This document shows, one piece after another, positions 1 to 64,000 of a stretch of DNA of 64,000 bases. The notes beneath the pieces are model-generated. The model did not search any database. It worked only from the letters and a program-made list of their open reading frames with translations, and was not told where the DNA came from. Origin of the DNA: Candidatus Versatilivorator sp. (lineage in GTDB: Bacteria; Acidobacteriota; Terriglobia; Versatilivoradales; Versatilivoraceae); NCBI GenBank assembly GCA_965207735.1, contig OZ242296.1, forward strand, positions 608,001 through 672,000, written 5' to 3'. The first letter of the stretch is position 1; every line of letters begins with the position of its first letter. The position numbers and the translations under genes are program-made.

Positions 1-24
1 CAATCTATAGGGGCCATTTGGGCC

Positions 25-1293
25 TCAATCGGCGATGCGCTGAATCCTTGCCCCCAGCAACTGCAGCTTCTTCTCGATGGCTTCGTAGCCGCGGTCCAGG
101 TGGTACACCCGGTGAACCAGCGTCTCTCCGCTGGCGACCAGTCCCGCCAGGATCAGGGAGGCGCTGGCTCGCAGATCGGAGGCCAGTACCTTGGCCCCCG
201 TCAGATCCCGGCGCCCCGAGATCACGGCTCGGTTGCCCTCGATCCTGACGTCGGCCCCCATCCGCACCAACTCGCTGGCATGCAGGAATCGACTCTCGAA
301 TATGGTCTCGGTGACGATGGAAGAACCGTGAGCCTGGGTCATCAGCGCCATGTATTGGGCCTGCATGTCGGTAGCGAAGCCGGGGTATTCCATGGTGGTG
401 ACATCCCTTGCCTGGAGCCGGCGGGGGGCCGTTACCCGGCAGGCGTCGGGACCGCTGCGTTCGATGGCGATCCCGGTTTCCTCCAGCTTCTCGATCACGG
501 CCGTCAGATGTTCGGGACGACAATTGAGCAGCTCGACGGCGCCGCCGGTGATGGCTCCGGCCACCATGAAGGTGCCCGCCTCGATGCGGTCCGGAATGAT
601 GGTGTGGTCGGCTCCGCCCAACTCGGGCCTGCCCTGAATTCGAATGGTGCTGCTGCCGTCTCCCTCGATCCGAGCCCCCATCGAGCGCAGCAGATTGGCC
701 AGATCGGTCACTTCAGGCTCGCGGGCGGCGTTATGCAGGACGGTCTCGCCTTTAGCCAGGCAAGCCGCCATCATGAGGTTTTCGGTTCCGGTGACGGTGA
801 TCCGGTCGAAGACCACCTTTTCTCCGGTCAGGCGGGGCGCCGCGGCCTCGACGTATCCATGCTCGATAGTCAGGCTGGCGCCGAGTTTTTTCAGCCCCTT
901 GATGTGGAGATCGATGGGGCGGGCCCCGATGGCGCAACCTCCCGGTAGGGACACCCGGGCCCGGCCGAAGCGGGCCAGCAGGGGCCCCAGGACCAGGACC
1001 GAAGAACGCATGGTCTTTACCCTCTCGTAGGGGGCGACGCAGGAGATGGGATTTGCGGCGACCAGTTCACAGCCATGGCCGGTCTGCAGGTCTTGCAGAC
1101 CGACCCGACAGCCCATCTCCTGCAGGAGTCGACCGGTGGTCCGGATGTCGCGGACGCTGGGCAGATTGCGCAGTCTGAGGGGTTCGTCGGTCAGCAGGGA
1201 AGCCGCCATGGCCGGCAGGGCCGCGTTCTTGGCGCCGCTGACGGCGACCCTGCCCCGCAGCACGGCGCCTCCCTGAATCAGGATCTTATCCAA
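25..1293 (-). CDS. murA: UDP-N-acetylglucosamine 1-carboxyvinyltransferase
   Basis: N-terminal SGAKNAALP, catalytic [30 protein letters not shown] and HLDRGYE motifs. Confidence 0.98.
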
Positions 1294-2455
1294 CGGTGTG
1301 GCTCACCTCCCCTTGCACAATGGTGGTATGCACCTGAAGGTTCCGGTCCAGAAGCACCATGTCGGCGTCGTGACCCGCGGCCAGGGTTCCCTTGCCGGCG
1401 GCCATCCCCAGCGATTGGGCCGGATTGCGGGTGAGCATGCCCAGCACGGTTTGCACCGGTAGACCGCTCCACCGGACGATGTTCCGCAGGGCCTGGTCCT
1501 GGGTCAGAATGCTGCCCGCCAACGTGCCGTCCGCCGTTCGACAGATACCATCCGAAAGCGTGATTTCGGCATCGGCCAGCCGGTACCGTCCCTCGGGCAT
1601 GCCGGTGGCGCTGACGGCGTCGCTGATCAGAAGCATCCTGCCGGCTCCCCTGCACCGGAGACAAAGGTCGACCGCGGCAGGCGAGACGTGCACCCCGTCG
1701 GCAATGAGCTCGGCCCAGATCCGCGGGGTTGTCAGGACGGCGCCGAGAATTCCCGGGTCGCGATGGCCAAAGCCCCTCATGGCGTTGAACAGGTGGGTGG
1801 CATTGCCGGCGCCTATATCAATGGCTGCCATGGTTTCTTCCAGGGTGGCGTTGGAGTGGCCCAGAGAGACGACGACCCCTCTGGAACGGGCGAAGCGGAT
1901 CAGGTCCAGGCCACCCTCGACTTCCGGCGCCAGCGTGATCAGCTTGATCCGATTGCCGGAGCGGGCCAGCAACTGCTCGAGGATGAGTGTGGATGGGCGG
2001 CGGATGTGCTCGGCGGAATGAGCCCCCCGCTTTTCGGGATTGATGAAGGGACCTTCCAGGTGGAGCCCCAGCATGCGGGCGCCCGGCAGAGGTCGATCCA
2101 CCTGGCGTCCCAGGGCTTCTACGGCCTGCAGGGTCGCAATGGGAGAAGCCGTCACGGTCGTGGCCAGAAAGGAGGTGGTGCCGTGAGCGGCCAGAAAGCG
2201 AGAAATCGCCTCGAGAGCCTCGGGCGTGCCCTCCATCACATCTCGTCCTATCGCGCCGTGGATGTGGACATCGATGAACCCCGGAGCCAGCAGTTGTCGG
2301 GAGTGGTCCACCACCTCGAATTCGTCCCTGGAGAACCGCACCGCCGCCCGGCTCCCGACTTCCAGGATCTTGGGGCCTTCGACCAGAACCACCCCGTCCA
2401 GAATGACCCGATCGGGAGTCATGACCCTGCCGGCGATCACTGCCAGTCGCTTCAT
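1286..2455 (-). CDS. nagA: N-acetylglucosamine-6-phosphate deacetylase
   Basis: PGFIDVHIHG, HLEGPFIN, TLAPE, GHSNA, THLFNAM, DGVHV, LAGS motifs; overlaps murA start. Confidence 0.97.
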   Translation of the reverse strand: MKRLAVIAGRVMTPDRVILDGVVLVEGPKILEVGSRAAVRFSRDEFEVVDHSRQLLAPGFIDVHIHGAIGRDVMEGTPEALEAISRFLAAHGTTSFLATTVTASPIATLQAVEALGRQVDRPLPGARMLGLHLEGPFINPEKRGAHSAEHIRRPSTLILEQLLARSGNRIKLITLAPEVEGGLDLIRFARSRGVVVSLGHSNATLEETMAAIDIGAGNATHLFNAMRGFGHRDPGILGAVLTTPRIWAELIADGVHVSPAAVDLCLRCRGAGRMLLISDAVSATGMPEGRYRLADAEITLSDGICRTADGTLAGSILTQDQALRNIVRWSGLPVQTVLGMLTRNPAQSLGMAAGKGTLAAGHDADMVLLDRNLQVHTTIVQGEVSHTVG

Positions 2456-5286
2456 GTCCCCTCATTCCCTGCGATATCCGTTTGCATTATCTCCCATGAG
2501 TCCACCGCTTCGGCCACGGTGTCGGCGAGTTGACGGCGGGCCGACTGGATGGCGCTGTTGTTCCGGGAGGGATGGACCCGGTTGGTCAGGAAGACGATGA
2601 AGAGCCGGCGGGTGGGGTCGATCCACAACGAGGTGCCGGTAAACCCCGTATGGCCATAGGCCTGGGGCGACAGCCTGCTGCCGGCCGAGCTGCTGGGCGC
2701 AGGGGTGTCCCAGCCAAGGGCGCGACTACTCCCAGATGGCTGGGCCTGACGTTGGGTGAAGGTTTCCAGAGTGCTCGGCTTCACGATGCGGCGATGGTTG
2801 TAGACGCCGCCGTTGAGGAGAGCCTGGCAAAAGACTGCCAGGTCCGCCGCGGTGCCGAACAGGCCGGCGTGACCCGCCACACCACCCATGGCATAGGCAT
2901 TTTCGTCATGGACCTCGCCCCTCAGCAACCGTTTCCTCCAGGGGTCGACTTCCGTGGGAGCAATCCGAGGACTCCAGGCGGACGGGGGTTGAAAGCAGGT
3001 CCGGTGCATTCCCAGGGGTTTGAAGATCTGTTGTCGAGCCAGGTTGTCGAGGCTGTCTCCACAAGCTCTTTCCAGGACGGCCGCCAGCAGAATGAAGCCC
3101 AGGTCGCTGTAGAGGCTGTGGCTGCCCGGCTGGTACTCCAGGGGAGTTTCCAGAATCCGTCGCAGGACGTTTTCCTTTCCGCTGGCATGGGCGTAGAGAG
3201 GGAGGTGGGCCGGGAGCCCCGAGGTGTGGGCCAACAGATGCTTGAGGGCGACTTGCCGTTTTCCCCCCTCCCGAAATTCTGGAAAGTAGCGTCCGAGCCG
3301 GTCTTCCAGGTCGATTGCCCCGCCTTCGCAAGCCTGCATGGCCAGGGTGGCGGTGCACACCACCTTTGTGAGTGAGGCCAGGTCATAAACGGAACGTGGG
3401 TTTGCCGGGGGACTGGTCGAAGTGTAGTCCAGCCTGCCGTATCCTCGGCAAACCAGCAGCTTTTCCCGGTAGCCAACCGCCAGGGAGGCTCCCGGGAAGG
3501 CTTGCAGGTCGATGAAGCGGCGGACAAGCTGCTGAAGCCTGGTTCGCAGGCCCCGGATGTCCTGTCGGGGCCGGTCCAATGCGTCCGGACGGGCCTTTTC
3601 CAGGACCATCGGAAAGGCTTCCCGGCGGAGGCCGGCGCCCCCCGCGGCTACGCCGGGAATCGACACCGGCAGCCGGCCGGTCAGGGGAATTTCTCCAAAG
3701 AGCGCCCTGGCTGCCGCCCGCTGGGAAGTGGAAACGTGGCTGTAGGCGCAGAGATAGGTGGGGAAGAAGGAAAGCTGTCGAATCAGATAAGGGTCACCCA
3801 GGGAAATCAAGAGCGCAGAGGGCTTGAGCCGGACCAGCCCCTTCAACCAATCCGCCAGGCGGGCAGGCAGTCCCAGCCGGCCGGTCCCGGTCACCAGCGG
3901 AACATACAGAGCCACCACGCAGAGATCCGCTTTGCCGGCCCCGTCCTTGACCTGGTTCAGCAGGGCGGGAGTCGCTTCCGGGGAGAGACGATCCACTTCC
4001 AGGAGATCGAGTCGCGTCCTGAGGTGATCTTCCAGATCGTCGGCAGCACTAGGCGATGGCTTGGCGGAAACGATGATCAGATGTGCCGAGCGGATTCGAC
4101 GGACGTCCAGCGGCACCTGAGAGGGATCGTCTTTCACCAGGGTGACGGAAGCGTCGGCCAGCTGTTGGGCTTGACGGTGAAGTGAGGGAGCGTTCATTCG
4201 CCGAGCCAACTGCCCGAAGTCCACCGGCTTTCTTCGGTTCAGTCCCAGCCAGGCCTTGGCCTGCAGGATACGCTCGACCGATCGGTCCACACGGGCCTGG
4301 GACAGGCGGCCGGTCTTTACCGCCTCGAGCAGCGCGCTGAAGACGACCCGGGCATCGGGTGGATCCAACAGCACGTCAACACCGGCCTCCAGGGCCTGAA
4401 CAGCCGCTTCGCCGCTCCAGTACCCTCGAGTCAGCCCCTGCATCTTCATGGAGTCGGATACGATCAGACCCTGAAACCCCAGCTCGTTCCTCAAGACCCG
4501 TTCCAGTATCGCCGCCGAGAGCGAGGCCGGGCGACGGCGGTCTTTCTCCAGGGCCGGGACGGCGACGTGAGCCGTCATGACCGCCATGACGCCGGCGCCG
4601 ATCGCCTCCCGAAACGGAACCCATTCGATCCGCTCCAGGCGTGGACGCTGCAGGGGAATCACCGGCAGGGACAGGTGCGAATCCACCTCGGTGTCGCCGT
4701 GACCCGGAAAATGCTTGGCGGTCGCCAGCACCCGGGCCTGCTGGGCTCCGGCCACGAATGCCGCGCCCAAACGGCCCACCGTTTCAGGGTCCTCTCCGTA
4801 GGAGCGGATGTTGATGACCGGATTGGCCGGGTTGTTGTTGACATCCACCACTGGGGCAAAAATCCAGTTGACTCCCAGGGCGCGGGCTTCCTGGGCGGTG
4901 ATGCGCCCCTGCCGGTAAGCCCACCGCTCCGAGCGGGTGGCCCCCACGGCCATGTTCCAGGGCAGGGGAACGGTATGGCGAATACGGAAGGCGGCCCCCC
5001 GCTCGAAGTCGGATCCGATCAGCAGGGGAATCGGTGCCTGGGACTGCAGTCGGTCGATGAGGACGGCCGATTCGTAGATGTCTCCCTCGAAGAGTATGAA
5101 ACCGCCCATGCCCAGTTCTTGCGCCTGATGCCGCAACCGCTCGAATTCGTGGCTGGCTTCATTGAGGTGAATTCCACGGATGGCCGGCATGATGAGCTGG
5201 CCGAGCTTAGCCTCCAAAGGCAGTCGGTTTAAAGTGGATATAACCCAATTTTTACCAATGGTTTGGAATTGGAATAGTGAAGGCAT
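2452..5286 (-). CDS. GH3 beta-N-acetylglucosaminidase fused to a beta-lactamase-like serine hydrolase domain
   Basis: GH3 motifs (SDFERG, APVVDV, KHFPGHGDTEVDSH); C-terminal SxxK (LASLTK), YSD and HTGFTG motifs; GTGA/ATGA-type overlap with nagA. Confidence 0.92.
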   Translation of the reverse strand: MPSLFQFQTIGKNWVISTLNRLPLEAKLGQLIMPAIRGIHLNEASHEFERLRHQAQELGMGGFILFEGDIYESAVLIDRLQSQAPIPLLIGSDFERGAAFRIRHTVPLPWNMAVGATRSERWAYRQGRITAQEARALGVNWIFAPVVDVNNNPANPVINIRSYGEDPETVGRLGAAFVAGAQQARVLATAKHFPGHGDTEVDSHLSLPVIPLQRPRLERIEWVPFREAIGAGVMAVMTAHVAVPALEKDRRRPASLSAAILERVLRNELGFQGLIVSDSMKMQGLTRGYWSGEAAVQALEAGVDVLLDPPDARVVFSALLEAVKTGRLSQARVDRSVERILQAKAWLGLNRRKPVDFGQLARRMNAPSLHRQAQQLADASVTLVKDDPSQVPLDVRRIRSAHLIIVSAKPSPSAADDLEDHLRTRLDLLEVDRLSPEATPALLNQVKDGAGKADLCVVALYVPLVTGTGRLGLPARLADWLKGLVRLKPSALLISLGDPYLIRQLSFFPTYLCAYSHVSTSQRAAARALFGEIPLTGRLPVSIPGVAAGGAGLRREAFPMVLEKARPDALDRPRQDIRGLRTRLQQLVRRFIDLQAFPGASLAVGYREKLLVCRGYGRLDYTSTSPPANPRSVYDLASLTKVVCTATLAMQACEGGAIDLEDRLGRYFPEFREGGKRQVALKHLLAHTSGLPAHLPLYAHASGKENVLRRILETPLEYQPGSHSLYSDLGFILLAAVLERACGDSLDNLARQQIFKPLGMHRTCFQPPSAWSPRIAPTEVDPWRKRLLRGEVHDENAYAMGGVAGHAGLFGTAADLAVFCQALLNGGVYNHRRIVKPSTLETFTQRQAQPSGSSRALGWDTPAPSSSAGSRLSPQAYGHTGFTGTSLWIDPTRRLFIVFLTNRVHPSRNNSAIQSARRQLADTVAEAVDSWEIMQTDIAGNEGT

Positions 5287-5567
5287 GGACGAAGTCCTTG
5301 CAACTGCTTGGGACGAGGGAGAGTACGCCGCGCAGGCAATACCCGGTCGGAAGCGGCTCAGCAGCCGGACACGCTATTGGGTTCATCCCATTGTTTGGCC
5401 GGCTCAGGGTTCTTGCCTTCGCCGTGCCTGGAGAGAGAGCCGAGTCGGTGGAATCCACTACCTGTCGGAACGTTGCGTAATATGTTTGTTTTCAACGAGG
5501 TGACGTTCAGGCGCAGGATCTGTCGCTCAAAGAGCGGAATTATCTTGTCAATGCGGTAAAAAACCTC

Positions 5568-5595
5568 TTGACATGCGGTATATATATGTTAGTCT
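5568..5595 (+). promoter_or_regulatory. sigma70-like promoter
   Basis: TTGACA (5568-5573), 16-bp spacer, extended -10 TGn-TAGTCT (5587-5595) in an AT-rich patch of a GC-rich genome. Confidence 0.65.
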
Positions 5596-5602
5596 TTCTT
5601 TC

Positions 5603-6107
5603 AAACAGCCCCTGGACGGGAAGCCTCCTGAATGTGTTCACCCCGGAGAGGGTCCCAAACAGCAAGGCTGCCAGACAAAGGGTGGTCTCAAGGCTGCCCT
5701 TTGGCCACCAGAACGGTTGATCGCGATAGATTGCGGCACCGGGCCGGTGGCGAGAATTCTAGTGCAAAGGAGGCATTTGGGCAATCCTCACGGTCGTAAT
5801 CCTCACGGTCGTAATCGCCCCAATGCCGGCATGGATGATTCGGGAATTGCGAGGCCGGGAGAGGTGGAAGGCCTGTCAGCCTGCTGGTTCAGGCAATCCT
5901 CTCCAGGCACTCAAAGGTGTGGACGGGCAGGCGTGGAGAGGGAGACACGCTTGCTTTTCCGCTATCCCCCTCTCAGCGCGCGGGGAGGGGGTGCTTTGAG
6001 TGGAGTCCAAGAGTGAATCGCATTTCCGACCGGGTCGCTGGTTCCTGATCAAGACCGGGATACCAGGAGGCTCGGAGTGTTGGAACATCCCGTTCAGCCT
6101 GAAGGCT
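5603..6107 (+). ncRNA. candidate large structured non-coding RNA (~500 nt), family not recognised
   Basis: Nested end-to-end helices (5612-5621/6088-6097; 5622-5630/6064-6072; 5631-5641/6013-6024) and many internal hairpins with G-U pairs that work only on the + strand; follows the promoter; no credible ORF. Confidence 0.6.
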
Positions 6108-7500
6108 AGCTCTTGTTCCCCCCCCAGGGACCGGTGATGGCCAGGGTGATGCCCGGATTCTGGATGTTGGCAAAGAGGGTGGTTCCGTCGGGGGAAAAGG
6201 TCGAACCGGCAAACTCGGAGTTGTTGAAGACGTTGCGGCCGAGCTTGTAGAGGTCGCCCCGAGGAGTGACGCCGACCAGGAATTGCTCGTTCGGTCCATC
6301 CTCACAAAGGATCAGGTCTCCCCAGGGCGCCACCGTCAGGTTGTCGGCGTTCTCGACCAGGTTGCCGTCGTTGGGCTCGATGAAAAGTTCCAGTCTGCCC
6401 GGGCTGTTCTTCTCGCCGGGTTTTCCTTCCGCAGGACCGGGGGCGTAGCGCCACACCTGCCCCTTCTTGTTCAGACCGCCGTTGGTGCAGACAAAATAGA
6501 CCCATCCCTTGTCCCACCACATGCCTTCTCCCCTGGCGAAGCGGGCCGCACCCAGATCCTCGAATCCCCGATAGCGCAGGTCGTCGTCGGGGGACTCGAC
6601 CTCGTCGATTTCGACCCACTCCACCTCGAAAACATGTCCCGGCAGCACTTTGCGCGCATTCCAGTTTCGGGTGTCCAGACCGGGCTTGTCCTTCACTTTC
6701 AACACCTGCAGGCGTCCGCCCGCTGCCAGGTTTCCGGGCTGGTCGGGGATGAACCGATAGAGCAGTCCATCGCCCCGGTCCTCCGTTTCGTAGACGATTC
6801 CGGAATTGGGGTCGACGGCGACCGCTTCATGCACGAAGCGTCCCATGGCTTTCAGGGGAACGGCGAGAGTCAACCCGACTTCGCTGCTGGCCGGCACTTC
6901 GAAGTTGTAGCCGTGGTCCCTGGTGTAGAGTCCTTCCTCCTTTTGAATCGTCTCCTCGCAGGTAATCCAGCTTCCCCAGGGAGTCGGTCCTCCCGCACAG
7001 TTGCGAACCGTTCCGCCCAGGCTCAGGAAGTGCTTTTCCAGGCGCATCTCGCGGGTGTTGTAGACCACGGTGGTGGTTCCTCCCAGGCAGGCCCTCCTCC
7101 CACGGCCGGCGTCATACAATTTTTGCCGGTCTGCGTTCCTGAGCGACTGGTTGATGGGGCCAAAGGCTCCGATGGTCTGGTGATCGATGCCCAGCTCGTG
7201 ATTCCGGACCAGAATCGTGCTGCCTGCCGGACCCGGAAAGGCAGCCATCCCGTCATGCAGACCCGGAACTCTGTAGCCATCGTCCATCAACTCTCCCACT
7301 TTGGACAAGATCCGATAAGTGAAACCCGCGGGGAGTTCAATTACTCCCTCCGGATCCGATTGCAAGTCCCCATAGCCTGCCGGAGCATTCGGTTTGGAAG
7401 TGGGCCTTGAAAACCCGTTGCCGGTAAGGGAACGAAGCCCCAGAAAGCCCATGGTGCAGGCCCCGGACGCTTTCAGAAACGATCGTCGTGAGGAATTCAT
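6106..7500 (-). CDS. phoX: PhoX-family (DUF839) alkaline phosphatase, Tat-exported
   Basis: Tat signal MNSSRRSFLK; LVRNHE, NCAGGPTPWGSWITCEE, MGRFVHEA, FARGEG, EFAG motifs; start moved to ATG at 7500. Confidence 0.9.
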   Translation of the reverse strand: MNSSRRSFLKASGACTMGFLGLRSLTGNGFSRPTSKPNAPAGYGDLQSDPEGVIELPAGFTYRILSKVGELMDDGYRVPGLHDGMAAFPGPAGSTILVRNHELGIDHQTIGAFGPINQSLRNADRQKLYDAGRGRRACLGGTTTVVYNTREMRLEKHFLSLGGTVRNCAGGPTPWGSWITCEETIQKEEGLYTRDHGYNFEVPASSEVGLTLAVPLKAMGRFVHEAVAVDPNSGIVYETEDRGDGLLYRFIPDQPGNLAAGGRLQVLKVKDKPGLDTRNWNARKVLPGHVFEVEWVEIDEVESPDDDLRYRGFEDLGAARFARGEGMWWDKGWVYFVCTNGGLNKKGQVWRYAPGPAEGKPGEKNSPGRLELFIEPNDGNLVENADNLTVAPWGDLILCEDGPNEQFLVGVTPRGDLYKLGRNVFNNSEFAGSTFSPDGTTLFANIQNPGITLAITGPWGGNKS

Positions 7501-7982
7501 TTCGGTCTGCCTTTCTTGGGAGACGCCCGGCGCCGGTTCGTCAGAATCGCCGGTTCGATGCCCAGGTTCGTAGGGCGCTACCCTGATCTTCATTGATTCC
7601 GCGATGGGCTTGTATGTTAACAAGAACCGCTGTGTCACTCGCGTAAATTTATCGTAAAGGGAATCCGGACGACCGACAAATCGAGAGAGGGATGCCATCT
7701 CAGGAATCCTTCCCGACCCGAATTGCGGCGCCCCGGGCGCCGACCAAAAAAGCCGTCCGGGGGCAGGCAACTGTGGTATTTTGGGGCGGCGTTCTTGCAG
7801 GCTTCGGAGCCGCCGGGCCACAGTCGGCGAACTCCGGCCGGGTGGCTGGCCTAAGGATAAAAAAGGTCTGATTTCAAGTCCTTATGAAGCGCATCTTTCG
7901 AGGCCTCCCGGACAGTATCGGGCAAGGCCATCCCCGAGAGCCATGAAGCGGGTCGGAACCCGCCGGCAGCGACATTCTTTCC

Positions 7983-9119
7983 ATGAGCACACTCCTCTCC
8001 TATTTTCGTGAGCTGGAACCGCAGATGGTCCAGTGGCTGATGGATCTGATCAACACCGATTCGCCTTCGGACAACAAGCCGGCGCTGGATCGGCTGGCCC
8101 GACAGATGGCCGACCGGTTCGACAGCTACGGCGCCGCGGTGGAAGTGGTCCCCAACCCGGAGGCGGGAGACCACCTGCTGGCCAGGTTTTCAGGGCCCGA
8201 TGCCCAGGGAAAGCCCCTGCTGCTGCTGGGGCACCTGGATACGGTTTGGGGTATGGGAGAGGCCGGGCGCCGTCCGGCCAGGCTGGAGGACGGTAAGATC
8301 TTCGGACCCGCTTCCTTTGACATGCGAGGGGGCACCACCTTGATGCTGGCGCTGGCCCACTATCTGTCGAGTGGCCGGGGGAGGTTGAAGCGGTCCCTGA
8401 CCATCCTGCTCGACTCCGACGAGGAAGTCGGCACGCTGACAGCTCGGGCCTTGATCGAAAAGGAAGCCCGGGATTGCCGGGCCGCGCTGGTGCTGGAGCC
8501 CTGCCTGCCGGGGGGCGCTGTCAAGACCGCCCGCAAAGGGGTTGGAACCTTTTCGATTTCAGCCGACGGTGTGGCCGCCCATGCCGGCGTGGACTATCAG
8601 AAGGGGGTGAGCGCCATTCAGGAGTTGGCCTACCAGGTCCTGGAGCTCTACAAGTTGAACAACCTGGATCTGGGAACCACGGTCAATCCGGGGGTCATCC
8701 GCGGGGGGTCCCGCTCCAACGTGATTGCCGACCGGGCCGGGCTGGAAGTGGACGTGCGAGTGGCCACCAAAGCCGAGGGAGAGCGCATCACCGGATGCAT
8801 TCACGGGCTCCAGCCACGGGTCGAGGGCAGTCGCCTTGCCGTCCAGGGGAACATGAATCGGCCGCCCCTGGAACGCAATCGGCAGGTGATTCAACTGTAC
8901 CGGCAGGCCCGGCAGTTGGCCGCCGAGCTGGGCATCGACCTGCAGGAGGGTTCGACCGGTGGAGGCAGCGACGGTTGCTTTACCGCGGCCCTGGGAATCC
9001 CGACGTTGGATGGCCTGGGCCCCGATGGCGCCGGCCCTCATGCCTTGCACGAACATGTGCTGGTGGAAAGCCTGGTTCCAAGAGCTGCATTGCTGACCCA
9101 CCTGGCCTTGAATCTATGA
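7983..9119 (+). CDS. M20 family metallopeptidase (glutamate carboxypeptidase-like)
   Basis: GHLDTV, DMRGG, DEEVG, LEP, GGGSDG, HALHEH motifs. Confidence 0.9.
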   Translation: MSTLLSYFRELEPQMVQWLMDLINTDSPSDNKPALDRLARQMADRFDSYGAAVEVVPNPEAGDHLLARFSGPDAQGKPLLLLGHLDTVWGMGEAGRRPARLEDGKIFGPASFDMRGGTTLMLALAHYLSSGRGRLKRSLTILLDSDEEVGTLTARALIEKEARDCRAALVLEPCLPGGAVKTARKGVGTFSISADGVAAHAGVDYQKGVSAIQELAYQVLELYKLNNLDLGTTVNPGVIRGGSRSNVIADRAGLEVDVRVATKAEGERITGCIHGLQPRVEGSRLAVQGNMNRPPLERNRQVIQLYRQARQLAAELGIDLQEGSTGGGSDGCFTAALGIPTLDGLGPDGAGPHALHEHVLVESLVPRAALLTHLALNL

Positions 9120-10228
9120 AGATCGAACAGATTGAGCTTCGGGAAGTACAGATGCCGCTGATCTCCTATTTCGAGACCAGCTTCGGACGAACCACGCTGC
9201 GGCGGGTGATTCTGGTTCGCGTCTTTGGAGAAGGCCTGGTTGGCTACGGAGAATCCACCGCTCCCGAGGGTCCCTTCTACAATCACGAATCCACCGCGAC
9301 CGCCTGGCACGTGTTGCAGGATTTCGTCGTCCCCAGGGTCTTTGCAGCGCAGATCTCCCATCCTCGGGACGTGGCTCCCCACCTCAAACGCATCCGCGGC
9401 CACAATATGGCCAAGGCCGCCGTGGAGACGGCCATCTGGGACCTCTACGCCCGCCTGCAGGGGAAACCCCTCCACCAGTTGCTTGGGGGCCGGCGGGAGA
9501 CCCTGGACTGCGGGGTCTCCATCGGCATTCAGGAGAGCCCCGGCAAGCTGCTCGACAAGATCGAGACGGAGCTGCTGGCGGGTTACCAGCGAATCAAGAT
9601 GAAGATCAAGCCGGGGTGGGACGTGGACGTGGTGAGGGAAGTCCGAAGGCGCTTCCCCGAGATCCTGCTCATGTGCGACGCCAACTCCGCCTACAGCCTG
9701 GCCGACCTGGAGCACCTGAAGGCTCTGGACGATTTCGACCTGTTGATGATTGAGCAGCCCCTGGCCTGGAACGACATCCTGGATCACGTCCAGTTGCAGA
9801 AGGCTCTGCGCACGCCCATCTGCCTGGACGAATCCATCCTGGATGGCGAAGATGCCCGCAAGGCCATCGATGCGGGGGCCTGCCGGATCATCAACATCAA
9901 GCTGGGAAGAGTCGGCGGCTACACCGAAGCCCTCCGGGTTCACGATGTCTGCCAGGAGCGCCGGATACCCGTCTGGTGCGGGGGAATGCTGGAATCGGGA
10001 ATCGGCCGGGCGCACAACGTGGCCCTCTCCACCCTGGCGAACTTCAGGTTGCCGGGGGATGTTTCGGCCAGCAAGCGCTATTTTCGGAAGGACCTGGTTG
10101 ATCCGGAAGTGGAAGTAGACCCGCAAGGCAGGATCCATGTGCTGCCGGATGCGGGCATCGGCTTCCGGCCGTGCCTGAAGACCATCGAGCAGGTGACGGT
10201 GAAGACCCGGTTCCTGCGGCCGCGGTAG
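9116..10228 (+). CDS. menC: o-succinylbenzoate synthase / N-succinylamino-acid racemase (enolase superfamily)
   Basis: FETSFG, KMKIKPG, DAN, IEQPL, CLDES, INIK, WCGGMLESGIGR, PGDVSAS motifs; ATGA overlap with the M20 gene. Confidence 0.88.
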   Translation: MKIEQIELREVQMPLISYFETSFGRTTLRRVILVRVFGEGLVGYGESTAPEGPFYNHESTATAWHVLQDFVVPRVFAAQISHPRDVAPHLKRIRGHNMAKAAVETAIWDLYARLQGKPLHQLLGGRRETLDCGVSIGIQESPGKLLDKIETELLAGYQRIKMKIKPGWDVDVVREVRRRFPEILLMCDANSAYSLADLEHLKALDDFDLLMIEQPLAWNDILDHVQLQKALRTPICLDESILDGEDARKAIDAGACRIINIKLGRVGGYTEALRVHDVCQERRIPVWCGGMLESGIGRAHNVALSTLANFRLPGDVSASKRYFRKDLVDPEVEVDPQGRIHVLPDAGIGFRPCLKTIEQVTVKTRFLRPR

Positions 10229-10323
10229 GATCCCTGGGGCATCAGCTCTCGATCCACAATGGGGCACCAGGGCAAAAAGATACCCACGAAGGGACATGAA
10301 GAGACGCGATAGAGACTTTATTT

Positions 10324-10515
10324 ACATGGATGTACAGGATAAACAGGATTTTTTGGCGGGAGGATTCAACGCTTTGAGTTCAACCATCGCCCATGTTCCA
10401 ACACGGATTTTCCCAAGTACGCTCCCAGGCTCATGGGTCACTTCCAACCGGCGAGTCCGCATGCAGTGCCACAGCGTCTCGTCCTGATTATCCTGTCTAT
10501 CCTGTGAATCCATGT
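10324..10515. repeat. palindrome-flanked miniature element (GxxExxY-type flanks)
   Basis: ACATGGATGTACAGGATA...TATCCTGTGAATCCATGT imperfect terminal inverted repeats; related copy at 62593-62745. Confidence 0.6.
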
Positions 10516-10631
10516 TCAATATGTAGTTAACCAGGTTAACGGGACATGTCCCCTGTTCCCGAGTGGCCATGAGAGGAGGTTGTTTCACTCTCGTATGATC
10601 CGCCCGGCACGGCGGGGCCCGGACTTATCTC

Positions 10632-11732
10632 TCAAACTTGTTTCGACTCAAGAGATCCGGTCCGCTCCAGCAATCGCTGCAAGGCTTCCTTCACCTGATC
10701 GGGCGTAATGCTAAGGATACAGTGGGGTTCGCCGTACACATCACAGCGGTAGCCGGGGCAGGGATTGCAGTCGAAGGGATTCTGCACGATTTCATGAGCG
10801 GCTTGCCAGGGGTGCCACAGGTCTGAATCGGAGGAACCGAACAGCACCAGCACGGGGACTCCCAATGCCGCCGCCATGTGGGTGGGGCCGCTGTCGTTGC
10901 CCACGAACAGACTGGCCTGATCCAGCACCCAGGTCAATTCAGAGATCGAAAGGCCCCAGATTGAAGCAGGCCGGGCTCGGCAGAGGTCGGCCACCCTCTT
11001 GATCTTGGACTCCTCCTCCTCGGTACCGACCAGCAGGGTGGCATAGCCGTACTCGTTCTGCAGGGTATCGGAGATCTCGGCAAATCCGGCATCGGTCCAC
11101 TCCTTGGTATGGAAGCGGGAACTGGGCTGAATCACGCAGACCGGCCGGGAGGGTGGGAGCCCGGCATCCCGCAGGCGAACCTCCAGATTGGACCGGAGAT
11201 CCGGGTCCGGAAAGAGGCGCGCCGGAGGCGCAGGACCTTCTTCCAGGCCCAGTCGATAGAGCCACTCCAATTGGAATCTGGCCGAGTGCCAGCGCACCCC
11301 GGGGGGCGGCGACGGCAGCCTGGTCCTGACGTTGTAGCAGAAGGAATTGCGATAGCCGTGCAGGCCGATACGATGGCGCGCACCGCTCATCCCGGTGAGC
11401 CAGGCGCTGGTAGTGCCTCCGTGCAGGTTGATACAGCAGTCGAAACGGTTTTTGCGGATCTGCCGCAGCGTCTGCCAGCGAGCCTTGGCGGTGGACCTTT
11501 GTTTGGTCCCGCGGACCTGCAGAGGGAAGACAGATTCCAGATCAGGATTGCGGCGCAGCGCTTCATCGTAGGGTTCTTCCACCAGCGCCGAAAGCTGCAG
11601 GTCGGGCCTCCAGGACTTGAGCGCGGCGTAGAGAGGGGTTGACAGAATGGTGTCTCCCAGAGAGCGAAGCCGGATGAACAGGATCCTGGAGCCGGGCGGA
11701 AGGCGGGTCAACAGTCCTTCTGGAGGTGTCAT
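10632..11732 (-). CDS. glycosyltransferase family 9 (heptosyltransferase-like)
   Basis: RLRSLGDTIL, KEW, FVGNDSGPTHMAAALG, C-terminal CNPC motifs. Confidence 0.9.
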   Translation of the reverse strand: MTPPEGLLTRLPPGSRILFIRLRSLGDTILSTPLYAALKSWRPDLQLSALVEEPYDEALRRNPDLESVFPLQVRGTKQRSTAKARWQTLRQIRKNRFDCCINLHGGTTSAWLTGMSGARHRIGLHGYRNSFCYNVRTRLPSPPPGVRWHSARFQLEWLYRLGLEEGPAPPARLFPDPDLRSNLEVRLRDAGLPPSRPVCVIQPSSRFHTKEWTDAGFAEISDTLQNEYGYATLLVGTEEEESKIKRVADLCRARPASIWGLSISELTWVLDQASLFVGNDSGPTHMAAALGVPVLVLFGSSDSDLWHPWQAAHEIVQNPFDCNPCPGYRCDVYGEPHCILSITPDQVKEALQRLLERTGSLESKQV

Positions 11733-12068
11733 CTCGAATCCCTTGGGATTTCGGTTACAAGACTCTCCCAAAGCGTGCCCGTTGGCTTTGTACACCGAGC
11801 GCCTGACGGACATTCCAAGTCCGACAGCGCAGAAGTTGTCACCGAGCATTCGGGGTGCCGGATGGATGGCTATGATATCCCAATTCGCAGCGGACCGGCC
11901 GGCCGGGACCGGCATTGGATAGTGAATAGTGGACAGCCCATTTTCCCCTATTTTTGATCCGCACGGCAGGGCAATGGCCAGGATAACCACTCTCCACTAT
12001 CCACTAACCACTACAAACGGTGCTAGACTACCCGGACCCATCTGGATTTCCTGAAACAGGAGGACGCA

Positions 12069-13400
12069 GTGGCAACCAAGGCTGAGAAGCGCAGGGTTCT
12101 GGACGTCATCGACGGCATGCAGGAGGAAATTGTGACGGCCGTCAGCGAACTGGTGCGGATTCGCAGCATCAATCCGGGATACCCCGGGACCGATTACGAG
12201 GCGGAAGTCGGAGGCGAAACCCAAGCCAATCGGTACCTGGCGGGACACTACCAGCAGCTTGGACTGGACGTCGACCTGTGGGAGGTGGAGCCCAAGCGGG
12301 CCAATCTGGCCGGCGTATGGAAAGGGACCGGCGGGGGCAAGTCGCTGCTCTTCAATGGCCATATCGATACGGTTCCCACCGGCCTGCCCGAGACCTGGAA
12401 GTCCGGAGACCCCCTGAGCGGCAAGGTCGAGGCAGGCCGAATCTACGGCCGGGGGTCCTGCGACATGAAGGGACCGCTGGTCTCTCAGATGATGGCCATC
12501 AAAGCGATCCAGTCGGTGGGTGTCAAGCTCAAGGGGGACCTGACTCTCTCCGCCACGGCGGGCGAAGAGAATATGGACAGCGCCACCATCGGCGCCGGCG
12601 ATCTGCCCAAGCGGGGCTATCGGGCCGACGCCGCGGTGGTCTCGGAACCTTCGGCGCCACCTCACCCCCTGGCCGTGGTGCCGGTCTCGCCGGGCTTGTG
12701 GTGGGTCAGTGTGACTGTAGAAGGGAAGGCCAGCCACGCCTCCACCCGGGGAGAGACCTTTCGGGCCGGAGGCCTGGGAGCCGAGGTTGCCGTCAATGCC
12801 ATCGACAAGGGCGTTTATCTGGTCAACATGATCCGCAAGCTGGAAGACCAGTGGGGATTGACCAAGAAACATCCTCTGTTCAAGCCCGGTCACTTCACCA
12901 TGCTGCCGGGCGTCATCACGGGAGCCCCGCACGGCGTGCAGGTGCCCTTCTTCATTTCGGATTACTGCACGATCGAGTATTGCCTGTGGTATCACCCGGA
13001 GGATTCTCCCGAGGCTGTCCAGCAGGAGTTCGAGGACTACCTGCGCCATGCCTGCCAGCTCGACGAGTGGCTCCGAAACCATCCGCCCAAGGTGGAATGG
13101 AAGGTCAACTGGCCGGCCTATTCGGTGGACCCCGGCCATGCGATCTGTCAAGCCATGGCCTCTGCCCACGGGGAAGCGGCACAGGGAACACGCTTCGACG
13201 TGCCGGCCAGGTTCGCCGGATTCTACGCGGTGTGCGACGCTGCCTTTCTCAATCCGCAGGGGATTCCAAGCATTGTCTACGGGCCGGGAAGCATCCTGGT
13301 CGCCCACGCTGCCGATGAGTACGTGGAAATCGACGAGCTCATGGTGGCCACCAAGGCCTATGCCATGCTGGCCATGGATTGGTGTGAAGTGAGCGAGTAG
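12069..13400 (+). CDS. ArgE/DapE family deacylase (M20)
   Basis: NGHIDTVP, GRGSCDMKG, GEE, SEP, AHAADE motifs; AGGAGG RBS before GTG. Confidence 0.9.
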   Translation: MATKAEKRRVLDVIDGMQEEIVTAVSELVRIRSINPGYPGTDYEAEVGGETQANRYLAGHYQQLGLDVDLWEVEPKRANLAGVWKGTGGGKSLLFNGHIDTVPTGLPETWKSGDPLSGKVEAGRIYGRGSCDMKGPLVSQMMAIKAIQSVGVKLKGDLTLSATAGEENMDSATIGAGDLPKRGYRADAAVVSEPSAPPHPLAVVPVSPGLWWVSVTVEGKASHASTRGETFRAGGLGAEVAVNAIDKGVYLVNMIRKLEDQWGLTKKHPLFKPGHFTMLPGVITGAPHGVQVPFFISDYCTIEYCLWYHPEDSPEAVQQEFEDYLRHACQLDEWLRNHPPKVEWKVNWPAYSVDPGHAICQAMASAHGEAAQGTRFDVPARFAGFYAVCDAAFLNPQGIPSIVYGPGSILVAHAADEYVEIDELMVATKAYAMLAMDWCEVSE

Positions 13401-13441
13401 AACCGCCGCCGCCCGGCATTTTGAGGGCTACAGGAGTGGTG

Positions 13442-14851
13442 ATGGACAACGACCCCATCGTTTATCCCTACATTCCGAACTCGGTCCCGGAAATCAAGAG
13501 GCGGATGCTCGAGGAGATCGGAGCCGGCAGTACCGAGGAGCTCTATGCCGAGATCCCGAGCCACTTGCGGTTCAAGGGACAACTGAACCTTCCCGACCCC
13601 ATCCTGGACGAGGCCTCGATCAAGAGGCACGTGGAGCGGTTGCTGCGGAAGAACCGGAACTGTACGGAGTACCTCAGCTTCCTGGGGGCCGGCTGCGCTC
13701 AGCACTACGTTCCGGCGGTATGCGATGAGATCAACAACCGTGCCGAGTTCCTCACGGCATATGTCGGGGAGTCCTATGCCGATCACGGCAAGTGGCAGGC
13801 ATTTTTCGAGTATGCCAGCCTGATGGGGGATCTGCTGGAGATGGATGTCCTGAGCTGTCCCCTGTATGACGGCCCTCAGGCAGCCGCCACCTCTCTGCGC
13901 ATGGCCTCGAGGATCACCGGACGCACTCAGGTGCTTTTGCCCGGATCCATGGGTGAGGAGACCCTGTCCGTCGTCAGGAACTATCTCAAGGGGGGTGGGG
14001 ACTCGGCTCTCGAAGTGGACCTCATCCAGTTTGATCCGGCAAGCGGACTGGTGGACATCCGAGACCTGAAGGCCAGGCTGTCGGATCGGACGGCGGCGGT
14101 GGTGATTGAAAATCCCGGCTACCTGGGAGTGATTGAAACCCGGGCCGAGGAGATCAGCCGAATGGTTCAAGCCCATGGCGCCGAATTGGTGGTCTATGCG
14201 GACCCCGTTTCGCTGGGCGTGATGGCCCCTCCGGCAAGTTACGGAGCCAGTTTCGCCTGCGGGGATTTCCATTCCCTGGGCATGCATCTGCTGTGTGGCG
14301 GCGGACAAGGCGGCTTTATCGCCACCCATGACGACATGAGGTATGTGGCCGAGTTCAAGGACTTGATGTTCGGTCTTACCGAAACGGTCCGCGAAGGGGA
14401 GTATGGCTTCGGAGAGGTGCTTTTCGAAAGGACCTCCTACGGTTCCCGGGAAAAGGGCAAGGAGTATACGGGCACCACCACCGGGTTGTGGGCCATCACG
14501 GCAGGAGTTTATCTGGCCTTGTTGGGGCCCAAGGGGATGCAGGAGCTGGGCCAGGTCATCATGCAGAAAGCCCAGTATGCCGCCAAGCGCATCGCAGGTA
14601 TCCCGGGCATCGAGGTTCTCTTTCCCACGCCCTTCTTCAAGGAATTCGTGGTGAGCTTCGCTGGCACCGGCCGGAGCGTGAAGCAGGTCAACAAGTCCCT
14701 GCTGGAGCACCGGATCATTGGCGGCAAGGATCTCTCCGGAGAATTCCCGGAACTGGGGCAGAGCGCCCTCTATTGCGTCACCGAAATCATGACCAAGGAA
14801 GACATCGACCGGCTGGTCATGGCCGTGGAGACTGTCGCAGGGCAAGGTTGA
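13442..14851 (+). CDS. gcvPA: glycine dehydrogenase subunit 1-like (divergent)
   Basis: YPYIPN, FLGAG, EFLTAY, LYDG, YCVTE motifs; several canonical motifs altered. Confidence 0.8.
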   Translation: MDNDPIVYPYIPNSVPEIKRRMLEEIGAGSTEELYAEIPSHLRFKGQLNLPDPILDEASIKRHVERLLRKNRNCTEYLSFLGAGCAQHYVPAVCDEINNRAEFLTAYVGESYADHGKWQAFFEYASLMGDLLEMDVLSCPLYDGPQAAATSLRMASRITGRTQVLLPGSMGEETLSVVRNYLKGGGDSALEVDLIQFDPASGLVDIRDLKARLSDRTAAVVIENPGYLGVIETRAEEISRMVQAHGAELVVYADPVSLGVMAPPASYGASFACGDFHSLGMHLLCGGGQGGFIATHDDMRYVAEFKDLMFGLTETVREGEYGFGEVLFERTSYGSREKGKEYTGTTTGLWAITAGVYLALLGPKGMQELGQVIMQKAQYAAKRIAGIPGIEVLFPTPFFKEFVVSFAGTGRSVKQVNKSLLEHRIIGGKDLSGEFPELGQSALYCVTEIMTKEDIDRLVMAVETVAGQG

Positions 14852-14886
14852 GCATCCGCTGACCGGTTGCCCCGGGAGACGATTCA

Positions 14887-16464
14887 ATGGGCAGAAACAA
14901 GACCACGCTGTTGCGAAAGTTCCATCAGGCAAGGTGGGACGAGGAGATCATCTGCGAGATGAGCGTCCCGGGCGAGCGAGGAATCCTGGTTCCCAGGGTT
15001 GAAAGGGAAATAGAGGCCGAGGTTGGGGACGGTATTTCCAGGATTCCGCAAGGTCTCAGGAGGGAGAAGCCGGCCGCGCTCCCCGAAGTGAACCAGGTTC
15101 GGGTGCTCCGCCACTATCTGAGGCTGTCGCAGGAGACCATGGGCGCCGACATGACCGTCGATGCCAGCGAGGGGACCTGCACCATGAAGTACAGTCCCAA
15201 GGTTCACGAACAACTGGTGGGGAACCCGGGACTCCGGGATATTCATCCTCTTCAGGACGAAGACACCATGCAGGGCATCCTGGAGGTTTACTTCCGACTG
15301 GAGGAGTTCCTCAAGGAGATCTCGGGGCTGGACCATTTCAGTTTTCAACCCGGAGGCGGGGCCCAGGGAGTCTACGCCAATGCCTGCATGGTTCGGGCCT
15401 GGCACGAGGCCAGGAAGGACGAGAACAGATCGGAAATCATCACCACGCTGTTCTCCCATCCCTGCGATGCCGCCAGTCCGGCCACCGCCGGATACAAGGT
15501 GGTCACGCTCATGCCCGACGAGAGCGGTTATCCCGACCTGGAAGCCATGAAGGCGGCTCTGTCCGAGCGCACGGCCGGAATCTTCATCACCAACCCCGAG
15601 GACACCGGGATCTACAACCCCAGGATCGATGAATTTGTCAAGGCCGCCCACGAGGTGGGAGCGCTCTGCGCCTACGACCAGGCCAACGCCAACGGGATCC
15701 TGGGAATCACCCGAGCCAAGGAAGCCGGATTCGACCTGTGCCACTTCAATATCCACAAGACCTTCTCCTCTCCCCATGCCTGCATGGGGCATTCCACCGG
15801 GGCCGTCGGAGTGGCCGGGGAGCTGGGACGGTTTCTGCCGGTTCCCCGGGTGACGTATAACGGAACCAAGTACCGCCTGGAGTACGATCGGCCCGAGAGT
15901 ATCGGCAGGGTACGGTGCTTTTTCGGAAACGCGTCCACGATTCTGCGGGCCTACGCCTGGATCCTGCAGCACGGGGCCGACGGGCTGCGGGAAGTCGCCG
16001 AGTGCTCGGTGCTCAACAACAACTACCTGCTCAAGAAGCTGAGCGAGATCCCGGGGGTGGTGATTCAGTATGCCGAAGGGAAACGCCGGCTGGAACAGGT
16101 TCGCTACTCCTGGGACAAGCTGAAGCAGGACACGGGAGTCGGCACCGAAGACGTGATGCGGCGAATGGCCGACTTCGGACTTCAGCACTACTGGATGAGT
16201 CATCCTCCCTGGATTGTGCCGGAACCGTTTACCCTGGAACCCTGCGAGTCCTATTCCAAGGACGACCTGGACGAGTACGTCGCCGTCCTTCGGCAAATTT
16301 CCAGGGAGGCCTACCAGGATCCCCAATTGGTCAAGAACGCTCCCCACAACTCCGTGGTCCACAGGGTTCCCTCGCCGGGCATCGACGAACCCGAGAGAAT
16401 CGCCGTCACCTGGCGCCAGTATCAGCGAAAAAAGCGCGTCGATTCCGTCAAGCCGCAGTCGTAA
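14887..16464 (+). CDS. gcvPB: glycine dehydrogenase subunit 2-like (PLP-dependent, divergent)
   Basis: CTMKYSP, HPLQ, TNPEDTG, YDQAN, HFNIHKTFSSPH (PLP lysine), LEPCES motifs. Confidence 0.82.
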   Translation: MGRNKTTLLRKFHQARWDEEIICEMSVPGERGILVPRVEREIEAEVGDGISRIPQGLRREKPAALPEVNQVRVLRHYLRLSQETMGADMTVDASEGTCTMKYSPKVHEQLVGNPGLRDIHPLQDEDTMQGILEVYFRLEEFLKEISGLDHFSFQPGGGAQGVYANACMVRAWHEARKDENRSEIITTLFSHPCDAASPATAGYKVVTLMPDESGYPDLEAMKAALSERTAGIFITNPEDTGIYNPRIDEFVKAAHEVGALCAYDQANANGILGITRAKEAGFDLCHFNIHKTFSSPHACMGHSTGAVGVAGELGRFLPVPRVTYNGTKYRLEYDRPESIGRVRCFFGNASTILRAYAWILQHGADGLREVAECSVLNNNYLLKKLSEIPGVVIQYAEGKRRLEQVRYSWDKLKQDTGVGTEDVMRRMADFGLQHYWMSHPPWIVPEPFTLEPCESYSKDDLDEYVAVLRQISREAYQDPQLVKNAPHNSVVHRVPSPGIDEPERIAVTWRQYQRKKRVDSVKPQS

Positions 16465-16470
16465 TTGCCG

Positions 16471-17589
16471 ATGAAGACCCTGGGGCTCATAGTCAATCCC
16501 GTCGCCGGGATGGGAGGCAGGGTCGGTCTCAAGGGCAGTGACGGCCCTGCAGTTCTGCGTCTGGCCCGAGAGCGGGGTGCGACTCCTGAAGCTCCTCAGC
16601 GGGTCAGCCAGGCGCTGGCCGCCTTTGCCCAAACCGGGGATCCGGTGGAATGGATCACCTGTCCCGGAGAGATGGGCGAGGACGTCTGCCGTGGGGTCGG
16701 TCTGGCTCCTCTGGTACTGAGTTCCATACGGGGAAGGGAAACCACCGGGGAGGATACCGAGCGGGCCGCCGGACTGTTGTTGGAGAGAGGGGTGGACCTG
16801 CTGCTGTTCGCGGGCGGGGACGGAACCGCCCGGAATGTTTGCACGGCCGTGGGCAACCGACTGGTGACGCTGGGAATCCCGGCCGGCGTCAAGATCCATT
16901 CGGCGGTCTACGCCGTGACCCCCCGGGACGCCGGCGAGTTGGCCCGCAGGTTTCTCGAGGGTGGGTTGAGGAGCGTTCGCGAGGGCGAGGTCATGGATAT
17001 CGACGAGGAGTCCTTTCGTCAAGGGGTGGTCGACGCCAGGCTCTACGGCTATCTGCGGGTGCCGGTGGAAGACCGGTATGTCCAACGGATGAAGGCGGGA
17101 GGAGTGGCGAGCGAGGCTCAGGCTCTGGCCGGGATGGCCGAGGAGGTTGTGGATTCCATGCAGGAGTCGGAGGTTCTTGCGATCGGACCCGGGACAACCA
17201 CCCGCGCCATCATGGAGCGGCTGGGGCTCTCAAGCACGCTGCTGGGCGTGGATGTCGTTTGCAACCGCCGCCTGGTTGCCCGGGATGTCTCGGAGCGGCA
17301 ACTGATGGATCTGACCGCCGGGCGTCGGGTAAGGATCGTGATCACCGTGATTGGAGGGCAGGGGTACATCCTGGGCCGGGGAAATCAGCAAATCGGCCCC
17401 ACGCTGCTCCGGCAGGTCGGGAAGGAAGGCCTGCTTGTGGTAGCCACCAAGGAGAAGCTGGCTTCCCTGGGGGGGCGGCCTCTTCTGGTCGACACCGGCG
17501 ACGAGGCTCTGAATCGCGAGCTGAGCGGTTACCTCCGTGTCATCACCGGTTATGAGGACTATGCCATCTACAGGGTAGGACACCGATAG
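16471..17589 (+). CDS. ATP-NAD kinase family (AcoX-like) protein
   Basis: IVNPVAGMGGRVGLKGSDG, GGDGTARN, GIPAGVKIHS, GRGNQQ motifs. Confidence 0.85.
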   Translation: MKTLGLIVNPVAGMGGRVGLKGSDGPAVLRLARERGATPEAPQRVSQALAAFAQTGDPVEWITCPGEMGEDVCRGVGLAPLVLSSIRGRETTGEDTERAAGLLLERGVDLLLFAGGDGTARNVCTAVGNRLVTLGIPAGVKIHSAVYAVTPRDAGELARRFLEGGLRSVREGEVMDIDEESFRQGVVDARLYGYLRVPVEDRYVQRMKAGGVASEAQALAGMAEEVVDSMQESEVLAIGPGTTTRAIMERLGLSSTLLGVDVVCNRRLVARDVSERQLMDLTAGRRVRIVITVIGGQGYILGRGNQQIGPTLLRQVGKEGLLVVATKEKLASLGGRPLLVDTGDEALNRELSGYLRVITGYEDYAIYRVGHR

Positions 17590-17837
17590 CCGCTCGATCG
17601 TGCACCGGCCCGGAGAGAAACGCGGGGCGGCCGGGTTGTTAGTGGGTCAGGCTGACCGGTTTCGATGACACTTCGATGACACTTGACGTGTCCGATTTGG
17701 AGGCAAGTGCTAGAATGGCAGCAGGCTTCGGGAGTACACCCGATCCTACAGGGATCTCCGACCGACCTGCAGGCTCTGTCGGCACTCGGCGGCTTCCGCC
17801 GACATCCTCCTACCAAACTCGTTCCAAGAGTATTGCC

Positions 17838-19160
17838 ATGAAGAAGATAGGCTTGGTGAGCCTGGGCTGCGAAAAGAACCTGGTCGACAGCGAGGTCATG
17901 CTGGGACTGCTGCGCCGAAGAGGCTACGAAATCACGCCGCAACCCGAACGGGCCGATGTGATTGTGGTCAACACTTGCGGCTTCATCGACAAGGCCAAGC
18001 AGGAGAGCGTGGACACCATCCTGGAGATGGCGGAATTCAAGAACAGCGGCCAGTGCTGCCGGCTGGTGGTTACCGGTTGCCTGGTGGAGCGCTACAGGAA
18101 TGAGATTCAAACGGAGATTCCGGAGGTGGACGCTGTCCTGGGAACGACCCAGTTGGAGTCCATTATCGACCTCTGCGAGGGTCGAACCCCGCCCAGGATC
18201 GAAAACCCCTACTACCTCTACGACGAAAGGACTCCCCGCCTGCTGACGACCCCCGGTTACACGGCCTATATCAAAATCGCCGAGGGTTGCGACCGCCCCT
18301 GTTCCTTTTGCGTTATCCCCAGGATTCGTGGACGCCATCGCAGCCGTCCCATGGATTCCATCCTGAAGGAGGCTCGATTTCTGGCCCAGGGCGGAGTCAG
18401 GGAAATCGTCCTGATCTCTCAGGAGACCACCCACTACGGTTCCGACCTTGGATTGAAGCAGGGGCTCTCCAGGCTGCTGAGGGAACTGGCCAAGGTGGAA
18501 GGGATCGCCTGGATTCGCTTTCTTTACGCGTTTCCTTCGCAACTGGGAGAGGATGTGCTGGAAGCCATGCGGGACGAGGAAAAGGTCTGCCGCTACCTGG
18601 ACATGCCGCTCCAGCACGCCAGCCGGAGGATCCTGAGATCGATGAAGCGGGGAGGGAGCAGCTCCAGCCTGTGCCGGCTGCTGGATCGGGTTCGGGAAAT
18701 GGTTCCGGGCATCACCTTGCGGACCTCCATGATCGTGGGGTATCCCGGTGAGACCGAAGAGGAATTTGCGGAGTTGTGCCGCTTCGTGGAAACGATCCAG
18801 TTCGATCGGCTGGGCGCCTTTACCTATTCGGACGAGGAGGAAGCCGGCAGCTATGGTCTGGAGGGCAAGCTGCCGCCAACTCTGATCGAACGACGACGAC
18901 GCCGGTTGATGGGAATCCAGGCGAGGGTTTCCCGGCGAAAGAACCGGAGTATGGTGGGGAAGCGCGAACCCGTGCTGGTTGAGGGAAAGTCATCCGAAAG
19001 CGATCTCCTTTGGCAAGGACGGCTGGAGTCTCAAGCCCCCAGAATCGATGGCGTGGTCCTGATCAACGACCTGGAGGGTGCGCCTCCCGACTCGGGCGAA
19101 TTTGGCAACGTTGAAATTACCCGGGCCATGAACTATGATCTGGTGGGCCGGCTGGTATAG
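17838..19160 (+). CDS. rimO: ribosomal protein S12 methylthiotransferase
   Basis: SLGCEKNLVDSE, NTCGFI, radical SAM CDRPCSFC, TRAM-like C-terminus. Confidence 0.96.
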   Translation: MKKIGLVSLGCEKNLVDSEVMLGLLRRRGYEITPQPERADVIVVNTCGFIDKAKQESVDTILEMAEFKNSGQCCRLVVTGCLVERYRNEIQTEIPEVDAVLGTTQLESIIDLCEGRTPPRIENPYYLYDERTPRLLTTPGYTAYIKIAEGCDRPCSFCVIPRIRGRHRSRPMDSILKEARFLAQGGVREIVLISQETTHYGSDLGLKQGLSRLLRELAKVEGIAWIRFLYAFPSQLGEDVLEAMRDEEKVCRYLDMPLQHASRRILRSMKRGGSSSSLCRLLDRVREMVPGITLRTSMIVGYPGETEEEFAELCRFVETIQFDRLGAFTYSDEEEAGSYGLEGKLPPTLIERRRRRLMGIQARVSRRKNRSMVGKREPVLVEGKSSESDLLWQGRLESQAPRIDGVVLINDLEGAPPDSGEFGNVEITRAMNYDLVGRLV

Positions 19161-19228
19161 ATCGCGGTGTATTGCCGGTGTCGGGTAGGGGCGGGCGCTC
19201 CCTGTCGCCTCGGGGGATCTGCGCGGTG

Positions 19229-19405
19229 ATGAAGTGTCCCATTTGCAGGAGGCCGGTTCGGTGGGAAGAAAACCCCTGCCGCCCCTTTTGCAGTCCGCGC
19301 TGCCAAATGCGTGATCTGGGAAACTGGGCGACGGATCGTTACACGGTTTCAGCGGAGAATACACCCGAAGTCGAGGAAGCTGAAGAAGCGCCGGTCGAAG
19401 AATAG
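19229..19405 (+). CDS. yacG: DNA gyrase inhibitor YacG (zinc finger)
   Basis: CPIC...PFCSPRC..RDLGNW pattern. Confidence 0.9.
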   Translation: MKCPICRRPVRWEENPCRPFCSPRCQMRDLGNWATDRYTVSAENTPEVEEAEEAPVEE

Positions 19406-19924
19406 ATGGGGGCTCCAACGGTCACCAGACCTTCAGGCATCAAGGACCGATTGGCCCTGGTCATTGCTACGGGATTCGGTGTCGGTTATATCCCGATAGC
19501 ACCCGGCACGGTCGGTTCCTTTGTGGGCATACTACTGATTTTGCTCCTCTCCCGTTGGCAGCTCATCGGGGGACAGCGGGTCTTCGTCAATTGGTTGGTG
19601 GTAGCCGTCATTAGCGCCGTGGGCATCTGGGCGGGTTCCCGGGCGGAAGCGGTCCTGGGCAAACGGGATCCACCTCAAGTCGTCATCGACGAGATCGTGG
19701 GTCAGTTGTTGACCTTTGGCCTGATCTTCAGGAACCCCCCATTTACCCTGCTTTTTCTCGGTTTTTTGTTCTTTCGCTTCTTCGACATTGTCAAGCCCTT
19801 CCCGATAAGGTCCCTGGAGAAAGTTCCCCTGGGATTCGGAATCGTCCTCGACGACTTGGCGGCCGGATTTTACGCCTCCTTGTTGTTGGCGCTGATTGTT
19901 CACAATTGGCCGTCGCTGGCTTGA
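19406..19924 (+). CDS. pgpA: phosphatidylglycerophosphatase A
   Basis: APGTVGS, DPPQVVIDE, FRFFDIVKPFP, DDLAAG motifs. Confidence 0.95.
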   Translation: MGAPTVTRPSGIKDRLALVIATGFGVGYIPIAPGTVGSFVGILLILLLSRWQLIGGQRVFVNWLVVAVISAVGIWAGSRAEAVLGKRDPPQVVIDEIVGQLLTFGLIFRNPPFTLLFLGFLFFRFFDIVKPFPIRSLEKVPLGFGIVLDDLAAGFYASLLLALIVHNWPSLA

Positions 19925-19968
19925 TCTCCGGGTGCTCTCCGACATTCTCCATCTTTTCGATCTGACCC

Positions 19969-20976
19969 ATGATTAGAATTCTGAATCTGTTACCTGCAGC
20001 GGCCATTCCGGGAGGGGAGCTGTTCATTCGCTGCGGTGGCCTGGAATTGAAGTCCTACTTTCGCCCCGAAGTGAGGATGCAGCAGTCCGCCAGCCATCTG
20101 GTTTCGGCAGCCTCCGATCTGATTGTGGCGCAGGTCCCGTCGGAAGCCCGAACCGGGGATCTGTGGATTGCCATCGACGGACAGGAGAGCAACCACGTCA
20201 CCTGTGAAGTGGCCGACCTGGTGACTGATAATTTGCACCCGGTGGCCAATCCGGTCCTGGATGCGGGCGGCAACCTCTATTCGACCGTGAGCGGGCGAAA
20301 GGGCGAAAAGGTTCCCAACTCCATCTTCAAGGTAAGCCGGAACGGGGTTGTCGAACCCTTGGGCGCGGAGATCGTCAACCCGACGGGATTGGCTCTCAAC
20401 AGCAGGGACGAGCTGTTTGTCTCCAGTCGTCAGGACGGGAACATCTTCAGAGTTTCCGCGCGAGGCGAGGCAACGATCCATGCCAAGGGTATGGGGGTGG
20501 CCACCGATATTGTCTTTGACCGCGAGGACAACCTGTACGTCGGAGATCGTAGCGGCACCATTTTCAAGATTGACAGAAACCGTGAGATCTTTGTTTTCGC
20601 AACCCTGGAACCCAGTGTCTCGGCCTATCACCTCGCTTTCGATCAGGCGGGCAGCCTTTTTGTTACAGGACCGACCGCTTCTACCTGCGACCATGTTTAC
20701 AAGGTTGCCGCCAGCGGCGAGGTTGAAGTCTTCTTTACCGGTTTGGGTCGTCCTCAGGGACTGGCTTTTGATGTAGAAGGCAACCTCTATGTGGCGGCCT
20801 CCCTGGCAGGCCGGGGGGGAGTGGTGAAGATCGATCCCGATGGCAAGGCCTCACTGGCCGTCAGCGGTTCCAACCTCGTCGGCTTGACCTTCGGGTATGG
20901 GCAGGACACGTTTCTTGCCACCACCAGCTCCGTCTATCGGATCCACCTCGGAGTCGAAGGTAAGCCCCTGCCGTGA
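19969..20976 (+). CDS. IPT/TIG + NHL/SMP-30-gluconolactonase-like beta-propeller protein
   Basis: Repeated P.GLAFD..GNLYV-type blades after an N-terminal Ig-like segment. Confidence 0.7.
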   Translation: MIRILNLLPAAAIPGGELFIRCGGLELKSYFRPEVRMQQSASHLVSAASDLIVAQVPSEARTGDLWIAIDGQESNHVTCEVADLVTDNLHPVANPVLDAGGNLYSTVSGRKGEKVPNSIFKVSRNGVVEPLGAEIVNPTGLALNSRDELFVSSRQDGNIFRVSARGEATIHAKGMGVATDIVFDREDNLYVGDRSGTIFKIDRNREIFVFATLEPSVSAYHLAFDQAGSLFVTGPTASTCDHVYKVAASGEVEVFFTGLGRPQGLAFDVEGNLYVAASLAGRGGVVKIDPDGKASLAVSGSNLVGLTFGYGQDTFLATTSSVYRIHLGVEGKPLP

Positions 20977-21047
20977 CACCGGCGAGGCCCGGGAAGATTC
21001 GATAGCCCCGTGTTCCTTTCCAGCCTGCCGGATTCGTCCCCCAACCT

Positions 21048-22283
21048 ATGGAAACCGCCGAAATTATCGCTATCGGGTCGGAGTTGCTGACTCCACACCG
21101 GGTGGACTCCAACTCCCTCTATCTGACTGGAAAGCTCAACTCAATCGGCATTGAAGTGGATCTCAAGGTGGTCGCCGGGGACCAGGAAGCCCGCCTGGAG
21201 CAGGTGGCGAGGTCAGCGGTGGAGCGGTCCCGGCTGGTGATCGCCACCGGAGGTTTGGGACCGACCGAAGACGATATCACCAGGAAGGTATTCGCTCGCG
21301 TGCTCCGAAGGCAGATGGTGCTGCAGGATGATATTCTTCAGGCTATCCGGGAACGCTTTCGGAGGCGGGGACTGGAAATGGCCGCCAACAACGCCCGCCA
21401 GGCCCTGGTTCCCGTGGGGGCGCGAGTTCTCGAGAACCGTCTGGGGACGGCTCCGGGACTTTGGCTGGAAGAAGGCGAGGTGGTCATTGTTCTGCTTCCG
21501 GGAGTGCCTTCGGAAATGAAGGAGATTTTCGAGGAGTCCTGCCTGCCGTTGCTCAGACAGCGGTCCAAGGGATCTTCTCTTGTCACCCGTGTTCTGAGAT
21601 CTACCGGGATGACGGAGTCTCAGCTTGACGAACAGATTGCACCGATCTATACCCCCTACAAGAACCCCGCGACCACTATTTTGTCCGGAAGGGGAGAGAT
21701 TCAGATTCACCTGACAGGCCGAGCAAAGTCGCGGCAGGAAGCCGAGGCCCTGGTTGAGAAAGTCGCCGACCGGATCCAACTCAAACTGGGAGACTACATC
21801 TTTTCCACCGGCGACCAGAGCCTGGAACAGATCGTCGGAGAATGCCTTCTCAGGAAGAAAGAAACACTGGCCGTGGCTGAAAGCTGCACCGGTGGGTTGA
21901 TTGCCGAAAGGATTACAAGAGTTCCCGGCAGCTCCCGATATTTTCTGGGCGGGGTTACCTGCTACAGCAACCAGTCCAAAGTGGAATTTGCCGGCATGCC
22001 GCCCCTGCTTTTGGAAATGGACGGCGCCGTCAGCGCGGAGGTGGCCAAGGGCCTGGCCGAGGGGATTCGTGGCCGGATGGGAGCCAGTATCGGCGTTGGC
22101 GTGACGGGCGTAGCCGGACCATCCGGCGGCAGCCCCCAAAAACCGGTTGGGTTGGTCCATTTGGCATTGGCCATGGGAAACCAGGTCGAACATCGGGAGT
22201 GTCGTTTCAGCGGTGATCGGGAAAGGATCCGTTTCTGGGCTTCCCAGACGGCCTTGGACATGGTGCGGCGCCGTTTGCTCTGA
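21048..22283 (+). CDS. cinA: competence/damage-inducible protein CinA (NMN deamidase)
   Basis: IGSELL, TGGLGPTEDD, AESCTGG, GSSRYF, TGVAGP motifs. Confidence 0.95.
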   Translation: METAEIIAIGSELLTPHRVDSNSLYLTGKLNSIGIEVDLKVVAGDQEARLEQVARSAVERSRLVIATGGLGPTEDDITRKVFARVLRRQMVLQDDILQAIRERFRRRGLEMAANNARQALVPVGARVLENRLGTAPGLWLEEGEVVIVLLPGVPSEMKEIFEESCLPLLRQRSKGSSLVTRVLRSTGMTESQLDEQIAPIYTPYKNPATTILSGRGEIQIHLTGRAKSRQEAEALVEKVADRIQLKLGDYIFSTGDQSLEQIVGECLLRKKETLAVAESCTGGLIAERITRVPGSSRYFLGGVTCYSNQSKVEFAGMPPLLLEMDGAVSAEVAKGLAEGIRGRMGASIGVGVTGVAGPSGGSPQKPVGLVHLALAMGNQVEHRECRFSGDRERIRFWASQTALDMVRRRLL

Positions 22284-22397
22284 CTGGGACGAGCTCAGGG
22301 TGGCTGTTTCCTGGTGTTCTGGGACCGGACGCTGACAACCGGGAAGTGTTGCCGGAGCGCGGTCTGCGCTGTTGAACGGCAAGTAGAGGCCGGATCC

Positions 22398-23396
22398 ATG
22401 AAACGGGTGGCGATCATTGGTGGCGGCGGATGGGGGACGGCTCTGTCCATCGCCCTGTCCGCAATGGGACACCCGATTCGACTCTGGGTCTATGAGCCGG
22501 AGTTGGTGCCCGCCATCAACCAGGATCGATGTAATCCTCTATACCTCAGCGGCTTTTCAATTCCCGAGTCCGTCGTTGCCACCGATTCTCTGGCCTTTGC
22601 TCTGAAAGGGGCCGAAATCGTGGTGACGGCCCTCCCGGCCAACCGTTGCCGCCGCATCTACCTGGAGATGCTTCCCTACCTGCGTCCCGAGTCTCTTCTG
22701 GTGAGCGCCACCAAAGGAATTGAAAGCACCAGCCTGCAGCGCATGTCGGAAGTGATGGAGGCCGTGGTCTCACCCTGCTTCCGGCCTCGAATGGCCGTAA
22801 TCTCCGGTCCCACCTTTGCCAAGGAGGTGGCTGGTGGCGTTCCGACGGCCATTGTGGTGGCGGGACCCGATCCCACCGTCAACCGGGCGGTGCAAACCGA
22901 GTTCTCCGGACGCTCGCTTCGCTTCTACACCAATACCGATATCATCGGCGTCGAACTGGGGGGCGCGGTCAAGAACGTGATCGCCATCGCGGCAGGAGCC
23001 TGCGCCGGTCTCGGATTGGGTTGGAACTCCGTGGCGGCGGTGGTGACGCGCGGTCTGGCGGAAATGACACGCCTGGTTGTGGCCTGCGGCGGCCGAACCG
23101 AAACCATGGCCGGCCTGGCCGGGATGGGGGATCTGGTACTGACCTGCCACGGGGAGCTCAGTCGCAATCGCCGGGTTGGCTTCCAGTTGGGGAAGGGATG
23201 TGGGTTGGCGGACATCACGGCGGGAATGCGCGCAGTGGCGGAAGGAGTTCCGGCCACTGCGGCCACCTTGAAACTAGCTGAACGCTATGGGGTGGAAATG
23301 CCCATCGCCGAGCAGGTGAACCTGATGCTTCATCACCGGAAGAAACCTCGGGACGCCGCGAGAGACCTGATGGAAAGGCGTCTGAGGGAGGAGTGA
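22398..23396 (+). CDS. gpsA: NAD(P)H-dependent glycerol-3-phosphate dehydrogenase
   Basis: GGGGWGTAL, SGPTFA, GGAVKNVIAI, GMGDLVLTC, SRNR motifs. Confidence 0.96.
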   Translation: MKRVAIIGGGGWGTALSIALSAMGHPIRLWVYEPELVPAINQDRCNPLYLSGFSIPESVVATDSLAFALKGAEIVVTALPANRCRRIYLEMLPYLRPESLLVSATKGIESTSLQRMSEVMEAVVSPCFRPRMAVISGPTFAKEVAGGVPTAIVVAGPDPTVNRAVQTEFSGRSLRFYTNTDIIGVELGGAVKNVIAIAAGACAGLGLGWNSVAAVVTRGLAEMTRLVVACGGRTETMAGLAGMGDLVLTCHGELSRNRRVGFQLGKGCGLADITAGMRAVAEGVPATAATLKLAERYGVEMPIAEQVNLMLHHRKKPRDAARDLMERRLREE

Positions 23397-23434
23397 GCGC
23401 CGCCTTGCGGAATCGGGAGTTCAGGACTTCAGAG

Positions 23435-24013
23435 TCAACGTTGGGACGCAGGTGCATCGATGAGATGCAGGAAATCGCGGATGATCCGGGCCGTCAGCCC
23501 CCAGACGTCGCGGCCTCGAAAGTCATAGTGGTAAACGAGGATGTCGCAGCCCAGGCGGTGCAGGGTTTCGGTCCTGACCAGGCGGGGATCACGAAAGAGG
23601 CTCCAGGGGACCTCCAGAATTTCCTCGACCTCGCCGGGGTTGGGACACAGCTCCAGCGGTGGGGAGACCCAGCCGACAAACGGAGTGACAATCAGGTCGG
23701 TGGAGGACAGGTAGTCGTCGAACTGCCCCAGGATCCGTATCCGCGATTCCGGCAGTCCGATCTCCTCTCGTGTTTCTCTCAGAGCGGTCTGAACCAGGGG
23801 TTCCGCCTCCGAATCCCGCATTCCTCCCGGAAAGGAAATCTGTCCCTTGTGGGTTTCCACCGTTTCGGTCCGCTGGGTAAGCAGGAAATACAAGCCTTCC
23901 TCCTGTTCCCAGACCGGCATCAGCACGGCTGCTCGCCCCGAATGGCCGCCCGCTAGCCTGTGTGGGCTCCGGGAAGTGAGTTGAGAGGCGATTTGAAGAG
24001 CTGTTTGCGTCAT
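23435..24013 (-). CDS. Nudix CoA pyrophosphatase
   Basis: HKGQISFPGG...ALRETREEIGL Nudix box; VWGLTA. Confidence 0.9.
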   Translation of the reverse strand: MTQTALQIASQLTSRSPHRLAGGHSGRAAVLMPVWEQEEGLYFLLTQRTETVETHKGQISFPGGMRDSEAEPLVQTALRETREEIGLPESRIRILGQFDDYLSSTDLIVTPFVGWVSPPLELCPNPGEVEEILEVPWSLFRDPRLVRTETLHRLGCDILVYHYDFRGRDVWGLTARIIRDFLHLIDAPASQR

Positions 24014-24237
24014 TAGGCGAGAGGCGTTGTCGGGGAAAAGCCGGGAAGTGGAAGCATCTTAATGACTGGCCGCAAACCGGTCAACACGAGGGTGCCGGGG
24101 GCCGGAAGGTTGAGAATGCCCGGGCTGCGGCGGAAATTGGCTCGGCTTCGAGGATTCCGGTTGCAACTCCGGACGGGGACAGGACGCATGCCGGGGCCGG
24201 GCAGCGGCTAAGAACTACATTTATCCAGGAGCTGTCA

Positions 24238-24669
24238 ATGGGTTCTTCCGTGGGAAGGTTGGTGAGCATCCAAAGATGTCCCGGGTCGCGCCGGCCCATG
24301 CAACCGGTCAGTCCGGCCAGGCTCATTCAGGATTTCGGTCTGGAGAAGGACCGCCATGCTCGGGCGGGGAGCGAGCGCCAGATACTCCTCATCGAAGAGG
24401 AGATCCTGCAATCCATGAACCTGCGCATCGGCGAGGTCAAGGAGAACCTGACCACCCGCGGAATCGTCTTGAGCAACCTCGATCAGGGGCAAATCCTGCA
24501 GATCGGCTCAACGGTGCGGCTGCGGATTACCGAGCCCTGTCGGCCTTGCAGCCGCATGGACGAAATCCGGGCTGGCCTGCAGCAGGATCTGGAGGGCCGC
24601 AGGGGCGTGCTCGCGAGGGTCGAATCCGGAGGTTCCATCGCGGTGGGCGACCCCATCCGGATCCTGTAA
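24238..24669 (+). CDS. MOSC domain protein
   Basis: ENLTT, CRPCSRM, RGVLARV..GG.IAVGD motifs. Confidence 0.85.
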   Translation: MGSSVGRLVSIQRCPGSRRPMQPVSPARLIQDFGLEKDRHARAGSERQILLIEEEILQSMNLRIGEVKENLTTRGIVLSNLDQGQILQIGSTVRLRITEPCRPCSRMDEIRAGLQQDLEGRRGVLARVESGGSIAVGDPIRIL

Positions 24670-24826
24670 GGGACGCAGGACCACCGCGGCCCGGACCCGA
24701 CCGTATTCCTGAGGGTGTTTCCCTCCGACTCCACCCGGCCATCCACCGGCAGAGCCGGACTTGAATTCGAGGTCCCCGACTGGACGCTGCCCCCTGATTT
24801 CATTACAATCGGGCGCAATTGAATGG

Positions 24827-24916
24827 GGAGAGATGGCCGAGTGGCTGAAGGCGCACGCTTGGAAAGCGTGTTTAGGGGAAACTCTAACGCGGGTTCGAAT
24901 CCCGCTCTCTCCGCCA
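24827..24916 (+). tRNA. tRNA-Ser(GGA)
   Basis: GGAGAGA acceptor stem, anticodon loop TTGGAAA, long variable arm, GGTTCGAATCC T-arm, CCA end; 90 nt. Confidence 0.97.
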
Positions 24917-25108
24917 CTTGTTATTTATAAGTAACTTATTATCAATAATATACATTGTATTGAATCTCTTACAATCCCCCAATTAGTCCCCCAGATGTTT
25001 ATCGCTACATCTCCAAAATCCCTTTCCAGCGAAGGTAGTCACCCCTTGCTGATCCAAGTTTCGCGGCCCACCTCAGTAATTGCTTTACTTGTTTGTCGGC
25101 GCAAACAC

Positions 25109-25873
25109 CTAGCCATTGCTGAGCACATTACGTTTTGCCCAGTCTAACAACTCATCAGGATCAACCCGTGGCTTCAGAAACCGATTCTTTGTGAGGTATG
25201 CGACGAACTGGCCCCGGACATAGAGTTTTGGAGGATTGGTGCTGAACTGATTGAAGGGGCTCATCGGATTAAATTGGTTTCCGTAGGTCGAAAACTTGTT
25301 GAATATCGAACTCTGAGATAACTTGTTGGCGTAAGGGCCAAGACTGTTGAAGATTGACTCTTGGTCGAATTTGTTTGGATTGAGTTTGCCAAGAAATGTG
25401 CCGTCTGGAGCTTCTATGAAGGATTCCCCTCTGAGTTGGCGTGCCTCGCTCTCCGATCCGACGATACGGCCTTGAAGCAACCCGTCAAGATCGTTTCTTA
25501 GTGAATACAGGAAAGCCTCAGTTGGAATGCGGTTTTGCACATAGGGATTTAGACCGACACGACCCACCAGACGATTGTCGATGTACAGCTTTGGGGGAGA
25601 TGCACAATATGGATTATGCACGCTGTTTTGCCCGTAGGGACTACCGTATTCGGAATATTGATTGAAGATGCTCGTATTACTGTAGGGGCTGCCGTAAGGA
25701 CCATATTCGTTGAGAATCGAGTCATGATCGTATGAATTTGACGTGATCTTGCCCAGAAACTGTTCGTTTTCGGCTTGAAGAAATGATGTTCCGTGCGGAT
25801 GCGTTCCAGCCGTTTGCCGCTCATAAAGCTCAGCAAGAAGTTGCTCGAGCAGTTTTATCGTCTGATCAGCCAT
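25109..25873 (-). CDS. hypothetical protein with two tandem S-I-F-N..(G/S).YG..(Y/F)-rich domains
   Basis: Two internally homologous ~95-aa halves (FLGK..N..D..SI.N..GPY...PPKLY); ATG overlaps the upstream stop codon. Confidence 0.8.
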   Translation of the reverse strand: MADQTIKLLEQLLAELYERQTAGTHPHGTSFLQAENEQFLGKITSNSYDHDSILNEYGPYGSPYSNTSIFNQYSEYGSPYGQNSVHNPYCASPPKLYIDNRLVGRVGLNPYVQNRIPTEAFLYSLRNDLDGLLQGRIVGSESEARQLRGESFIEAPDGTFLGKLNPNKFDQESIFNSLGPYANKLSQSSIFNKFSTYGNQFNPMSPFNQFSTNPPKLYVRGQFVAYLTKNRFLKPRVDPDELLDWAKRNVLSNG

Positions 25874-25988
25874 CAACTTCCGGTCCTGTAGAGAGTGTGC
25901 AAGAGCTTTTGGATTTCCACCGCGGCCTGTTCGGGCGGTAGCTGCGTGATCAACATCGGAGCAGTAGCGAGCGCAATGTTTTTCTGTC

Positions 25989-27475
25989 GAGCCTTTTGCA
26001 AAATTCGGAATCGGGCATGACATTGGGCTGGCAACAGTGATGTTCCGGCGGTGACTACCCAGCTGCAAAGACCCTTTTGAAGGAAAAAGCCCGAATCTGA
26101 TGGCCGGATGGCCAGCGGTCGCCGGACGCAGGCACAGCTTACCCTCTCCCGGCCTTGAGGCGGGCGAACCTGCTGTGCGGTTGGGGGTGGCAACCCGGTC
26201 TTCAGAGCGTCAGGCGCATCAACTGATCCACCGTCAGGGCCAGAATGCCGAACATCAGGTGGCACCTCACCTTGTCGGGGCCGCGAACCCTCACCTGCCT
26301 CCCGCCAAACTCCTCCTTGAGCCGTCCGTTGACCCGCTCCACCGTCGAGCGTTCCCGGTAGCGCCGCGCCTCGGGAGTCACTTGGCCGATACAGCGCCGG
26401 GCCAGTGCCTCCCGCTTCCGCTCGGCTTTCAAGGTAGCTCTTCGGCGGGGGTTGACGTCAATAATCGGCACATGCCCCAGCTTCTCACTGAAGGCCCGGA
26501 TCTCCGGCGCATCGTAGGCGCTGTCCATCAAGTCGTAGAGACTCTCGACCCGCCTTGCCGTCAGCGTCGCCAGCGGAATGGCTGCCTGAGAGTCATGCAC
26601 CGAGGCCGAGGTCAGCAGACAACTGACCGGAATCCCGCCGTCAATGGCGTCGAGGTGTAGCTTGTAGCCGGTCCAGCTCTCCTGATGCCCCTTGGCGTTG
26701 CGCTTGACGCCGATGTCGCAGGCCTTGGGCAACTCCTTCAACATTTCCTCCAGCGTCATCGACCCCTGCCGCTCCAGCCGGCTCAACCGCTTGGGCCGTC
26801 GCTCGCCCTTCGGCGGCCGGCCCCGCCGGCGTTTCCGCTTGGCCTCCGGCGCAGCCTTGGCCGCTGGCTTTTCCCGTCCCGCAATCGCCGTCGAGTCCCT
26901 CGACACATGCCCCGCCAAGTGGCCCTTCAGCGTCTCCTCCAGCAATGCCTCGTGCAAACGCCCCGGCAGGTCGCTCTCAGCGAATTCCGCAAAGGCCCGC
27001 GAGAAGGTCGACTCGCTCGGTACCTCCCACGCCCTCTCCCAGCCGCACAGCCGCCGCAGCCTCCCCTCACTCCTCAGCCGCTCCACCAATCCCCGCGTGG
27101 TCGCCACCTCCAGCATCGACTTCGCCAGATAGGCTCGCGCCAGCACTGCCCGATCCTCCAGCGGCCGGCCACGCCAGCCCCGACTGTAAGGCAGCAACTC
27201 CTCCACCCGCACCAACTCCAATACCTGCACCAGCCGCTGGTAACGCTCTCCCAGAGGCCCCAAAACTTCCTCCAGCAGGGGAAACAGCTCTCGTTGAAAC
27301 CGGAACCAGTGTCGTGATAGGGTTTCCCTAAGGGGCAAGTTCCACCTCCGTTCATCATGTGGTTCAGACACCTTCATGATACAACAGACAGTGGTCTTGC
27401 CCCTCCTTCCACCTGCCCTCCTTGATCTTTCCCCACGTGAAAATTCCCGCTATCTGCGAATTTTGCAAAAGGCTC
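25989..27475 (-). mobile_element. IS (IS5/IS1182-like DDE), copy 1
   Basis: 18-bp terminal IR GAGCCTTTTGCAAAATTC, 4-bp TSD TGTC; appears identical to the copy at 49227-50713. Confidence 0.95.
26202..27377 (-). CDS. DDE transposase
   Basis: PSESTFSR, DSTAI, GYKLHL, DSAYD, VERVNGRLK motifs. Confidence 0.92.
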   Translation of the reverse strand: MKVSEPHDERRWNLPLRETLSRHWFRFQRELFPLLEEVLGPLGERYQRLVQVLELVRVEELLPYSRGWRGRPLEDRAVLARAYLAKSMLEVATTRGLVERLRSEGRLRRLCGWERAWEVPSESTFSRAFAEFAESDLPGRLHEALLEETLKGHLAGHVSRDSTAIAGREKPAAKAAPEAKRKRRRGRPPKGERRPKRLSRLERQGSMTLEEMLKELPKACDIGVKRNAKGHQESWTGYKLHLDAIDGGIPVSCLLTSASVHDSQAAIPLATLTARRVESLYDLMDSAYDAPEIRAFSEKLGHVPIIDVNPRRRATLKAERKREALARRCIGQVTPEARRYRERSTVERVNGRLKEEFGGRQVRVRGPDKVRCHLMFGILALTVDQLMRLTL

Positions 27476-28602
27476 TGTCGTATTTCCTTAATTTCTCGAA
27501 GCGGCCAATAGAGAAGACCTGTAGTTACCGCCGACGGCGTTGACCAAGCGAAATGCCCAGTAGCAAGTGCGACGAAGAAGCAACCGATTCCGGTGAGAAA
27601 CAGGGCAATCGTTAAGACGACGTACGTCCACTCAATCCGACGATTCTGTCGCAATACTTCATCGATACGCTGTAGAATTTGATCGATTGAGGCCATTGGA
27701 CGGCGTGTCTTGGCTAGCTAGCGGCTCACGGCCCACCGATGCCGGTGCTGAAAGAGAATTCAAGATTTTCCGGCCGCGGTCGAATGCAGCCTCGAATCGT
27801 CACTCCTGTGTTTCTCGCTACTGCCTGAATCGGTTTCATCAGCCCACCATCAGATCCAAAAGAGACCGTGGTAGCGACCAGACTTTATCTGGAACAATCG
27901 TTCTTGTCTCCCCCGAGATAGAAAATACAAACCCACGTTGGTGAAGGCGAGCACTTTTTCCTTCTCGCGGTCACTCCAGTTGCCCGAACCCCTTCCCTAG
28001 TTACCAGAGCCATAGAAGATCTGAAAAAAGGCTGGAAGGGAGCCGCATTTAGCGGTCTGCCCATTCAGTGAATTTTCTGGGGGAAAGTGGAAAATTCTCC
28101 GATTTTTTTAGGTCGCTTAACGGCCGTCTATTCCACAGTCTATGTCTCCCGCCAGACGAAACTGCTCCGGGACTGATGTTCTCCCTTGAGGGGATAAAGC
28201 AGATTGTAGTGAATCCACTAGCCCCCTATGCTGCGCCGGGCGTCGATCAGCTGATTCAGGGCATCGTGTTTATGTACGGCACGGGAGTTTGCCGATGATC
28301 TGTTCCGCGGATGGGTGCATGCCGCGCGATATCTCACCTGAATTGAAAGCCCCGATGGCGAGCAAACCAGCCGTTGCAGCAGCGATCCGAAAAGCCATCG
28401 ACATCGAGTTTCTCATCTACTCTATCGCCTTCCCGCAGGGAATGCCTATTCAGAATGGACTGATCGTCCAACCAAGTCCCATAATGTACATAACTGACTT
28501 ATCTACAGTCTTTTATGAGCATGCTTGAGCATCCATCCATTCCCATAGCGTCCCGCGCCATACGCTTGCATCCCACCTATTTCGGGGAGTATAATGGGGG
28601 GT

Positions 28603-29814
28603 ATGATGCTTTCCAGACGCTCCCCGCAACGCAAGCCCCCCGGCCAGCATCCCGACAACGCCCTCACGCCCCTCTTTGTCCGCAGCGTGAGCCAGGCCGG
28701 ACGCTATTGTGACGGCCAGGGGCTCTATCTCGACGTGCGTCCCTCCGGCAGCCGGGGCTGGATCCAGCGCCTCACCATCCGAGGCCGCCGCGCCGAGCTC
28801 GGGCTGGGCGGATTCCCCCTGGTCTCGCTGAAGGAAGCCCGGGAGAAGGCCTTCGCCAACCGGAAGCTGGCCCGGGAGGGCGGCGATCCCCTCTCGGAGA
28901 AGCGGCGGTCCGAGTCGACACCCACCTTTGCCGAGGCGACCTACCAGGTCTACAATCAGCTGCGGCCGGGCTGGCGCTCCCCTCAGCATGCCCAGCTCTG
29001 GCTCAGCAGCTTGGAGCGCTACGCCCTGCCCCGCATCGGCGGGATGCCGGTTTCCGAGGTGTCCAGTGCCGATGTGGTGGGGATTCTGGCTCCGATCTGG
29101 CACGAGACGGCGCCCACGGCCCGGAAGCTGCGCCAGCGCATCCGCGCGGTCATGGAGTGGGCGGTGGCGATGGACCTGCGGCCCGACAACCCCTGCGACA
29201 GGATCGGCCCGGTGCTGGGCGCACAGGGCAATGGCGTGCGCCACAGGCGGGCCTTGCCGCATCCCGAGGTGGCGTCGGCGATCGAGACGGTGCGGGCGTC
29301 GAGGGCGAGGCCGGCGGTGAAGCTTGCCTTCGAGTTCCTGGTGCTCACGGCGGCACGCTCCAGCGAGGTAAGCGGGGCGGTCTGGACCGAGATGGACTGC
29401 GACCAGGGTGTGTGGAGCATCCCGGCCCCGCGCACGAAGGGGAATCGCGAGCACCGGGTCCCGCTGTGCCGTCGTGCCCTGGAGATCCTGGAGGAGGCGC
29501 GGGGGCTCTCTCGCAGCAGTCCGTTGGTGTTTCCGAGCGTCAGGGGCAAGCCGTTCGCGATCACGACGCTGTCGGAACTGCTCCGGGAGTTGAACGTCGC
29601 GGCGGTGCCGCACGGCTTCCGGTCGAGCTTTCGGGACTGGGCGGCCGAAGAAACGGATCATCCTCGCGAGGTGGCGGAGGCTGCCCTGGCGCACAAGGTC
29701 CGCAGCCAGATCGAGGCGGCCTACCGGCGCTCGGACCTGTTCGAGCGTCGCCGGCGGCTCATGGATGACTGGGCCGGCTACCTGGCCGACCCGAGCCGAG
29801 GGCCGCAGGCCTAA
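28603..29814 (+). CDS. P4-like tyrosine integrase (arm-binding DUF4102-type N-terminus)
   Basis: DGQGLYL, LGLGGFP, LTAARSSE, HGFRSSFRDW, LAH, AYRR motifs. Confidence 0.93.
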   Translation: MMLSRRSPQRKPPGQHPDNALTPLFVRSVSQAGRYCDGQGLYLDVRPSGSRGWIQRLTIRGRRAELGLGGFPLVSLKEAREKAFANRKLAREGGDPLSEKRRSESTPTFAEATYQVYNQLRPGWRSPQHAQLWLSSLERYALPRIGGMPVSEVSSADVVGILAPIWHETAPTARKLRQRIRAVMEWAVAMDLRPDNPCDRIGPVLGAQGNGVRHRRALPHPEVASAIETVRASRARPAVKLAFEFLVLTAARSSEVSGAVWTEMDCDQGVWSIPAPRTKGNREHRVPLCRRALEILEEARGLSRSSPLVFPSVRGKPFAITTLSELLRELNVAAVPHGFRSSFRDWAAEETDHPREVAEAALAHKVRSQIEAAYRRSDLFERRRRLMDDWAGYLADPSRGPQA

Positions 29815-29880
29815 GCAGCGCTCGATGGCCGTGCGAGGCGGGGACAGCGGGGCCGGCGCCGCAACGCGTAGTGCCGGGGA

Positions 29881-29914
29881 GCCAGCCTACCCAATGTAAT
29901 ACATTGGGGCTGGC
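29881..29914. other. oriT-like palindrome
   Basis: GCCAGCC-TA-CCCAATGTA-A-TACATTGGG-GCTGGC nested inverted repeat followed by more hairpins; function inferred only. Confidence 0.35.
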
Positions 29915-30039
29915 GAGGGGCTCCGGCCCCTTCGAACCCCCGACCGGGGAGAGCTCTCCCCTAGCCCCTCCATCACCCCCCGCCGCTCCCTTCTCCCTCT
30001 CCCATGACCGAGGCCTCGATGGCGCGAGAAGCGACAGCG

Positions 30040-30427
30040 ACGAGGGTGTGTGGAGCATCCCGGCCCCTCGCACGAAGGGGAATCGCGAGCACCGGGTCCC
30101 GCTGTGCCGTCGCGCCCTGAAGATCCTGGAGGAGGCGCGGGCGCTCTCTCGCAGCAGTCGGCTCGTGTTTCCCGGCGTTGGGGGCAAGCCGATCGCGACC
30201 ACGACGCTGTCGGAACTGCTCCGGGAGTTGAACGTCGCGGCGGTGCCGCACGGCTTCCGGTCGAGCTTCCGGGACTGGGCGGCCGAAGAGACCGATCACC
30301 CTGGCGAGGTGGCGGAGGCCGCCCTGGCGCACAAGGTCCGCAGCAGATCGAGGCGGCCTACCGGCGCTCGGACCTGTTCGAGCGCCGCCGCCGGCTCATG
30401 GATGACCGGGCCGGCTACCTGGCCGGC
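30040..30427 (+). pseudogene. duplicated C-terminal fragment of the tyrosine integrase, frameshifted
   Basis: Closely similar to ~29400-29788 (GVWSIPAPRTKGNREHRVPL...HGFRSSFRDW); 1-nt deletion near 30346. Confidence 0.85.
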
Positions 30428-30478
30428 GGGTGTCGAGGGGCAGGACCGATCGGTTGATCGGCCCTGGCCTCGGCAGCG

Positions 30479-31013
30479 CTCGATGGCCTTCCCGCAAGGG
30501 ATCACTGTGGAGGGAGCGACCCCGGAAAGGGGAGGGGAGGTGGTGGATTTTGCCGTGCACCACCTCCCCCTCCCCGGTGCCGCACCAGCGGCCAAAATAC
30601 CGGGGTCGCTCCCTCCACTTCCTCCCCCTCCTGTGCGGCGCCACGACGCGCCGGGCGAGGGGGCGGACACGCGATGCCGACGCCCCACGGGGCTTTACCC
30701 CATAGGACTTGGGAAATCCGTGCCAACCCGCGTCCAATGCGGGTTTCCGGGAACAGCCTGGACCACGGCGGCGAGGGCTTCGCCCTCTGAGAGTGGAGCG
30801 TTGGGGTTGTCAAAAGCGTGAGCCACTTGGTGCGCCACCTACGTGAGCCACCCCCCTTTTGTAAGGTGGCCACCCATACGACGCCATGTCCTTGACCCCC
30901 GGAGGCGGAAATCGTCGATCATTCCTCGGCCGTTCGAGGCCGGGATTTCCTGCTCCCATTGGACGATCTTCTCCATGACGACATCGAGGCTGGCGTGGCG
31001 TTCGACGGTGTCC
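30479..31013 (+). repeat. structured ~530-bp module, copy A
   Basis: 19-bp perfect IR 30507-30525/30600-30618 with a nested stem, GTGAGCCAC-like triplet repeats; homologous to copies B and C. Confidence 0.85.
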
Positions 31014-31329
31014 TCCTGCACCCTGAATCCGCGAGCTTTGCCGGGCAGGCTGGACTTTCTCACTCCCTGGCAAAGCAGAACACCCCGAAACGCCTCCTGG
31101 ACCGATTCCCCTCTCAGGGACCGCAGGTCCCGCCGCCTGTGGGGAAACCGGAATGGTCGGCTCGCTCAGCGCTGCCGTGGTCGCAGCCTGGTCGTCGAAT
31201 CGTCCCGGTACGGCCATGAAGAGCCAGGGAAATCTGTTTTTTTTCGGGGGACATAATGGGGGGCAGGACATCGTCTGGAAACCCATAAGTCCTTTTCATA
31301 AAACGCTTTACATCAATCGCGGATGAATT

Positions 31330-31788
31330 CCGCAGGGATCACGGTGGTGAGAGCGACCTCCCCGCAAGGGGGGCAAAGGGTGTCCGGACCCCTGTCCCCC
31401 TTTGCCCTCCCCCGTGGCGCACCAGCGGCCAAAAAGGGGGGGGCGCTCTCACCACCAGCACCCCTCTCGTGCGGCGCGCCGTTGCGCCATGCGAGGGGGG
31501 GACTCGCGCGGCGCAGCCTCGCTTCGCGGTCTCGCATGGGACGCGGAAAATCCGTGGTGTCCCGTGTCTGATGCGGCGTTTCGGGAAAGTCCCACACCAC
31601 AACGGCGAGGACTCCGCCCTCTGAGAAAGAGGCGTTGTGCGGATCAAGATCATGTCACCCTTCGATGTCACCCCCCCCCTTCTGAAAGGGGGACACCCAT
31701 CTGACGGCATCTGCGTGACCCCCAGAGGCGGAAATCGTCGATCCATCCAGGTCCGGGCCGAGGCCGCCACGGCGTTCGACGGTGTTCC
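31330..31788 (+). repeat. structured module, copy C (diverged; its 5' tip lies at 28419-28441)
   Basis: Stem 31343-31355/31444-31456, conserved GCACCAGCGGCCAAAA, CGCCCTCTGAGA and GGCGTTCGACGGTGT blocks. Confidence 0.75.
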
Positions 31789-32310
31789 CGTCACTTCCGC
31801 ACCCCTCCCCGTGTGGCAAGGGCTCCGCAGCACCCTCTGTTCGTCGTTCCTGAGCCGGATCAGACGGCCTTACTCCCTCATTGTGTTCAAGACACCGGCG
31901 ATGGCGTTGGACTGGACCTCGATGTTATCTCGCGGATCCCAGCAGGCGATTTTTGGACGAGAACGCCTCAGTTGGACCAGCGTCGGGGTTTAATTCAGCG
32001 TGAGATTCCTGTAAACAGTGATTTGAGATACCATTTGAGAGGAGGAGAGATGAACCTCCAAGATGGACCTCCAAGATAGGAACGTTGGAGGTTGAGGTTG
32101 ATTCATAAGTGGACGCAGAGCCTGTGTCGCTCGCCTTTCCTGTTTCATATCACAGAACATGTAACCTTGGTCATACTTCCCATTGGACCCTGGGGACCTC
32201 TCAATCCCGAAAAAGCGCAGGATAAATCCAGACCTTTTACTGGGGGACAAAGCTCATAATATTAGGTCCCCACTGGGGAGGATCTGCGTTCTCTGAAACG
32301 GAGAAGACAA

Positions 32311-33231
32311 ATGGCTAATGAAGGAGAATGGGAAAACTGGCCGTACAAGGCAACAAGTTGCAACGTTAGCAAGGAGTTTAGCAAGGACTACGGAGAAATA
32401 TGGACGCTTGTGGTCGGAACGGCTGGTCAGTCGGAGCATTGGAAGCAGGGGACACCGGATTTGTGTCATGCCTTGGCGTGGATAGTTAACCAACTACACC
32501 TCGGCAATTGTGATGTAGCTGGCGAAGAGGACGGTGAAATTGTCTCTGTGTTAATTGGGCGAGGGACGCCTTTCGTATTCGGAGTTGAAGACAAAACAGG
32601 CGAAGAGGTAGTTGATGAAGCAAAAAAGCACCTCTATAAACGTTCACGTGCAGTGAATATCGCCGGCCTATTTGCACAGGCTAGAGAACGAGGAGTCAAA
32701 CCGAAGTACGGGGCACAGGCAGAGACGGTAAGACAGGTAGCAGGTGCCGATAGGAGCGGCCACTTCAATACTGAACTCCATTATGCTTTTCAACTCATCC
32801 ATATTCTCAAGAGGATTCGAGAAAGAAGTTTCGTTCTGGATTCACCTCCAATCTTGGGGAGAGCGTCAACCCGAGTTGTGGACTTACTAGGAGAAGCCAC
32901 ACGCTGTCACCTGTATGGCTTGCATCAAGCCAGTGTTGCCATATGCAGGGCATGCCTGGAAAAATCGCTGGCAGAGAGAGTTCCTAGGGAACAGGTACTT
33001 CAAGAAAGACTAAACAGTGGGAGCGGAGAATTGGAGTGCCTTATTGGTGCAGCATTCCGCTTGGGCTGTTTAGATGGTCCCCGTCATGAGATGGCGGATC
33101 AGATTAGGAAGCATGGCAATGATGTGTTGCACCGAGGGCATGTCCGAGGCGAGCGTTCTTGGGATATCTTGCTGAACACTAGGGCGGTTGTGTCGTACCT
33201 GTTCCGGGACCCAGATGAGGCAATTCCTTAG
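32311..33231 (+). CDS. DUF4145/HEPN-like domain protein
   Basis: C-terminal ASVAICRACLE and R..GN..LH (IRKHGNDVLH) pattern; N-terminal half unrecognised. Confidence 0.65.
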   Translation: MANEGEWENWPYKATSCNVSKEFSKDYGEIWTLVVGTAGQSEHWKQGTPDLCHALAWIVNQLHLGNCDVAGEEDGEIVSVLIGRGTPFVFGVEDKTGEEVVDEAKKHLYKRSRAVNIAGLFAQARERGVKPKYGAQAETVRQVAGADRSGHFNTELHYAFQLIHILKRIRERSFVLDSPPILGRASTRVVDLLGEATRCHLYGLHQASVAICRACLEKSLAERVPREQVLQERLNSGSGELECLIGAAFRLGCLDGPRHEMADQIRKHGNDVLHRGHVRGERSWDILLNTRAVVSYLFRDPDEAIP

Positions 33232-33450
33232 CACTCATGGGGTCTTCAGCGTCGGAAGCTGCGGCATCGCTTTTAGAGGTGTCGAGGTGTTCTGAATTGC
33301 TAGGCCTGGAGATATTGCAGCACAGGCGATTTTCGGAACTGTTCTTCCCGCGGATCGGATTTAAAATTTCAGTTCCCCTGTACGCGGCAAGACCTGCCGC
33401 CTGTGAGACGAAAATGAAGGCGGTCGCCGCTACGGGGAAAGGGACAGATT

Positions 33451-34557
33451 ATGAGAAACAAGCTTCATGCCATTACCCTTAAGGGATTCAAGACCATTCA
33501 AGAACTAAATGGCTTCGAGCCTGGTTTCCTGACGGTACTCATTGGACCCAATGGCGCGGGCAAGTCCAACTTCATCTCTTTCTTTCGTATGATGAGTTGG
33601 ATGCTGGCGGACCCTGACAATCTTCAATTTCACGTGGCGCAACATGGTGGAGCCAGCAAACTTCTGCACGACGGTTCGGACAGGACCCATGAAATTGAAG
33701 CCGAGTTAACCATTAAGACCGATGCAGGCGAGAACCAATATGCCTTCCGGTTGGTATTTGCGGCTGGCGATACGTTCATTTTTGCTGATGAGCGTTACCG
33801 TTTCTCTCGCAGTGATTACGGCGGTATTGCACCTTGGCGAGAAACGGGCGCCGGTCACCGCGCTCCGCAACTCCTGGACAGGGCCGCCGAGGACGATACC
33901 GCCCGCTTCATTCGAAACGTCCTAAGGAAGATAGTCTTATACCAATTTCACAACACGTCGGCCACAGCCCGCGTCCGGAGCAAGTGGAGCGTGAACGACA
34001 ACCGTTACCTAAAGGAAGATGCGGCCAATATCGCTCCAGTCCTGCTTCGCCTGAGGGAGGAAGATGGCAGGTGTTATCAGCGGATTGTAGCTACCGTCCG
34101 CCTGATCCTACCCTTTTTTTCGGATTTTGAACTGGAACCTGAGAACGGTCATCTGCTGCTTGCCTGGCGTGAACGAGACAGTGACCAGGTGTTCGATGTT
34201 TCGCAGGCGTCGGACGGCATGTTGCGGGTCATAGCGCTCGTCATGCTTCTCCTTCAACCGGAAGAGAACTTGCCGGACGTTTTGATTCTGGACGAACCGG
34301 AGCTTGGACTCCACCCCTACGCAACTACTGTGGTCGGTGGCCTGATTCGGGCCGTGTCCACGAAGGTCCAAGTCATTGTCGCCACTCAGTCCACGGCGTT
34401 CGTCGACTGCTTCGAGCCTGAGGACATCGTCGTGGTCGAGCGTGAAGGGCGAAAATCCATATTCCGACGGCTGGGTACCGAGGCTCTGGGAGAGTGGCTC
34501 AACGACTATACGCTTTCCGAGTTGTGGGGAAAGAACGTGCTCGGGGGGCGACCGTAA
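33451..34557 (+). CDS. ABC-type (AAA_21-like) ATPase
   Basis: Walker A GPNGAGKS, signature SDG, Walker B LILDEPE, ATQS. Confidence 0.9.
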   Translation: MRNKLHAITLKGFKTIQELNGFEPGFLTVLIGPNGAGKSNFISFFRMMSWMLADPDNLQFHVAQHGGASKLLHDGSDRTHEIEAELTIKTDAGENQYAFRLVFAAGDTFIFADERYRFSRSDYGGIAPWRETGAGHRAPQLLDRAAEDDTARFIRNVLRKIVLYQFHNTSATARVRSKWSVNDNRYLKEDAANIAPVLLRLREEDGRCYQRIVATVRLILPFFSDFELEPENGHLLLAWRERDSDQVFDVSQASDGMLRVIALVMLLLQPEENLPDVLILDEPELGLHPYATTVVGGLIRAVSTKVQVIVATQSTAFVDCFEPEDIVVVEREGRKSIFRRLGTEALGEWLNDYTLSELWGKNVLGGRP

Positions 34558-35234
34558 TGGCCGTAAGGTTACATTTCATCGTTGAAGGACAAACCGAAGA
34601 GACTTTCGTAAATCGGACCTTGCGCCCACACCTGGCGAATCTGTCCATTTGGGTGAAAGCCCGGTGTGTGATGACGAGTCGTAGGCGCGGCGTCAGGCAT
34701 CGCGGGGGAATAGGGAACTATTCGCAAGCGAAGAGAGACATCAATGCTTGGATGATGGAGGACCAGAACCCAGACGCACGCTTCACAACCATGTTTGATT
34801 TGTATGGGCTACCAGGAGACTTTCCCGGTTTCGAGAACGCTGCGCGAATGCCAGACCCCTATGAGCGCGTCAGTACACTGGAGGACGCTCTGAGCGAAAG
34901 TATCTCTGATTCGCGATTCATTCCCTATCTTCAACTTCACGAATTCGAGACGCTATTGTTGTCCGATCCTCAGAAGTTCGACTTGCAGTTTTACGATCGT
35001 AGTGTCGGGATACGGAGACTTGTGCAGGTCGCTTCTGGCTTTGAGTCTCCGGAGCGCATCAATGACGGAATCAGCACCGCCCCGTCGAAGCGAATTACTG
35101 ATGCAATACCAGAATATGGAAGAATGAAGGCGTCTGCGGGCCCCATCGTGGCCGAGAAGATCGGATTGCCTACTCTGCGATTGAAATGTGAGCATTTCGG
35201 GAAATGGCTTGGTAAATTGGAACGTCTCGCGTAG
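34557..35234 (+). CDS. DUF4276 family (TOPRIM-like) protein
   Basis: VEGQTEE, MFDLYG, HEFETLL, APSKRI, C.HF..W motifs; TAATG coupling to the ATPase. Confidence 0.85.
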   Translation: MAVRLHFIVEGQTEETFVNRTLRPHLANLSIWVKARCVMTSRRRGVRHRGGIGNYSQAKRDINAWMMEDQNPDARFTTMFDLYGLPGDFPGFENAARMPDPYERVSTLEDALSESISDSRFIPYLQLHEFETLLLSDPQKFDLQFYDRSVGIRRLVQVASGFESPERINDGISTAPSKRITDAIPEYGRMKASAGPIVAEKIGLPTLRLKCEHFGKWLGKLERLA

Positions 35235-35508
35235 GGATCGTAGGCTCGCGAAAAAGAGACTGACGGGACCAAGTAGTACCGATAGCGGGCGGAAGGGGAC
35301 CACGGATAACGGAGCAAGTATCGCCATCTTCTTTGTAGGCAACCTCGCTGGCGCGGTCTACAGGGGCGAGATCACGTCTTGTTTTGGTGTTGCGTTCGAG
35401 GTCGCGCTTGAGCTTTTCAAACTCAAAGTGCAGGGAGCACTGGTGCCGGGAAGTGACCCAATCAAAGTCTACACCTCTATTTACGACAGTTCATTAATGA
35501 CATGACAC

Positions 35509-35715
35509 CAGTATTGTCCGGTTAAGCTTTCGTGACTTTAGTGTAACAGGCGTAATTCCAACAGGTTACGAGTAGGAATGAGTGTTTTCGACTTAGTATC
35601 ACCCTTTTCGAAAAAGTCTCTATGAATCAGGTACTTACGAGATTCCCTTTGCAACACGAAGACTCCCAATCTTGTAAGCAGTTGATATTATTCGAGTTTT
35701 AACCGGACAGTACTG
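35509..35715. mobile_element. MITE (IS4-like ends), 207 bp
   Basis: IR CAGTATTGTCCGGTTAA / TTAACCGGACAGTACTG; 9-bp TSD ACATGACAC (35500-35508, 35716-35724); no ORF. Confidence 0.85.
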
Positions 35716-35794
35716 ACATGACACTAGTAATTCGCTGAATCCAAACCTGCCTCGGCTGTGTTTCCCATACGCACCCTCAGTTCAATTCTGGCTT

Positions 35795-36646
35795 TCATAG
35801 CTTCTCGAAGAATTCTGGGCTCGGTGTAACAACTTCTATAGTCTCAGTGCTCACCCCTAGTTTGAGCTCTCTCAGGAGTGCACACAGATCAACGCCGTTA
35901 ATGAGATCGATAGCTGGTGCTCCATCCCTTACGGCCTCGCGTTCAGCATCTCGGGTATACCCTCCTGTAGTCATAAAGAGTCCCTTATCTGCTCGGCCGA
36001 CCATAGCTCCCCTAAAATCTCTGATCTCGGGTGCTCCGACAGCACCAGAGTACCTTTTGCACTGAAAACGGACATGAAAAGAAATGAGATTAACCCTCAA
36101 TACGCCAGCGCCATCGATTCCGCCATCTCCTGAACGGCCTGTTACTTCTACCGTTGTGAACCCTGATTCGCGAAGGATCAGTTGGCATAGACGCTCGAAC
36201 GCATCGGGATTCATGCGGCGAACGATGTTTAGCAGAGAATCTTTCCAATCCTGCGCGTCGGTCACAGCATCGTCTTTCAATTTGAGCTTGGAAACCCGAT
36301 GTTGCCTTTCTTTACTTCTCTTAGCGCGATCGTCACGAACAAGTTTCCTTATCTGTTTCTCGGAATAAATTTTTCGCCCAACCTCTGAAATTGTCCAAAC
36401 CCCTCTCGTCGTATTGTCGATTGCTCCAACAAACTTAAGGTGTGTGCGGGCCCATGCCGCGCGGTAGTCAACTTCGGATTGAGGCCCGTTTTTGTGTGGG
36501 GTACTCAACACTTCGTCCGTCAATTTCAGATCGGAAGCCACGCTTCCTGACAATTCTTGAATCGAGGCGGACCCCCCTTTACTCTTCAATGCCTTTAGGG
36601 TTGGCCAGAGCAAGTCGTCAAATGTGGGAAGGTCAGTATGAGGCAT
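35795..36646 (-). CDS. mrr: Mrr type IV restriction endonuclease
   Basis: Mrr N-terminal wHTH (WARTHLK) plus catalytic FERLC, GDGGIDG, QCKRY, IRDFRGA. Confidence 0.92.
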   Translation of the reverse strand: MPHTDLPTFDDLLWPTLKALKSKGGSASIQELSGSVASDLKLTDEVLSTPHKNGPQSEVDYRAAWARTHLKFVGAIDNTTRGVWTISEVGRKIYSEKQIRKLVRDDRAKRSKERQHRVSKLKLKDDAVTDAQDWKDSLLNIVRRMNPDAFERLCQLILRESGFTTVEVTGRSGDGGIDGAGVLRVNLISFHVRFQCKRYSGAVGAPEIRDFRGAMVGRADKGLFMTTGGYTRDAEREAVRDGAPAIDLINGVDLCALLRELKLGVSTETIEVVTPSPEFFEKL

Positions 36647-36967
36647 GCTTTCCTCTCCTAGAAAATTTGCCTATGTTGGGTCGAAATATTCAGCTCTGCA
36701 CAAGTTTCTCGATTCTGCCAATCGAGTTCTCCGCCAGTTCTACGCAAACAGAAATTGTACCGCCCCTGGTTTCTTGGACAGATAAGGCCCACCATACTCA
36801 ACCGGCCGGTTGCAAGGCAAGACGGGGGGTCAAAGTATTTGCTGTCCCATAGGACCCGCAACATCTCGACCTCACCCGGCGCCTTCTCCAGGCCTGGACA
36901 ACACGAGGCATGGCAGCGGCAAAGCCAGACGCGCATAGGCGCCGGCAAGGCATCTCTGATGCCGATT

Positions 36968-37491
36968 GGGACACCGTCGAAAGCCACGGCGGCTTCAATG
37001 CGGTCGTAAGGAAAATCTTTCAACGGGAGCAGGAAAACCCGGCCTCCAACGGCCGCGAAATGATCGACGCTTTGCGCCTCCCGGGGTCAAGGACGTGGCG
37101 TCGTATGGGTGGCCACCTTTCAGACGGGGGGTGGCTTACACAGGTGGCTCACCAAGTGGCTCACGCTTTTGACCACCCCAACGCTCCTCTCTCAGAGGGC
37201 GAAGTCCTCGCCGTCGTGGTCCAGGTTGTGCCCGGAAACCCGCATTGGAAGCGGGTTGGCACGGATTCCCCGTGTCCTCTGCGGCAAAGCGTAGTGCGGC
37301 GCCGGCGCCACCTCGCACGGTGCGTCGTGGCGTCGCACAGGAGGGGGAGCAAGTGGAGGGAGCGACCCCGGGTTTTTGGCCGCTGGTGCGGCACCGGGCG
37401 GGGGGAGGTGGTGCACGCCAAAAACCACCACCACCCCTCCCCGGCGGGGTCGCTCCCTCCACAGTGATCCCTGGCGGGAAGGCTATCGAGT
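36968..37491 (-). repeat. structured module, copy B (inverted relative to A and C)
   Basis: Reverse complement matches 30479-31013 along its length. Confidence 0.85.
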
Positions 37492-37759
37492 CGGCCAGCA
37501 AGCCGAGACCGCCACGTCGACCACAGGCGGTGCGCTACGCGCACGAGACGCCGACTCAAGCAGCAACAACGCGAATGCGGTGCGGGTCGAAACAGGTGCC
37601 GCCATGCAACATAGCCCAGGCGACGTTCAGTAGCCGGTCGAGCACCGAACGCAGACCACGCAAATGACCGTGCATTCCCACATTCTGGCGTGGATGCGAA
37701 GGACGAAGCCTTGATTGCAACGCAATCGTCGTATAGGCTTGAGCTTAGGAGGTGCGACA

Positions 37760-38002
37760 ATGGCTAACATCACGATCCGCAATCTCGACGACGATGTTAA
37801 ATCCCGGCTGCGCGTACGTGCGGCGGAAAACGGCCGTTCCATGGAAGAGGAGGCGCGCTTGATCCTCCGGGATGCGGTCGGACGCAAACTTGGTTCCAAT
37901 AACCTCGCGAACATCATCCGTGCGCACTTCGGGCCGTCCAACGGCGTGGATCTTGAGTTGCCACCGCGCGATGCAGGCCGCGAGCCACCGTCCTTCGATT
38001 GA
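37760..38002 (+). CDS. FitA-like ribbon-helix-helix antitoxin
   Basis: MANITIRNLDDDVKSRLRVRAAENGRSMEEEAR. Confidence 0.9.
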   Translation: MANITIRNLDDDVKSRLRVRAAENGRSMEEEARLILRDAVGRKLGSNNLANIIRAHFGPSNGVDLELPPRDAGREPPSFD

Positions 38003-38012
38003 GGAAACAGCC

Positions 38013-38435
38013 GTGATCCTGCTTGACACCAACGTCGTATCCGAATTGATGCGCGCGTCGCCGAACCCAGCAGTTGAGGCTTGGGTTGCCGGTTATCCCG
38101 TCGAGGACCTGTTCTTCTCGGCGGTTAGCGAGTCCGAACTGCGCTATGGAGCCGCCATCATGCCGGCAGGCCGGCGCCGTGAGACGCTCGTCGCGGATAT
38201 TGAGACGATGCTGCACGCGGCCTTCGAGAACCGCATATTGCCGTTTGACAGCGGGGCGGCACGCGCCTATGCGTTCATCGCCGCCAAGCGCCGGTTCGCA
38301 GGGCGCGCTGTCGCACCGGCGGACTGCCAGATCGCAGCGATCGCCCGGGCGCGGGGCATGGAGGTGGCGACGCGCAACGTTCGGGACTTCGAGGACATGG
38401 GGATCGAAATAATCGACCCATGGGACGGCGCATGA
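38013..38435 (+). CDS. vapC: VapC/FitB PIN-domain toxin
   Basis: LLDTNVVSE, ELRYG, DCQIAA, ATRNVRDF motifs. Confidence 0.92.
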   Translation: MILLDTNVVSELMRASPNPAVEAWVAGYPVEDLFFSAVSESELRYGAAIMPAGRRRETLVADIETMLHAAFENRILPFDSGAARAYAFIAAKRRFAGRAVAPADCQIAAIARARGMEVATRNVRDFEDMGIEIIDPWDGA

Positions 38436-40573
38436 CCGGAACGACTGAAGCCTTTTCCCGTGTCAAGATTGACGCCCTGCTGAAGGATGCCGGCTGGAAC
38501 CTCACTGACGGGGTGAGTGTCCTCTTCGAGCACGCGTTGCCGGACGGCACACAGGCTGACTATGTGCTCTGCGACCGGTCGGGGCGCCCTTTGGCGGCAC
38601 TGGAAGCCAAGCGCGCCAGCATCAATCCCGTCGAAGCCCGAGGCCAGGGATGTCACTACGCAGGGCAACTCGACGTTCCGTTCGTCTTCCTGTCGAACGG
38701 CGAGGAAGTATGGTTCCTGGACCGCGACACGGACGCGCATGCCCGGAAGATCTCAGGCTTCTATTCCCAGGACGACCTGGAACGGCGGATTGCCGTGCGC
38801 AAGGTCCGCCGGAACCTGTCGAGCGTTGCAATCGACAGAAAGATTGTCGATCGCGACTACCAGATCGATTGCATCGAATCGCTTTCTGCCGAAATTTTGC
38901 GCGGACGCCGCAAGCTGCTGGTCGAGATGGCAACAGGAACCGGAAAGACCCGAACGGCGGCGGCTCTCATCAAGCGCCTGTTCGAGGCCGGCATCGTCAC
39001 GCGCGTCCTGTTTCTCGTGGACCGGATCGCCCTGGCGGGGCAGGCTGAGGATGCGTTCGCGGACCATCTCCGCGACTATCCCTGTCATGTGTTGCGGCCT
39101 GGCCGGGGGTTCGACCGTGCCAAGCGCATCACGATTGCGACCTTGCAGACCATGATTGCAGAGTACCGGGAACTGTCGCCGGGTTACTTCGATCTGGTGA
39201 TCACTGATGAATGCCACCGCTCGATATACGGCAAGTGGAGCGGCGTGCTCCGGCATTTCGACGGCATCCAACTGGGGTTGACCGCCACGCCATGCACCGC
39301 CGAGGAGGATGCGGTTGGCGACCCCGAGGACGGTCTGTTCGTGCGCGACACGCTGCGGTTTTTCGAGCTGGAGAGGCCGACTTTCCGCTACATGCTACGT
39401 CAGGCCATCGATGCGGGCCATCTCGTTCCCTACCGCATCTACAAGGCAAGGACGGTAAAGACCGCTGCCGATGATGGGTTCTCGGTCGGCCGCAACGAAC
39501 TCGACTGGAGCGCCATGGCCCCCGCCGCAAAGGCGGAGTTCGAGGAACTGTTCTCCGAATCGGACAACATCACCGTGGACCCGCGAGCGCTGGAACGCAA
39601 ATTCACGATTCCCGAGCGTAACCGCGCCTTGGTGCGCGAGTTTCGTGACTGCTTCGAAAAAGGGTTCATGGGAAAGGACGGGGTCAGGCGCGTACCGACC
39701 TGGGGCAAGACCATCGTGTTCGCCGTTACGAGACGCCATGCGGAGACGCTTGCACAGATGTTCGACCAGCACTTTGCAGATCTGAAGCTGAATCCAACGA
39801 CACGCTTCGCCGATTTTGTGATCAGCGATGTGGGCGACGGGCCTGGACCGGATGCAAGCGCTATCATCAAGCGTTTCAAGGAGGAGCAGTTTCCGCAGAT
39901 TCTGGTCAGCGTGAACATGCTCGATACCGGCTTTGACTGCCCGGAGGTGGTCAATCTGGTGATGGCGCGGTTCACCAAGAGCGGTATCCTCTACCGGCAG
40001 ATGCGGGGCCGCGGGACGCGCAAGGCCGACCACATTGGCAAGACCGGCTTTACGATCTTTGATTTCGTGGGTGTGACGGATTTCCATGGCGACGACGATG
40101 ACGACATTGAGGGAGGAATTCTGAGGGAAAGGCCAAAGCGTTACGGGCCGGATGATCCGCGTCTGTTGCTGACCCTCGACGTGGACGACCATATCGATCC
40201 CACGACCCGCGACTGGGTGACTCTCGACGAGAACGGCCGGATCGTGCGTACTCCGGAGCACGAGGCGCGGGCAGCCGACATCGGCTTGCGCGTCGAGGCC
40301 TGGCGAGGCGGGCAAGGGTTCACCACTGCGGAACAGACCCGCTGGGCTGGGCTGATCGGAAGCCGGGTAAAGGCCGATGCCCTGAACATCAAATCTTTCG
40401 GGGATTACGATTTCGACGAGCATCCGTTCACCACCCTGGGAGGGTATGATCAGGCGCGGCGAGTCTTCGGAGGCGAGGAATCTCTGGGTATGCTGATCGC
40501 CGGGTTCAACGCGGCGGTGTTCGGGCACGGTGACGCGACTGACCGGCCCGGTGGCAGCCACCCCATGGCTTAA
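38432..40573 (+). CDS. hsdR: type I restriction enzyme R subunit
   Basis: ADY..LEAK nuclease motif, MATGTGKT, DECHRS, LTATP, MLDTGFD, QMRGRGTR. Confidence 0.92.
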   Translation: MTGTTEAFSRVKIDALLKDAGWNLTDGVSVLFEHALPDGTQADYVLCDRSGRPLAALEAKRASINPVEARGQGCHYAGQLDVPFVFLSNGEEVWFLDRDTDAHARKISGFYSQDDLERRIAVRKVRRNLSSVAIDRKIVDRDYQIDCIESLSAEILRGRRKLLVEMATGTGKTRTAAALIKRLFEAGIVTRVLFLVDRIALAGQAEDAFADHLRDYPCHVLRPGRGFDRAKRITIATLQTMIAEYRELSPGYFDLVITDECHRSIYGKWSGVLRHFDGIQLGLTATPCTAEEDAVGDPEDGLFVRDTLRFFELERPTFRYMLRQAIDAGHLVPYRIYKARTVKTAADDGFSVGRNELDWSAMAPAAKAEFEELFSESDNITVDPRALERKFTIPERNRALVREFRDCFEKGFMGKDGVRRVPTWGKTIVFAVTRRHAETLAQMFDQHFADLKLNPTTRFADFVISDVGDGPGPDASAIIKRFKEEQFPQILVSVNMLDTGFDCPEVVNLVMARFTKSGILYRQMRGRGTRKADHIGKTGFTIFDFVGVTDFHGDDDDDIEGGILRERPKRYGPDDPRLLLTLDVDDHIDPTTRDWVTLDENGRIVRTPEHEARAADIGLRVEAWRGGQGFTTAEQTRWAGLIGSRVKADALNIKSFGDYDFDEHPFTTLGGYDQARRVFGGEESLGMLIAGFNAAVFGHGDATDRPGGSHPMA

Positions 40574-40586
40574 TGAAGGCATTAAG

Positions 40587-42215
40587 ATGCCCATGACCCC
40601 TGAACTTCGGCGCGGGATCGACCGCATCCGCGATTACCTGTTCGGCGGCGGTTACCCCAACCCCGCCCAAAACGCCGAGCAGCTAAGCTTCCTGATCTAC
40701 TTCTACATGTATGAGGCAGCGGACGCTGCGCGCGTGCGTGCCGCGAGGCGTCCGGGCACCGAACCCCATGTCAGCGTCTTCGACGGCAACTGGGACCTGC
40801 GCAACCCGCGCAATGCCCGCGAGCCGGGCGTCGAGGTGGTTCCGCGCGAACTGCTGCGCTGGTCCTCCTGGGCGCATGCGCTCAACGGCGAGCGGTTGGT
40901 GAACTGGGTGAGGGAGGAGGTCTTTCCTTTTCATGCCGAGCTTGCGGCCGGAGGCGTTACGGACTTCATGGACGGCGCGCGGCTGGTGATCGACGAGCCG
41001 ACGGTGCTCACCCAGGTTGTCAGCCAGTTGAACGACCTGCATCTCGACCGGGTAGACGCAGACACGAAAGGCGACCTGTTCGAGCATGTGCTGCGCCAGA
41101 TCCGGCAAGCGGGCGAACTCGGTCAGTTCCGCACGCCGCGTCATGTCATCCGCGCCCTGGTCCGCCTCGTTGATCCCCGAATTGGGGAGACAGTCTTTGA
41201 TCCGGCGGCGGGCACGGCCGGATTTCTTGTCGGTGCGTGGGACCACATCCGGCTGGCGAATTCGTCGCCCGCCGGCACCGAGGAAGTCGAAGCCGATGGC
41301 AAGACGGTGCAGCGGGGCCTCGGTGACATGCTGAGCCGTGACGCGGTACGCCAACTGCACGAAGCGACCTTCTATGGGTCCGATGTGGACCCGCAGATGG
41401 TCCGGCTTGCGACCATGAACCTGACACTGCGAGGCCTGGAAAGGGTGCGCGTCCTGCGCCGGGACGCACTAACCCGTTCGCTTGACCGTGCTGCCAAGGC
41501 AGAGCTTGGTCTGCCGACGCATGGATTCGATGTCATCCTGGCCAATCCGCCCTTTTCCGGGCGGCTGGACAAGGACCGTATTGTCGAGGAAGTGAAAATT
41601 GGACGCACGGCGCAAACCGAGCTTCTGTTCCTGCAATACATGCTGAACCACCTGACGGAGCGCGGGAGCTGTGGTGTCGTGGTGCCCGAAGGAGTGCTGT
41701 TCGGCTCTACCAGCGCACACAAGGAACTGCGCCGCCGGCTGGTCGAAAACAACACGGTCGAGGCCGTGCTGTCCCTGCCCGGGGGAGTCTTTAATCCCTA
41801 TTCCGGCGTCAAGACCTCGGCGCTGGTCTTTCGCAAGGGCGGCGCGACCCAACGGGTGATGTTCCTGCACGCTGACAATGACGGTTTCAAGCTCGACGCC
41901 AACCACGATCAGCCAATCGAGCAGGACGATCTGCCCGGACTGATCGGAGCTTTCCGAGACCGGGAGGCGGGCTGGAGGCAATGGAGCGACCGCGACCCTG
42001 AGACCGACTGGACCGAAAAGTGGTGGTTTGCCGGAGCCGACGCCATACGTGCTGCAGATTTCAATCTGAGCGCGGGGCGCCACCGGCCGCAGAACCGCTC
42101 GAAAGTCGAACACCGCGATCCTCTGGAAATTCTGGATGAATTGCGGACTATCGAGACGGAAATCCTCGGAGAGATCGAGGAGCTTGCCGATGCAGTGAGG
42201 GAGAAAGCTGGATGA
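40587..42215 (+). CDS. hsdM: type I restriction-modification N6-adenine methyltransferase
   Basis: GQFRTPRH, DPAAGTAGFL, NPPF, PEGVLF motifs. Confidence 0.95.
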   Translation: MPMTPELRRGIDRIRDYLFGGGYPNPAQNAEQLSFLIYFYMYEAADAARVRAARRPGTEPHVSVFDGNWDLRNPRNAREPGVEVVPRELLRWSSWAHALNGERLVNWVREEVFPFHAELAAGGVTDFMDGARLVIDEPTVLTQVVSQLNDLHLDRVDADTKGDLFEHVLRQIRQAGELGQFRTPRHVIRALVRLVDPRIGETVFDPAAGTAGFLVGAWDHIRLANSSPAGTEEVEADGKTVQRGLGDMLSRDAVRQLHEATFYGSDVDPQMVRLATMNLTLRGLERVRVLRRDALTRSLDRAAKAELGLPTHGFDVILANPPFSGRLDKDRIVEEVKIGRTAQTELLFLQYMLNHLTERGSCGVVVPEGVLFGSTSAHKELRRRLVENNTVEAVLSLPGGVFNPYSGVKTSALVFRKGGATQRVMFLHADNDGFKLDANHDQPIEQDDLPGLIGAFRDREAGWRQWSDRDPETDWTEKWWFAGADAIRAADFNLSAGRHRPQNRSKVEHRDPLEILDELRTIETEILGEIEELADAVREKAG

Positions 42216-43384
42216 CGGTCTCAGTATCGCTTGGTGAAATCTGCAATTTCATAGGCGGAGGTACGCCGTCTCGCAAAATCAAAGAATACTGGAACGGTGA
42301 TATCCCTTGGGCCACCGTCAAAGATTTTCAATCAGATCGCATTTCTAAGACTCTGGAATTCGTCTCGCGAGAGGGATTGGAAAACTCAGCTTCTAAAGTG
42401 GTCCCGTCTGGAACCGTTCTTCTGGTCACGAGAGTCGGGTTGGGTAAGGTCGCAATTGCTGATGTCGATATTGCTATCAATCAGGACATCAAGGCCGTAT
42501 TTCCCTCCGAGGACATCTTGCCAGAGTTTTTGTTGTGGGCTTTGAAACATTTAGGTCCAAAGATAGAAGCCAAGGGGACAGGAGCGACGGTCAAAGGAGT
42601 CACCTTGCGAGATATCAAGGAAATGGAGGTCCCCCTCCCGCCGCTCGACGAGCAGAGGCGGATCGTCGGCATCTTGAACCGGGCGGCGAAGATCGAGCGG
42701 CTGCGAGCGAAGGCCGCCGACCGGTTGCGGGAATTCGTTCCCGCGCTGTTCATCAAGATGTTCGGCGGTCCGGTTGAGAATCCGATGGGGTGGGAGGTCC
42801 GCATGCTTGAAGAGATCTGTATTTCCGCCCAATACGGCACCAGCAAAAAGGCTTCAGAGCATGTTGGAGGCATACCAATATTGCGGATGGGTAATGTCAC
42901 CTACGATGGCTATCTGGATTGCGACTCAATAAATCTGAAATATGCCCAGCTTGAAGATAGCGAGATCAAGAAGTATGTGCTTCATTCTGGAGACATTCTT
43001 TTCAACAGGACAAACAGTAAGGATTTGGTCGGAAAGACCGGGATATGGGATGGACGCTTTGAAGCTGTTCCAGCCTCATATTTCATTCGTTTGCGAGTCG
43101 ATCACGCTGTGATTCACCCAACATATCTTTGGGCATTTATGAACTCGAGCGCCGTGAAGCAGCGCCTATTCGAAATGGCACGCGGAGCGATCGGGCAAGC
43201 GAATATCAACGCAAAGGAACTCAAATCGATACGAGTTCCGGTACCGTCAATTGACGAGCAGCTGCGATTTGCAAAGATGGTCGCTGTCGCTCGAACCGTC
43301 TCCAATCTCTGTGATTCCAGTTCCAACGTCGCATTGGCGCTGAGTACGTCTCTCATCGCCCGCGTGCTGGGTCAGACTGCATGA
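42212..43384 (+). CDS. hsdS: type I restriction-modification specificity subunit
   Basis: Two TRDs, GGGTPS, PLPPLDEQRRI, PVPSIDEQ motifs. Confidence 0.93.
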   Translation: MTVSVSLGEICNFIGGGTPSRKIKEYWNGDIPWATVKDFQSDRISKTLEFVSREGLENSASKVVPSGTVLLVTRVGLGKVAIADVDIAINQDIKAVFPSEDILPEFLLWALKHLGPKIEAKGTGATVKGVTLRDIKEMEVPLPPLDEQRRIVGILNRAAKIERLRAKAADRLREFVPALFIKMFGGPVENPMGWEVRMLEEICISAQYGTSKKASEHVGGIPILRMGNVTYDGYLDCDSINLKYAQLEDSEIKKYVLHSGDILFNRTNSKDLVGKTGIWDGRFEAVPASYFIRLRVDHAVIHPTYLWAFMNSSAVKQRLFEMARGAIGQANINAKELKSIRVPVPSIDEQLRFAKMVAVARTVSNLCDSSSNVALALSTSLIARVLGQTA

Positions 43385-43533
43385 CCGACATTGCGGACAA
43401 CAAGCGGCGAAGCGAGTCCATGGCGAGAATTCGCGGACGCGACAATGCTCCCGAGCTCGCGGCTCGCTGCATTGCTCACCCGATGGGAATGCGTTTCCCA
43501 CAGTGCCGCAAGGCCCACCCGGCCGCTCGGTAA
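43381..43533 (+). pseudogene. vsr: truncated Vsr very-short-patch repair endonuclease
   Basis: MTDIADNKRRSESMARIRGRDNAPELAAR..AH.MGMRF resembles the Vsr N-terminus; stop after 50 codons. Confidence 0.7.
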
Positions 43534-43693
43534 TGGAAGTCTCGAGTCCTGGGATCGTCATTCAACCAACTCGGCCGACTAGCCTGCTCGCCGCTCAGCT
43601 TGGCGGAGATCCAGTCGATGCAGTAATATCGAAACCAATGGATCACCCCGTCGGATCCGGATAGGGCGATGATCTGGTAAACGGAGGTGTGAA

Positions 43694-44746
43694 ATGGTTC
43701 ACTTGAGCAAGTTTAGTGCCGTCCATTACCGCGGCATCGATGGTGTCTCTTTGCCTCATTTGTCCAAGGCCAACTTGGTCACGGGCGCAAATGGTGTCGG
43801 TAAGACAGCATTGATCGAGGCAATGTGGCTATTCACAGGACGACACAATCCCAGCTTACTGTGGAACGCGAACGTGCAGCGTACCTTTAGTCCGTCTGTG
43901 GATCCGATCTCCCGGCTGACCGACAGAGGGGTGGTGCTTCGCGGTGTAGAGAAGGGAACATGTCACGAAATAAAATTCGTTTTCGAGGGACTAGGTGGCG
44001 CTTCCCCAAACGTCAGGATCACAGGTACCCTCCAAGAGGATTCGAAGAGGCTACCTCCGGTTGTCGGATTCATCCGTACCTACCTTGACGGCAAGCTCTT
44101 GACGAAAGAGCCTGAGGGCATGCAACTAACGCCTTCAGGGGTAGTGCTACATCAATCCCCGAGAGCGTCAGTAGGACGTCCCAGCTGTGTCATCGAGAGC
44201 ACTAGATTTCAACATGAGACTCCGGCTGAGTACCTTCAGAGATACTCGAGTCTGGTCAGAGAAGGTCTCAAGAAGGAGCTAGTGAAAGCCATCAATCTGG
44301 TTGCGGAGGGAGTTGAGGACCTGGAGATGCTGACAGACGACACCGGGGAGTCGTATCTGTCAGCAACGATTACGGACGGAAAGCCACGACCACTTCACGA
44401 CCTCGGAGGTGGAGCTGTCAGACTGGTTCGACTGCTACTCGGCTTTTCTGCCGCCCGAGATGGTATTCTGCTGTCGGACGAATTGGAAAATGGTATCCAT
44501 CACTCCGCGCAGCGAGAAATTTGGGATAGAGCACGCCAATGGATGGATCAATGGAACGTGCAATTTGTAGCAACGACCCACAGTGGCGAGTTCATCGATG
44601 CGGCGATTGATGCCTTTGCTGATAACCCGAATGATCTGTCCATCCACAAGCTCTTCCGTAACGAGAATGCAGGACGAACGGAAGTTGCGACGTTCACCGG
44701 ACACGCACTCGCTGGGGCACGCGACCTAGACCTGGAGATCCGGTAA
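43694..44746 (+). CDS. ABC-type (AAA_15/AAA_21-like) ATPase
   Basis: GANGVGKT, LGGG, LLSDELENGIH, ATTHS motifs. Confidence 0.88.
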   Translation: MVHLSKFSAVHYRGIDGVSLPHLSKANLVTGANGVGKTALIEAMWLFTGRHNPSLLWNANVQRTFSPSVDPISRLTDRGVVLRGVEKGTCHEIKFVFEGLGGASPNVRITGTLQEDSKRLPPVVGFIRTYLDGKLLTKEPEGMQLTPSGVVLHQSPRASVGRPSCVIESTRFQHETPAEYLQRYSSLVREGLKKELVKAINLVAEGVEDLEMLTDDTGESYLSATITDGKPRPLHDLGGGAVRLVRLLLGFSAARDGILLSDELENGIHHSAQREIWDRARQWMDQWNVQFVATTHSGEFIDAAIDAFADNPNDLSIHKLFRNENAGRTEVATFTGHALAGARDLDLEIR

Positions 44747-45408
44747 TGTCGCAAGAAGGTGGGATCGGAGGTCGGAGAAAGAAACTGACAATTTGCTCCG
44801 ACTGGCTGTTGTTGGTCGAGGGTCAAGATGAGGTTAATTTGTTCTGTGCCTTGATGCGTCATTCGTTTGACAATGAGTTGAAAATTCAGGTGATCGATGC
44901 CGGGGGAAAAGACCAATTTCCTTCGAGACTGAAAGCGATACAAACCGAAGCGCAAATTCGCCCAACCCTCCAATCCATCGGCATCGTGCGAGACGCTGAC
45001 AACGACCCAAAAGGTGCCTTCGAAAGCGTTTGCAACGATCTTCGCAATGTTGGGTACAAACCGCCAGAGTCCCACCGAAGTTTTTCGAATGCCTTGCCTT
45101 CGGTTGGCGTGTTCATTGTGCCGGATGGTGTCGAGTGTGGGAGCTTAGAGACCTTATGCCGACGGTCTGTGGAAGGTTCGGACACGGCCCAGTGCGTTAA
45201 ACAGTATTTGGAATGCCTTGATAAGCACCACGCTATGGAATCGAAAAATAAAGACAAGAGCTTTGCTCACGCCTTTTTGGCTGCCATGCTTGATCCAGTG
45301 GCCCGAGTGGGAGAAGGTGCGCTCAAGGGCGTGTGGAACTTTGATTCTCCGGCTTTCCAAGACCTCCTTTGTTTCGTTCGCGCTCTGTCTTTACAAGCGA
45401 AATTATGA
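44746..45408 (+). CDS. DUF3226 family (TOPRIM-like) protein
   Basis: LLVEGQDE, IVRDAD, GSLETLC motifs; TAATG coupling to the ATPase. Confidence 0.8.
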   Translation: MSQEGGIGGRRKKLTICSDWLLLVEGQDEVNLFCALMRHSFDNELKIQVIDAGGKDQFPSRLKAIQTEAQIRPTLQSIGIVRDADNDPKGAFESVCNDLRNVGYKPPESHRSFSNALPSVGVFIVPDGVECGSLETLCRRSVEGSDTAQCVKQYLECLDKHHAMESKNKDKSFAHAFLAAMLDPVARVGEGALKGVWNFDSPAFQDLLCFVRALSLQAKL

Positions 45409-45471
45409 TCCGCTTGAAATGGGGTTGTGGGTCTCTTCTGCGAGATCCAGGCGATTTGCGTCAACTGAGTT

Positions 45472-46650
45472 TCACTTTTTCAGGTGATCCGCCCATTCCT
45501 GCATCATCTTGCGGCGCTTGGCAAAAAGATCGCCTCGACGGTAGGCGGCTTCCACCTTGTTTTCGATGGCATGGGCCAGGGCCATTTCCGCTACCTCCCG
45601 AGGGAAGCTGGAGACCTCCCCGGACCAGTCCCGGAAGGCGGAGCGGAATCCATGGGGCACGTAGTCTCCACGGGAACTGTTGACGCCGTAGCCCATGCCG
45701 CGCATCAGTTGCAGCAAGGCCATGTTCGACAGCGGCCTACCGTTTCGTGATCCCGGGAACACAAAGGGACAGCCTTCGATGCGGGGCAGGGCTTCCAGCG
45801 CCGTCATAGCAGAATCCGACAAGGGCACTCGATGTTCCCGGCGGGTCTTCATCCGCGAGGCCGGAACAGTCCATACGCCGGCAGGCAGGTCGATTTCCCT
45901 CCATTCGGCATGGAGGACCTCCAGAGTGCGGGTGGCGGTCAGGATCAAAAACTTCAGCGCCAGCGCCGACACACTCCCGTTTTGGGATAGCTCATCAAAG
46001 AACGCAGGCACTTCGGCATACGGCATGGCAGGGTGGTGAGCGACTTTCTTCACCCGCGAGGGCCTGGGTAGCAGCTTGTCTAGATGGCCGCGCCAACGGG
46101 CCGGATTGAGGGGATCGCGGTACTGATGCGCAGCTGCGAAGTCCAACACGTTTTCGATGCGCCCTTGGAGTCGCTTGGCCGTCTCGGTCTTGGTAGCCCA
46201 GATCGGTGAGAGGATCTGCAGGATGTCCTCGGTTGTGATAGCATTAACAAGTTTATTGCCGATGACAGGCCTTGCATAGGTCTTGAGCGTACTGACCCAT
46301 TGCCTCGCATGCTTGGCATTCTGCCAGCCGTGCCGATGGCCCCGGATATAGCGGGCGGCACAGGCGGTAAAAACAGGAATCCTCTTCGACTCCATTCGTC
46401 GGGCCTCAATGGGATCTGCGCCCTTGGCCACCTGCCTCCTGCACTTCAGGGCCAAGGCGCGGGCATCGGCCAGACCGGCACTCGGATAGCTGCCAAGCCC
46501 CATTTCCCGGCGTCTGCCGTGCAGGGTGTATCGCAAGACCCACTTTTTGGCACCGGACTTCGACACCACCAAGCGGAGTCCATAGCCGTCTTCGTACTTA
46601 CCCGGACCGGCGGTTGTCACCTTTCGCACAGAGAGTTTATGAATTGCCAT
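45472..46650 (-). CDS. P4-like tyrosine integrase of the island
   Basis: DGYGLRL, MGLGSYP, LTATR, HGFRSAFRDW, LAH, AYRRGD; adjacent to the att repeat. Confidence 0.95.
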   Translation of the reverse strand: MAIHKLSVRKVTTAGPGKYEDGYGLRLVVSKSGAKKWVLRYTLHGRRREMGLGSYPSAGLADARALALKCRRQVAKGADPIEARRMESKRIPVFTACAARYIRGHRHGWQNAKHARQWVSTLKTYARPVIGNKLVNAITTEDILQILSPIWATKTETAKRLQGRIENVLDFAAAHQYRDPLNPARWRGHLDKLLPRPSRVKKVAHHPAMPYAEVPAFFDELSQNGSVSALALKFLILTATRTLEVLHAEWREIDLPAGVWTVPASRMKTRREHRVPLSDSAMTALEALPRIEGCPFVFPGSRNGRPLSNMALLQLMRGMGYGVNSSRGDYVPHGFRSAFRDWSGEVSSFPREVAEMALAHAIENKVEAAYRRGDLFAKRRKMMQEWADHLKK

Positions 46651-46865
46651 TCCGTCCTCCTGTCAGTCAAAACTGTCGATGTGGTCCCCCACATAGTCCC
46701 CCAACAGGATTGGATTATAGCAGACGTCTCTGGATGGTGTAAAACATTAACATATTGATAATATTAATGTTTAAGGATTTTAGAGGATTCTGCTAGAGGC
46801 AATATCGGCGGACGCTCTCTCCGCCAGAACTTTTCGCTTCTCCCTGACCCGTGAGGAGAGCAACC

Positions 46866-47090
46866 ATGCCAATCTATGAATACGAGTGTGGAGACTGCGG
46901 TCGTCAATTCGAAAAGATTGTCTACCGGACGTCCAGTCCCGCCGCCTGCGACTCCTGCGGGAGCAGCCGGGTGGAGAAGCGTTACTCCGCCTTTGCTGTC
47001 GGCGCCGGCAACTCCATGGGGTCGGAAGCACCCTCGGGCTGCACGACCTGTGGCGCTGAACGCCCGGGGATGTGCCAGCAGATGAATTGA
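46866..47090 (+). CDS. FmdB-family zinc-ribbon protein
   Basis: MPIYEYEC..CG..FE...C.SCGS. Confidence 0.88.
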   Translation: MPIYEYECGDCGRQFEKIVYRTSSPAACDSCGSSRVEKRYSAFAVGAGNSMGSEAPSGCTTCGAERPGMCQQMN

Positions 47091-47211
47091 GCCCCGCCGG
47101 CAAGACTGGCTTCATTGGGCGGTCAAGCCGGAAACCCAACCGCGGTTCGGAGAGGCAACCGGAGGAGACAGACTCCTGTACAGATGGCGTTCCATCACCG
47201 CCGCCCTGTTT

Positions 47212-48069
47212 TTGCTGATTGGGTGGGCTCCATTGGGATTACCTACCGATGCGCCGGTCCTGGTGGAAATCCCCTCCAAGGCGTTGGCGCCGGGAGACCT
47301 GCTGCAGGTTCGCCTGCACGCCCCGAATCCGATCGACCGGGTCGAGTGTTCCTTCATCGAGCAACCGGTGCGGTTTTATCCCATGGGGGACGGGAGACGG
47401 TGGGAGGCTCTGGCAGGGGTGGATCTGGAGGTCAAGCCGGGGCTTTATTCCTTGACCGGAACGGTATGGATGTCGGACGGCCGCTCCAAACCGCTCAAGA
47501 AGAGTCTGCGGGTTCTGTCCAAGAAATTTCCGATTCAGCGCATACGTGTCCGGCAGAAGTATGTCACCCTCAACCGGAGGGATTCCGAGAGGGCCGCCCG
47601 GGAACATCGGCAGTTGACCGAAATCTGGGAATCGGCCACGGCCCGAAGACTGTGGGCGGAGCCCTTCTTGAGGCCGGTTGCGAGCAAGCTGACCAGTGGT
47701 TTTGGCAGACGCAGGATTGTCAACGGGGAACCTCGCAGCCCGCATTCGGGAGTCGACCTGAAAGCCACCACCGGAACTCCCATCCGAGCCGCCAATTCGG
47801 GCAGGGTGGTGATGGCGAAAGATCTGTTTTTTGCCGGCAAGACCATCGTTTTGGACCATGGGCTGGGCCTCTATACCGTCTATGCCCACTGCTCGAAGAT
47901 GTACGCCAAGCCGGGAGACCCGGTGGGGCAGGGGGAAGTCATCGGGGAGGTGGGCGCCACCGGGCGGGTAACCGGCCCCCATTTGCACTGGGCCTGCCGG
48001 ATCAACGGCGCTCGCGTCAATCCACTCGATCTCACCACATTGATGTCCGCCCCCGATGCCGGACCGTAA
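47212..48069 (+). CDS. M23 family metallopeptidase
   Basis: HSGVD, YAH, GRVTGPHLHW motifs; start uncertain. Confidence 0.88.
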   Translation: MLIGWAPLGLPTDAPVLVEIPSKALAPGDLLQVRLHAPNPIDRVECSFIEQPVRFYPMGDGRRWEALAGVDLEVKPGLYSLTGTVWMSDGRSKPLKKSLRVLSKKFPIQRIRVRQKYVTLNRRDSERAAREHRQLTEIWESATARRLWAEPFLRPVASKLTSGFGRRRIVNGEPRSPHSGVDLKATTGTPIRAANSGRVVMAKDLFFAGKTIVLDHGLGLYTVYAHCSKMYAKPGDPVGQGEVIGEVGATGRVTGPHLHWACRINGARVNPLDLTTLMSAPDAGP

Positions 48070-48158
48070 CTGCATCACCACCGCAAAAAGGGCGGTCCGC
48101 CGGTTTCCGTTGGCGGAAATCCTGGCGAGCCGTCGACCCACCGATTCGAATCAAGGCC

Positions 48159-48974
48159 ATGGAGTGGCGACCCGAAATCGACAGTAATCCCGTCATCACC
48201 CTGACAACCGACTTCGGGGTGGATGACCCCTACGTCGGCATGATGAAGGCGGTCATTCTCTCAATTGCCCCCGAGGTCAGGATCGTTGATCTGACCCACG
48301 GCATCGGCTCCCATGATGTGATGGAAGCCGCCCTGGTGATCGCGTCCGCCTACGCCTATTTTCCCAAGGGCGCCATTCACGTGGTAGTGGTGGACCCGGG
48401 AGTCGGCAGCCACAGGCGCCCCTTGCTGGTTGTCACCGAGAAGGGATACTTTGTGGCGCCCGACAACGGCGTGCTCAGCCGGATTCATGCCGGCTCTTCC
48501 CGGGTAGCCTGTCTGGAGCTGACGGCCGCGCGGTTCTTCCACCACCCAGTCAGCCAGACCTTTCACGGCCGGGATGTTTTCGCCCCGGTGGCGGCTTGGC
48601 TCAGCCGCGGCGTTGAACCGGCGCAATTCGGCAGCTCGATCAATAATTGGGTTTCCTTCGGCCTGCCGGAGGTGCGGAAGCTGGGGCGGGATGGTTTGAC
48701 GGGAACGGTTCTGCGCGTGGACAAGTTCGGAAACCTGATCACCAATCTCCGGATCGAGAAATTCCAGGACCGGCTGCAGTCGGGAAAGTTCAGCCTGAGC
48801 ATTGGCCCCCACCGGATCCACCAGTTGTGCCGGTCTTACCGCGAGGCTCGAGGTTCGGAACCCTTCGTGATCTGGGGCAGTCTGGGCCTGTTGGAGATTT
48901 CCTGCAATCGGGCTTCCGCCGCCAAGCACCTCCAGGCTGGCGTCCACGATGAGTTTGAGATGCGCTTCCAATGA
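48159..48974 (+). CDS. SAM hydroxide adenosyltransferase (DUF62)
   Basis: LTTDFG, VVDPGVG, APDNG, TFHGRDVF, DKFGN motifs. Confidence 0.9.
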   Translation: MEWRPEIDSNPVITLTTDFGVDDPYVGMMKAVILSIAPEVRIVDLTHGIGSHDVMEAALVIASAYAYFPKGAIHVVVVDPGVGSHRRPLLVVTEKGYFVAPDNGVLSRIHAGSSRVACLELTAARFFHHPVSQTFHGRDVFAPVAAWLSRGVEPAQFGSSINNWVSFGLPEVRKLGRDGLTGTVLRVDKFGNLITNLRIEKFQDRLQSGKFSLSIGPHRIHQLCRSYREARGSEPFVIWGSLGLLEISCNRASAAKHLQAGVHDEFEMRFQ

Positions 48975-49226
48975 CGATTGGAACCCGCGGTGTGTCCGGG
49001 TGTGCCGAGGCGGGGCGGGCGAAGGTTGCGGCAGCCGGCGACGGGTCCCTGGCAGCCATGGGCGCCCGGCACTTTGTGTTACCGCAATACATCACAATCA
49101 GGCTAACAAGTTTCTGAAAACAAATGGCCTTTCATCATGAATCCAACGACTTGGCGAGACCTGCCGGCCAGGGGCATTAACCCATCTTTAACAAAGAAAC
49201 GGCCGATTTGAGGTATTTTACCCCCA

Positions 49227-50713
49227 GAGCCTTTTGCAAAATTCGGAATCGGGCATGACATTGGGCTGGCAACAGTGATGTTCCGGCGGTGACTACCCAG
49301 CTGCAAAGACCCTTTTGAAGGAAAAAGCCCGAATCTGATGGCCGGATGGCCAGCGGTCGCCGGACGCAGGCACAGCTTACCCTCTCCCGGCCTTGAGGCG
49401 GGCGAACCTGCTGTGCGGTTGGGGGTGGCAACCCGGTCTTCAGAGCGTCAGGCGCATCAACTGATCCACCGTCAGGGCCAGAATGCCGAACATCAGGTGG
49501 CACCTCACCTTGTCGGGGCCGCGAACCCTCACCTGCCTCCCGCCAAACTCCTCCTTGAGCCGTCCGTTGACCCGCTCCACCGTCGAGCGTTCCCGGTAGC
49601 GCCGCGCCTCGGGAGTCACTTGGCCGATACAGCGCCGGGCCAGTGCCTCCCGCTTCCGCTCGGCTTTCAAGGTAGCTCTTCGGCGGGGGTTGACGTCAAT
49701 AATCGGCACATGCCCCAGCTTCTCACTGAAGGCCCGGATCTCCGGCGCATCGTAGGCGCTGTCCATCAAGTCGTAGAGACTCTCGACCCGCCTTGCCGTC
49801 AGCGTCGCCAGCGGAATGGCTGCCTGAGAGTCATGCACCGAGGCCGAGGTCAGCAGACAACTGACCGGAATCCCGCCGTCAATGGCGTCGAGGTGTAGCT
49901 TGTAGCCGGTCCAGCTCTCCTGATGCCCCTTGGCGTTGCGCTTGACGCCGATGTCGCAGGCCTTGGGCAACTCCTTCAACATTTCCTCCAGCGTCATCGA
50001 CCCCTGCCGCTCCAGCCGGCTCAACCGCTTGGGCCGTCGCTCGCCCTTCGGCGGCCGGCCCCGCCGGCGTTTCCGCTTGGCCTCCGGCGCAGCCTTGGCC
50101 GCTGGCTTTTCCCGTCCCGCAATCGCCGTCGAGTCCCTCGACACATGCCCCGCCAAGTGGCCCTTCAGCGTCTCCTCCAGCAATGCCTCGTGCAAACGCC
50201 CCGGCAGGTCGCTCTCAGCGAATTCCGCAAAGGCCCGCGAGAAGGTCGACTCGCTCGGTACCTCCCACGCCCTCTCCCAGCCGCACAGCCGCCGCAGCCT
50301 CCCCTCACTCCTCAGCCGCTCCACCAATCCCCGCGTGGTCGCCACCTCCAGCATCGACTTCGCCAGATAGGCTCGCGCCAGCACTGCCCGATCCTCCAGC
50401 GGCCGGCCACGCCAGCCCCGACTGTAAGGCAGCAACTCCTCCACCCGCACCAACTCCAATACCTGCACCAGCCGCTGGTAACGCTCTCCCAGAGGCCCCA
50501 AAACTTCCTCCAGCAGGGGAAACAGCTCTCGTTGAAACCGGAACCAGTGTCGTGATAGGGTTTCCCTAAGGGGCAAGTTCCACCTCCGTTCATCATGTGG
50601 TTCAGACACCTTCATGATACAACAGACAGTGGTCTTGCCCCTCCTTCCACCTGCCCTCCTTGATCTTTCCCCACGTGAAAATTCCCGCTATCTGCGAATT
50701 TTGCAAAAGGCTC
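49227..50713 (-). mobile_element. IS (IS5/IS1182-like DDE), copy 2
   Basis: Same IRs as copy 1; 4-bp TSD CCCA. Confidence 0.95.
49440..50615 (-). CDS. DDE transposase (same protein as 26202-27377)
   Basis: Identical translation. Confidence 0.92.
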   Translation of the reverse strand: MKVSEPHDERRWNLPLRETLSRHWFRFQRELFPLLEEVLGPLGERYQRLVQVLELVRVEELLPYSRGWRGRPLEDRAVLARAYLAKSMLEVATTRGLVERLRSEGRLRRLCGWERAWEVPSESTFSRAFAEFAESDLPGRLHEALLEETLKGHLAGHVSRDSTAIAGREKPAAKAAPEAKRKRRRGRPPKGERRPKRLSRLERQGSMTLEEMLKELPKACDIGVKRNAKGHQESWTGYKLHLDAIDGGIPVSCLLTSASVHDSQAAIPLATLTARRVESLYDLMDSAYDAPEIRAFSEKLGHVPIIDVNPRRRATLKAERKREALARRCIGQVTPEARRYRERSTVERVNGRLKEEFGGRQVRVRGPDKVRCHLMFGILALTVDQLMRLTL

Positions 50714-50832
50714 CCCATTTTAGCCTAAAACCACCCGTAAGTTGTTGATTCTTGGTTGAGGAGGTGAATGTAGTGCCATAATCGTATGGGATGGGCTTGA
50801 CCCCCTCTCTCTCCTCTGGTAGCGTCCCTCCC

Positions 50833-52626
50833 ATGTTCATCCGACGCACCCAGACCCGCAGCCTCCATTCCGGACAGACCTACTTCACCCACCGCCTCGT
50901 CCGCTCCCATCGCGTCAGTGGCAAGGTCCGCCAGCAGACCCTCCTCAACCTCGGTCGACACTTCTCGATCCCCCGTGAGGACTGGCCCTTGTTGTGCCGC
51001 CGTCTCGATCAGATCCTCACCGGTCAGTTGCCTCTCTTGCCGGTGGCTTCCACCCCGTTGGAGGAGGAAGCCCAACGCATGGCCCAGCGCTTGCTTGAGG
51101 GCGAAGCCGACGTGACCGGCGTTGGCGGGGAGGCCGCCTCAGAGGACCTGCAGACGGTCGAGGTGGATTCGGTGGCCTTGACACGTCCGCGCAGCGTGGG
51201 GGTGGAGCAGGTCGGTTGCTGGGCGCTGGAGCAGTTGGGGCTGGGGGATCTGCTGACCGAGTTAGGGCTGAACGGACCGATGCGGGCAGCGGCGTTGGGG
51301 GCCATGGTAGGCCGTCTGGCCCGACCGGGCTCGGAGAGGGCCACCTGGGGCTGGCTCAGGCGGCGCAGCGGCTTGGGCGAGTTGCTGGAGGTTGACTTCG
51401 AGAGCCTGAGTCTGATGCAGATGTATCGGGCCTCGGACGCGCTGATGAAGCATCGGGAGGCCATCGAGCGTCACCTCTTCACCCGGGCCATGGGGTTGTT
51501 CGATCTGGAGCCGACCGTCACCCTGTTCGATCTGACCAACACCTTCTTCGAAGGGGCGGCCGGCCATCAGCCCAAGGCCGAGCGGGGTCACTCGAAGGAC
51601 AAGCGCAGCGACTGTCGGCTGCTGACGCTGGGGTTGGTGCTGGACGGGGCGGGGTTTGTGCGCCGCTCGGAGGTCTTTGCCGGTAGGGTGGATGAGCCCC
51701 GCACCCTGGAGGGGATGCTGGAGGCGCTGGTGGTGATGGATCGGGGGGTGGCGACCGAGGACCGGATCCAGTGGCTGAGGCAGGAAGGGTATCGCTACCT
51801 GGTGGCCAGCCGCCAGGGCCGGAGGCAGTTCGATGCCGAGGCGGCCTTGACGGTGGAGACGGCTTCCAAGGCTCCCTTGCAGCTCCACAAGGAGGTCTCC
51901 GATGACGGGCAGGAAGTGCGTCTCTACTGCCGCTCACAGCAGCGGGCTGAGAAGGAGAAGGGCATCGTGGAGCGCTTCAGCCGGCGCTTCGAGCAGGGGC
52001 TCACCCGACTCTCCGAGGGGCTTTCCCGGCCGCGGACTCACAAAGGCGTCGAGAAGGTCCGGGAGAGGATCGGGCGGCTGAAGGAACAGAGCCGCGGGGT
52101 GGGGCAACACTACAGCATCGAGGTCCTCACCGACGAGAGCGGCCGCAAGGCGACAGCGCTGAGATGGAAGCACCGTCCCCGCCAGGGCTCGATGGCCACC
52201 CATCCGGGGGTCTACTGCCTGCGCAGCAACCAGACTGACTGGGACGAGGAAAGTCTCTGGCGTACCTACACGACTCTGACCGACGTGGAAGCGGTGTTTC
52301 GCTCCCTGAAGTCCGAGCTGGGCCTGCGGCCCATCTATCATCACAAGCCGGTGCGCTCGGAAGGTCACCTGTTTCTGACGGTCATCGCCTATCAACTGGT
52401 GCAGGTCATCCGCAAACGCCTCAAGCAGCGCGGCGAGGCCTCCAGTTGGACCACGCTGCGGCGCATCCTGGAAGGACAGCAGCGGGTCACGGTCACCTTC
52501 CGGCGTCAGGACGGGCGGACCTTGCACGTCCGCAAGGCCACACGGGCCGAACCCGATCAGAGGGCCATCTACGACGCCCTGGGCATCGATCCCTCTCCTG
52601 GAGGGATCCGCAAGATGATCGTCTGA
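50833..52626 (+). CDS. IS1634 family transposase
   Basis: MFIRRT, DLTNTFFEG, GHSKDKR, MDRG, VEAVFRSLKSELGLRPIYH motifs. Confidence 0.9.
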   Translation: MFIRRTQTRSLHSGQTYFTHRLVRSHRVSGKVRQQTLLNLGRHFSIPREDWPLLCRRLDQILTGQLPLLPVASTPLEEEAQRMAQRLLEGEADVTGVGGEAASEDLQTVEVDSVALTRPRSVGVEQVGCWALEQLGLGDLLTELGLNGPMRAAALGAMVGRLARPGSERATWGWLRRRSGLGELLEVDFESLSLMQMYRASDALMKHREAIERHLFTRAMGLFDLEPTVTLFDLTNTFFEGAAGHQPKAERGHSKDKRSDCRLLTLGLVLDGAGFVRRSEVFAGRVDEPRTLEGMLEALVVMDRGVATEDRIQWLRQEGYRYLVASRQGRRQFDAEAALTVETASKAPLQLHKEVSDDGQEVRLYCRSQQRAEKEKGIVERFSRRFEQGLTRLSEGLSRPRTHKGVEKVRERIGRLKEQSRGVGQHYSIEVLTDESGRKATALRWKHRPRQGSMATHPGVYCLRSNQTDWDEESLWRTYTTLTDVEAVFRSLKSELGLRPIYHHKPVRSEGHLFLTVIAYQLVQVIRKRLKQRGEASSWTTLRRILEGQQRVTVTFRRQDGRTLHVRKATRAEPDQRAIYDALGIDPSPGGIRKMIV

Positions 52627-52759
52627 TTCCTCCAAAATCTCCGGTTTCAACGCGTTTGTAGTGCCACTTGCGCGTTGAGCCTTTTGTAACCTGTTGATAA
52701 TAAACGTATACTTGGAAGCCGTGTTAAAGATGGGTTAACGGCGGCCGAGGACGGTTTCC

Positions 52760-53602
52760 ATGCAACCAACAGCGGCGACAGAGGGGTTGAAGAACCTGCT
52801 GATTCAGCCGGAAGCCAAGTTGGACCTGGCTGCCGCGGCGTTGCAGATTGCCCTGGAGGAGTATCCCGATCTCGAAGTGGCGAGCCACCTGATGCGCTTG
52901 GACCGGCTGGCCGAGCGGGCAGCCGGCCGGCTTTCCCTTTCGGTGGAACCGGATGTGATCGACAGCCTGGATAGCATCAACCAGACGCTGTATCGCGAGG
53001 AAGGGTTTTCGGGTAATTCCGACGCTTACTACGACCCGCGCAACAGTTTCGTGAATGAGGTTCTAGACCGCCGCACGGGGATTCCCATTACCCTGTCCAT
53101 CGTTTACATGGAGGTGGGGCGGCGGCTGGGCCTGGATATTCGCGGGGTCGGATTGCCTGGCCATTTCCTGGTGAAGTGTGTTGCGGCCAGTGGCCAATGG
53201 TTGATCGACCCCTTTTTCGGAGGGAAGACCGTCACCGAGGCGGAGTGCCGCCAGCGCCTGAAGCGCCTGCACGGAGAGGAATTCTCGTTCGACCGTTCCT
53301 ACCTGGATTGCGTCACCAAGCGCCAGATTCTCGGGCGTCTGTTGGCCAACTTGAAGATGATCTACCTGGGACAACGGGATTTCAGAAGAGCCTTCAATGT
53401 GATCGAAAAAATCCTTCTCATCTTTCCGAAGGCAGCCGGAGAGATCCGGGACCGCGGCTCGGTTTCGTTTCGGCTCCATCGTTTTTCCGAGGCCATGCGG
53501 GACTGGGACCGCTACCTGGCCATGGAGCCCCAGGCGTCGGACACAGGAGAGGTCAAGCAGAACATGAAGGCGGCTGCGACCCAGATCGGTCTTCGCAACT
53601 GA
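52760..53602 (+). CDS. SirB1-like transglutaminase-core/TPR protein
   Basis: YYDPRNSF..VL.RR.GIPITL, GLPGHFL, C-terminal TPR. Confidence 0.88.
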   Translation: MQPTAATEGLKNLLIQPEAKLDLAAAALQIALEEYPDLEVASHLMRLDRLAERAAGRLSLSVEPDVIDSLDSINQTLYREEGFSGNSDAYYDPRNSFVNEVLDRRTGIPITLSIVYMEVGRRLGLDIRGVGLPGHFLVKCVAASGQWLIDPFFGGKTVTEAECRQRLKRLHGEEFSFDRSYLDCVTKRQILGRLLANLKMIYLGQRDFRRAFNVIEKILLIFPKAAGEIRDRGSVSFRLHRFSEAMRDWDRYLAMEPQASDTGEVKQNMKAAATQIGLRN

Positions 53603-53616
53603 GACAGAACACTGGT

Positions 53617-55167
53617 TCACAACATCGGGCCTGCTCGCCAGAGGGCAAACTCCCGGTGACCGACAATCTCGTTCTTGGCGAGTTTGCCGGAGGCTACGGC
53701 AAGGATTGTGTCGAAAATGTGCTGGCCGACCTCGTCCAGGGTTTGAGTCCCATCGATGATTGTGCCGGCGTTGATATCCATGTTCTCTTCCAGATGGTGG
53801 AACATGCGGCTGTTGGTCGCGATCTTGAGGACCGGGACGATGGGGTTCCCGGTGGGAGTCCCTCGCCCGGTGGTGAAACAGACGACGTTGGCTCCACTGG
53901 ACACCAACCCGGATACCGACGGGGTATCGAAACCGGGTGAATCCATGATCACAAAGCCGGTCCGGTTGATTCTCTGCGCATAGTCGAAGACGGCTTGCAG
54001 TGGAGTGTTTCCTGCCTTGCGAATGGCCCCCAGCGATTTCTCCACGATGTTGGATATCCCGCCTGCAATGTTGCCTGGGGAAGGGTTCTCGTCCAGTTCT
54101 CCTCCCAGCGCGGCCGCGTAGGCTTTATAGCGTTCCAGGATTTGCCACAAGCCCTCGGCAGCCTGGGTGGAGGCCGCACCCCTCATCAGCAGATGTTCGG
54201 CGCCATAGATCTCCGGGGTCTCCGGCAGCACGGTGGTGCCGCCGCAATTGACGATATGGTCGCTGGCGCGCCCCAGAGCCGGATTGGCTGAAATACCCGA
54301 GTAGGCGTCCGACCCTCCGCACTGCAGACCCAGCAGCAGGTGTTTGGCGGAGACGCTGGTACGTCTGCATTCTCGGGCCTGTTCCACCAACTCCTCCACG
54401 ATTTGAATACCCTGCGTCACGGCTGGGGTGGTGCCCCCGGCTCCCTGGATGGTCAGGTAGCGGACCCGGCCCCGAGTATGGGTCTGAAACTGCAGGGGTA
54501 GGCTGGAGTGGCACCCCTGCACACACTCCACGTTGCTCTCCTCGCATCCCAGACCCAATACCAGGACAGCGGCAACGTTGGGGTGGTACATGATCCCGTT
54601 ATAGACGCGCATCAGTTGCGCAATATCCTCCCCCTTCTCGCCGCCGCATCCCTCCTGGTGAGTGATGGGAATGACCCCGTCGAAATGGGGGTCGTCCTGA
54701 AACCGCTGCTCGAAATGTCTGGCGATGAGCTGCGTCGGATGGCTCGAGCAGATCACGGTTGACAGCACCACCACGTAATTGCGGGTGCCGACGCCCCCCC
54801 ATTCCCTCCGGTAGCCCTGAAAGCAGGGGACCTCGCTGGAGGGGCGAAACCGCACCGGCTTGGGATTGATTCGGGTCGACTTGCGGTGGGCGCTGGTGTC
54901 TGGGGCCATATTGTGATTGTGGACCGTGCTGCCCTCGGGAATGGGACGGGTTGCAAGGCCGATGACTTCCCCGTAACGGAGGACGGTCTCGCCGGAGGCG
55001 ATCCCTCGCAATGCAATCTTGTGACCCGGTTGCACCGTTTGGGTGACCAAGAGGCGAGTGCCGTTGGAGCTCAAGAGAGTTCCCTTGCCGATGGTGGCCT
55101 TGGCCACGGCCACGTTGTCTTCGGGATGAATGACGATCGCTTTATCCGCCAGGCTGGCTTCGCTCAT
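53617..55167 (-). CDS. uxaA: altronate/galactarate dehydratase (UxaA/GarD family)
   Basis: SAF N-domain (DNVAVA, GHKIAL), GTRNY, CGGSD, NPSPGN, FTTGRG. Confidence 0.88.
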   Translation of the reverse strand: MSEASLADKAIVIHPEDNVAVAKATIGKGTLLSSNGTRLLVTQTVQPGHKIALRGIASGETVLRYGEVIGLATRPIPEGSTVHNHNMAPDTSAHRKSTRINPKPVRFRPSSEVPCFQGYRREWGGVGTRNYVVVLSTVICSSHPTQLIARHFEQRFQDDPHFDGVIPITHQEGCGGEKGEDIAQLMRVYNGIMYHPNVAAVLVLGLGCEESNVECVQGCHSSLPLQFQTHTRGRVRYLTIQGAGGTTPAVTQGIQIVEELVEQARECRRTSVSAKHLLLGLQCGGSDAYSGISANPALGRASDHIVNCGGTTVLPETPEIYGAEHLLMRGAASTQAAEGLWQILERYKAYAAALGGELDENPSPGNIAGGISNIVEKSLGAIRKAGNTPLQAVFDYAQRINRTGFVIMDSPGFDTPSVSGLVSSGANVVCFTTGRGTPTGNPIVPVLKIATNSRMFHHLEENMDINAGTIIDGTQTLDEVGQHIFDTILAVASGKLAKNEIVGHREFALWRAGPML

Positions 55168-55377
55168 GGAGATGCATCCTTATGGGCAATGGCACTCGAA
55201 CTATTGAGGCATTGCATTGCAGACAGGGGGGTTATCCGATTCAGGGGTCTGACGGCCCGCCCTGATCCCGGGGCGGGCATGATATCAGATGGACTCTGGC
55301 TCAGGGGAGTGAAATCGCTTGCGATTCCGGCGGGGTGACCGCGCTGCAGGAGGCCTTGAGTTCGCAAGGCCTTCCAT

Positions 55378-56190
55378 TCATCCGGGCGATCCCGGATCGT
55401 CAGCCGAATAACGGAGCAACCCCTTGACTTCTTCGGGTAAGCGTTCGAATACGGACGCCGGCAGGGAAGGCACCTCGGCGTTGGCCCCGCCGGTGGCATC
55501 GACGATATCCCGACGATCGACGGTGCCCGGGCGGAGAGGGTCGAGGTTCAGCCACCAGGGCGCGTAGCGCACAATGACCGCAACCCGGTCCCGATCGGTT
55601 CGATTGGTGGCCACGGCATGCCAAAGGCGGGCATCGCAGACGGCAACGGTTCCGGCGGGACCCAGCAGACGGCACTCGTGGGGGTGGGGATCGTAGGGAT
55701 CGACGCCCCCTCCTTTCCTGGGGTGGTTGGGCTTGCGGTGGCTGCCGGGGACCACAACGGTGGCGCCGTTCTCCTCGGTGAAATCGGTCAGCATCCAGAA
55801 GGTCACCAGATGCATGAGCAGATCGGGGTAGGGAGCCGGAATGCAAGCAGCGCTATCCTGGTTGTAGGGCCAGTCGGCGTGGAATGCTCCCCGCGGGATT
55901 CCCGGACCGTTGACCGAACCCGTCAGCATGGAAATGCGAACATGGGGACCCAGCAGAGATTGAGCCAGCCCCAGGACCCGAGGATGGGCCAGGAAGGGAG
56001 CCAAGGCCTGATTCACTCTCAAGAATCCGGGGACATGCCCGACGGGCATGGGCATGTCGGTGTGGGTCCTGACGTCTCTGGCCACGCTCCGGCGCAGGTC
56101 ATCCAGTTCCCCTGGCGGAAGCACCCCCGGAATGAGGCAGTAGCCTCGCTCGGCCAGTTGGGAAGCCAGTGCCGTGTGGTTTGAGTTCAC
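55378..56190 (-). CDS. phytanoyl-CoA dioxygenase (PhyH) family Fe/2OG oxygenase
   Basis: HAD, ENGAT.VVPGSH, LWHA..N.T..DR motifs. Confidence 0.88.
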   Translation of the reverse strand: MNSNHTALASQLAERGYCLIPGVLPPGELDDLRRSVARDVRTHTDMPMPVGHVPGFLRVNQALAPFLAHPRVLGLAQSLLGPHVRISMLTGSVNGPGIPRGAFHADWPYNQDSAACIPAPYPDLLMHLVTFWMLTDFTEENGATVVVPGSHRKPNHPRKGGGVDPYDPHPHECRLLGPAGTVAVCDARLWHAVATNRTDRDRVAVIVRYAPWWLNLDPLRPGTVDRRDIVDATGGANAEVPSLPASVFERLPEEVKGLLRYSADDPGSPG

Positions 56191-56269
56191 CTCTACCTCT
56201 TACAAGTTACAGACGCGGCTCCGGATATCCGGTTGTCGAGTGAAAGAAAAAAGCGTGGAGATATGCGGG

Positions 56270-58249
56270 TTAGACCCGCTGGGTGGTCTTGATGGCTTCC
56301 AGAACGTCTCGATCTTTCTCCAGGATGGCAGGGTTGTCGTTGCAGCAACTACCGGACGCGGCTGAGTCCTGTATCACCGGCAGTGTCAGGCGGTGCTGGG
56401 TTGTCTCAAGGGGAACTTTCTTGCCCTTGGCGAAGATGTCATGTCTCCCCCGGGTCTTGTGCCATTCCGCCAGGCTGGCCGTTTGGTGCATGTTTTCGAT
56501 GATCTGCCTCCAGCCGACCCCGGTGTTGTAGGCGCAGAAGGAAATCTCTCCCTCCTGGGTGCCGTAGGGAATGACGCACATCTCGGTGCGGCGGAAATCG
56601 TAGGTCCACAGATCCTGAAACCACATACCCTCCACGCACAATACCCGCCAGTCATCCAAGTCGCTACGGGTCTTCATGCGGTCGTTGCGGTCGCTGTCCG
56701 ACCTCGCCGAGCTTGGCTTGAACAGGTTGACGATTTGAGAGATCGGAAAACCCCGGGGAGCCAGGTCGGCTTTGAAATTGCGCAGAATGGCCAGAGCCAA
56801 TTGGGCTCCGGTCAAGGCCTTTCCGCGAGCGGTGTCGGTAATGACCGCCACGTCCCGGATGAACTGCTCGTAGTCAAAGAACTTGAACAGGGGCGTCCAT
56901 TCGCGGGTACGGCGGTTGACCACCAGCAGGCTGAAGATACCGCAGTTGGGGTGGCAGTTGCAGGCGCTCCATCCCCAGGAGGCGTCCGCCCCTTGCAGCA
57001 GATCCATCACGCTGGTGAAGGCGCTGTAGGAAGACAGGGGAAACCAGTCTCTCAGGGGCTGCCAGTCGGCGGACAACTGGCCCTTGAGGTCCTGGGTCAT
57101 TTGAGACAGGGTGTAGCGTTGGGCGTATCGCGTGCTGTCTTCGACGTCTTCATCCCGACCGGTGAAGGACACGGGTTGGAAGGCGATGGTTTGAATCTTG
57201 TCGACGTTGCGGGCTGCAAAATCGACGATGGACCCGATTCCCTGGTTGTTGACGCCGTTGACGATGGTGGTCACCAAAGTGGTTTTCATGCCCACCTTGG
57301 CCATGTTCTCGATGGACTGCAACTTGACGTCGAACAGATTGCCGACGCCGCGGTGACTGTTACTCTCTTCGCAGGTGCCGTCGAACTGCAGGTAGGCTCC
57401 GTGAAGTCCCGCCTCATGGGCCTGCCGGGTGAACTCCTCGCTCTGTGCGAAGCGAATCCCGTTGGTGGCCGCCAGAACCCGATAGAATCCGATCTTCTTG
57501 GCGTAGGCGACGGCTTCGATGAAGAATGGGGAGAGGGTGGGTTCTCCTCCGGAGAAAAGGATGATCACCTGACGACGTGGCTTGTAGGAGACGGCACGGT
57601 CCAGAATGGCCTTGATGTCTTCAAACTCCGGTTGATGAACATAGCCAACCTGATTGGCATCCATGAAGCAGGGATTGCACATCATGTTGCATCGGTTGGT
57701 CAAATCCACCGTCAGCACAGCGCCGCGTCCGAACTTGATGCTGGAGTTCCCATGGCGATGGACGTGGTCATCTTCGGAGCAACGGAAATCCCGCCCGAAG
57801 AAGAGGCCTTCGATTCGACGGGTAAATTCGGGGTCGGTGGAGAGCACATCTTCGAAAGGCCCGTGCTTGTCGCACACCTTGCGCATGATCACCTTGCCGC
57901 CCTCTTCCAGAATCTGGGCCTTGATTTCACCCGGGTGCCCGGACATCAGGGTGGAGAGGTCGGCTTCGCCGTTAATGATGGCATTGCGAACCTCGGGCAC
58001 GCAGCGCGGACACAAGGAGTCGGTGGTCCTGGGGAATCCCAGGGTAGGAGCCGAGCGTTCGTGGCTCTTGAGCATCTTGCCTGGAGCCCAGCTGGGAGTC
58101 GGGAGCTTTCCCTCCGGGAAGCTTCGATTGACGGCCTGGAAAGTCTTCCAGGTCAGATCGGCTACACCAGAGAGAAAAGACGAACCCGAAAACTGGTGCC
58201 ACCAGCTTCGGTTGCGACCATCTCTAAACATGTGGTCTGTGTACATCAA
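56270..58249 (-). CDS. radical SAM protein, Tes/GDGT-MAS (MJ0619)-like
   Basis: SLCPRC...KVCDKHG N-terminal site, DLTNRCNMMCNPC, SGGEPT, YLQFDG, FQPVSFTGR, CHPNCG, CVIPY..FCAYN. Confidence 0.8.
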   Translation of the reverse strand: MMYTDHMFRDGRNRSWWHQFSGSSFLSGVADLTWKTFQAVNRSFPEGKLPTPSWAPGKMLKSHERSAPTLGFPRTTDSLCPRCVPEVRNAIINGEADLSTLMSGHPGEIKAQILEEGGKVIMRKVCDKHGPFEDVLSTDPEFTRRIEGLFFGRDFRCSEDDHVHRHGNSSIKFGRGAVLTVDLTNRCNMMCNPCFMDANQVGYVHQPEFEDIKAILDRAVSYKPRRQVIILFSGGEPTLSPFFIEAVAYAKKIGFYRVLAATNGIRFAQSEEFTRQAHEAGLHGAYLQFDGTCEESNSHRGVGNLFDVKLQSIENMAKVGMKTTLVTTIVNGVNNQGIGSIVDFAARNVDKIQTIAFQPVSFTGRDEDVEDSTRYAQRYTLSQMTQDLKGQLSADWQPLRDWFPLSSYSAFTSVMDLLQGADASWGWSACNCHPNCGIFSLLVVNRRTREWTPLFKFFDYEQFIRDVAVITDTARGKALTGAQLALAILRNFKADLAPRGFPISQIVNLFKPSSARSDSDRNDRMKTRSDLDDWRVLCVEGMWFQDLWTYDFRRTEMCVIPYGTQEGEISFCAYNTGVGWRQIIENMHQTASLAEWHKTRGRHDIFAKGKKVPLETTQHRLTLPVIQDSAASGSCCNDNPAILEKDRDVLEAIKTTQRV

Positions 58250-58457
58250 TGCCTCCGAGACTGAGGGAATTGAGACCGCACACTACCAAGGCAGGATGGT
58301 AAGGGCCGTAACCGAATCACAGGCCTTTGGTTACCCGCCTCAAGGTACCAATTTCAGGGTGGCGGTGTCCAGGAAAAACTGTCTACGGAAAACTCCCCCG
58401 GGGAAGCCCGCAAGGCCACGGCGGGATTGCAGGTTGCCTGGTTGCGATTCTTGGGAG

Positions 58458-58533
58458 TGGAGCCGACGAGCGGGATTGAACCGCTGACCTGTCGATTACG
58501 AATCGACCGCTCTACCAGCTGAGCTACGTCGGC
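58458..58533 (-). tRNA. tRNA-Thr(CGT)
   Basis: GCCGACG acceptor stem, anticodon loop TTCGTAA, GGTTCAATCC T-arm, CCA end; 76 nt. Confidence 0.97.
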
Positions 58534-58795
58534 CTGAGCCGTCAGCGCTCGCCAACACAAGAAAATGCCCATCCCGGGGGATGGGCATTTCAAAGAGGAG
58601 AGGGTTGACAAAAGAGTCAATACCCACCGTATCGGCTACTATAGTGAGGTGGCCGCTGACTGTCAAGCCGATTTTCGAAATAAATGGATGGAGCGCGGAA
58701 CCGAAGAATATTTTTAGGTCACGTATTGTTGTCTATGGTTTAAATGGCTTAGTGGAGGCCAGCATTCAGTTATCTTGCGCTATGAAGATTGAGTC

Positions 58796-59374
58796 ATGAC
58801 CCGGTTCGAGCAGGAAAAGTGGCAAGCCAGGTACGCCTCATTGCCCTCCGGCCCACTGCCCCTTAAACCTGCGGCTCGCTGGCTTCACCGGTGGGAAGGG
58901 GTCATTCCGCCAGGACGGGTAGTCGATCTGGCCGTTGGCCTGGGAGGGAACGCCTTTCACCTGGCGGGCCGGGGGGCCTCGGTGCTGGGGATCGATGTCT
59001 CGGAAAGGGCGGCCAGGGCACTGCGCCGGACGGCCTTGGACCGTGGCTTAAGGCTTGAGTTGCTCGTCGCCGATTTGGATGTTTTCCCGCTGCCGCCGAA
59101 CCGCTTTGATGCGATCCTTTGCTTTTTCTATCTCAATCGACGGCTCTTTCCCCAAATCAGGAGCAGCCTCAACCCTGGGGGTGTCCTGCTGATGGAGGCT
59201 TTCGTGACCGATCCGCAACGGCCGGAAAAGGATCAACCCGGCTACCGGCTGGCCGAGAGGGAACTGCTGGCGGCCTTCGATGATTGGGAAATTCTCGACT
59301 ATGCCGAGGGCATCCAGCGGGGAGTTGGCCCCTCGCAGGTGGCTACCGCCCGCATTTGCGCCAGGAAACCCTAG
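58796..59374 (+). CDS. class I SAM-dependent methyltransferase (TehB-like)
   Basis: VVDLAVGLGGN, GIDVS, LNPGG motifs. Confidence 0.82.
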   Translation: MTRFEQEKWQARYASLPSGPLPLKPAARWLHRWEGVIPPGRVVDLAVGLGGNAFHLAGRGASVLGIDVSERAARALRRTALDRGLRLELLVADLDVFPLPPNRFDAILCFFYLNRRLFPQIRSSLNPGGVLLMEAFVTDPQRPEKDQPGYRLAERELLAAFDDWEILDYAEGIQRGVGPSQVATARICARKP

Positions 59375-60954
59375 GAGTCTGCGCCGCAGAAAACCCAGGC
59401 AGGGCTGAATGATAGAATAACGGGCTTAGAGAGATCATGGGAGGTGGTGAATGGGGACGAGGTTTCGCCCGTATGAACCGAAGCAGTTGTTGATGCTGCC
59501 GCCGGACCTGCGGGAGTGGGTACCGGAAGGACACTTGGCGCATCAGGTGAGCGAGTTGGTGGATGGGCTGGAGTTGGGAGCGTTCTACCGGCGGTATGAA
59601 GAGGACGGGAGGCGCAACTCGCCCTATGAGCCGGGGATGATGGTGAAGGTATTGATCTACGCCTATGCGACGGGGGTGTTCTCGTCGCGCAAGATTGCCA
59701 GGAAGCTGGAGGAGGACGTGGCGTTTCGGATGCTGGCGGCGGGGAACTTTCCGCAGCATCGGACGCTGTGCGAGTTTCGCCGGCGGCACTTGAAGGACTT
59801 CAAGCGGCTGTTGGTGCAAGTGGTGCGTTTGGCGCGGGAGATGGGGATGGTGGGGTTGGGGCGATTGGGGATCGACGGGACGAAGGTGCGGGCGAACGCG
59901 AGCCGGCGCAAGGCGATGAGCTATGGTCGGATGAAGGAGCGGGAGCGGCAACTGAAGGCAGAGATCCATGAGTTGTTGAAGAAGGCGCGGCGGGAGGACC
60001 GGGAGGAAGATGAGCGGTACGGGGAAGACCGGCGTGGGGATGAGTTGCCCGAGGAGTTGCGGCGGCGGGAGGACCGGCTGGCGGCGATCGAGGCGGCCAA
60101 GCAGCGGCTGGAGGCGGCCCAGCGGGAGGCCGATGAGGAGCGGGGGCGCAAACCGGGACAGGACCGCAACCCGAAAGCACGACGGCCCTACAAGCGGGCC
60201 TACGGAGAACCGGAGGAGAAGGCGCAGAGTAATTTCACCGATCCGGAAAGCCGGATCATGAAGACTTCCACCGAGGGGTTCCAGCAATGCTACAACGCGC
60301 AGGTGGCGGTGGACGGAGAGCACCAGATCATTGTGGCCACCGAGGTAACGGCGCAGGCGAGCGATCAGGGGCAGATGATGGAGTTGCTGGAGGAGGTGGA
60401 GGAGAGCTTCCAGGAGATACCGAAACAGGTGCTGGCGGATGCGGGCTACTGCAATGAGGCGGACTTGCAGGCCCTGGAAGAGAGAGGAGTGGACGGTTAT
60501 GTTGCGCTGGGGCGCGAGGGGAAGCGGGCGGTAGAGATCGATCCCAGGAAGCATCCGGCCAAGAGTCGTATGAGGAAGAAGCTGGCCAGCCTAGCCGGTC
60601 AGGTGGAGTATCGGCGGAGGAAGTGGATTGCCGAAGCCCCTCATGGGTGGATCAAGGAGGGGCTGGGATTCCGACGGTTCAGTCTGCGGGGCTTGCAATC
60701 AGTGCAGGGGGAGTGGGACTTGGTGTGTCTGGCCCTCAACATCAAGAGGATGAGTGCGCTGATGGCAGCCTGAAGCAAGGGATTTCCACCCAATACCCAG
60801 GACCACGGAGGTCCTCAACCGCCCATTGTGGGAGCCCACAGGGCCCTTGAGACTCTATCAACGCCCAAGCGGCTCCCAAGCACTCCTTGGAACCGGCCTT
60901 GCGCAGTAGCCTCTCGCTCTTGAACTTTCCGAAATCGTCCTGCGGCGCAGACTC
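59375..60954 (+). mobile_element. IS1182-family element
   Basis: IR GAGTCTGCGCCGCAG / CTGCGGCGCAGACTC; TSD CTAG. Confidence 0.93.
59451..60773 (+). CDS. IS1182 family transposase
   Basis: FSSRKI, IDGTKVRANAS, TDPESRIM, YNAQ, ADAGY, GFRRFSLRG motifs. Confidence 0.93.
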   Translation: MGTRFRPYEPKQLLMLPPDLREWVPEGHLAHQVSELVDGLELGAFYRRYEEDGRRNSPYEPGMMVKVLIYAYATGVFSSRKIARKLEEDVAFRMLAAGNFPQHRTLCEFRRRHLKDFKRLLVQVVRLAREMGMVGLGRLGIDGTKVRANASRRKAMSYGRMKERERQLKAEIHELLKKARREDREEDERYGEDRRGDELPEELRRREDRLAAIEAAKQRLEAAQREADEERGRKPGQDRNPKARRPYKRAYGEPEEKAQSNFTDPESRIMKTSTEGFQQCYNAQVAVDGEHQIIVATEVTAQASDQGQMMELLEEVEESFQEIPKQVLADAGYCNEADLQALEERGVDGYVALGREGKRAVEIDPRKHPAKSRMRKKLASLAGQVEYRRRKWIAEAPHGWIKEGLGFRRFSLRGLQSVQGEWDLVCLALNIKRMSALMAA

Positions 60955-60958
60955 CTAG

Positions 60959-61212
60959 CCCGCATTTTTCACCAGGGGGCATGATCATGGCGCAGGGTTT
61001 TTCCCTTCGACGCGTGCTCGCGACCGAAGAGCGTAGCGGTCACTACGCGCGAGGGAGCATGTGCGCGCTGAAGGGAAAAAGACAAGCCAGGGCATGCCCA
61101 GCGCCGTCTGTTACCCACAAGCCCTTACAATGGAGCCAATCAACGTACTGAAGACGTACTGAAGATAAACTGCTTTTCGGCATGGCAACAGCGACCTGGT
61201 GAGAAATGCGGG
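60959..61212. mobile_element. MITE inserted at CTAG
   Basis: IR CCCGCATTTTTCACCAGG / CCTGGTGAGAAATGCGGG, flanked by CTAG; internal long hairpin; no ORF. Confidence 0.8.
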
Positions 61213-61262
61213 CTAGCCCGATGCCGTCGGGCCTTTGACGATGCGCGGGACTTTGGGGGTGG

Positions 61263-61649
61263 TCAAAGCAGTTGGATCGGCCCTGGGTAGCGCGCGACGA
61301 CTTCGTCCGCCGTCAAAAGCGTAAGCCCTTCGATCTGGGCCTGCGCGATCAAGATGCGGTCGAACGGGTCCTTATGTATGGGTGGAAGCAGATCCACGGC
61401 CGCCGCGTGAGCGCCGCTTACCGGCAATTCCACATAACCGTTCTCCAGCAACCCCCGGCGCAGCAGGCGCGGGTCGGCCCTGAACTCCTCTCGCCCGAGC
61501 CCCCTCTTGATGGCTACCTCCCAAATCGAAGCGGCGCTATAGACCAACTCGTTCTCCGGATCTTCTATCAGCGCACGCGCATCGGCCGACAATTGACGCG
61601 ACGCGCCCGCTGCCCAAAGTAAAACATGTGTGTCGAGAAGGAGATTCAA
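61263..61649 (-). CDS. vapC: VapC PIN-domain toxin
   Basis: LLDTHVLLW, SIWEVAIK, HKDPFDR motifs. Confidence 0.92.
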   Translation of the reverse strand: MNLLLDTHVLLWAAGASRQLSADARALIEDPENELVYSAASIWEVAIKRGLGREEFRADPRLLRRGLLENGYVELPVSGAHAAAVDLLPPIHKDPFDRILIAQAQIEGLTLLTADEVVARYPGPIQLL

Positions 61650-61891
61650 CCGTCACCTTCGAACAGGGCTTCGATCTCTTCGGAGCCCATGCGGTCGAAA
61701 TCCTTGGGCACCGAGATTTTTCCGGCCATGAATCCGACCCGACGGGTGGCCCCGGGCCCCGGCGCTTCCACGGCGACGACTTTGACGACGGGCTTGCCCG
61801 CGCGCGCAATAATGAACGGCTCGCCATTTGCGGCTGCCTCGACGAGACGTGAGAGATGGGTCTTGGCTTCGTGCATGTTGAATGTACGCAT
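61646..61891 (-). CDS. Phd/YefM antitoxin
   Basis: NMHEAKTHLSRLV..A..GE..IIARAGKP. Confidence 0.92.
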   Translation of the reverse strand: MRTFNMHEAKTHLSRLVEAAANGEPFIIARAGKPVVKVVAVEAPGPGATRRVGFMAGKISVPKDFDRMGSEEIEALFEGDG

Positions 61892-62033
61892 GACCTGACT
61901 CCTTGAGCTTAGTCTATATAACTTAGTTCATCATGACAAGCTCCCACAACCGCCGTCTTGGATTGTCAATGAACACGAATAGGGATGGTAAGGTGGAGCG
62001 TATCCGGCGGGCAACTTCTCTGAAAGCCGACCA

Positions 62034-62990
62034 GCGCCTTTTGGGAAACTCCCGTTTGTCCGCTTTCTTGATTTCGAGTCTTGACGATCCGGAGTTGATC
62101 CCCCTGGCGTCGCGTTGACCGGATGTAGGCAGATAGCGCGGAACTTGTGCGACACGTTCGGGAGTCAACGCCTTGCAGGCTTTCAGTGTTCTGCTCTTTT
62201 TGTGTTTTTGTGCCTTTTGTGGCCATTCCCGGCAAGGGTCCCGCTGCTGAATTTTGCAAAAGGCTCGAGAGTGAAACAATCGGAAATCGACAATCCCTTC
62301 GTGAACTTGGAACCCCGTCGCGGCCAACCTCAGCGCCTTAGTGGCCCTTCGTCGTTCTTCGTGCCCCTTCGTGGATAAGTCTTTTGTCTTTTTTAGGTTG
62401 TTTCAGACAAGTCCCGCCTCCGCCGTGCCAGGCGGATCATTCAGAGGAGAAACAGCCAGCTGTTTGCGTTTTGGAAAGAGACAGGATTAATAGGACCAGA
62501 GGCCGCTGCACGGGACGCTGACTGGGAATCGGGGCGTTGGGCACGGCCAAGGCCCGCCACGGGGAAGATCAATCGAGAAGGACTAAGAATTGAACATGGA
62601 TGCACAGAATGCACAGGATTGACAGGACGAGAGCTTCCTGCACCAGAAGCCAACTCGGGCCATGATCCGGTGCGGATTTGCGGATTCCCGGCAGTAGAAG
62701 CCAGCCGTTTCCTGAAGAATCCTGCGAATCCTGTGCATCGATGTTAATGATCTCCTTAAATCACGATGGGGTCGGAAGCCCCCCACTGGCTCGGCCGCGG
62801 TCCTTGTTGCTTCTTCGCGGACAAATCCTCTTTGTCCCTTGTGTCCTTTGTTGACCCCCTTGCCGACCTTCGCCCCATCCCTCTTGGGCCTTCTCCAGCG
62901 CCTTGGTGTTCCTTCGTCGTTCTTCGTGCCCCTTCGTGGAAATGTCTTTTTCTTTTGTCTTTTTAGGTTGTTTCAGACAAGCCTCTTCCA
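62034..62990. repeat. cluster of miniature elements and short-period repeats
   Basis: Orphan IS IR at 62249-62266; ~70-bp direct repeat at ~62346-62411 and ~62911-62981; palindromic element at 62593-62745. Confidence 0.6.
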
Positions 62991-63075
62991 CAGAGGCCTT
63001 CCGATGCGATATTTTGAGGCGGAGCGGCAACCGCGGCGCGGCCGGTCCGGATTCCGGAACGGGGGAAGGGAAGCG

Positions 63076-63366
63076 ATGGCTCTGGTTGAAATTGTGCTGA
63101 ACGGGGAGGCCAGAAAGCTGAAGGCCGGAACCACGGTGGAGGATCTGGTCCGGGACCTGGGCTTGGTTCCGGGCCGTCTGGCGGTCGAATACAACCTCCA
63201 AATCCTCAAAAGGAAGCGTTGGGCGGCCACTGCACTGAACCAAGGGGATCGACTTGAGATTGTTCACTTTGTAGGTGGAGGCGCAAGCACCGGTCCGCGG
63301 TTGCAACGGCAGCTTCATCAGGTCGGTCCCAACCAGCGAGAGGCATCGTCACATGCAATGGATTGA
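63076..63366 (+). CDS. thiS: sulfur carrier ThiS with C-terminal extension
   Basis: LNGE, AVEYN, GDRLEIVHFVGGG followed by 27 extra residues. Confidence 0.85.
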   Translation: MALVEIVLNGEARKLKAGTTVEDLVRDLGLVPGRLAVEYNLQILKRKRWAATALNQGDRLEIVHFVGGGASTGPRLQRQLHQVGPNQREASSHAMD

Positions 63367-63694
63367 AGTACTCGGCAAACAGGAATTTTCCTCTGAGAAA
63401 ATGAAGAAGGTCAGCCTTTTCGACACGGCCAACCTTTTTTGCGATCTCTATTGTCTTCGCCCCGGACAGTCTCAGAAGCCCCATACCCATCAGGGCGCCG
63501 ACAAGATCTATTTCGTTCTTCAGGGACGGGGCACGTTCTTGGTTGGAGAGGAAGAGAAGGTGCTTGAGGCCGGAGAGATCGTGCTGGCTCCTTCCGGAGC
63601 TGTCCACGGAGTGACCAACAACTCCCCGCAGGCCCTCAACCTGCTGGTGGTGATGGCTCCCAACCCGAACCGGCAACCCGGACGTGCCCGGTAG
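63353..63694 (+). CDS. cupin domain protein
   Basis: PHTH...YFVLQG, P.GAVHGV.N motifs. Confidence 0.85.
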   Translation: MQWIEVLGKQEFSSEKMKKVSLFDTANLFCDLYCLRPGQSQKPHTHQGADKIYFVLQGRGTFLVGEEEKVLEAGEIVLAPSGAVHGVTNNSPQALNLLVVMAPNPNRQPGRAR

Positions 63695-63766
63695 ACGAGG
63701 GACCACTGGCTATTTGCATTGATCAAGCCTGTTGACAGCAGCACCCGGGGATGACCACGATTTACC

Positions 63767-64000
63767 TCATTTCGACCGCAATCTTCTCCTGATCGACTCC
63801 AGCGCCTGGTCCAGCTCCGGCACCCCGATGAGCCTGCAGCAGAGCCCGTAGATTGAGACTCCGGCCGCTATCGAGAGGGCAAGGATCAGGGCTTTTCCGA
63901 CAAAGGCGACCGGCAGGAATACGGCGGCCATCCACTGGTAGAGAGCGAACGTACCCAGCGCCATCACCAGAGAAGCTCCCAGGACCTTCAGGAAAGTGTT
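63767..64000 (-). CDS. murJ: C-terminal end of a membrane protein, probably the lipid II flippase (partial)
   Basis: Two TM helices ending G.SIY....LIGVPEL...RRRL, typical of the MurJ C-terminus; runs off the window. Confidence 0.55.
   Translation of the reverse strand, partial: NTFLKVLGASLVMALGTFALYQWMAAVFLPVAFVGKALILALSIAAGVSIYGLCCRLIGVPELDQALESIRRRLRSK

Follow-up and report, generated by a model that had tools for sequence, protein, structure and literature searches.

Several described systems invite comparison with the intergenic element reported here. In the accessible part of its description, ROOL is an RNA of 581 nt with six junctions and three pseudoknots, found in three phyla (PMC5737381). 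An excerpted account of OLE and GOLLD takes switches from one palindromic loop to another as the mark of kissing loops (PMC12286853), and the dimer-initiation loop of HIV-1 is likewise given as palindromic in the available section of its source (PMC5767303). Among DNA repeats, REPs are located between convergent genes and influence the stability of mRNA, according to the portion of PMC3184786 that is accessible.

The element lies in a 64-kb stretch of DNA analysed as a whole (the window), from a genome that we call G000. A preliminary description had given it about 500 nt and the size class of OLE and ROOL. Its conserved unit is ~390 nt, below the ~580 nt or more of a large ornate RNA and shorter than ROOL and GOLLD (581 and >800 nt in the excerpts of PMC5737381 and PMC12286853). 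Unlike these RNAs, it is found in one genus rather than several phyla, has no adjacent tRNA and matches no Rfam family; with a length of 280-390 nt and no supported junctions, it does not belong in their size class. It resembles OLE in having a predicted promoter of its own and in that the palindromic loop of its terminal hairpin (H7) could kiss symmetrically, like L9.3 in the partial account of OLE. However, it is smaller than OLE, again without an Rfam match, and its loop change counts as one event and has a simpler explanation.

With Hfq-type base-pairing sRNAs and sponges, the element shares a conserved promoter, a variable 5' part and an exposed, invariant segment close to a terminal hairpin, although it is longer than usual, has a weak U tail and yielded no conserved target. 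The GC-rich hairpins between convergent genes recall REP/BIME and CIR elements (PMC3184786 and PMC2229807, both in their accessible parts), and the two-arm-with-linker layout matches CIR by description only (excerpt of PMC2229807); in contrast to these repeats, the element is single copy, strongly conserved and equipped with a conserved promoter, and neither the H6 nor the H7 loop contains GANTC. As a chain of hairpins with 11-18 GGA per copy against 3-8 TCC it is also reminiscent of CsrB/RsmZ, but most GGA lie outside short hairpin loops and there is no Rfam match. A CsrA sponge was considered and rejected (0 matches to PF02599 in G000, with a positive control in 3/14 genomes). By analogy with what the excerpts of PMC2229807, PMC3184786 and PMC12990946 describe, the element would come closest to an sRNA of restricted lineage whose 3' hairpin is repeat-like. 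Our literature search, which took in few subscription papers, returned nothing on the genus or on Acidobacteria ncRNAs in sponge symbionts.

Extent, promoter and distribution

In G000 the element is flanked by a divergent gene with GH3 and beta-lactamase-fold domains (2452-5286, minus strand; PF00933 and PF00144) and a convergent phoX alkaline phosphatase gene (6106-7821 by ORF-finder bounds, minus strand; PF05787, E = 6.9e-84). It is preceded on the plus strand by a predicted sigma70-type promoter (5568-5595), noted in the preliminary description, which consists of TTGACA (5568-5573), a 16-bp spacer and an extended -10 element, TG-n-TAGTCT (TG at 5587-5588, TAGTCT at 5590-5595). The pattern is common to all 12 homologues: TTGAC(A/G), the 16-bp spacer, TG and TAnnnT are constant, while the middle letters of the -10 box vary. 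Retention of the outer letters with variation of the inner ones is the pattern expected of a sigma70 promoter. A consensus promoter scanner did not list the site, because its -10 box matches at only 3/6 positions. Across the 5.26-Mb genome the pattern occurs at 27 sites, of which 16 are near-identical copies of one repeat (e.g. C1 134412, 1605558 and 2260531), which is probably an IS end that brings its own promoter. It is by conservation alone (12/12) that the element has the promoter of its own expected of a base-pairing sRNA, and transcription would start near 5602.

The -35 box is flanked by a direct repeat, ATGCGGTA, on the plus strand (5551-5580), with copies at 5551-5558 and 5573-5580 that are 22 bp apart. 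Two TGCGGTA copies are present in 10/12 homologues; G009 has one mismatch, and in G011 the repeat is absent. No comparable repeat pair was seen at other promoters among 8 pattern matches in G000, and the repeats may represent an operator.

The candidate ncRNA body is ~390 nt long (5602-5997, plus strand). A DNA search found a homologous element, from the promoter to ~5997, in 12 of the 14 genomes of one Acidobacteria genus, G000 counted, so the homologues that the preliminary description had proposed looking for do exist. From the inferred start to the end of H7 these homologues measure 280-390 nt, and their last ~90 bases are strongly conserved. G013 lacks ~100 nt of the 5' part and is outside alignment A1 because of this deletion (G002 and G003 are outside A3), and G003 and G007 share a 24-nt deletion at the apex of hairpin H5. 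In G000, a profile search returned a single match, making the element single copy. Neither the DNA search nor a covariance model matched it in G001 and G005, both rated 100% complete, in which the locus is interrupted by insertion sequences. Being missing from these two genomes and confined to one genus, the element appears dispensable and of narrow reach.

No full-length homologue was found outside the genus among the genomes sampled. A covariance model built from the element's 3' 161 positions (R1) gave no match at E ≤ 0.01 in 17 other genomes of the family and none in 139 non-genus genomes of the class; of 149 further genomes of the phylum, two gave matches, all to multicopy repeats. The element used as a DNA query matched 0/400 genomes of the phylum. 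Phyla beyond Acidobacteriota were covered through exact patterns only. A pattern scan of metagenomes gave 22 matches, including two true homologues (L062 and L068) close to G000 and G002; the others were dismissed as chance matches or palindromic repeats. The element was unmatched in phage and plasmid records, and in viral contigs the strict pattern had no matches and the loose pattern four, all unrelated.

Rfam 15 at the gathering threshold reported only two tRNAs within the window. Relaxing the search to E ≤ 10 gave two matches in 5300-6200, far under threshold, and at E ≤ 0.5 nothing was found over the element in six homologue loci. The element belongs to no Rfam family, in keeping with the earlier suggestion that it might be undescribed, and from its sequence and distribution we regard it as an undescribed, genus-restricted candidate ncRNA of ~390 nt.

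The 109 nt between the element and phoX (5997-6105) are a lineage-specific insert outside the conserved element, present in G000 and G002 and missing from 10/12 genomes. Compared with three close relatives, the insert shows 11, 10 and 13 differences over its 109 sites (10-12%), whereas the element differs from the same three at 3/396, 2/396 and 8/388 sites (0.5-2%). Positions 6019-6045 resemble one end of an IS/MITE that is multicopy in G000, and 6089-6099 weakly match the 3' end of ORF X, a gene of G011 described below (11 nt, E = 0.15). The insert was also considered as a duplicate or antisense copy of the element, and rejected, local alignment being no better than with shuffles. The IS/MITE has ends CCCGCATTTCTCACC and frequently a CTAG junction (e.g. 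C1 1211706, 2277151 and 2398424); one of its ends immediately precedes the RNase P RNA gene of G000 and overlaps that gene's likely promoter, and another lies at the phoX stop of G009.

This insert bears directly on the architecture first proposed, in which the two ends of the region pair in nested helices. The 3' arms at 6013-6024, 6064-6072 and 6088-6097, and most of that at 5994-6002, lie inside the insert and hence in a segment held by only 2/12 genomes. Since 6064-6072 overlaps 6056-6066, two of the listed helices also partly exclude each other. Of the closing helices, which G002 and L062 keep mostly intact but which are broken in L068, two have high probability in a 505-nt fold. Pairing between the 5' domain and the insert gains -3.6 kcal/mol, which 33 of 300 shuffled inserts equalled, and the 505-nt fold lowers the probabilities of the conserved hairpins H4 and H5 to 0.06 and 0.24, from 0.94 and 0.98 without the insert. 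Because of the shuffles and this cost to H4 and H5, we treat the end-to-end helices as chance pairings and no part of the conserved element.

Hairpins, selective constraint and strand

Every strand that we located of the stems listed in the preliminary description lies where it had been placed, but the conserved consensus is a linear chain of hairpins and not the multi-junction fold envisaged. On the plus strand, the chain starts with a variable 5' domain closed by CAGCC/GGCTG (5606-5670), which shows no detectable constraint and is deleted in G013. It continues with the weakly constrained H2 (5676-5703) and H3 (5704-5751), H4 (5772-5827), and H5 (5851-5912) with its variable apex; in G000 and G002 the H4 loop contains 15 nt repeated exactly in tandem (5783-5812), a duplication of which L068 has lost part. 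H6 (5919-5962) has four G-U pairs and a 10-nt loop, GAGAGGGAGA (5936-5945), that is identical in all 11 homologues aligned and has its complement, CCCTCTC, in the H7 5' arm, a complementarity that is itself invariant. The terminal hairpin H7 (5966-5991), with the loop A-GCGCGC-G and a weak U tail, is present at the element in 12/12 carriers, the loop reading A-GCTAGC-G in G008 and G012.

Constraint increases toward the 3' end. On a fixed tree of 11 genomes, the length for four-fold sites of the neighbouring gene is 2.10, compared with 2.68 for the 5' domain, 1.63 for H2-H3, 1.40 for H4, 1.26 for H5 and 0.44 for H6-H7. A nine-genome clade without a same-strand downstream gene, which leaves out G009 and G011 by design, gives 1.21 for four-fold sites and 1.44, 0.83, 0.69, 0.51 and 0.22 for the same segments. 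Expressed relative to four-fold sites, the rate is 1.2-1.3x in the 5' domain (where the alignment is poor), 0.7-0.8x in H2-H3, ~0.6x in H4 and 0.4-0.6x in H5; H6-H7 evolves at ~0.2x the synonymous rate, and the 5' domain at or above it. The identity of H6-H7 to four relatives is 0.95, within the top 253 of 7969 windows, on a scale where non-coding windows average 0.79 and tRNAs reach 1.0. These comparisons support purifying selection on the element.

The region also folds more stably than expected from its composition, as the folding test suggested with the preliminary description required. Against dinucleotide shuffles, 5600-6107 has a z-score of -3.58 on the plus strand and -2.59 on the minus strand, and 5601-5997 one of -2.89; in a separate test the element (z -3.06) lay beyond 40/40 control windows of the 64 kb, the lowest of which was -2.6. 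The consensus fold was compared with column shuffles using 8 of the 11 rows. No shuffle out of 60 was as good for H5, on either strand, or for H6-H7, and H4 was marginal (2/60). H2-H3 (z -0.52) and the 5' domain (z -0.17) were not above shuffles, the 5' domain tests being weak ones made on sequence alignments. The proportion of paired cells is 90-92% in H2-H3, 98% in H6 and 97.1% in the 3' module as a whole (0/500 shuffles as good).

Covariation is modest in the 3' half and nil over the whole element. For the 3' module, shuffles did as well in 5/500 cases for further pair types, 2/500 for covariation and 11/500 for double-change pairs, with the tool's caveat that sequences that are related may outperform shuffles even if unstructured. 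Three pairs of H5 have changed on both sides, and H4 has one swap from U-A to C-G. Of the H6-H7 pairs, 17/24 never vary and are therefore uninformative on covariation, as is the pairing between the H6 loop and the H7 arm, since it is invariant. No covariation measure exceeded shuffles over the whole element (double changes, 277/500), nor did any multistem junction or pseudoknot have covariation support among the 11-12 sequences, a sample of low power.

Mismatches that are mostly G-U on the plus strand had been read as a sign of polarity. This holds in the 3' module, where the consensus energy of H6-H7 is -43.5 on the plus strand against -27.7 on the minus strand, but not over all nine helices, where 25 G-U and 18 A-C departures from Watson-Crick pairing do not differ significantly (p = 0.36), and H5 folds equally well on the minus strand. 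Departures number 7 G-U against 1 A-C in H4, and 10 to 1 in H4, H6 and H7 together, a subset picked afterwards.

Locus history and the origin of H7

What follows the element varies among carriers and is phoX, a DRT1 island or ORF X. In 7/12 genomes the phoX stop lies ~14 nt past H7; in some others phoX is 1.1 or 13.5 kb away and the element is kept. The larger distance is that of G009, in which an island of 13.5 kb carrying a DRT1 gene lies between the element and phoX. This gene (RT-nitrilase; PADLOC Drt1a, E = 2e-294), encoded on the opposite strand, directly follows the element (L043:3890-7051) and is split by a transposase gene; a similar C-terminal DRT1 piece lies beyond the element in G003 (L008:1-560). 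G005 has a 12-kb island in the nagZ-phoX interval, and with islands in both G009 and G005 this interval looks like an insertion hotspot. By eye, no duplicate of the element's 3' end that might mark an attachment site was seen at the phoX junction of either genome.

The layout of G011 differs, with a divergent CI-like HTH gene (PF07022; PHROG repressors) followed by the promoter, the element and, on the same strand, ORF X (L042:9505-10383). ORF X belongs to an unannotated family with 39 representatives of ~280-310 aa, which have hydrophobic N-termini and a conserved C-terminal WW motif. Sub-threshold SurA-N matches were found in 8 of 11 members scanned, and these are probably SurA-N-like, exported proteins. 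Remnants of ORF X adjoin phoX in G001 and G005, and remnants of the HTH gene occur in G001 and G009. The earlier argument that the convergent phoX precludes a 5' leader applies to G000 but not to G011, the one carrier of 12 with the same-strand downstream gene that a riboswitch or 5' leader calls for. Given this gene and the ORF X remnants in G001 and G005, the transcript may descend from the leader of a gene that once followed it and has since been lost by most lineages. In genomes without a same-strand gene the H6-H7 length remains 0.22 against 1.21, indicating that selection outlived that gene.

H7 appears to have a separate source. At E ≤ 0.001 the only extra-genus matches of R1 were multicopy palindromes, with 7 and 5 matches in G092 and G120. 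These repeats are triple palindromes that end in CCCCCTCTC-(C/A)GC-NN-GCGGAGAGGGGG, with a long hairpin before the end; H6-H7 has in common with them CCCCCTCTC-(C/A)GC-NN-GCGG-(A/G)GAGGGGG and the long hairpin ahead. H7 aligns with the multicopy units of both genomes, the central bases being free in the unit. The best match in G000 to a profile of 9 repeat copies was 5944-5991 (E = 0.004), a circular result because R1 had chosen the copies. H7 was probably captured from such a GC-rich palindromic repeat, judging from these shared motifs. Its pattern is found at one place per carrier genome, and not in the many copies typical of REP or CIR.

Other repeats were seen along the way. In G092 and G120 (L121-L129), the ~95-nt triple-palindrome repeat is multicopy and occurs between genes as well as in frame inside genes, and similar units are found in metagenome loci L054-L061. 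G000 carries at least 7 copies of a GC-rich hairpin family, GGGGAGG...CACCACCTCCCC (e.g. C1 638526, 645400, 1016009 and 4505803), two such hairpins being within the window at ~30526 and ~37400. At least 10 very long ORFs of G000 (up to ~4800 aa; e.g. C1 2015391-2028056 and 2144380-2158917) share a repeated segment near one end.

Possible functions and significance

We put the probability at about one half that the element is a dispensable, stand-alone RNA of the sRNA type that works through its 3' 150 nt. Transcription would be started by sigma70 near 5602, perhaps under the control of the ATGCGGTA repeats, and the 5' 250 nt would be a loosely constrained scaffold. H7 would set or protect the 3' end of the RNA, while H6 would show its invariant purine-rich, Shine-Dalgarno-like loop and act in trans on pyrimidine-rich RNA, as a seed or decoy, or on a protein. 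The loop could pair with the 16S tail (predicted anti-SD pairing, -9.6 kcal/mol) or with any CU-rich RNA, and pairing with the 5' arm of H7 could switch it off. Three Hfq matches over the cut-off, one strong and two weak, were found in G000 (C1:4756578, 377294 and 1483676). H7 is a 9-bp hairpin of -17.9 kcal/mol with the tail TGCTT, and was not called a terminator by the scanner. Its position 14 nt from the phoX stop in 7/12 genomes counts against an sRNA, as H7 may serve the phoX mRNA. At 390 nt, the element is also long for a base-pairing sRNA.

Candidate targets gave little. For glmS leaders in 5 genomes, predicted pairing energies were -11.5 to -16.0 kcal/mol, no better than background (median -15.3), and pairing with the nagZ leader reached -20.0 kcal/mol in G000 but fell below -17 in only 4/12 genomes. 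An exact-complement scan of G000 (with the 10-mer shifted one base) found 28 sites, most of them on the antisense strand of repeated coding domains. Neither the glmS, nagZ and phoX leaders nor these 28 exact matches in G000 included a convincing target. The element was also considered as a stand-in for RNase P, tmRNA, SRP or 6S RNA, hallmarks of which the preliminary description had rightly not seen in it; this was rejected, each of these genes being found elsewhere in G000. For an IscB trans-omega RNA, the RRXRR domain had no match, but its positive control had none either, so this negative carries no weight.

Several other explanations have to be weighed. The element could be an orphaned 5' leader or attenuator of ORF X, in which H7 terminates, the H6 loop anti-terminates and the RNA would live on as a residual transcript after loss of the gene. 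We consider this unlikely, though still a serious contender: G011 keeps all four components in order, lineages with ORF X or the HTH gene, or with the remnants seen in G001, G005 and G009, branch deepest on a midpoint-rooted tree, and the H6 loop and H7 arm are invariantly complementary. However, constraint is equally strong in the nine genomes without ORF X, the two full-length homologues of ORF X found in 401 genomes of the phylum lack such a leader, the gap upstream of them being short, and conservation is highest at the would-be expression platform. Riboswitches show the reverse pattern, the expression platform not being their conservation peak. In addition, the family alignment places the ORF X start ~125 nt past H7 and not at the TTG in H6. 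That TTG (5951) is the basis of one version of a coding explanation, a short peptide made from behind the Shine-Dalgarno-like loop; the other version is a protein from the 5573-6016 ORF, whose conservation the preliminary description had named as a refutation of an RNA. Both the TTG and the GGAG six bases ahead of it are invariant and the frame is open into ORF X in G011, but in G008 and G012 its tenth codon is a stop. The longer frame is broken by stops or frameshifts in most homologues, and its ATG falls inside the -35 box. With variable sites numbering 11, 11 and 7 by codon position (no third-position excess and no codon periodicity), no conserved reading frame and no Pfam match, coding is highly improbable.

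Alternatively, H6-H7 might be an exapted repeat, acting as a REP- or CIR-like barrier for the phoX mRNA or as a DNA-protein site, with the promoter and the preceding 250 nt unrelated to it. The multicopy palindromes that R1 matched outside the genus, and the fit of H6-H7 to the layout of the G092 and G120 repeats, speak for this explanation, which we nevertheless hold to be somewhat less likely than an orphaned leader. It leaves unexplained the conserved promoter, the rates of 0.4-0.7x four-fold sites in H4 and H5 and the G-U pairs in H6 that favour the plus strand; moreover, the H6 loop is invariant, unlike the variable loop of the repeat, and the element is kept where phoX is 1.1 or 13.5 kb distant. 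The orphaned leader, the exapted repeat and the sRNA overlap as history and are not fully exclusive.

Two further proposals turn on the H7 loop. GCGCGC and GCTAGC are both self-complementary, with duplex energies of -10.9 and -8.2 kcal/mol, and the loop sequence presumably resembles the dimer-initiation loop of HIV-1. A mobile palindromic repeat captured behind a strong promoter could thus have supplied a hexamer that dimerises the ~390-nt RNA, which would then present two Shine-Dalgarno-like loops; this idea, likened to retroviral dimer-initiation loops and OLE/GOLLD bridges, seems to us improbable. Slightly more doubtful still is an ornate RNA of the OLE/ROOL/GOLLD type, possibly self-associating through the H7 loop. 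A variable 5' half with a conserved 3' half is found in GOLLD too, and the change from GCGCGC to GCTAGC keeps the loop palindromic, like the kissing loops of OLE and GOLLD as far as the excerpted accounts describe them. However, the element tree groups G008 with G012 as sisters (72% support), so the change counts as one event, and the same two loop positions are free in the related repeat, where they read TT, GT, AC, AT or GA and are non-palindromic in 9/9 copies. The lack of a supported multistem junction and of whole-element covariation, the restriction to one genus and the 100-nt deletion in G013 also speak against an ornate RNA.

The stand-alone sRNA-type RNA that we favour would have limited reach: it is dispensable, occurs in a single genus and adds no new giant ornate RNA, and we know of no host for genetics in this genus. 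If transcribed, the element would nonetheless be an RNA family new to Rfam. Its relatives hold the presumed ancestral layout (G011), its decay (G001 and G005) and the RNA alone (nine genomes), and transcription would make this a datable birth of an RNA gene from a leader and a repeat hairpin.

Follow-up and report, generated by a model that had tools for sequence, protein, structure and literature searches.

The 64,000-nucleotide stretch of Candidatus Versatilivorator sp. DNA analyzed here (the window) contains a 2,897-bp unit that interrupts a structured module, module C, at the core CCGCAGGGA. The insertion point is fixed, the same site lies in intact ICEs and in many chromosomal modules, the unit carries a module copy of its own, and in relatives such carried copies have received nested insertions. 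The unit is probably a relaxase-free integrative element with a P4-type integrase that acts at the edge of the likely oriT of an ICE and with its own copy of that region on board. A broader proposal, of which we are slightly more doubtful than confident, is a self-extending att system in which the carried copy of the transfer origin would double as an att site, its 7-bp overlap being an address that bars the element itself and admits relatives with a matching address; overlap variants would then diversify and build nested, co-mobilizable islands across three phyla.

The core CCGCAGGGA occurs exactly twice in the window, as attL (28433–28441, plus strand) and as attR (31330–31338, plus strand), and its first seven bases form the putative strand-exchange overlap. 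By itself, the 9-mer is within chance expectation, with 131 matches genome-wide. The left flank of the split target (28419–28432, plus strand) ends in the B half-site CCTTC, and the body of module C resumes at 31339–31754 (plus strand), including a 25-codon ORF2 remnant on the minus strand (31680–31754). The 200-nt left flank of module C has a 69% homologue beside another module start (genome positions 1120616–1120846). An earlier sequence-only reading had joined 28419–28441 to 31339 onward, and the join reads as it claimed. The rebuilt module C was said to match module copies A and B; their starts are indeed similar, but a one-base gap had been hidden, as the core is spelled CCC-GCA-GGG at the split site, CCC-GCAA-GGG in copy A and CCC-GCCA-GGG in copy B. 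The unit has a twin elsewhere in the genome, identical at 2,888 of 2,888 interior bases, which splits another module at the same base. The left flanks of these two identical insertions are unrelated (28% ungapped identity), and a third copy, 91–97% identical, likewise splits a module at the same base.

Inside the unit, the P-prime arm (28442–28601, plus strand), which is conserved in all left junctions, and the P arm (31246–31329, plus strand) each hold one of the arm-type repeats noticed earlier near both ends. These repeats (28584–28601 and 31246–31263) are identical at 15 of 18 positions, and their pattern is found nowhere else in the window. The predicted P4-like integrase is a 406-aa open reading frame (28594–29814, plus strand) with the P4-type domain set (Arm-DNA-bind_3, Phage_int_M and Phage_integrase; Pfam PF13356, PF22022 and PF00589). 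Residues that we take to be the catalytic R, K, HxxR, H and Y are all located in it. It is followed by repeat X (29815–30032, plus strand), which has the same 16-nt left flank as copy A, matches the module interior over short stretches and is probably an internally deleted module remnant, and by a frameshifted duplicate of integrase residues 268–403 (30033–30439, plus strand; 88–90% identical), a feature absent from the earlier reading. Next comes the carried module copy A (30478–31012, plus strand), with its core at 30487–30501, an overlap of CCGCAAG with one extra base, an inverted repeat (AGCGACC at 30515, GGTCGCT at 30604) and a 52-codon 3′ remnant of ORF2 on the minus strand (30857–31012). 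Repeat Y (31020–31245), which is present behind many module copies, completes the interior. The gene content is thus the integrase, its broken duplicate and the ORF2 stub, and no excisionase was found in the unit. The unit had been said to bring a fresh copy of the module; copy A does lie inside it but is only 69% identical to module C, so it is carried cargo and not a duplication made on insertion. Outside the unit, module copy B (36814–37491, minus strand) has the overlap CCGCCAG, also with one extra base, and an ORF2 remnant. The whole is housed in a tRNA-Ser island (24904–46826) bounded by a 13-bp direct repeat (at 24904 and 46814), which carries its own P4-type integrase (45472–46650, minus strand) and defense genes.

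P4-type (Arm-DNA-bind_3) integrase elements usually integrate at a tRNA or tmRNA gene. The unit resembles them in its intact integrase domains, its short core direct repeat at the ends and its internal arm repeats, but its target is an intergenic dyad of an ICE. No tRNA lies at its junctions, and a search of the window with Rfam at the gathering threshold returned only two tRNAs. The suggestion of a non-tRNA att system is borne out by close integrase homologues, which mostly share this non-tRNA core: of 49 loci whose integrases are at least 76% identical, 34 have the module core at the same distance from int, and the core-using loci come from records of three phyla. Within the genus, the core is common to all 18 readable left junctions, and 18 of the 24 listed right junctions run directly into a module. 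Many other insertions at this core were found when sought, including pairs of occupied and empty sites (L087/L099 and L457/L437). Other ICE targets, namely virB11, ardC and the coupling gene itself, are used by sister integrases. Overlap positions co-vary at both junctions of relatives, and the integrase appears to make its junctions through the 7-bp overlap. Of 24 paired junctions, 6 have overlaps that differ; a strict need for overlap homology is therefore uncertain, and a mismatched carried copy may lack full protection. Contigs of four sequencing runs, the best covered of which may be the source sample itself, gave no attP-circle or empty-site joint among the 15 of 45 joints listed, which is not evidence either way. 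A collection scan for long-core left junctions returned at least 120 loci, with no integrase or arm match among the matches listed. These matches look like chance, and one of them is an intact module.

Within a complete ICE, the module forms a hairpin-rich spacer of about 340 bp that separates ORF2 from the coupling-protein gene. In genome G000, it is flanked by ORF2 and a VirD4-type gene, within a complete cluster with virB3/4/6/8/9/10/11, ardC and a Replic_Relax-like gene, whose Pfam match is under the cut-off (E = 0.002). The clade integrase sits exactly at the module site in 4 of 79 coupling-protein loci, ICEs split between ORF2 and the coupling gene were found (L409/L115 and L577), and the core has the standard length in 69 of 70 counted intact sites. 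The inverted repeat of the module covaries, with 27 two-sided changes compared to 5.0 in shuffles. Elsewhere in the genome, the module recurs 33–52 times, ORF2 and the beginning of the coupling gene 5–6 times, and the remaining ICE 0–4 times. Because it is the only ICE segment amplified 33- to 52-fold, the module is likely the ICE's oriT. In MOBC systems, oriT is placed either ahead of the coupling gene or in the interval from the MPF genes to the relaxase gene (PMC2262945; 10.64898/2026.01.13.699239). The earlier suggestion of one element parasitizing the origin of a related element fits this picture, in that the target borders the likely oriT ahead of an ICE coupling-protein gene. ORF2 had no sequence match in Pfam, NCBIfam or the PDB, and a profile comparison with the Replic_Relax-like protein of the ICE gave no match. 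Its model (pLDDT 78.8) had no Foldseek match at E 0.001, and its Atlas neighbors were all without names. The best structural match was SdaI (Z 7.8, rmsd 3.7, 118 aligned), followed by ArsR/MarR-type winged helices (Z about 7), both under the caution level of Z 8. For the comparison with MOBC, a winged helix plus a restriction-endonuclease-like fold with a catalytic acidic motif was taken as the criterion.

The proposal that each insertion brings a new target was correct in part. The 7-bp putative overlap of the carried module was unlike the element's own in all 25 elements compared, and seven paired elements had no module core at all. Since it differs from its carrier's own overlap, the carried copy is a likely target for relatives with another overlap and not for the carrier. 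Locus L564, in which a direct module has the same overlap as the downstream attR and no attL was seen, is a possible counter-case. The nested accretion of cargo that had been envisaged was observed, but only in genomes of relatives: three insertions into carried copies were found in other genomes and none in the window's own genome. The idea that the carried copy is absolutely immune, derived from its one-base-longer core, was rejected, as a G041 element sits inside a carried long-core copy. An inversion behind the reversed attR in G041 was likewise rejected, because the matching attL and the integrase share a strand.

Could the split of module C have arisen by homologous recombination or relaxase-mediated joining of module copies, rather than by the integrase? 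The genome holds 44 near-full-length, mosaic modules, and module left flanks switch at the same point, as such an origin might predict. Sequence comparison, however, found no homology to the module in either element arm, by which homologous recombination was rejected as the cause. In addition, arm repeats flank both ends, sister integrases have cores of other sequences at this same distance from int, and the type of core tracks the integrase tree. An origin of this kind is therefore very improbable. A different question is whether the integrase targets the module as described while the module is something other than an oriT, namely a structured regulatory leader, a single-strand origin or an ORF2-binding site, with the integrase using a conserved ribosome-binding dyad. 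The invariant core half, GGAAGG, does lie 7–13 bases before the start codon of the coupling-protein gene; as DNA, the region has a strong fold (z −5.3), slightly better for the antisense strand in 8 of 9 cases tested; the ICE has a gene for a RepB-type primase; and no Rfam family matched the module in the window at the gathering threshold. Most copies nevertheless persist without the coupling gene, in integrase-bearing elements and frequently beside truncated pieces of the two flanking genes, which is what a cis-acting mobilization signal would show, and a role other than oriT is considered unlikely.

The mismatch between carried and own overlaps might also be a by-product of module capture and shared descent, with no selected self-avoidance and with opportunistic nesting. 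The 25 elements are related, and shared descent could account for part of the pattern. Many carried copies have one left flank in common, long-core modules are frequent outside the clade in G000, where they form the majority in elements with other integrases, and some unequal junction pairs tolerate a mismatch. On the other hand, carried module bodies fall in three well-separated clades near local ICE modules, and 13 of the 13 tested have longer cores. Three reciprocal cases (L556, G041 E2 and L569), with a variant overlap of their own, carry the common standard core instead. Furthermore, the common overlap is present in about 6 in 10 exact-pattern intact modules of two genus genomes (18 of 28 and 18 of 29), yet none of these is the carried copy of an element using that overlap. 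A mere by-product is considered rather unlikely, though less so than a module without oriT function.

In the preferred reading of a relaxase-free element at the oriT edge, recombination is likely catalyzed by the P4-type integrase at a conserved dyad of 13 bp. This dyad immediately precedes the coupling-protein gene in one family of ICEs and borders what is probably their transfer origin. The carried copy of the region is predicted to let the unit hitchhike on the ICE transfer machinery. We infer that the carried overlap is kept different because one that matched the element's own would allow the integrase to split the excised circle into two or to invert it. Relatives whose attP overlap matches the carried variant could use the carried copy, which would give rise to Russian-doll islands. 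If this is true, insertion into a helper's transfer origin and carriage of a copy of that origin would be united in one island-building rule, and nested islands would arise without tRNA sites. A candidate oriT and a 13-bp att dyad would be named for a widespread, apparently undescribed ICE family. The natural series of overlap variants would serve to probe how tyrosine integrases discriminate self from target and could provide a set of orthogonal att sites. In a literature search, with subscription journals and bioRxiv supplements outside its reach, no publication was found that describes this ICE family or the insertion of elements into a carried copy of their target, and none of the papers in one listing contained the genus name.

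In SGI1 arrays, repeated site-specific insertion reportedly builds composite islands, with newcomers entering at the resident attL or attR. Tandem accretion of ICESt1 and CIMEs likewise produces composite islands by repeated site-specific insertion, but newcomers enter the resident attL/attR, whereas here an internal carried copy with a different overlap is used (PMC5704250). IMEs of Firmicutes that occupy conserved ICE genes, traG/VirD4 among them, are, as here, site-specific parasites of conjugation loci; those listed use serine integrases and intragenic sites (PMC5704250), while the integrases of the unit's clade are of the tyrosine type and their site is intergenic. Compared to IME_oriT of streptococci and Staphylococcus aureus, which are small, integrate site-specifically in the oriT region of ICEs or other IMEs and have some secondary sites, the unit is similar in being a small integrative element in an oriT-like region with an ICE as host and predicted helper (PMC7563843). 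IME_oriT, however, have their own Rep_trans/MobT relaxase and target the nic stem-loop of MobT ICEs in Firmicutes, and nesting into a carried copy is not among the features described for them in the available part of that source (PMC7563843). The unit has no relaxase, which places it outside IME_oriT; it has a P4-type integrase and a carried target copy, its site borders an oriT-like spacer, and its host is an MPF-T ICE with VirB3/4/6/8/9/10/11, a VirD4-type coupling protein and a Replic_Relax-like protein, not of the Tn916, ICESt3 or ICE6013 type (MobT, TcpA). Vibrio MGIs, GIE492-type islands and iOriTs combine an integrase, a copy of a helper's oriT and defense or other cargo without a relaxase, and they are described as integrating at chromosomal sites or in tandem (PMC5704250; 10.64898/2026.01.13.699239). 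The unit shares with them an integrase and att sites without relaxase or MPF genes, and it carries an ICE spacer that is a putative oriT. In contrast to them, its att site lies within the copied region itself, so that every element can double as a landing site. By analogy, the unit appears to work like a streptococcal IME_oriT combined with an oriT-only island.

The unit is 2,897 bp long, as given by the two occurrences of the core CCGCAGGGA in the window, at 28433 and 31330. Its anatomy had been described in the sequence-only reading, and the cores, the arm-like repeats (28584 and 31246) and the join that restores the split module (copy C) were all borne out. An ORF at 28594–29814 has a domain match to P4-type tyrosine integrases, with its catalytic motifs present; 3′ of it, within the unit, lie repeat X, a frameshifted duplicate of integrase residues 268–403, module copy A and repeat Y. 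The host island is a tRNA-Ser island with a 13-bp repeat at 24904 and 46814, its own integrase, 41% identical to that of the unit, and defense genes (a HEC-01-like pair, Mrr, PIN, type I restriction-modification and a PDC-M38-like pair at 32311–45408). Two identical-looking copies of a DDE transposase (IS5/IS1182-like Pfam set) are found at 26202–27377 and 49440–50615.

The insertion point of the unit is fixed. Since the 9-mer CCGCAGGGA occurs 131 times in the genome, it is by itself no proof of a site, and the proof comes from replication of the insertion. A second unit, identical in 2,888/2,888 bases, lies at genome position 1013903; its left flank is unrelated, and again a module is broken at precisely this base. 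The same is true of a third copy, at 2498948, and additional single unit ends are present. Homologous recombination between module copies, the other explanation considered for the split, is excluded because neither arm of the unit resembles the module. Furthermore, copy A shares 69% identity with copy C, the one that was split, and is therefore cargo. Thus, the unit does carry a module copy, as had been claimed, but not a duplicate of its own target.

The same insertion recurs in other genomes, as the sequence-only reading anticipated. A search of 14 genomes of the genus found 23 left-arm matches, spread over 7 genomes, and 28 right-arm matches, spread over 10. A CTTCC-type core ends all 18 readable left junctions (19 listed, one cut by a contig end), and it stands at the start of 22 of the 24 listed right junctions; 18 of the 24 run directly into a module. 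For integrases at least 76% identical, 38 of 49 loci fit the core pattern, or 34 of 49 when four with another flank type are set aside. The core-bearing records of this set are titled Acidobacteriota, Gemmatimonadota and Gammaproteobacteria (metagenome bins that may be mis-binned), and the closest relatives, at 90–98%, are in records titled Candidatus Versatilivoraceae. Core type tracks the integrase tree (15 changes versus 53.8 when shuffled; FastTree, 94 integrases, leaving out seven loci and short translations): all 34 rows labeled with this core fall in one 49-row clade, together with sister rows that have other cores. One pair of loci (L087 and L099) represents occupied and empty paralogues of a standard site.

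The module belongs to an ICE. It has 87 profile matches in the window's genome, 44 of them near full length, and one copy lies within a complete ICE at ~1839.6–1863 kb with the gene order integrase, primase-helicase, virB3, B4, B9, B10, B5-like gene, B6, B8, ORF2 (315 aa), module, VirD4-type coupling protein, virB11, RepB-type primase, ardC and a Replic_Relax-like gene (match below cut-off). The module comprises the ORF2 3′ end and the spacer, and the core overlaps GGAAGG just upstream of the coupling-protein start. The coupling-protein N-terminus was present in 79 of 80 loci fetched by that protein; an integrase of the clade stands exactly at the core in 4 of the 79, and the core has standard length in 69 of 70 counted intact sites (not counted were the four occupied sites, one site with an interrupted spacer, one lacking a core and three pattern mis-hits). 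In two loci (L409 and L577), the ICE is split between the coupling gene and ORF2.

Along the ICE, the module is the only amplified segment, with 33–52 copies, compared to 5–6 for ORF2 and for the coupling-gene start and 0–4 for the remainder. The spacer has a folding z of −5.3, and in 35 sequences its inverted repeat shows an invariant AGCGACC/GGTCGCT center and compensated flanks, with 98.6% pairing and 27 two-sided changes versus 5.0 in shuffles that ignore relatedness. From this amplification, folding and inverted repeat, the module is probably an oriT. ORF2 may be a relaxosome partner, as its predicted model combines a winged helix with a restriction-endonuclease-like domain (weak structure match, Z 7.8) and near-complete copies of it stand next to modules in five cases, all in integrase elements. 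ORF2 (L086:1195–2142; L002:4933–5928) represents an unnamed family of 1,988 homologues that adjoins virB8 in this ICE family. One module class in the window's genome (at 4566028, 5055282, 2869547 and others) has a small ORF beyond the core that resembles a ribbon-helix-helix protein; the one copy tested had no Pfam match.

Sister integrases use other targets. The window's genome encodes ~25 further P4-type integrases, 62–68% identical, with non-tRNA cores of GCCGCCGCAAC, TTCCCGTGCAG and TAGCCGCGTAG types, which represents a radiation; several of their left flanks resemble REP-type palindromes. In Vicinamibacterales records (L127–L133, L136, L157, L159, L178), the targets of sister integrases in this ICE family are the virB11 start or ardC, and a virB8 stub, complete ORF2, the module and coupling-gene pieces are present in many of these elements. 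Another type (L114, L574–L576) lies within the coupling-protein gene near codon 240–260, and within the unit's own integrase clade one subclade (L160, L162, L171, L172, L175, L177) has switched to a different repeated target, with GCAACGCAGTCCG / GCATCCCGGCGGG ends, in either orientation.

The seven bases 3′ of CCTTC vary among elements (CCGCAGG, CCGGAGG, CCGTAGG, CGGGACG, CCGCTAG, CCGCAAG). The two ends agree in 18/24 paired elements (17 scored by script, and L409), which is how a strand-exchange overlap should behave; the remaining six pairs differ, pointing either to decay of the ends or to some tolerance of mismatch. The carried core differs from the element's own in all 25 elements with a readable carried core, a number made up of 22/22 (a false pattern match, L436, dropped), the G043 element, L569 and L585; among the 25 are two pairs in which near-identical elements occupy different sites. 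L564 is a possible exception. Carried module bodies divide into three clades that lie well apart, every one of them next to local ICE modules; the core is one or two bases longer in 13/13 carried copies placed in the tree. Conversely, L556, the G041 inner element and L569 use a variant overlap and carry the common standard core. Against generality, seven paired elements carry no module core, and long cores also predominate in elements of the window's genome with other integrases. The common overlap is found in 18/28 and 18/29 exact-pattern intact modules of two genomes of the genus, and in 3/16, 1/7 and 0/3 of three other genomes.

Nested accretion, which had been proposed for the unit, occurs in relatives but not in the window's genome, where no carried copy is occupied and the overlap at the five left ends is CCGCAGG or CCACAGG. 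For example, in G041 an element of 9,832 bp, with the overlap CCGCAAG on either side, is nested in one of 27,150 bp (CCGCAGG); when the empty site is rebuilt, relatives' intact carried modules align to it across the junction (75–79%), and the inner element's target core is that of copy A. In L457, a further integrase end sits within the module carried by the inner element; L437 has this module without the insertion (1,998/2,017 bases identical left of the insertion). L554 is a third case, with unequal overlaps, and L570 has a left end within a carried-type flank. Several attR-plus-module junctions stand in a row on one strand without a matching attL in L087, L092, G005 and G011, which suggests past nesting followed by deletion.

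In the proposed mechanism, the integrase would excise the unit as a circle, the relaxase of a helper ICE would act on the carried module to transfer it, and in the recipient the integrase would insert it at any module with a matching overlap, whether that module belongs to an ICE, a different integrative element or an island. If a carried copy had the element's own overlap, it would act as an attB alongside attP in one circle, and resolution or inversion would follow, so selection would favor a different carried overlap; relatives whose attP had drifted to the carried variant could then use the carried copy. Insertion parts the coupling gene, which keeps its GGAAGG, from the body of the module, and thus may silence host transfer until excision, as proposed for IME_oriT (PMC7563843).

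Compared to known systems, the unit would work like IME_oriT (PMC7563843); however, it lacks a relaxase and has another host type, and so is not a member. It also fits the outline of oriT-only islands (PMC5704250; 10.64898/2026.01.13.699239), with the module as putative oriT. Our literature search, with most subscription journals and supplements outside it, found no description of an element with its att site in the region it carries. The unit and this layout are real.
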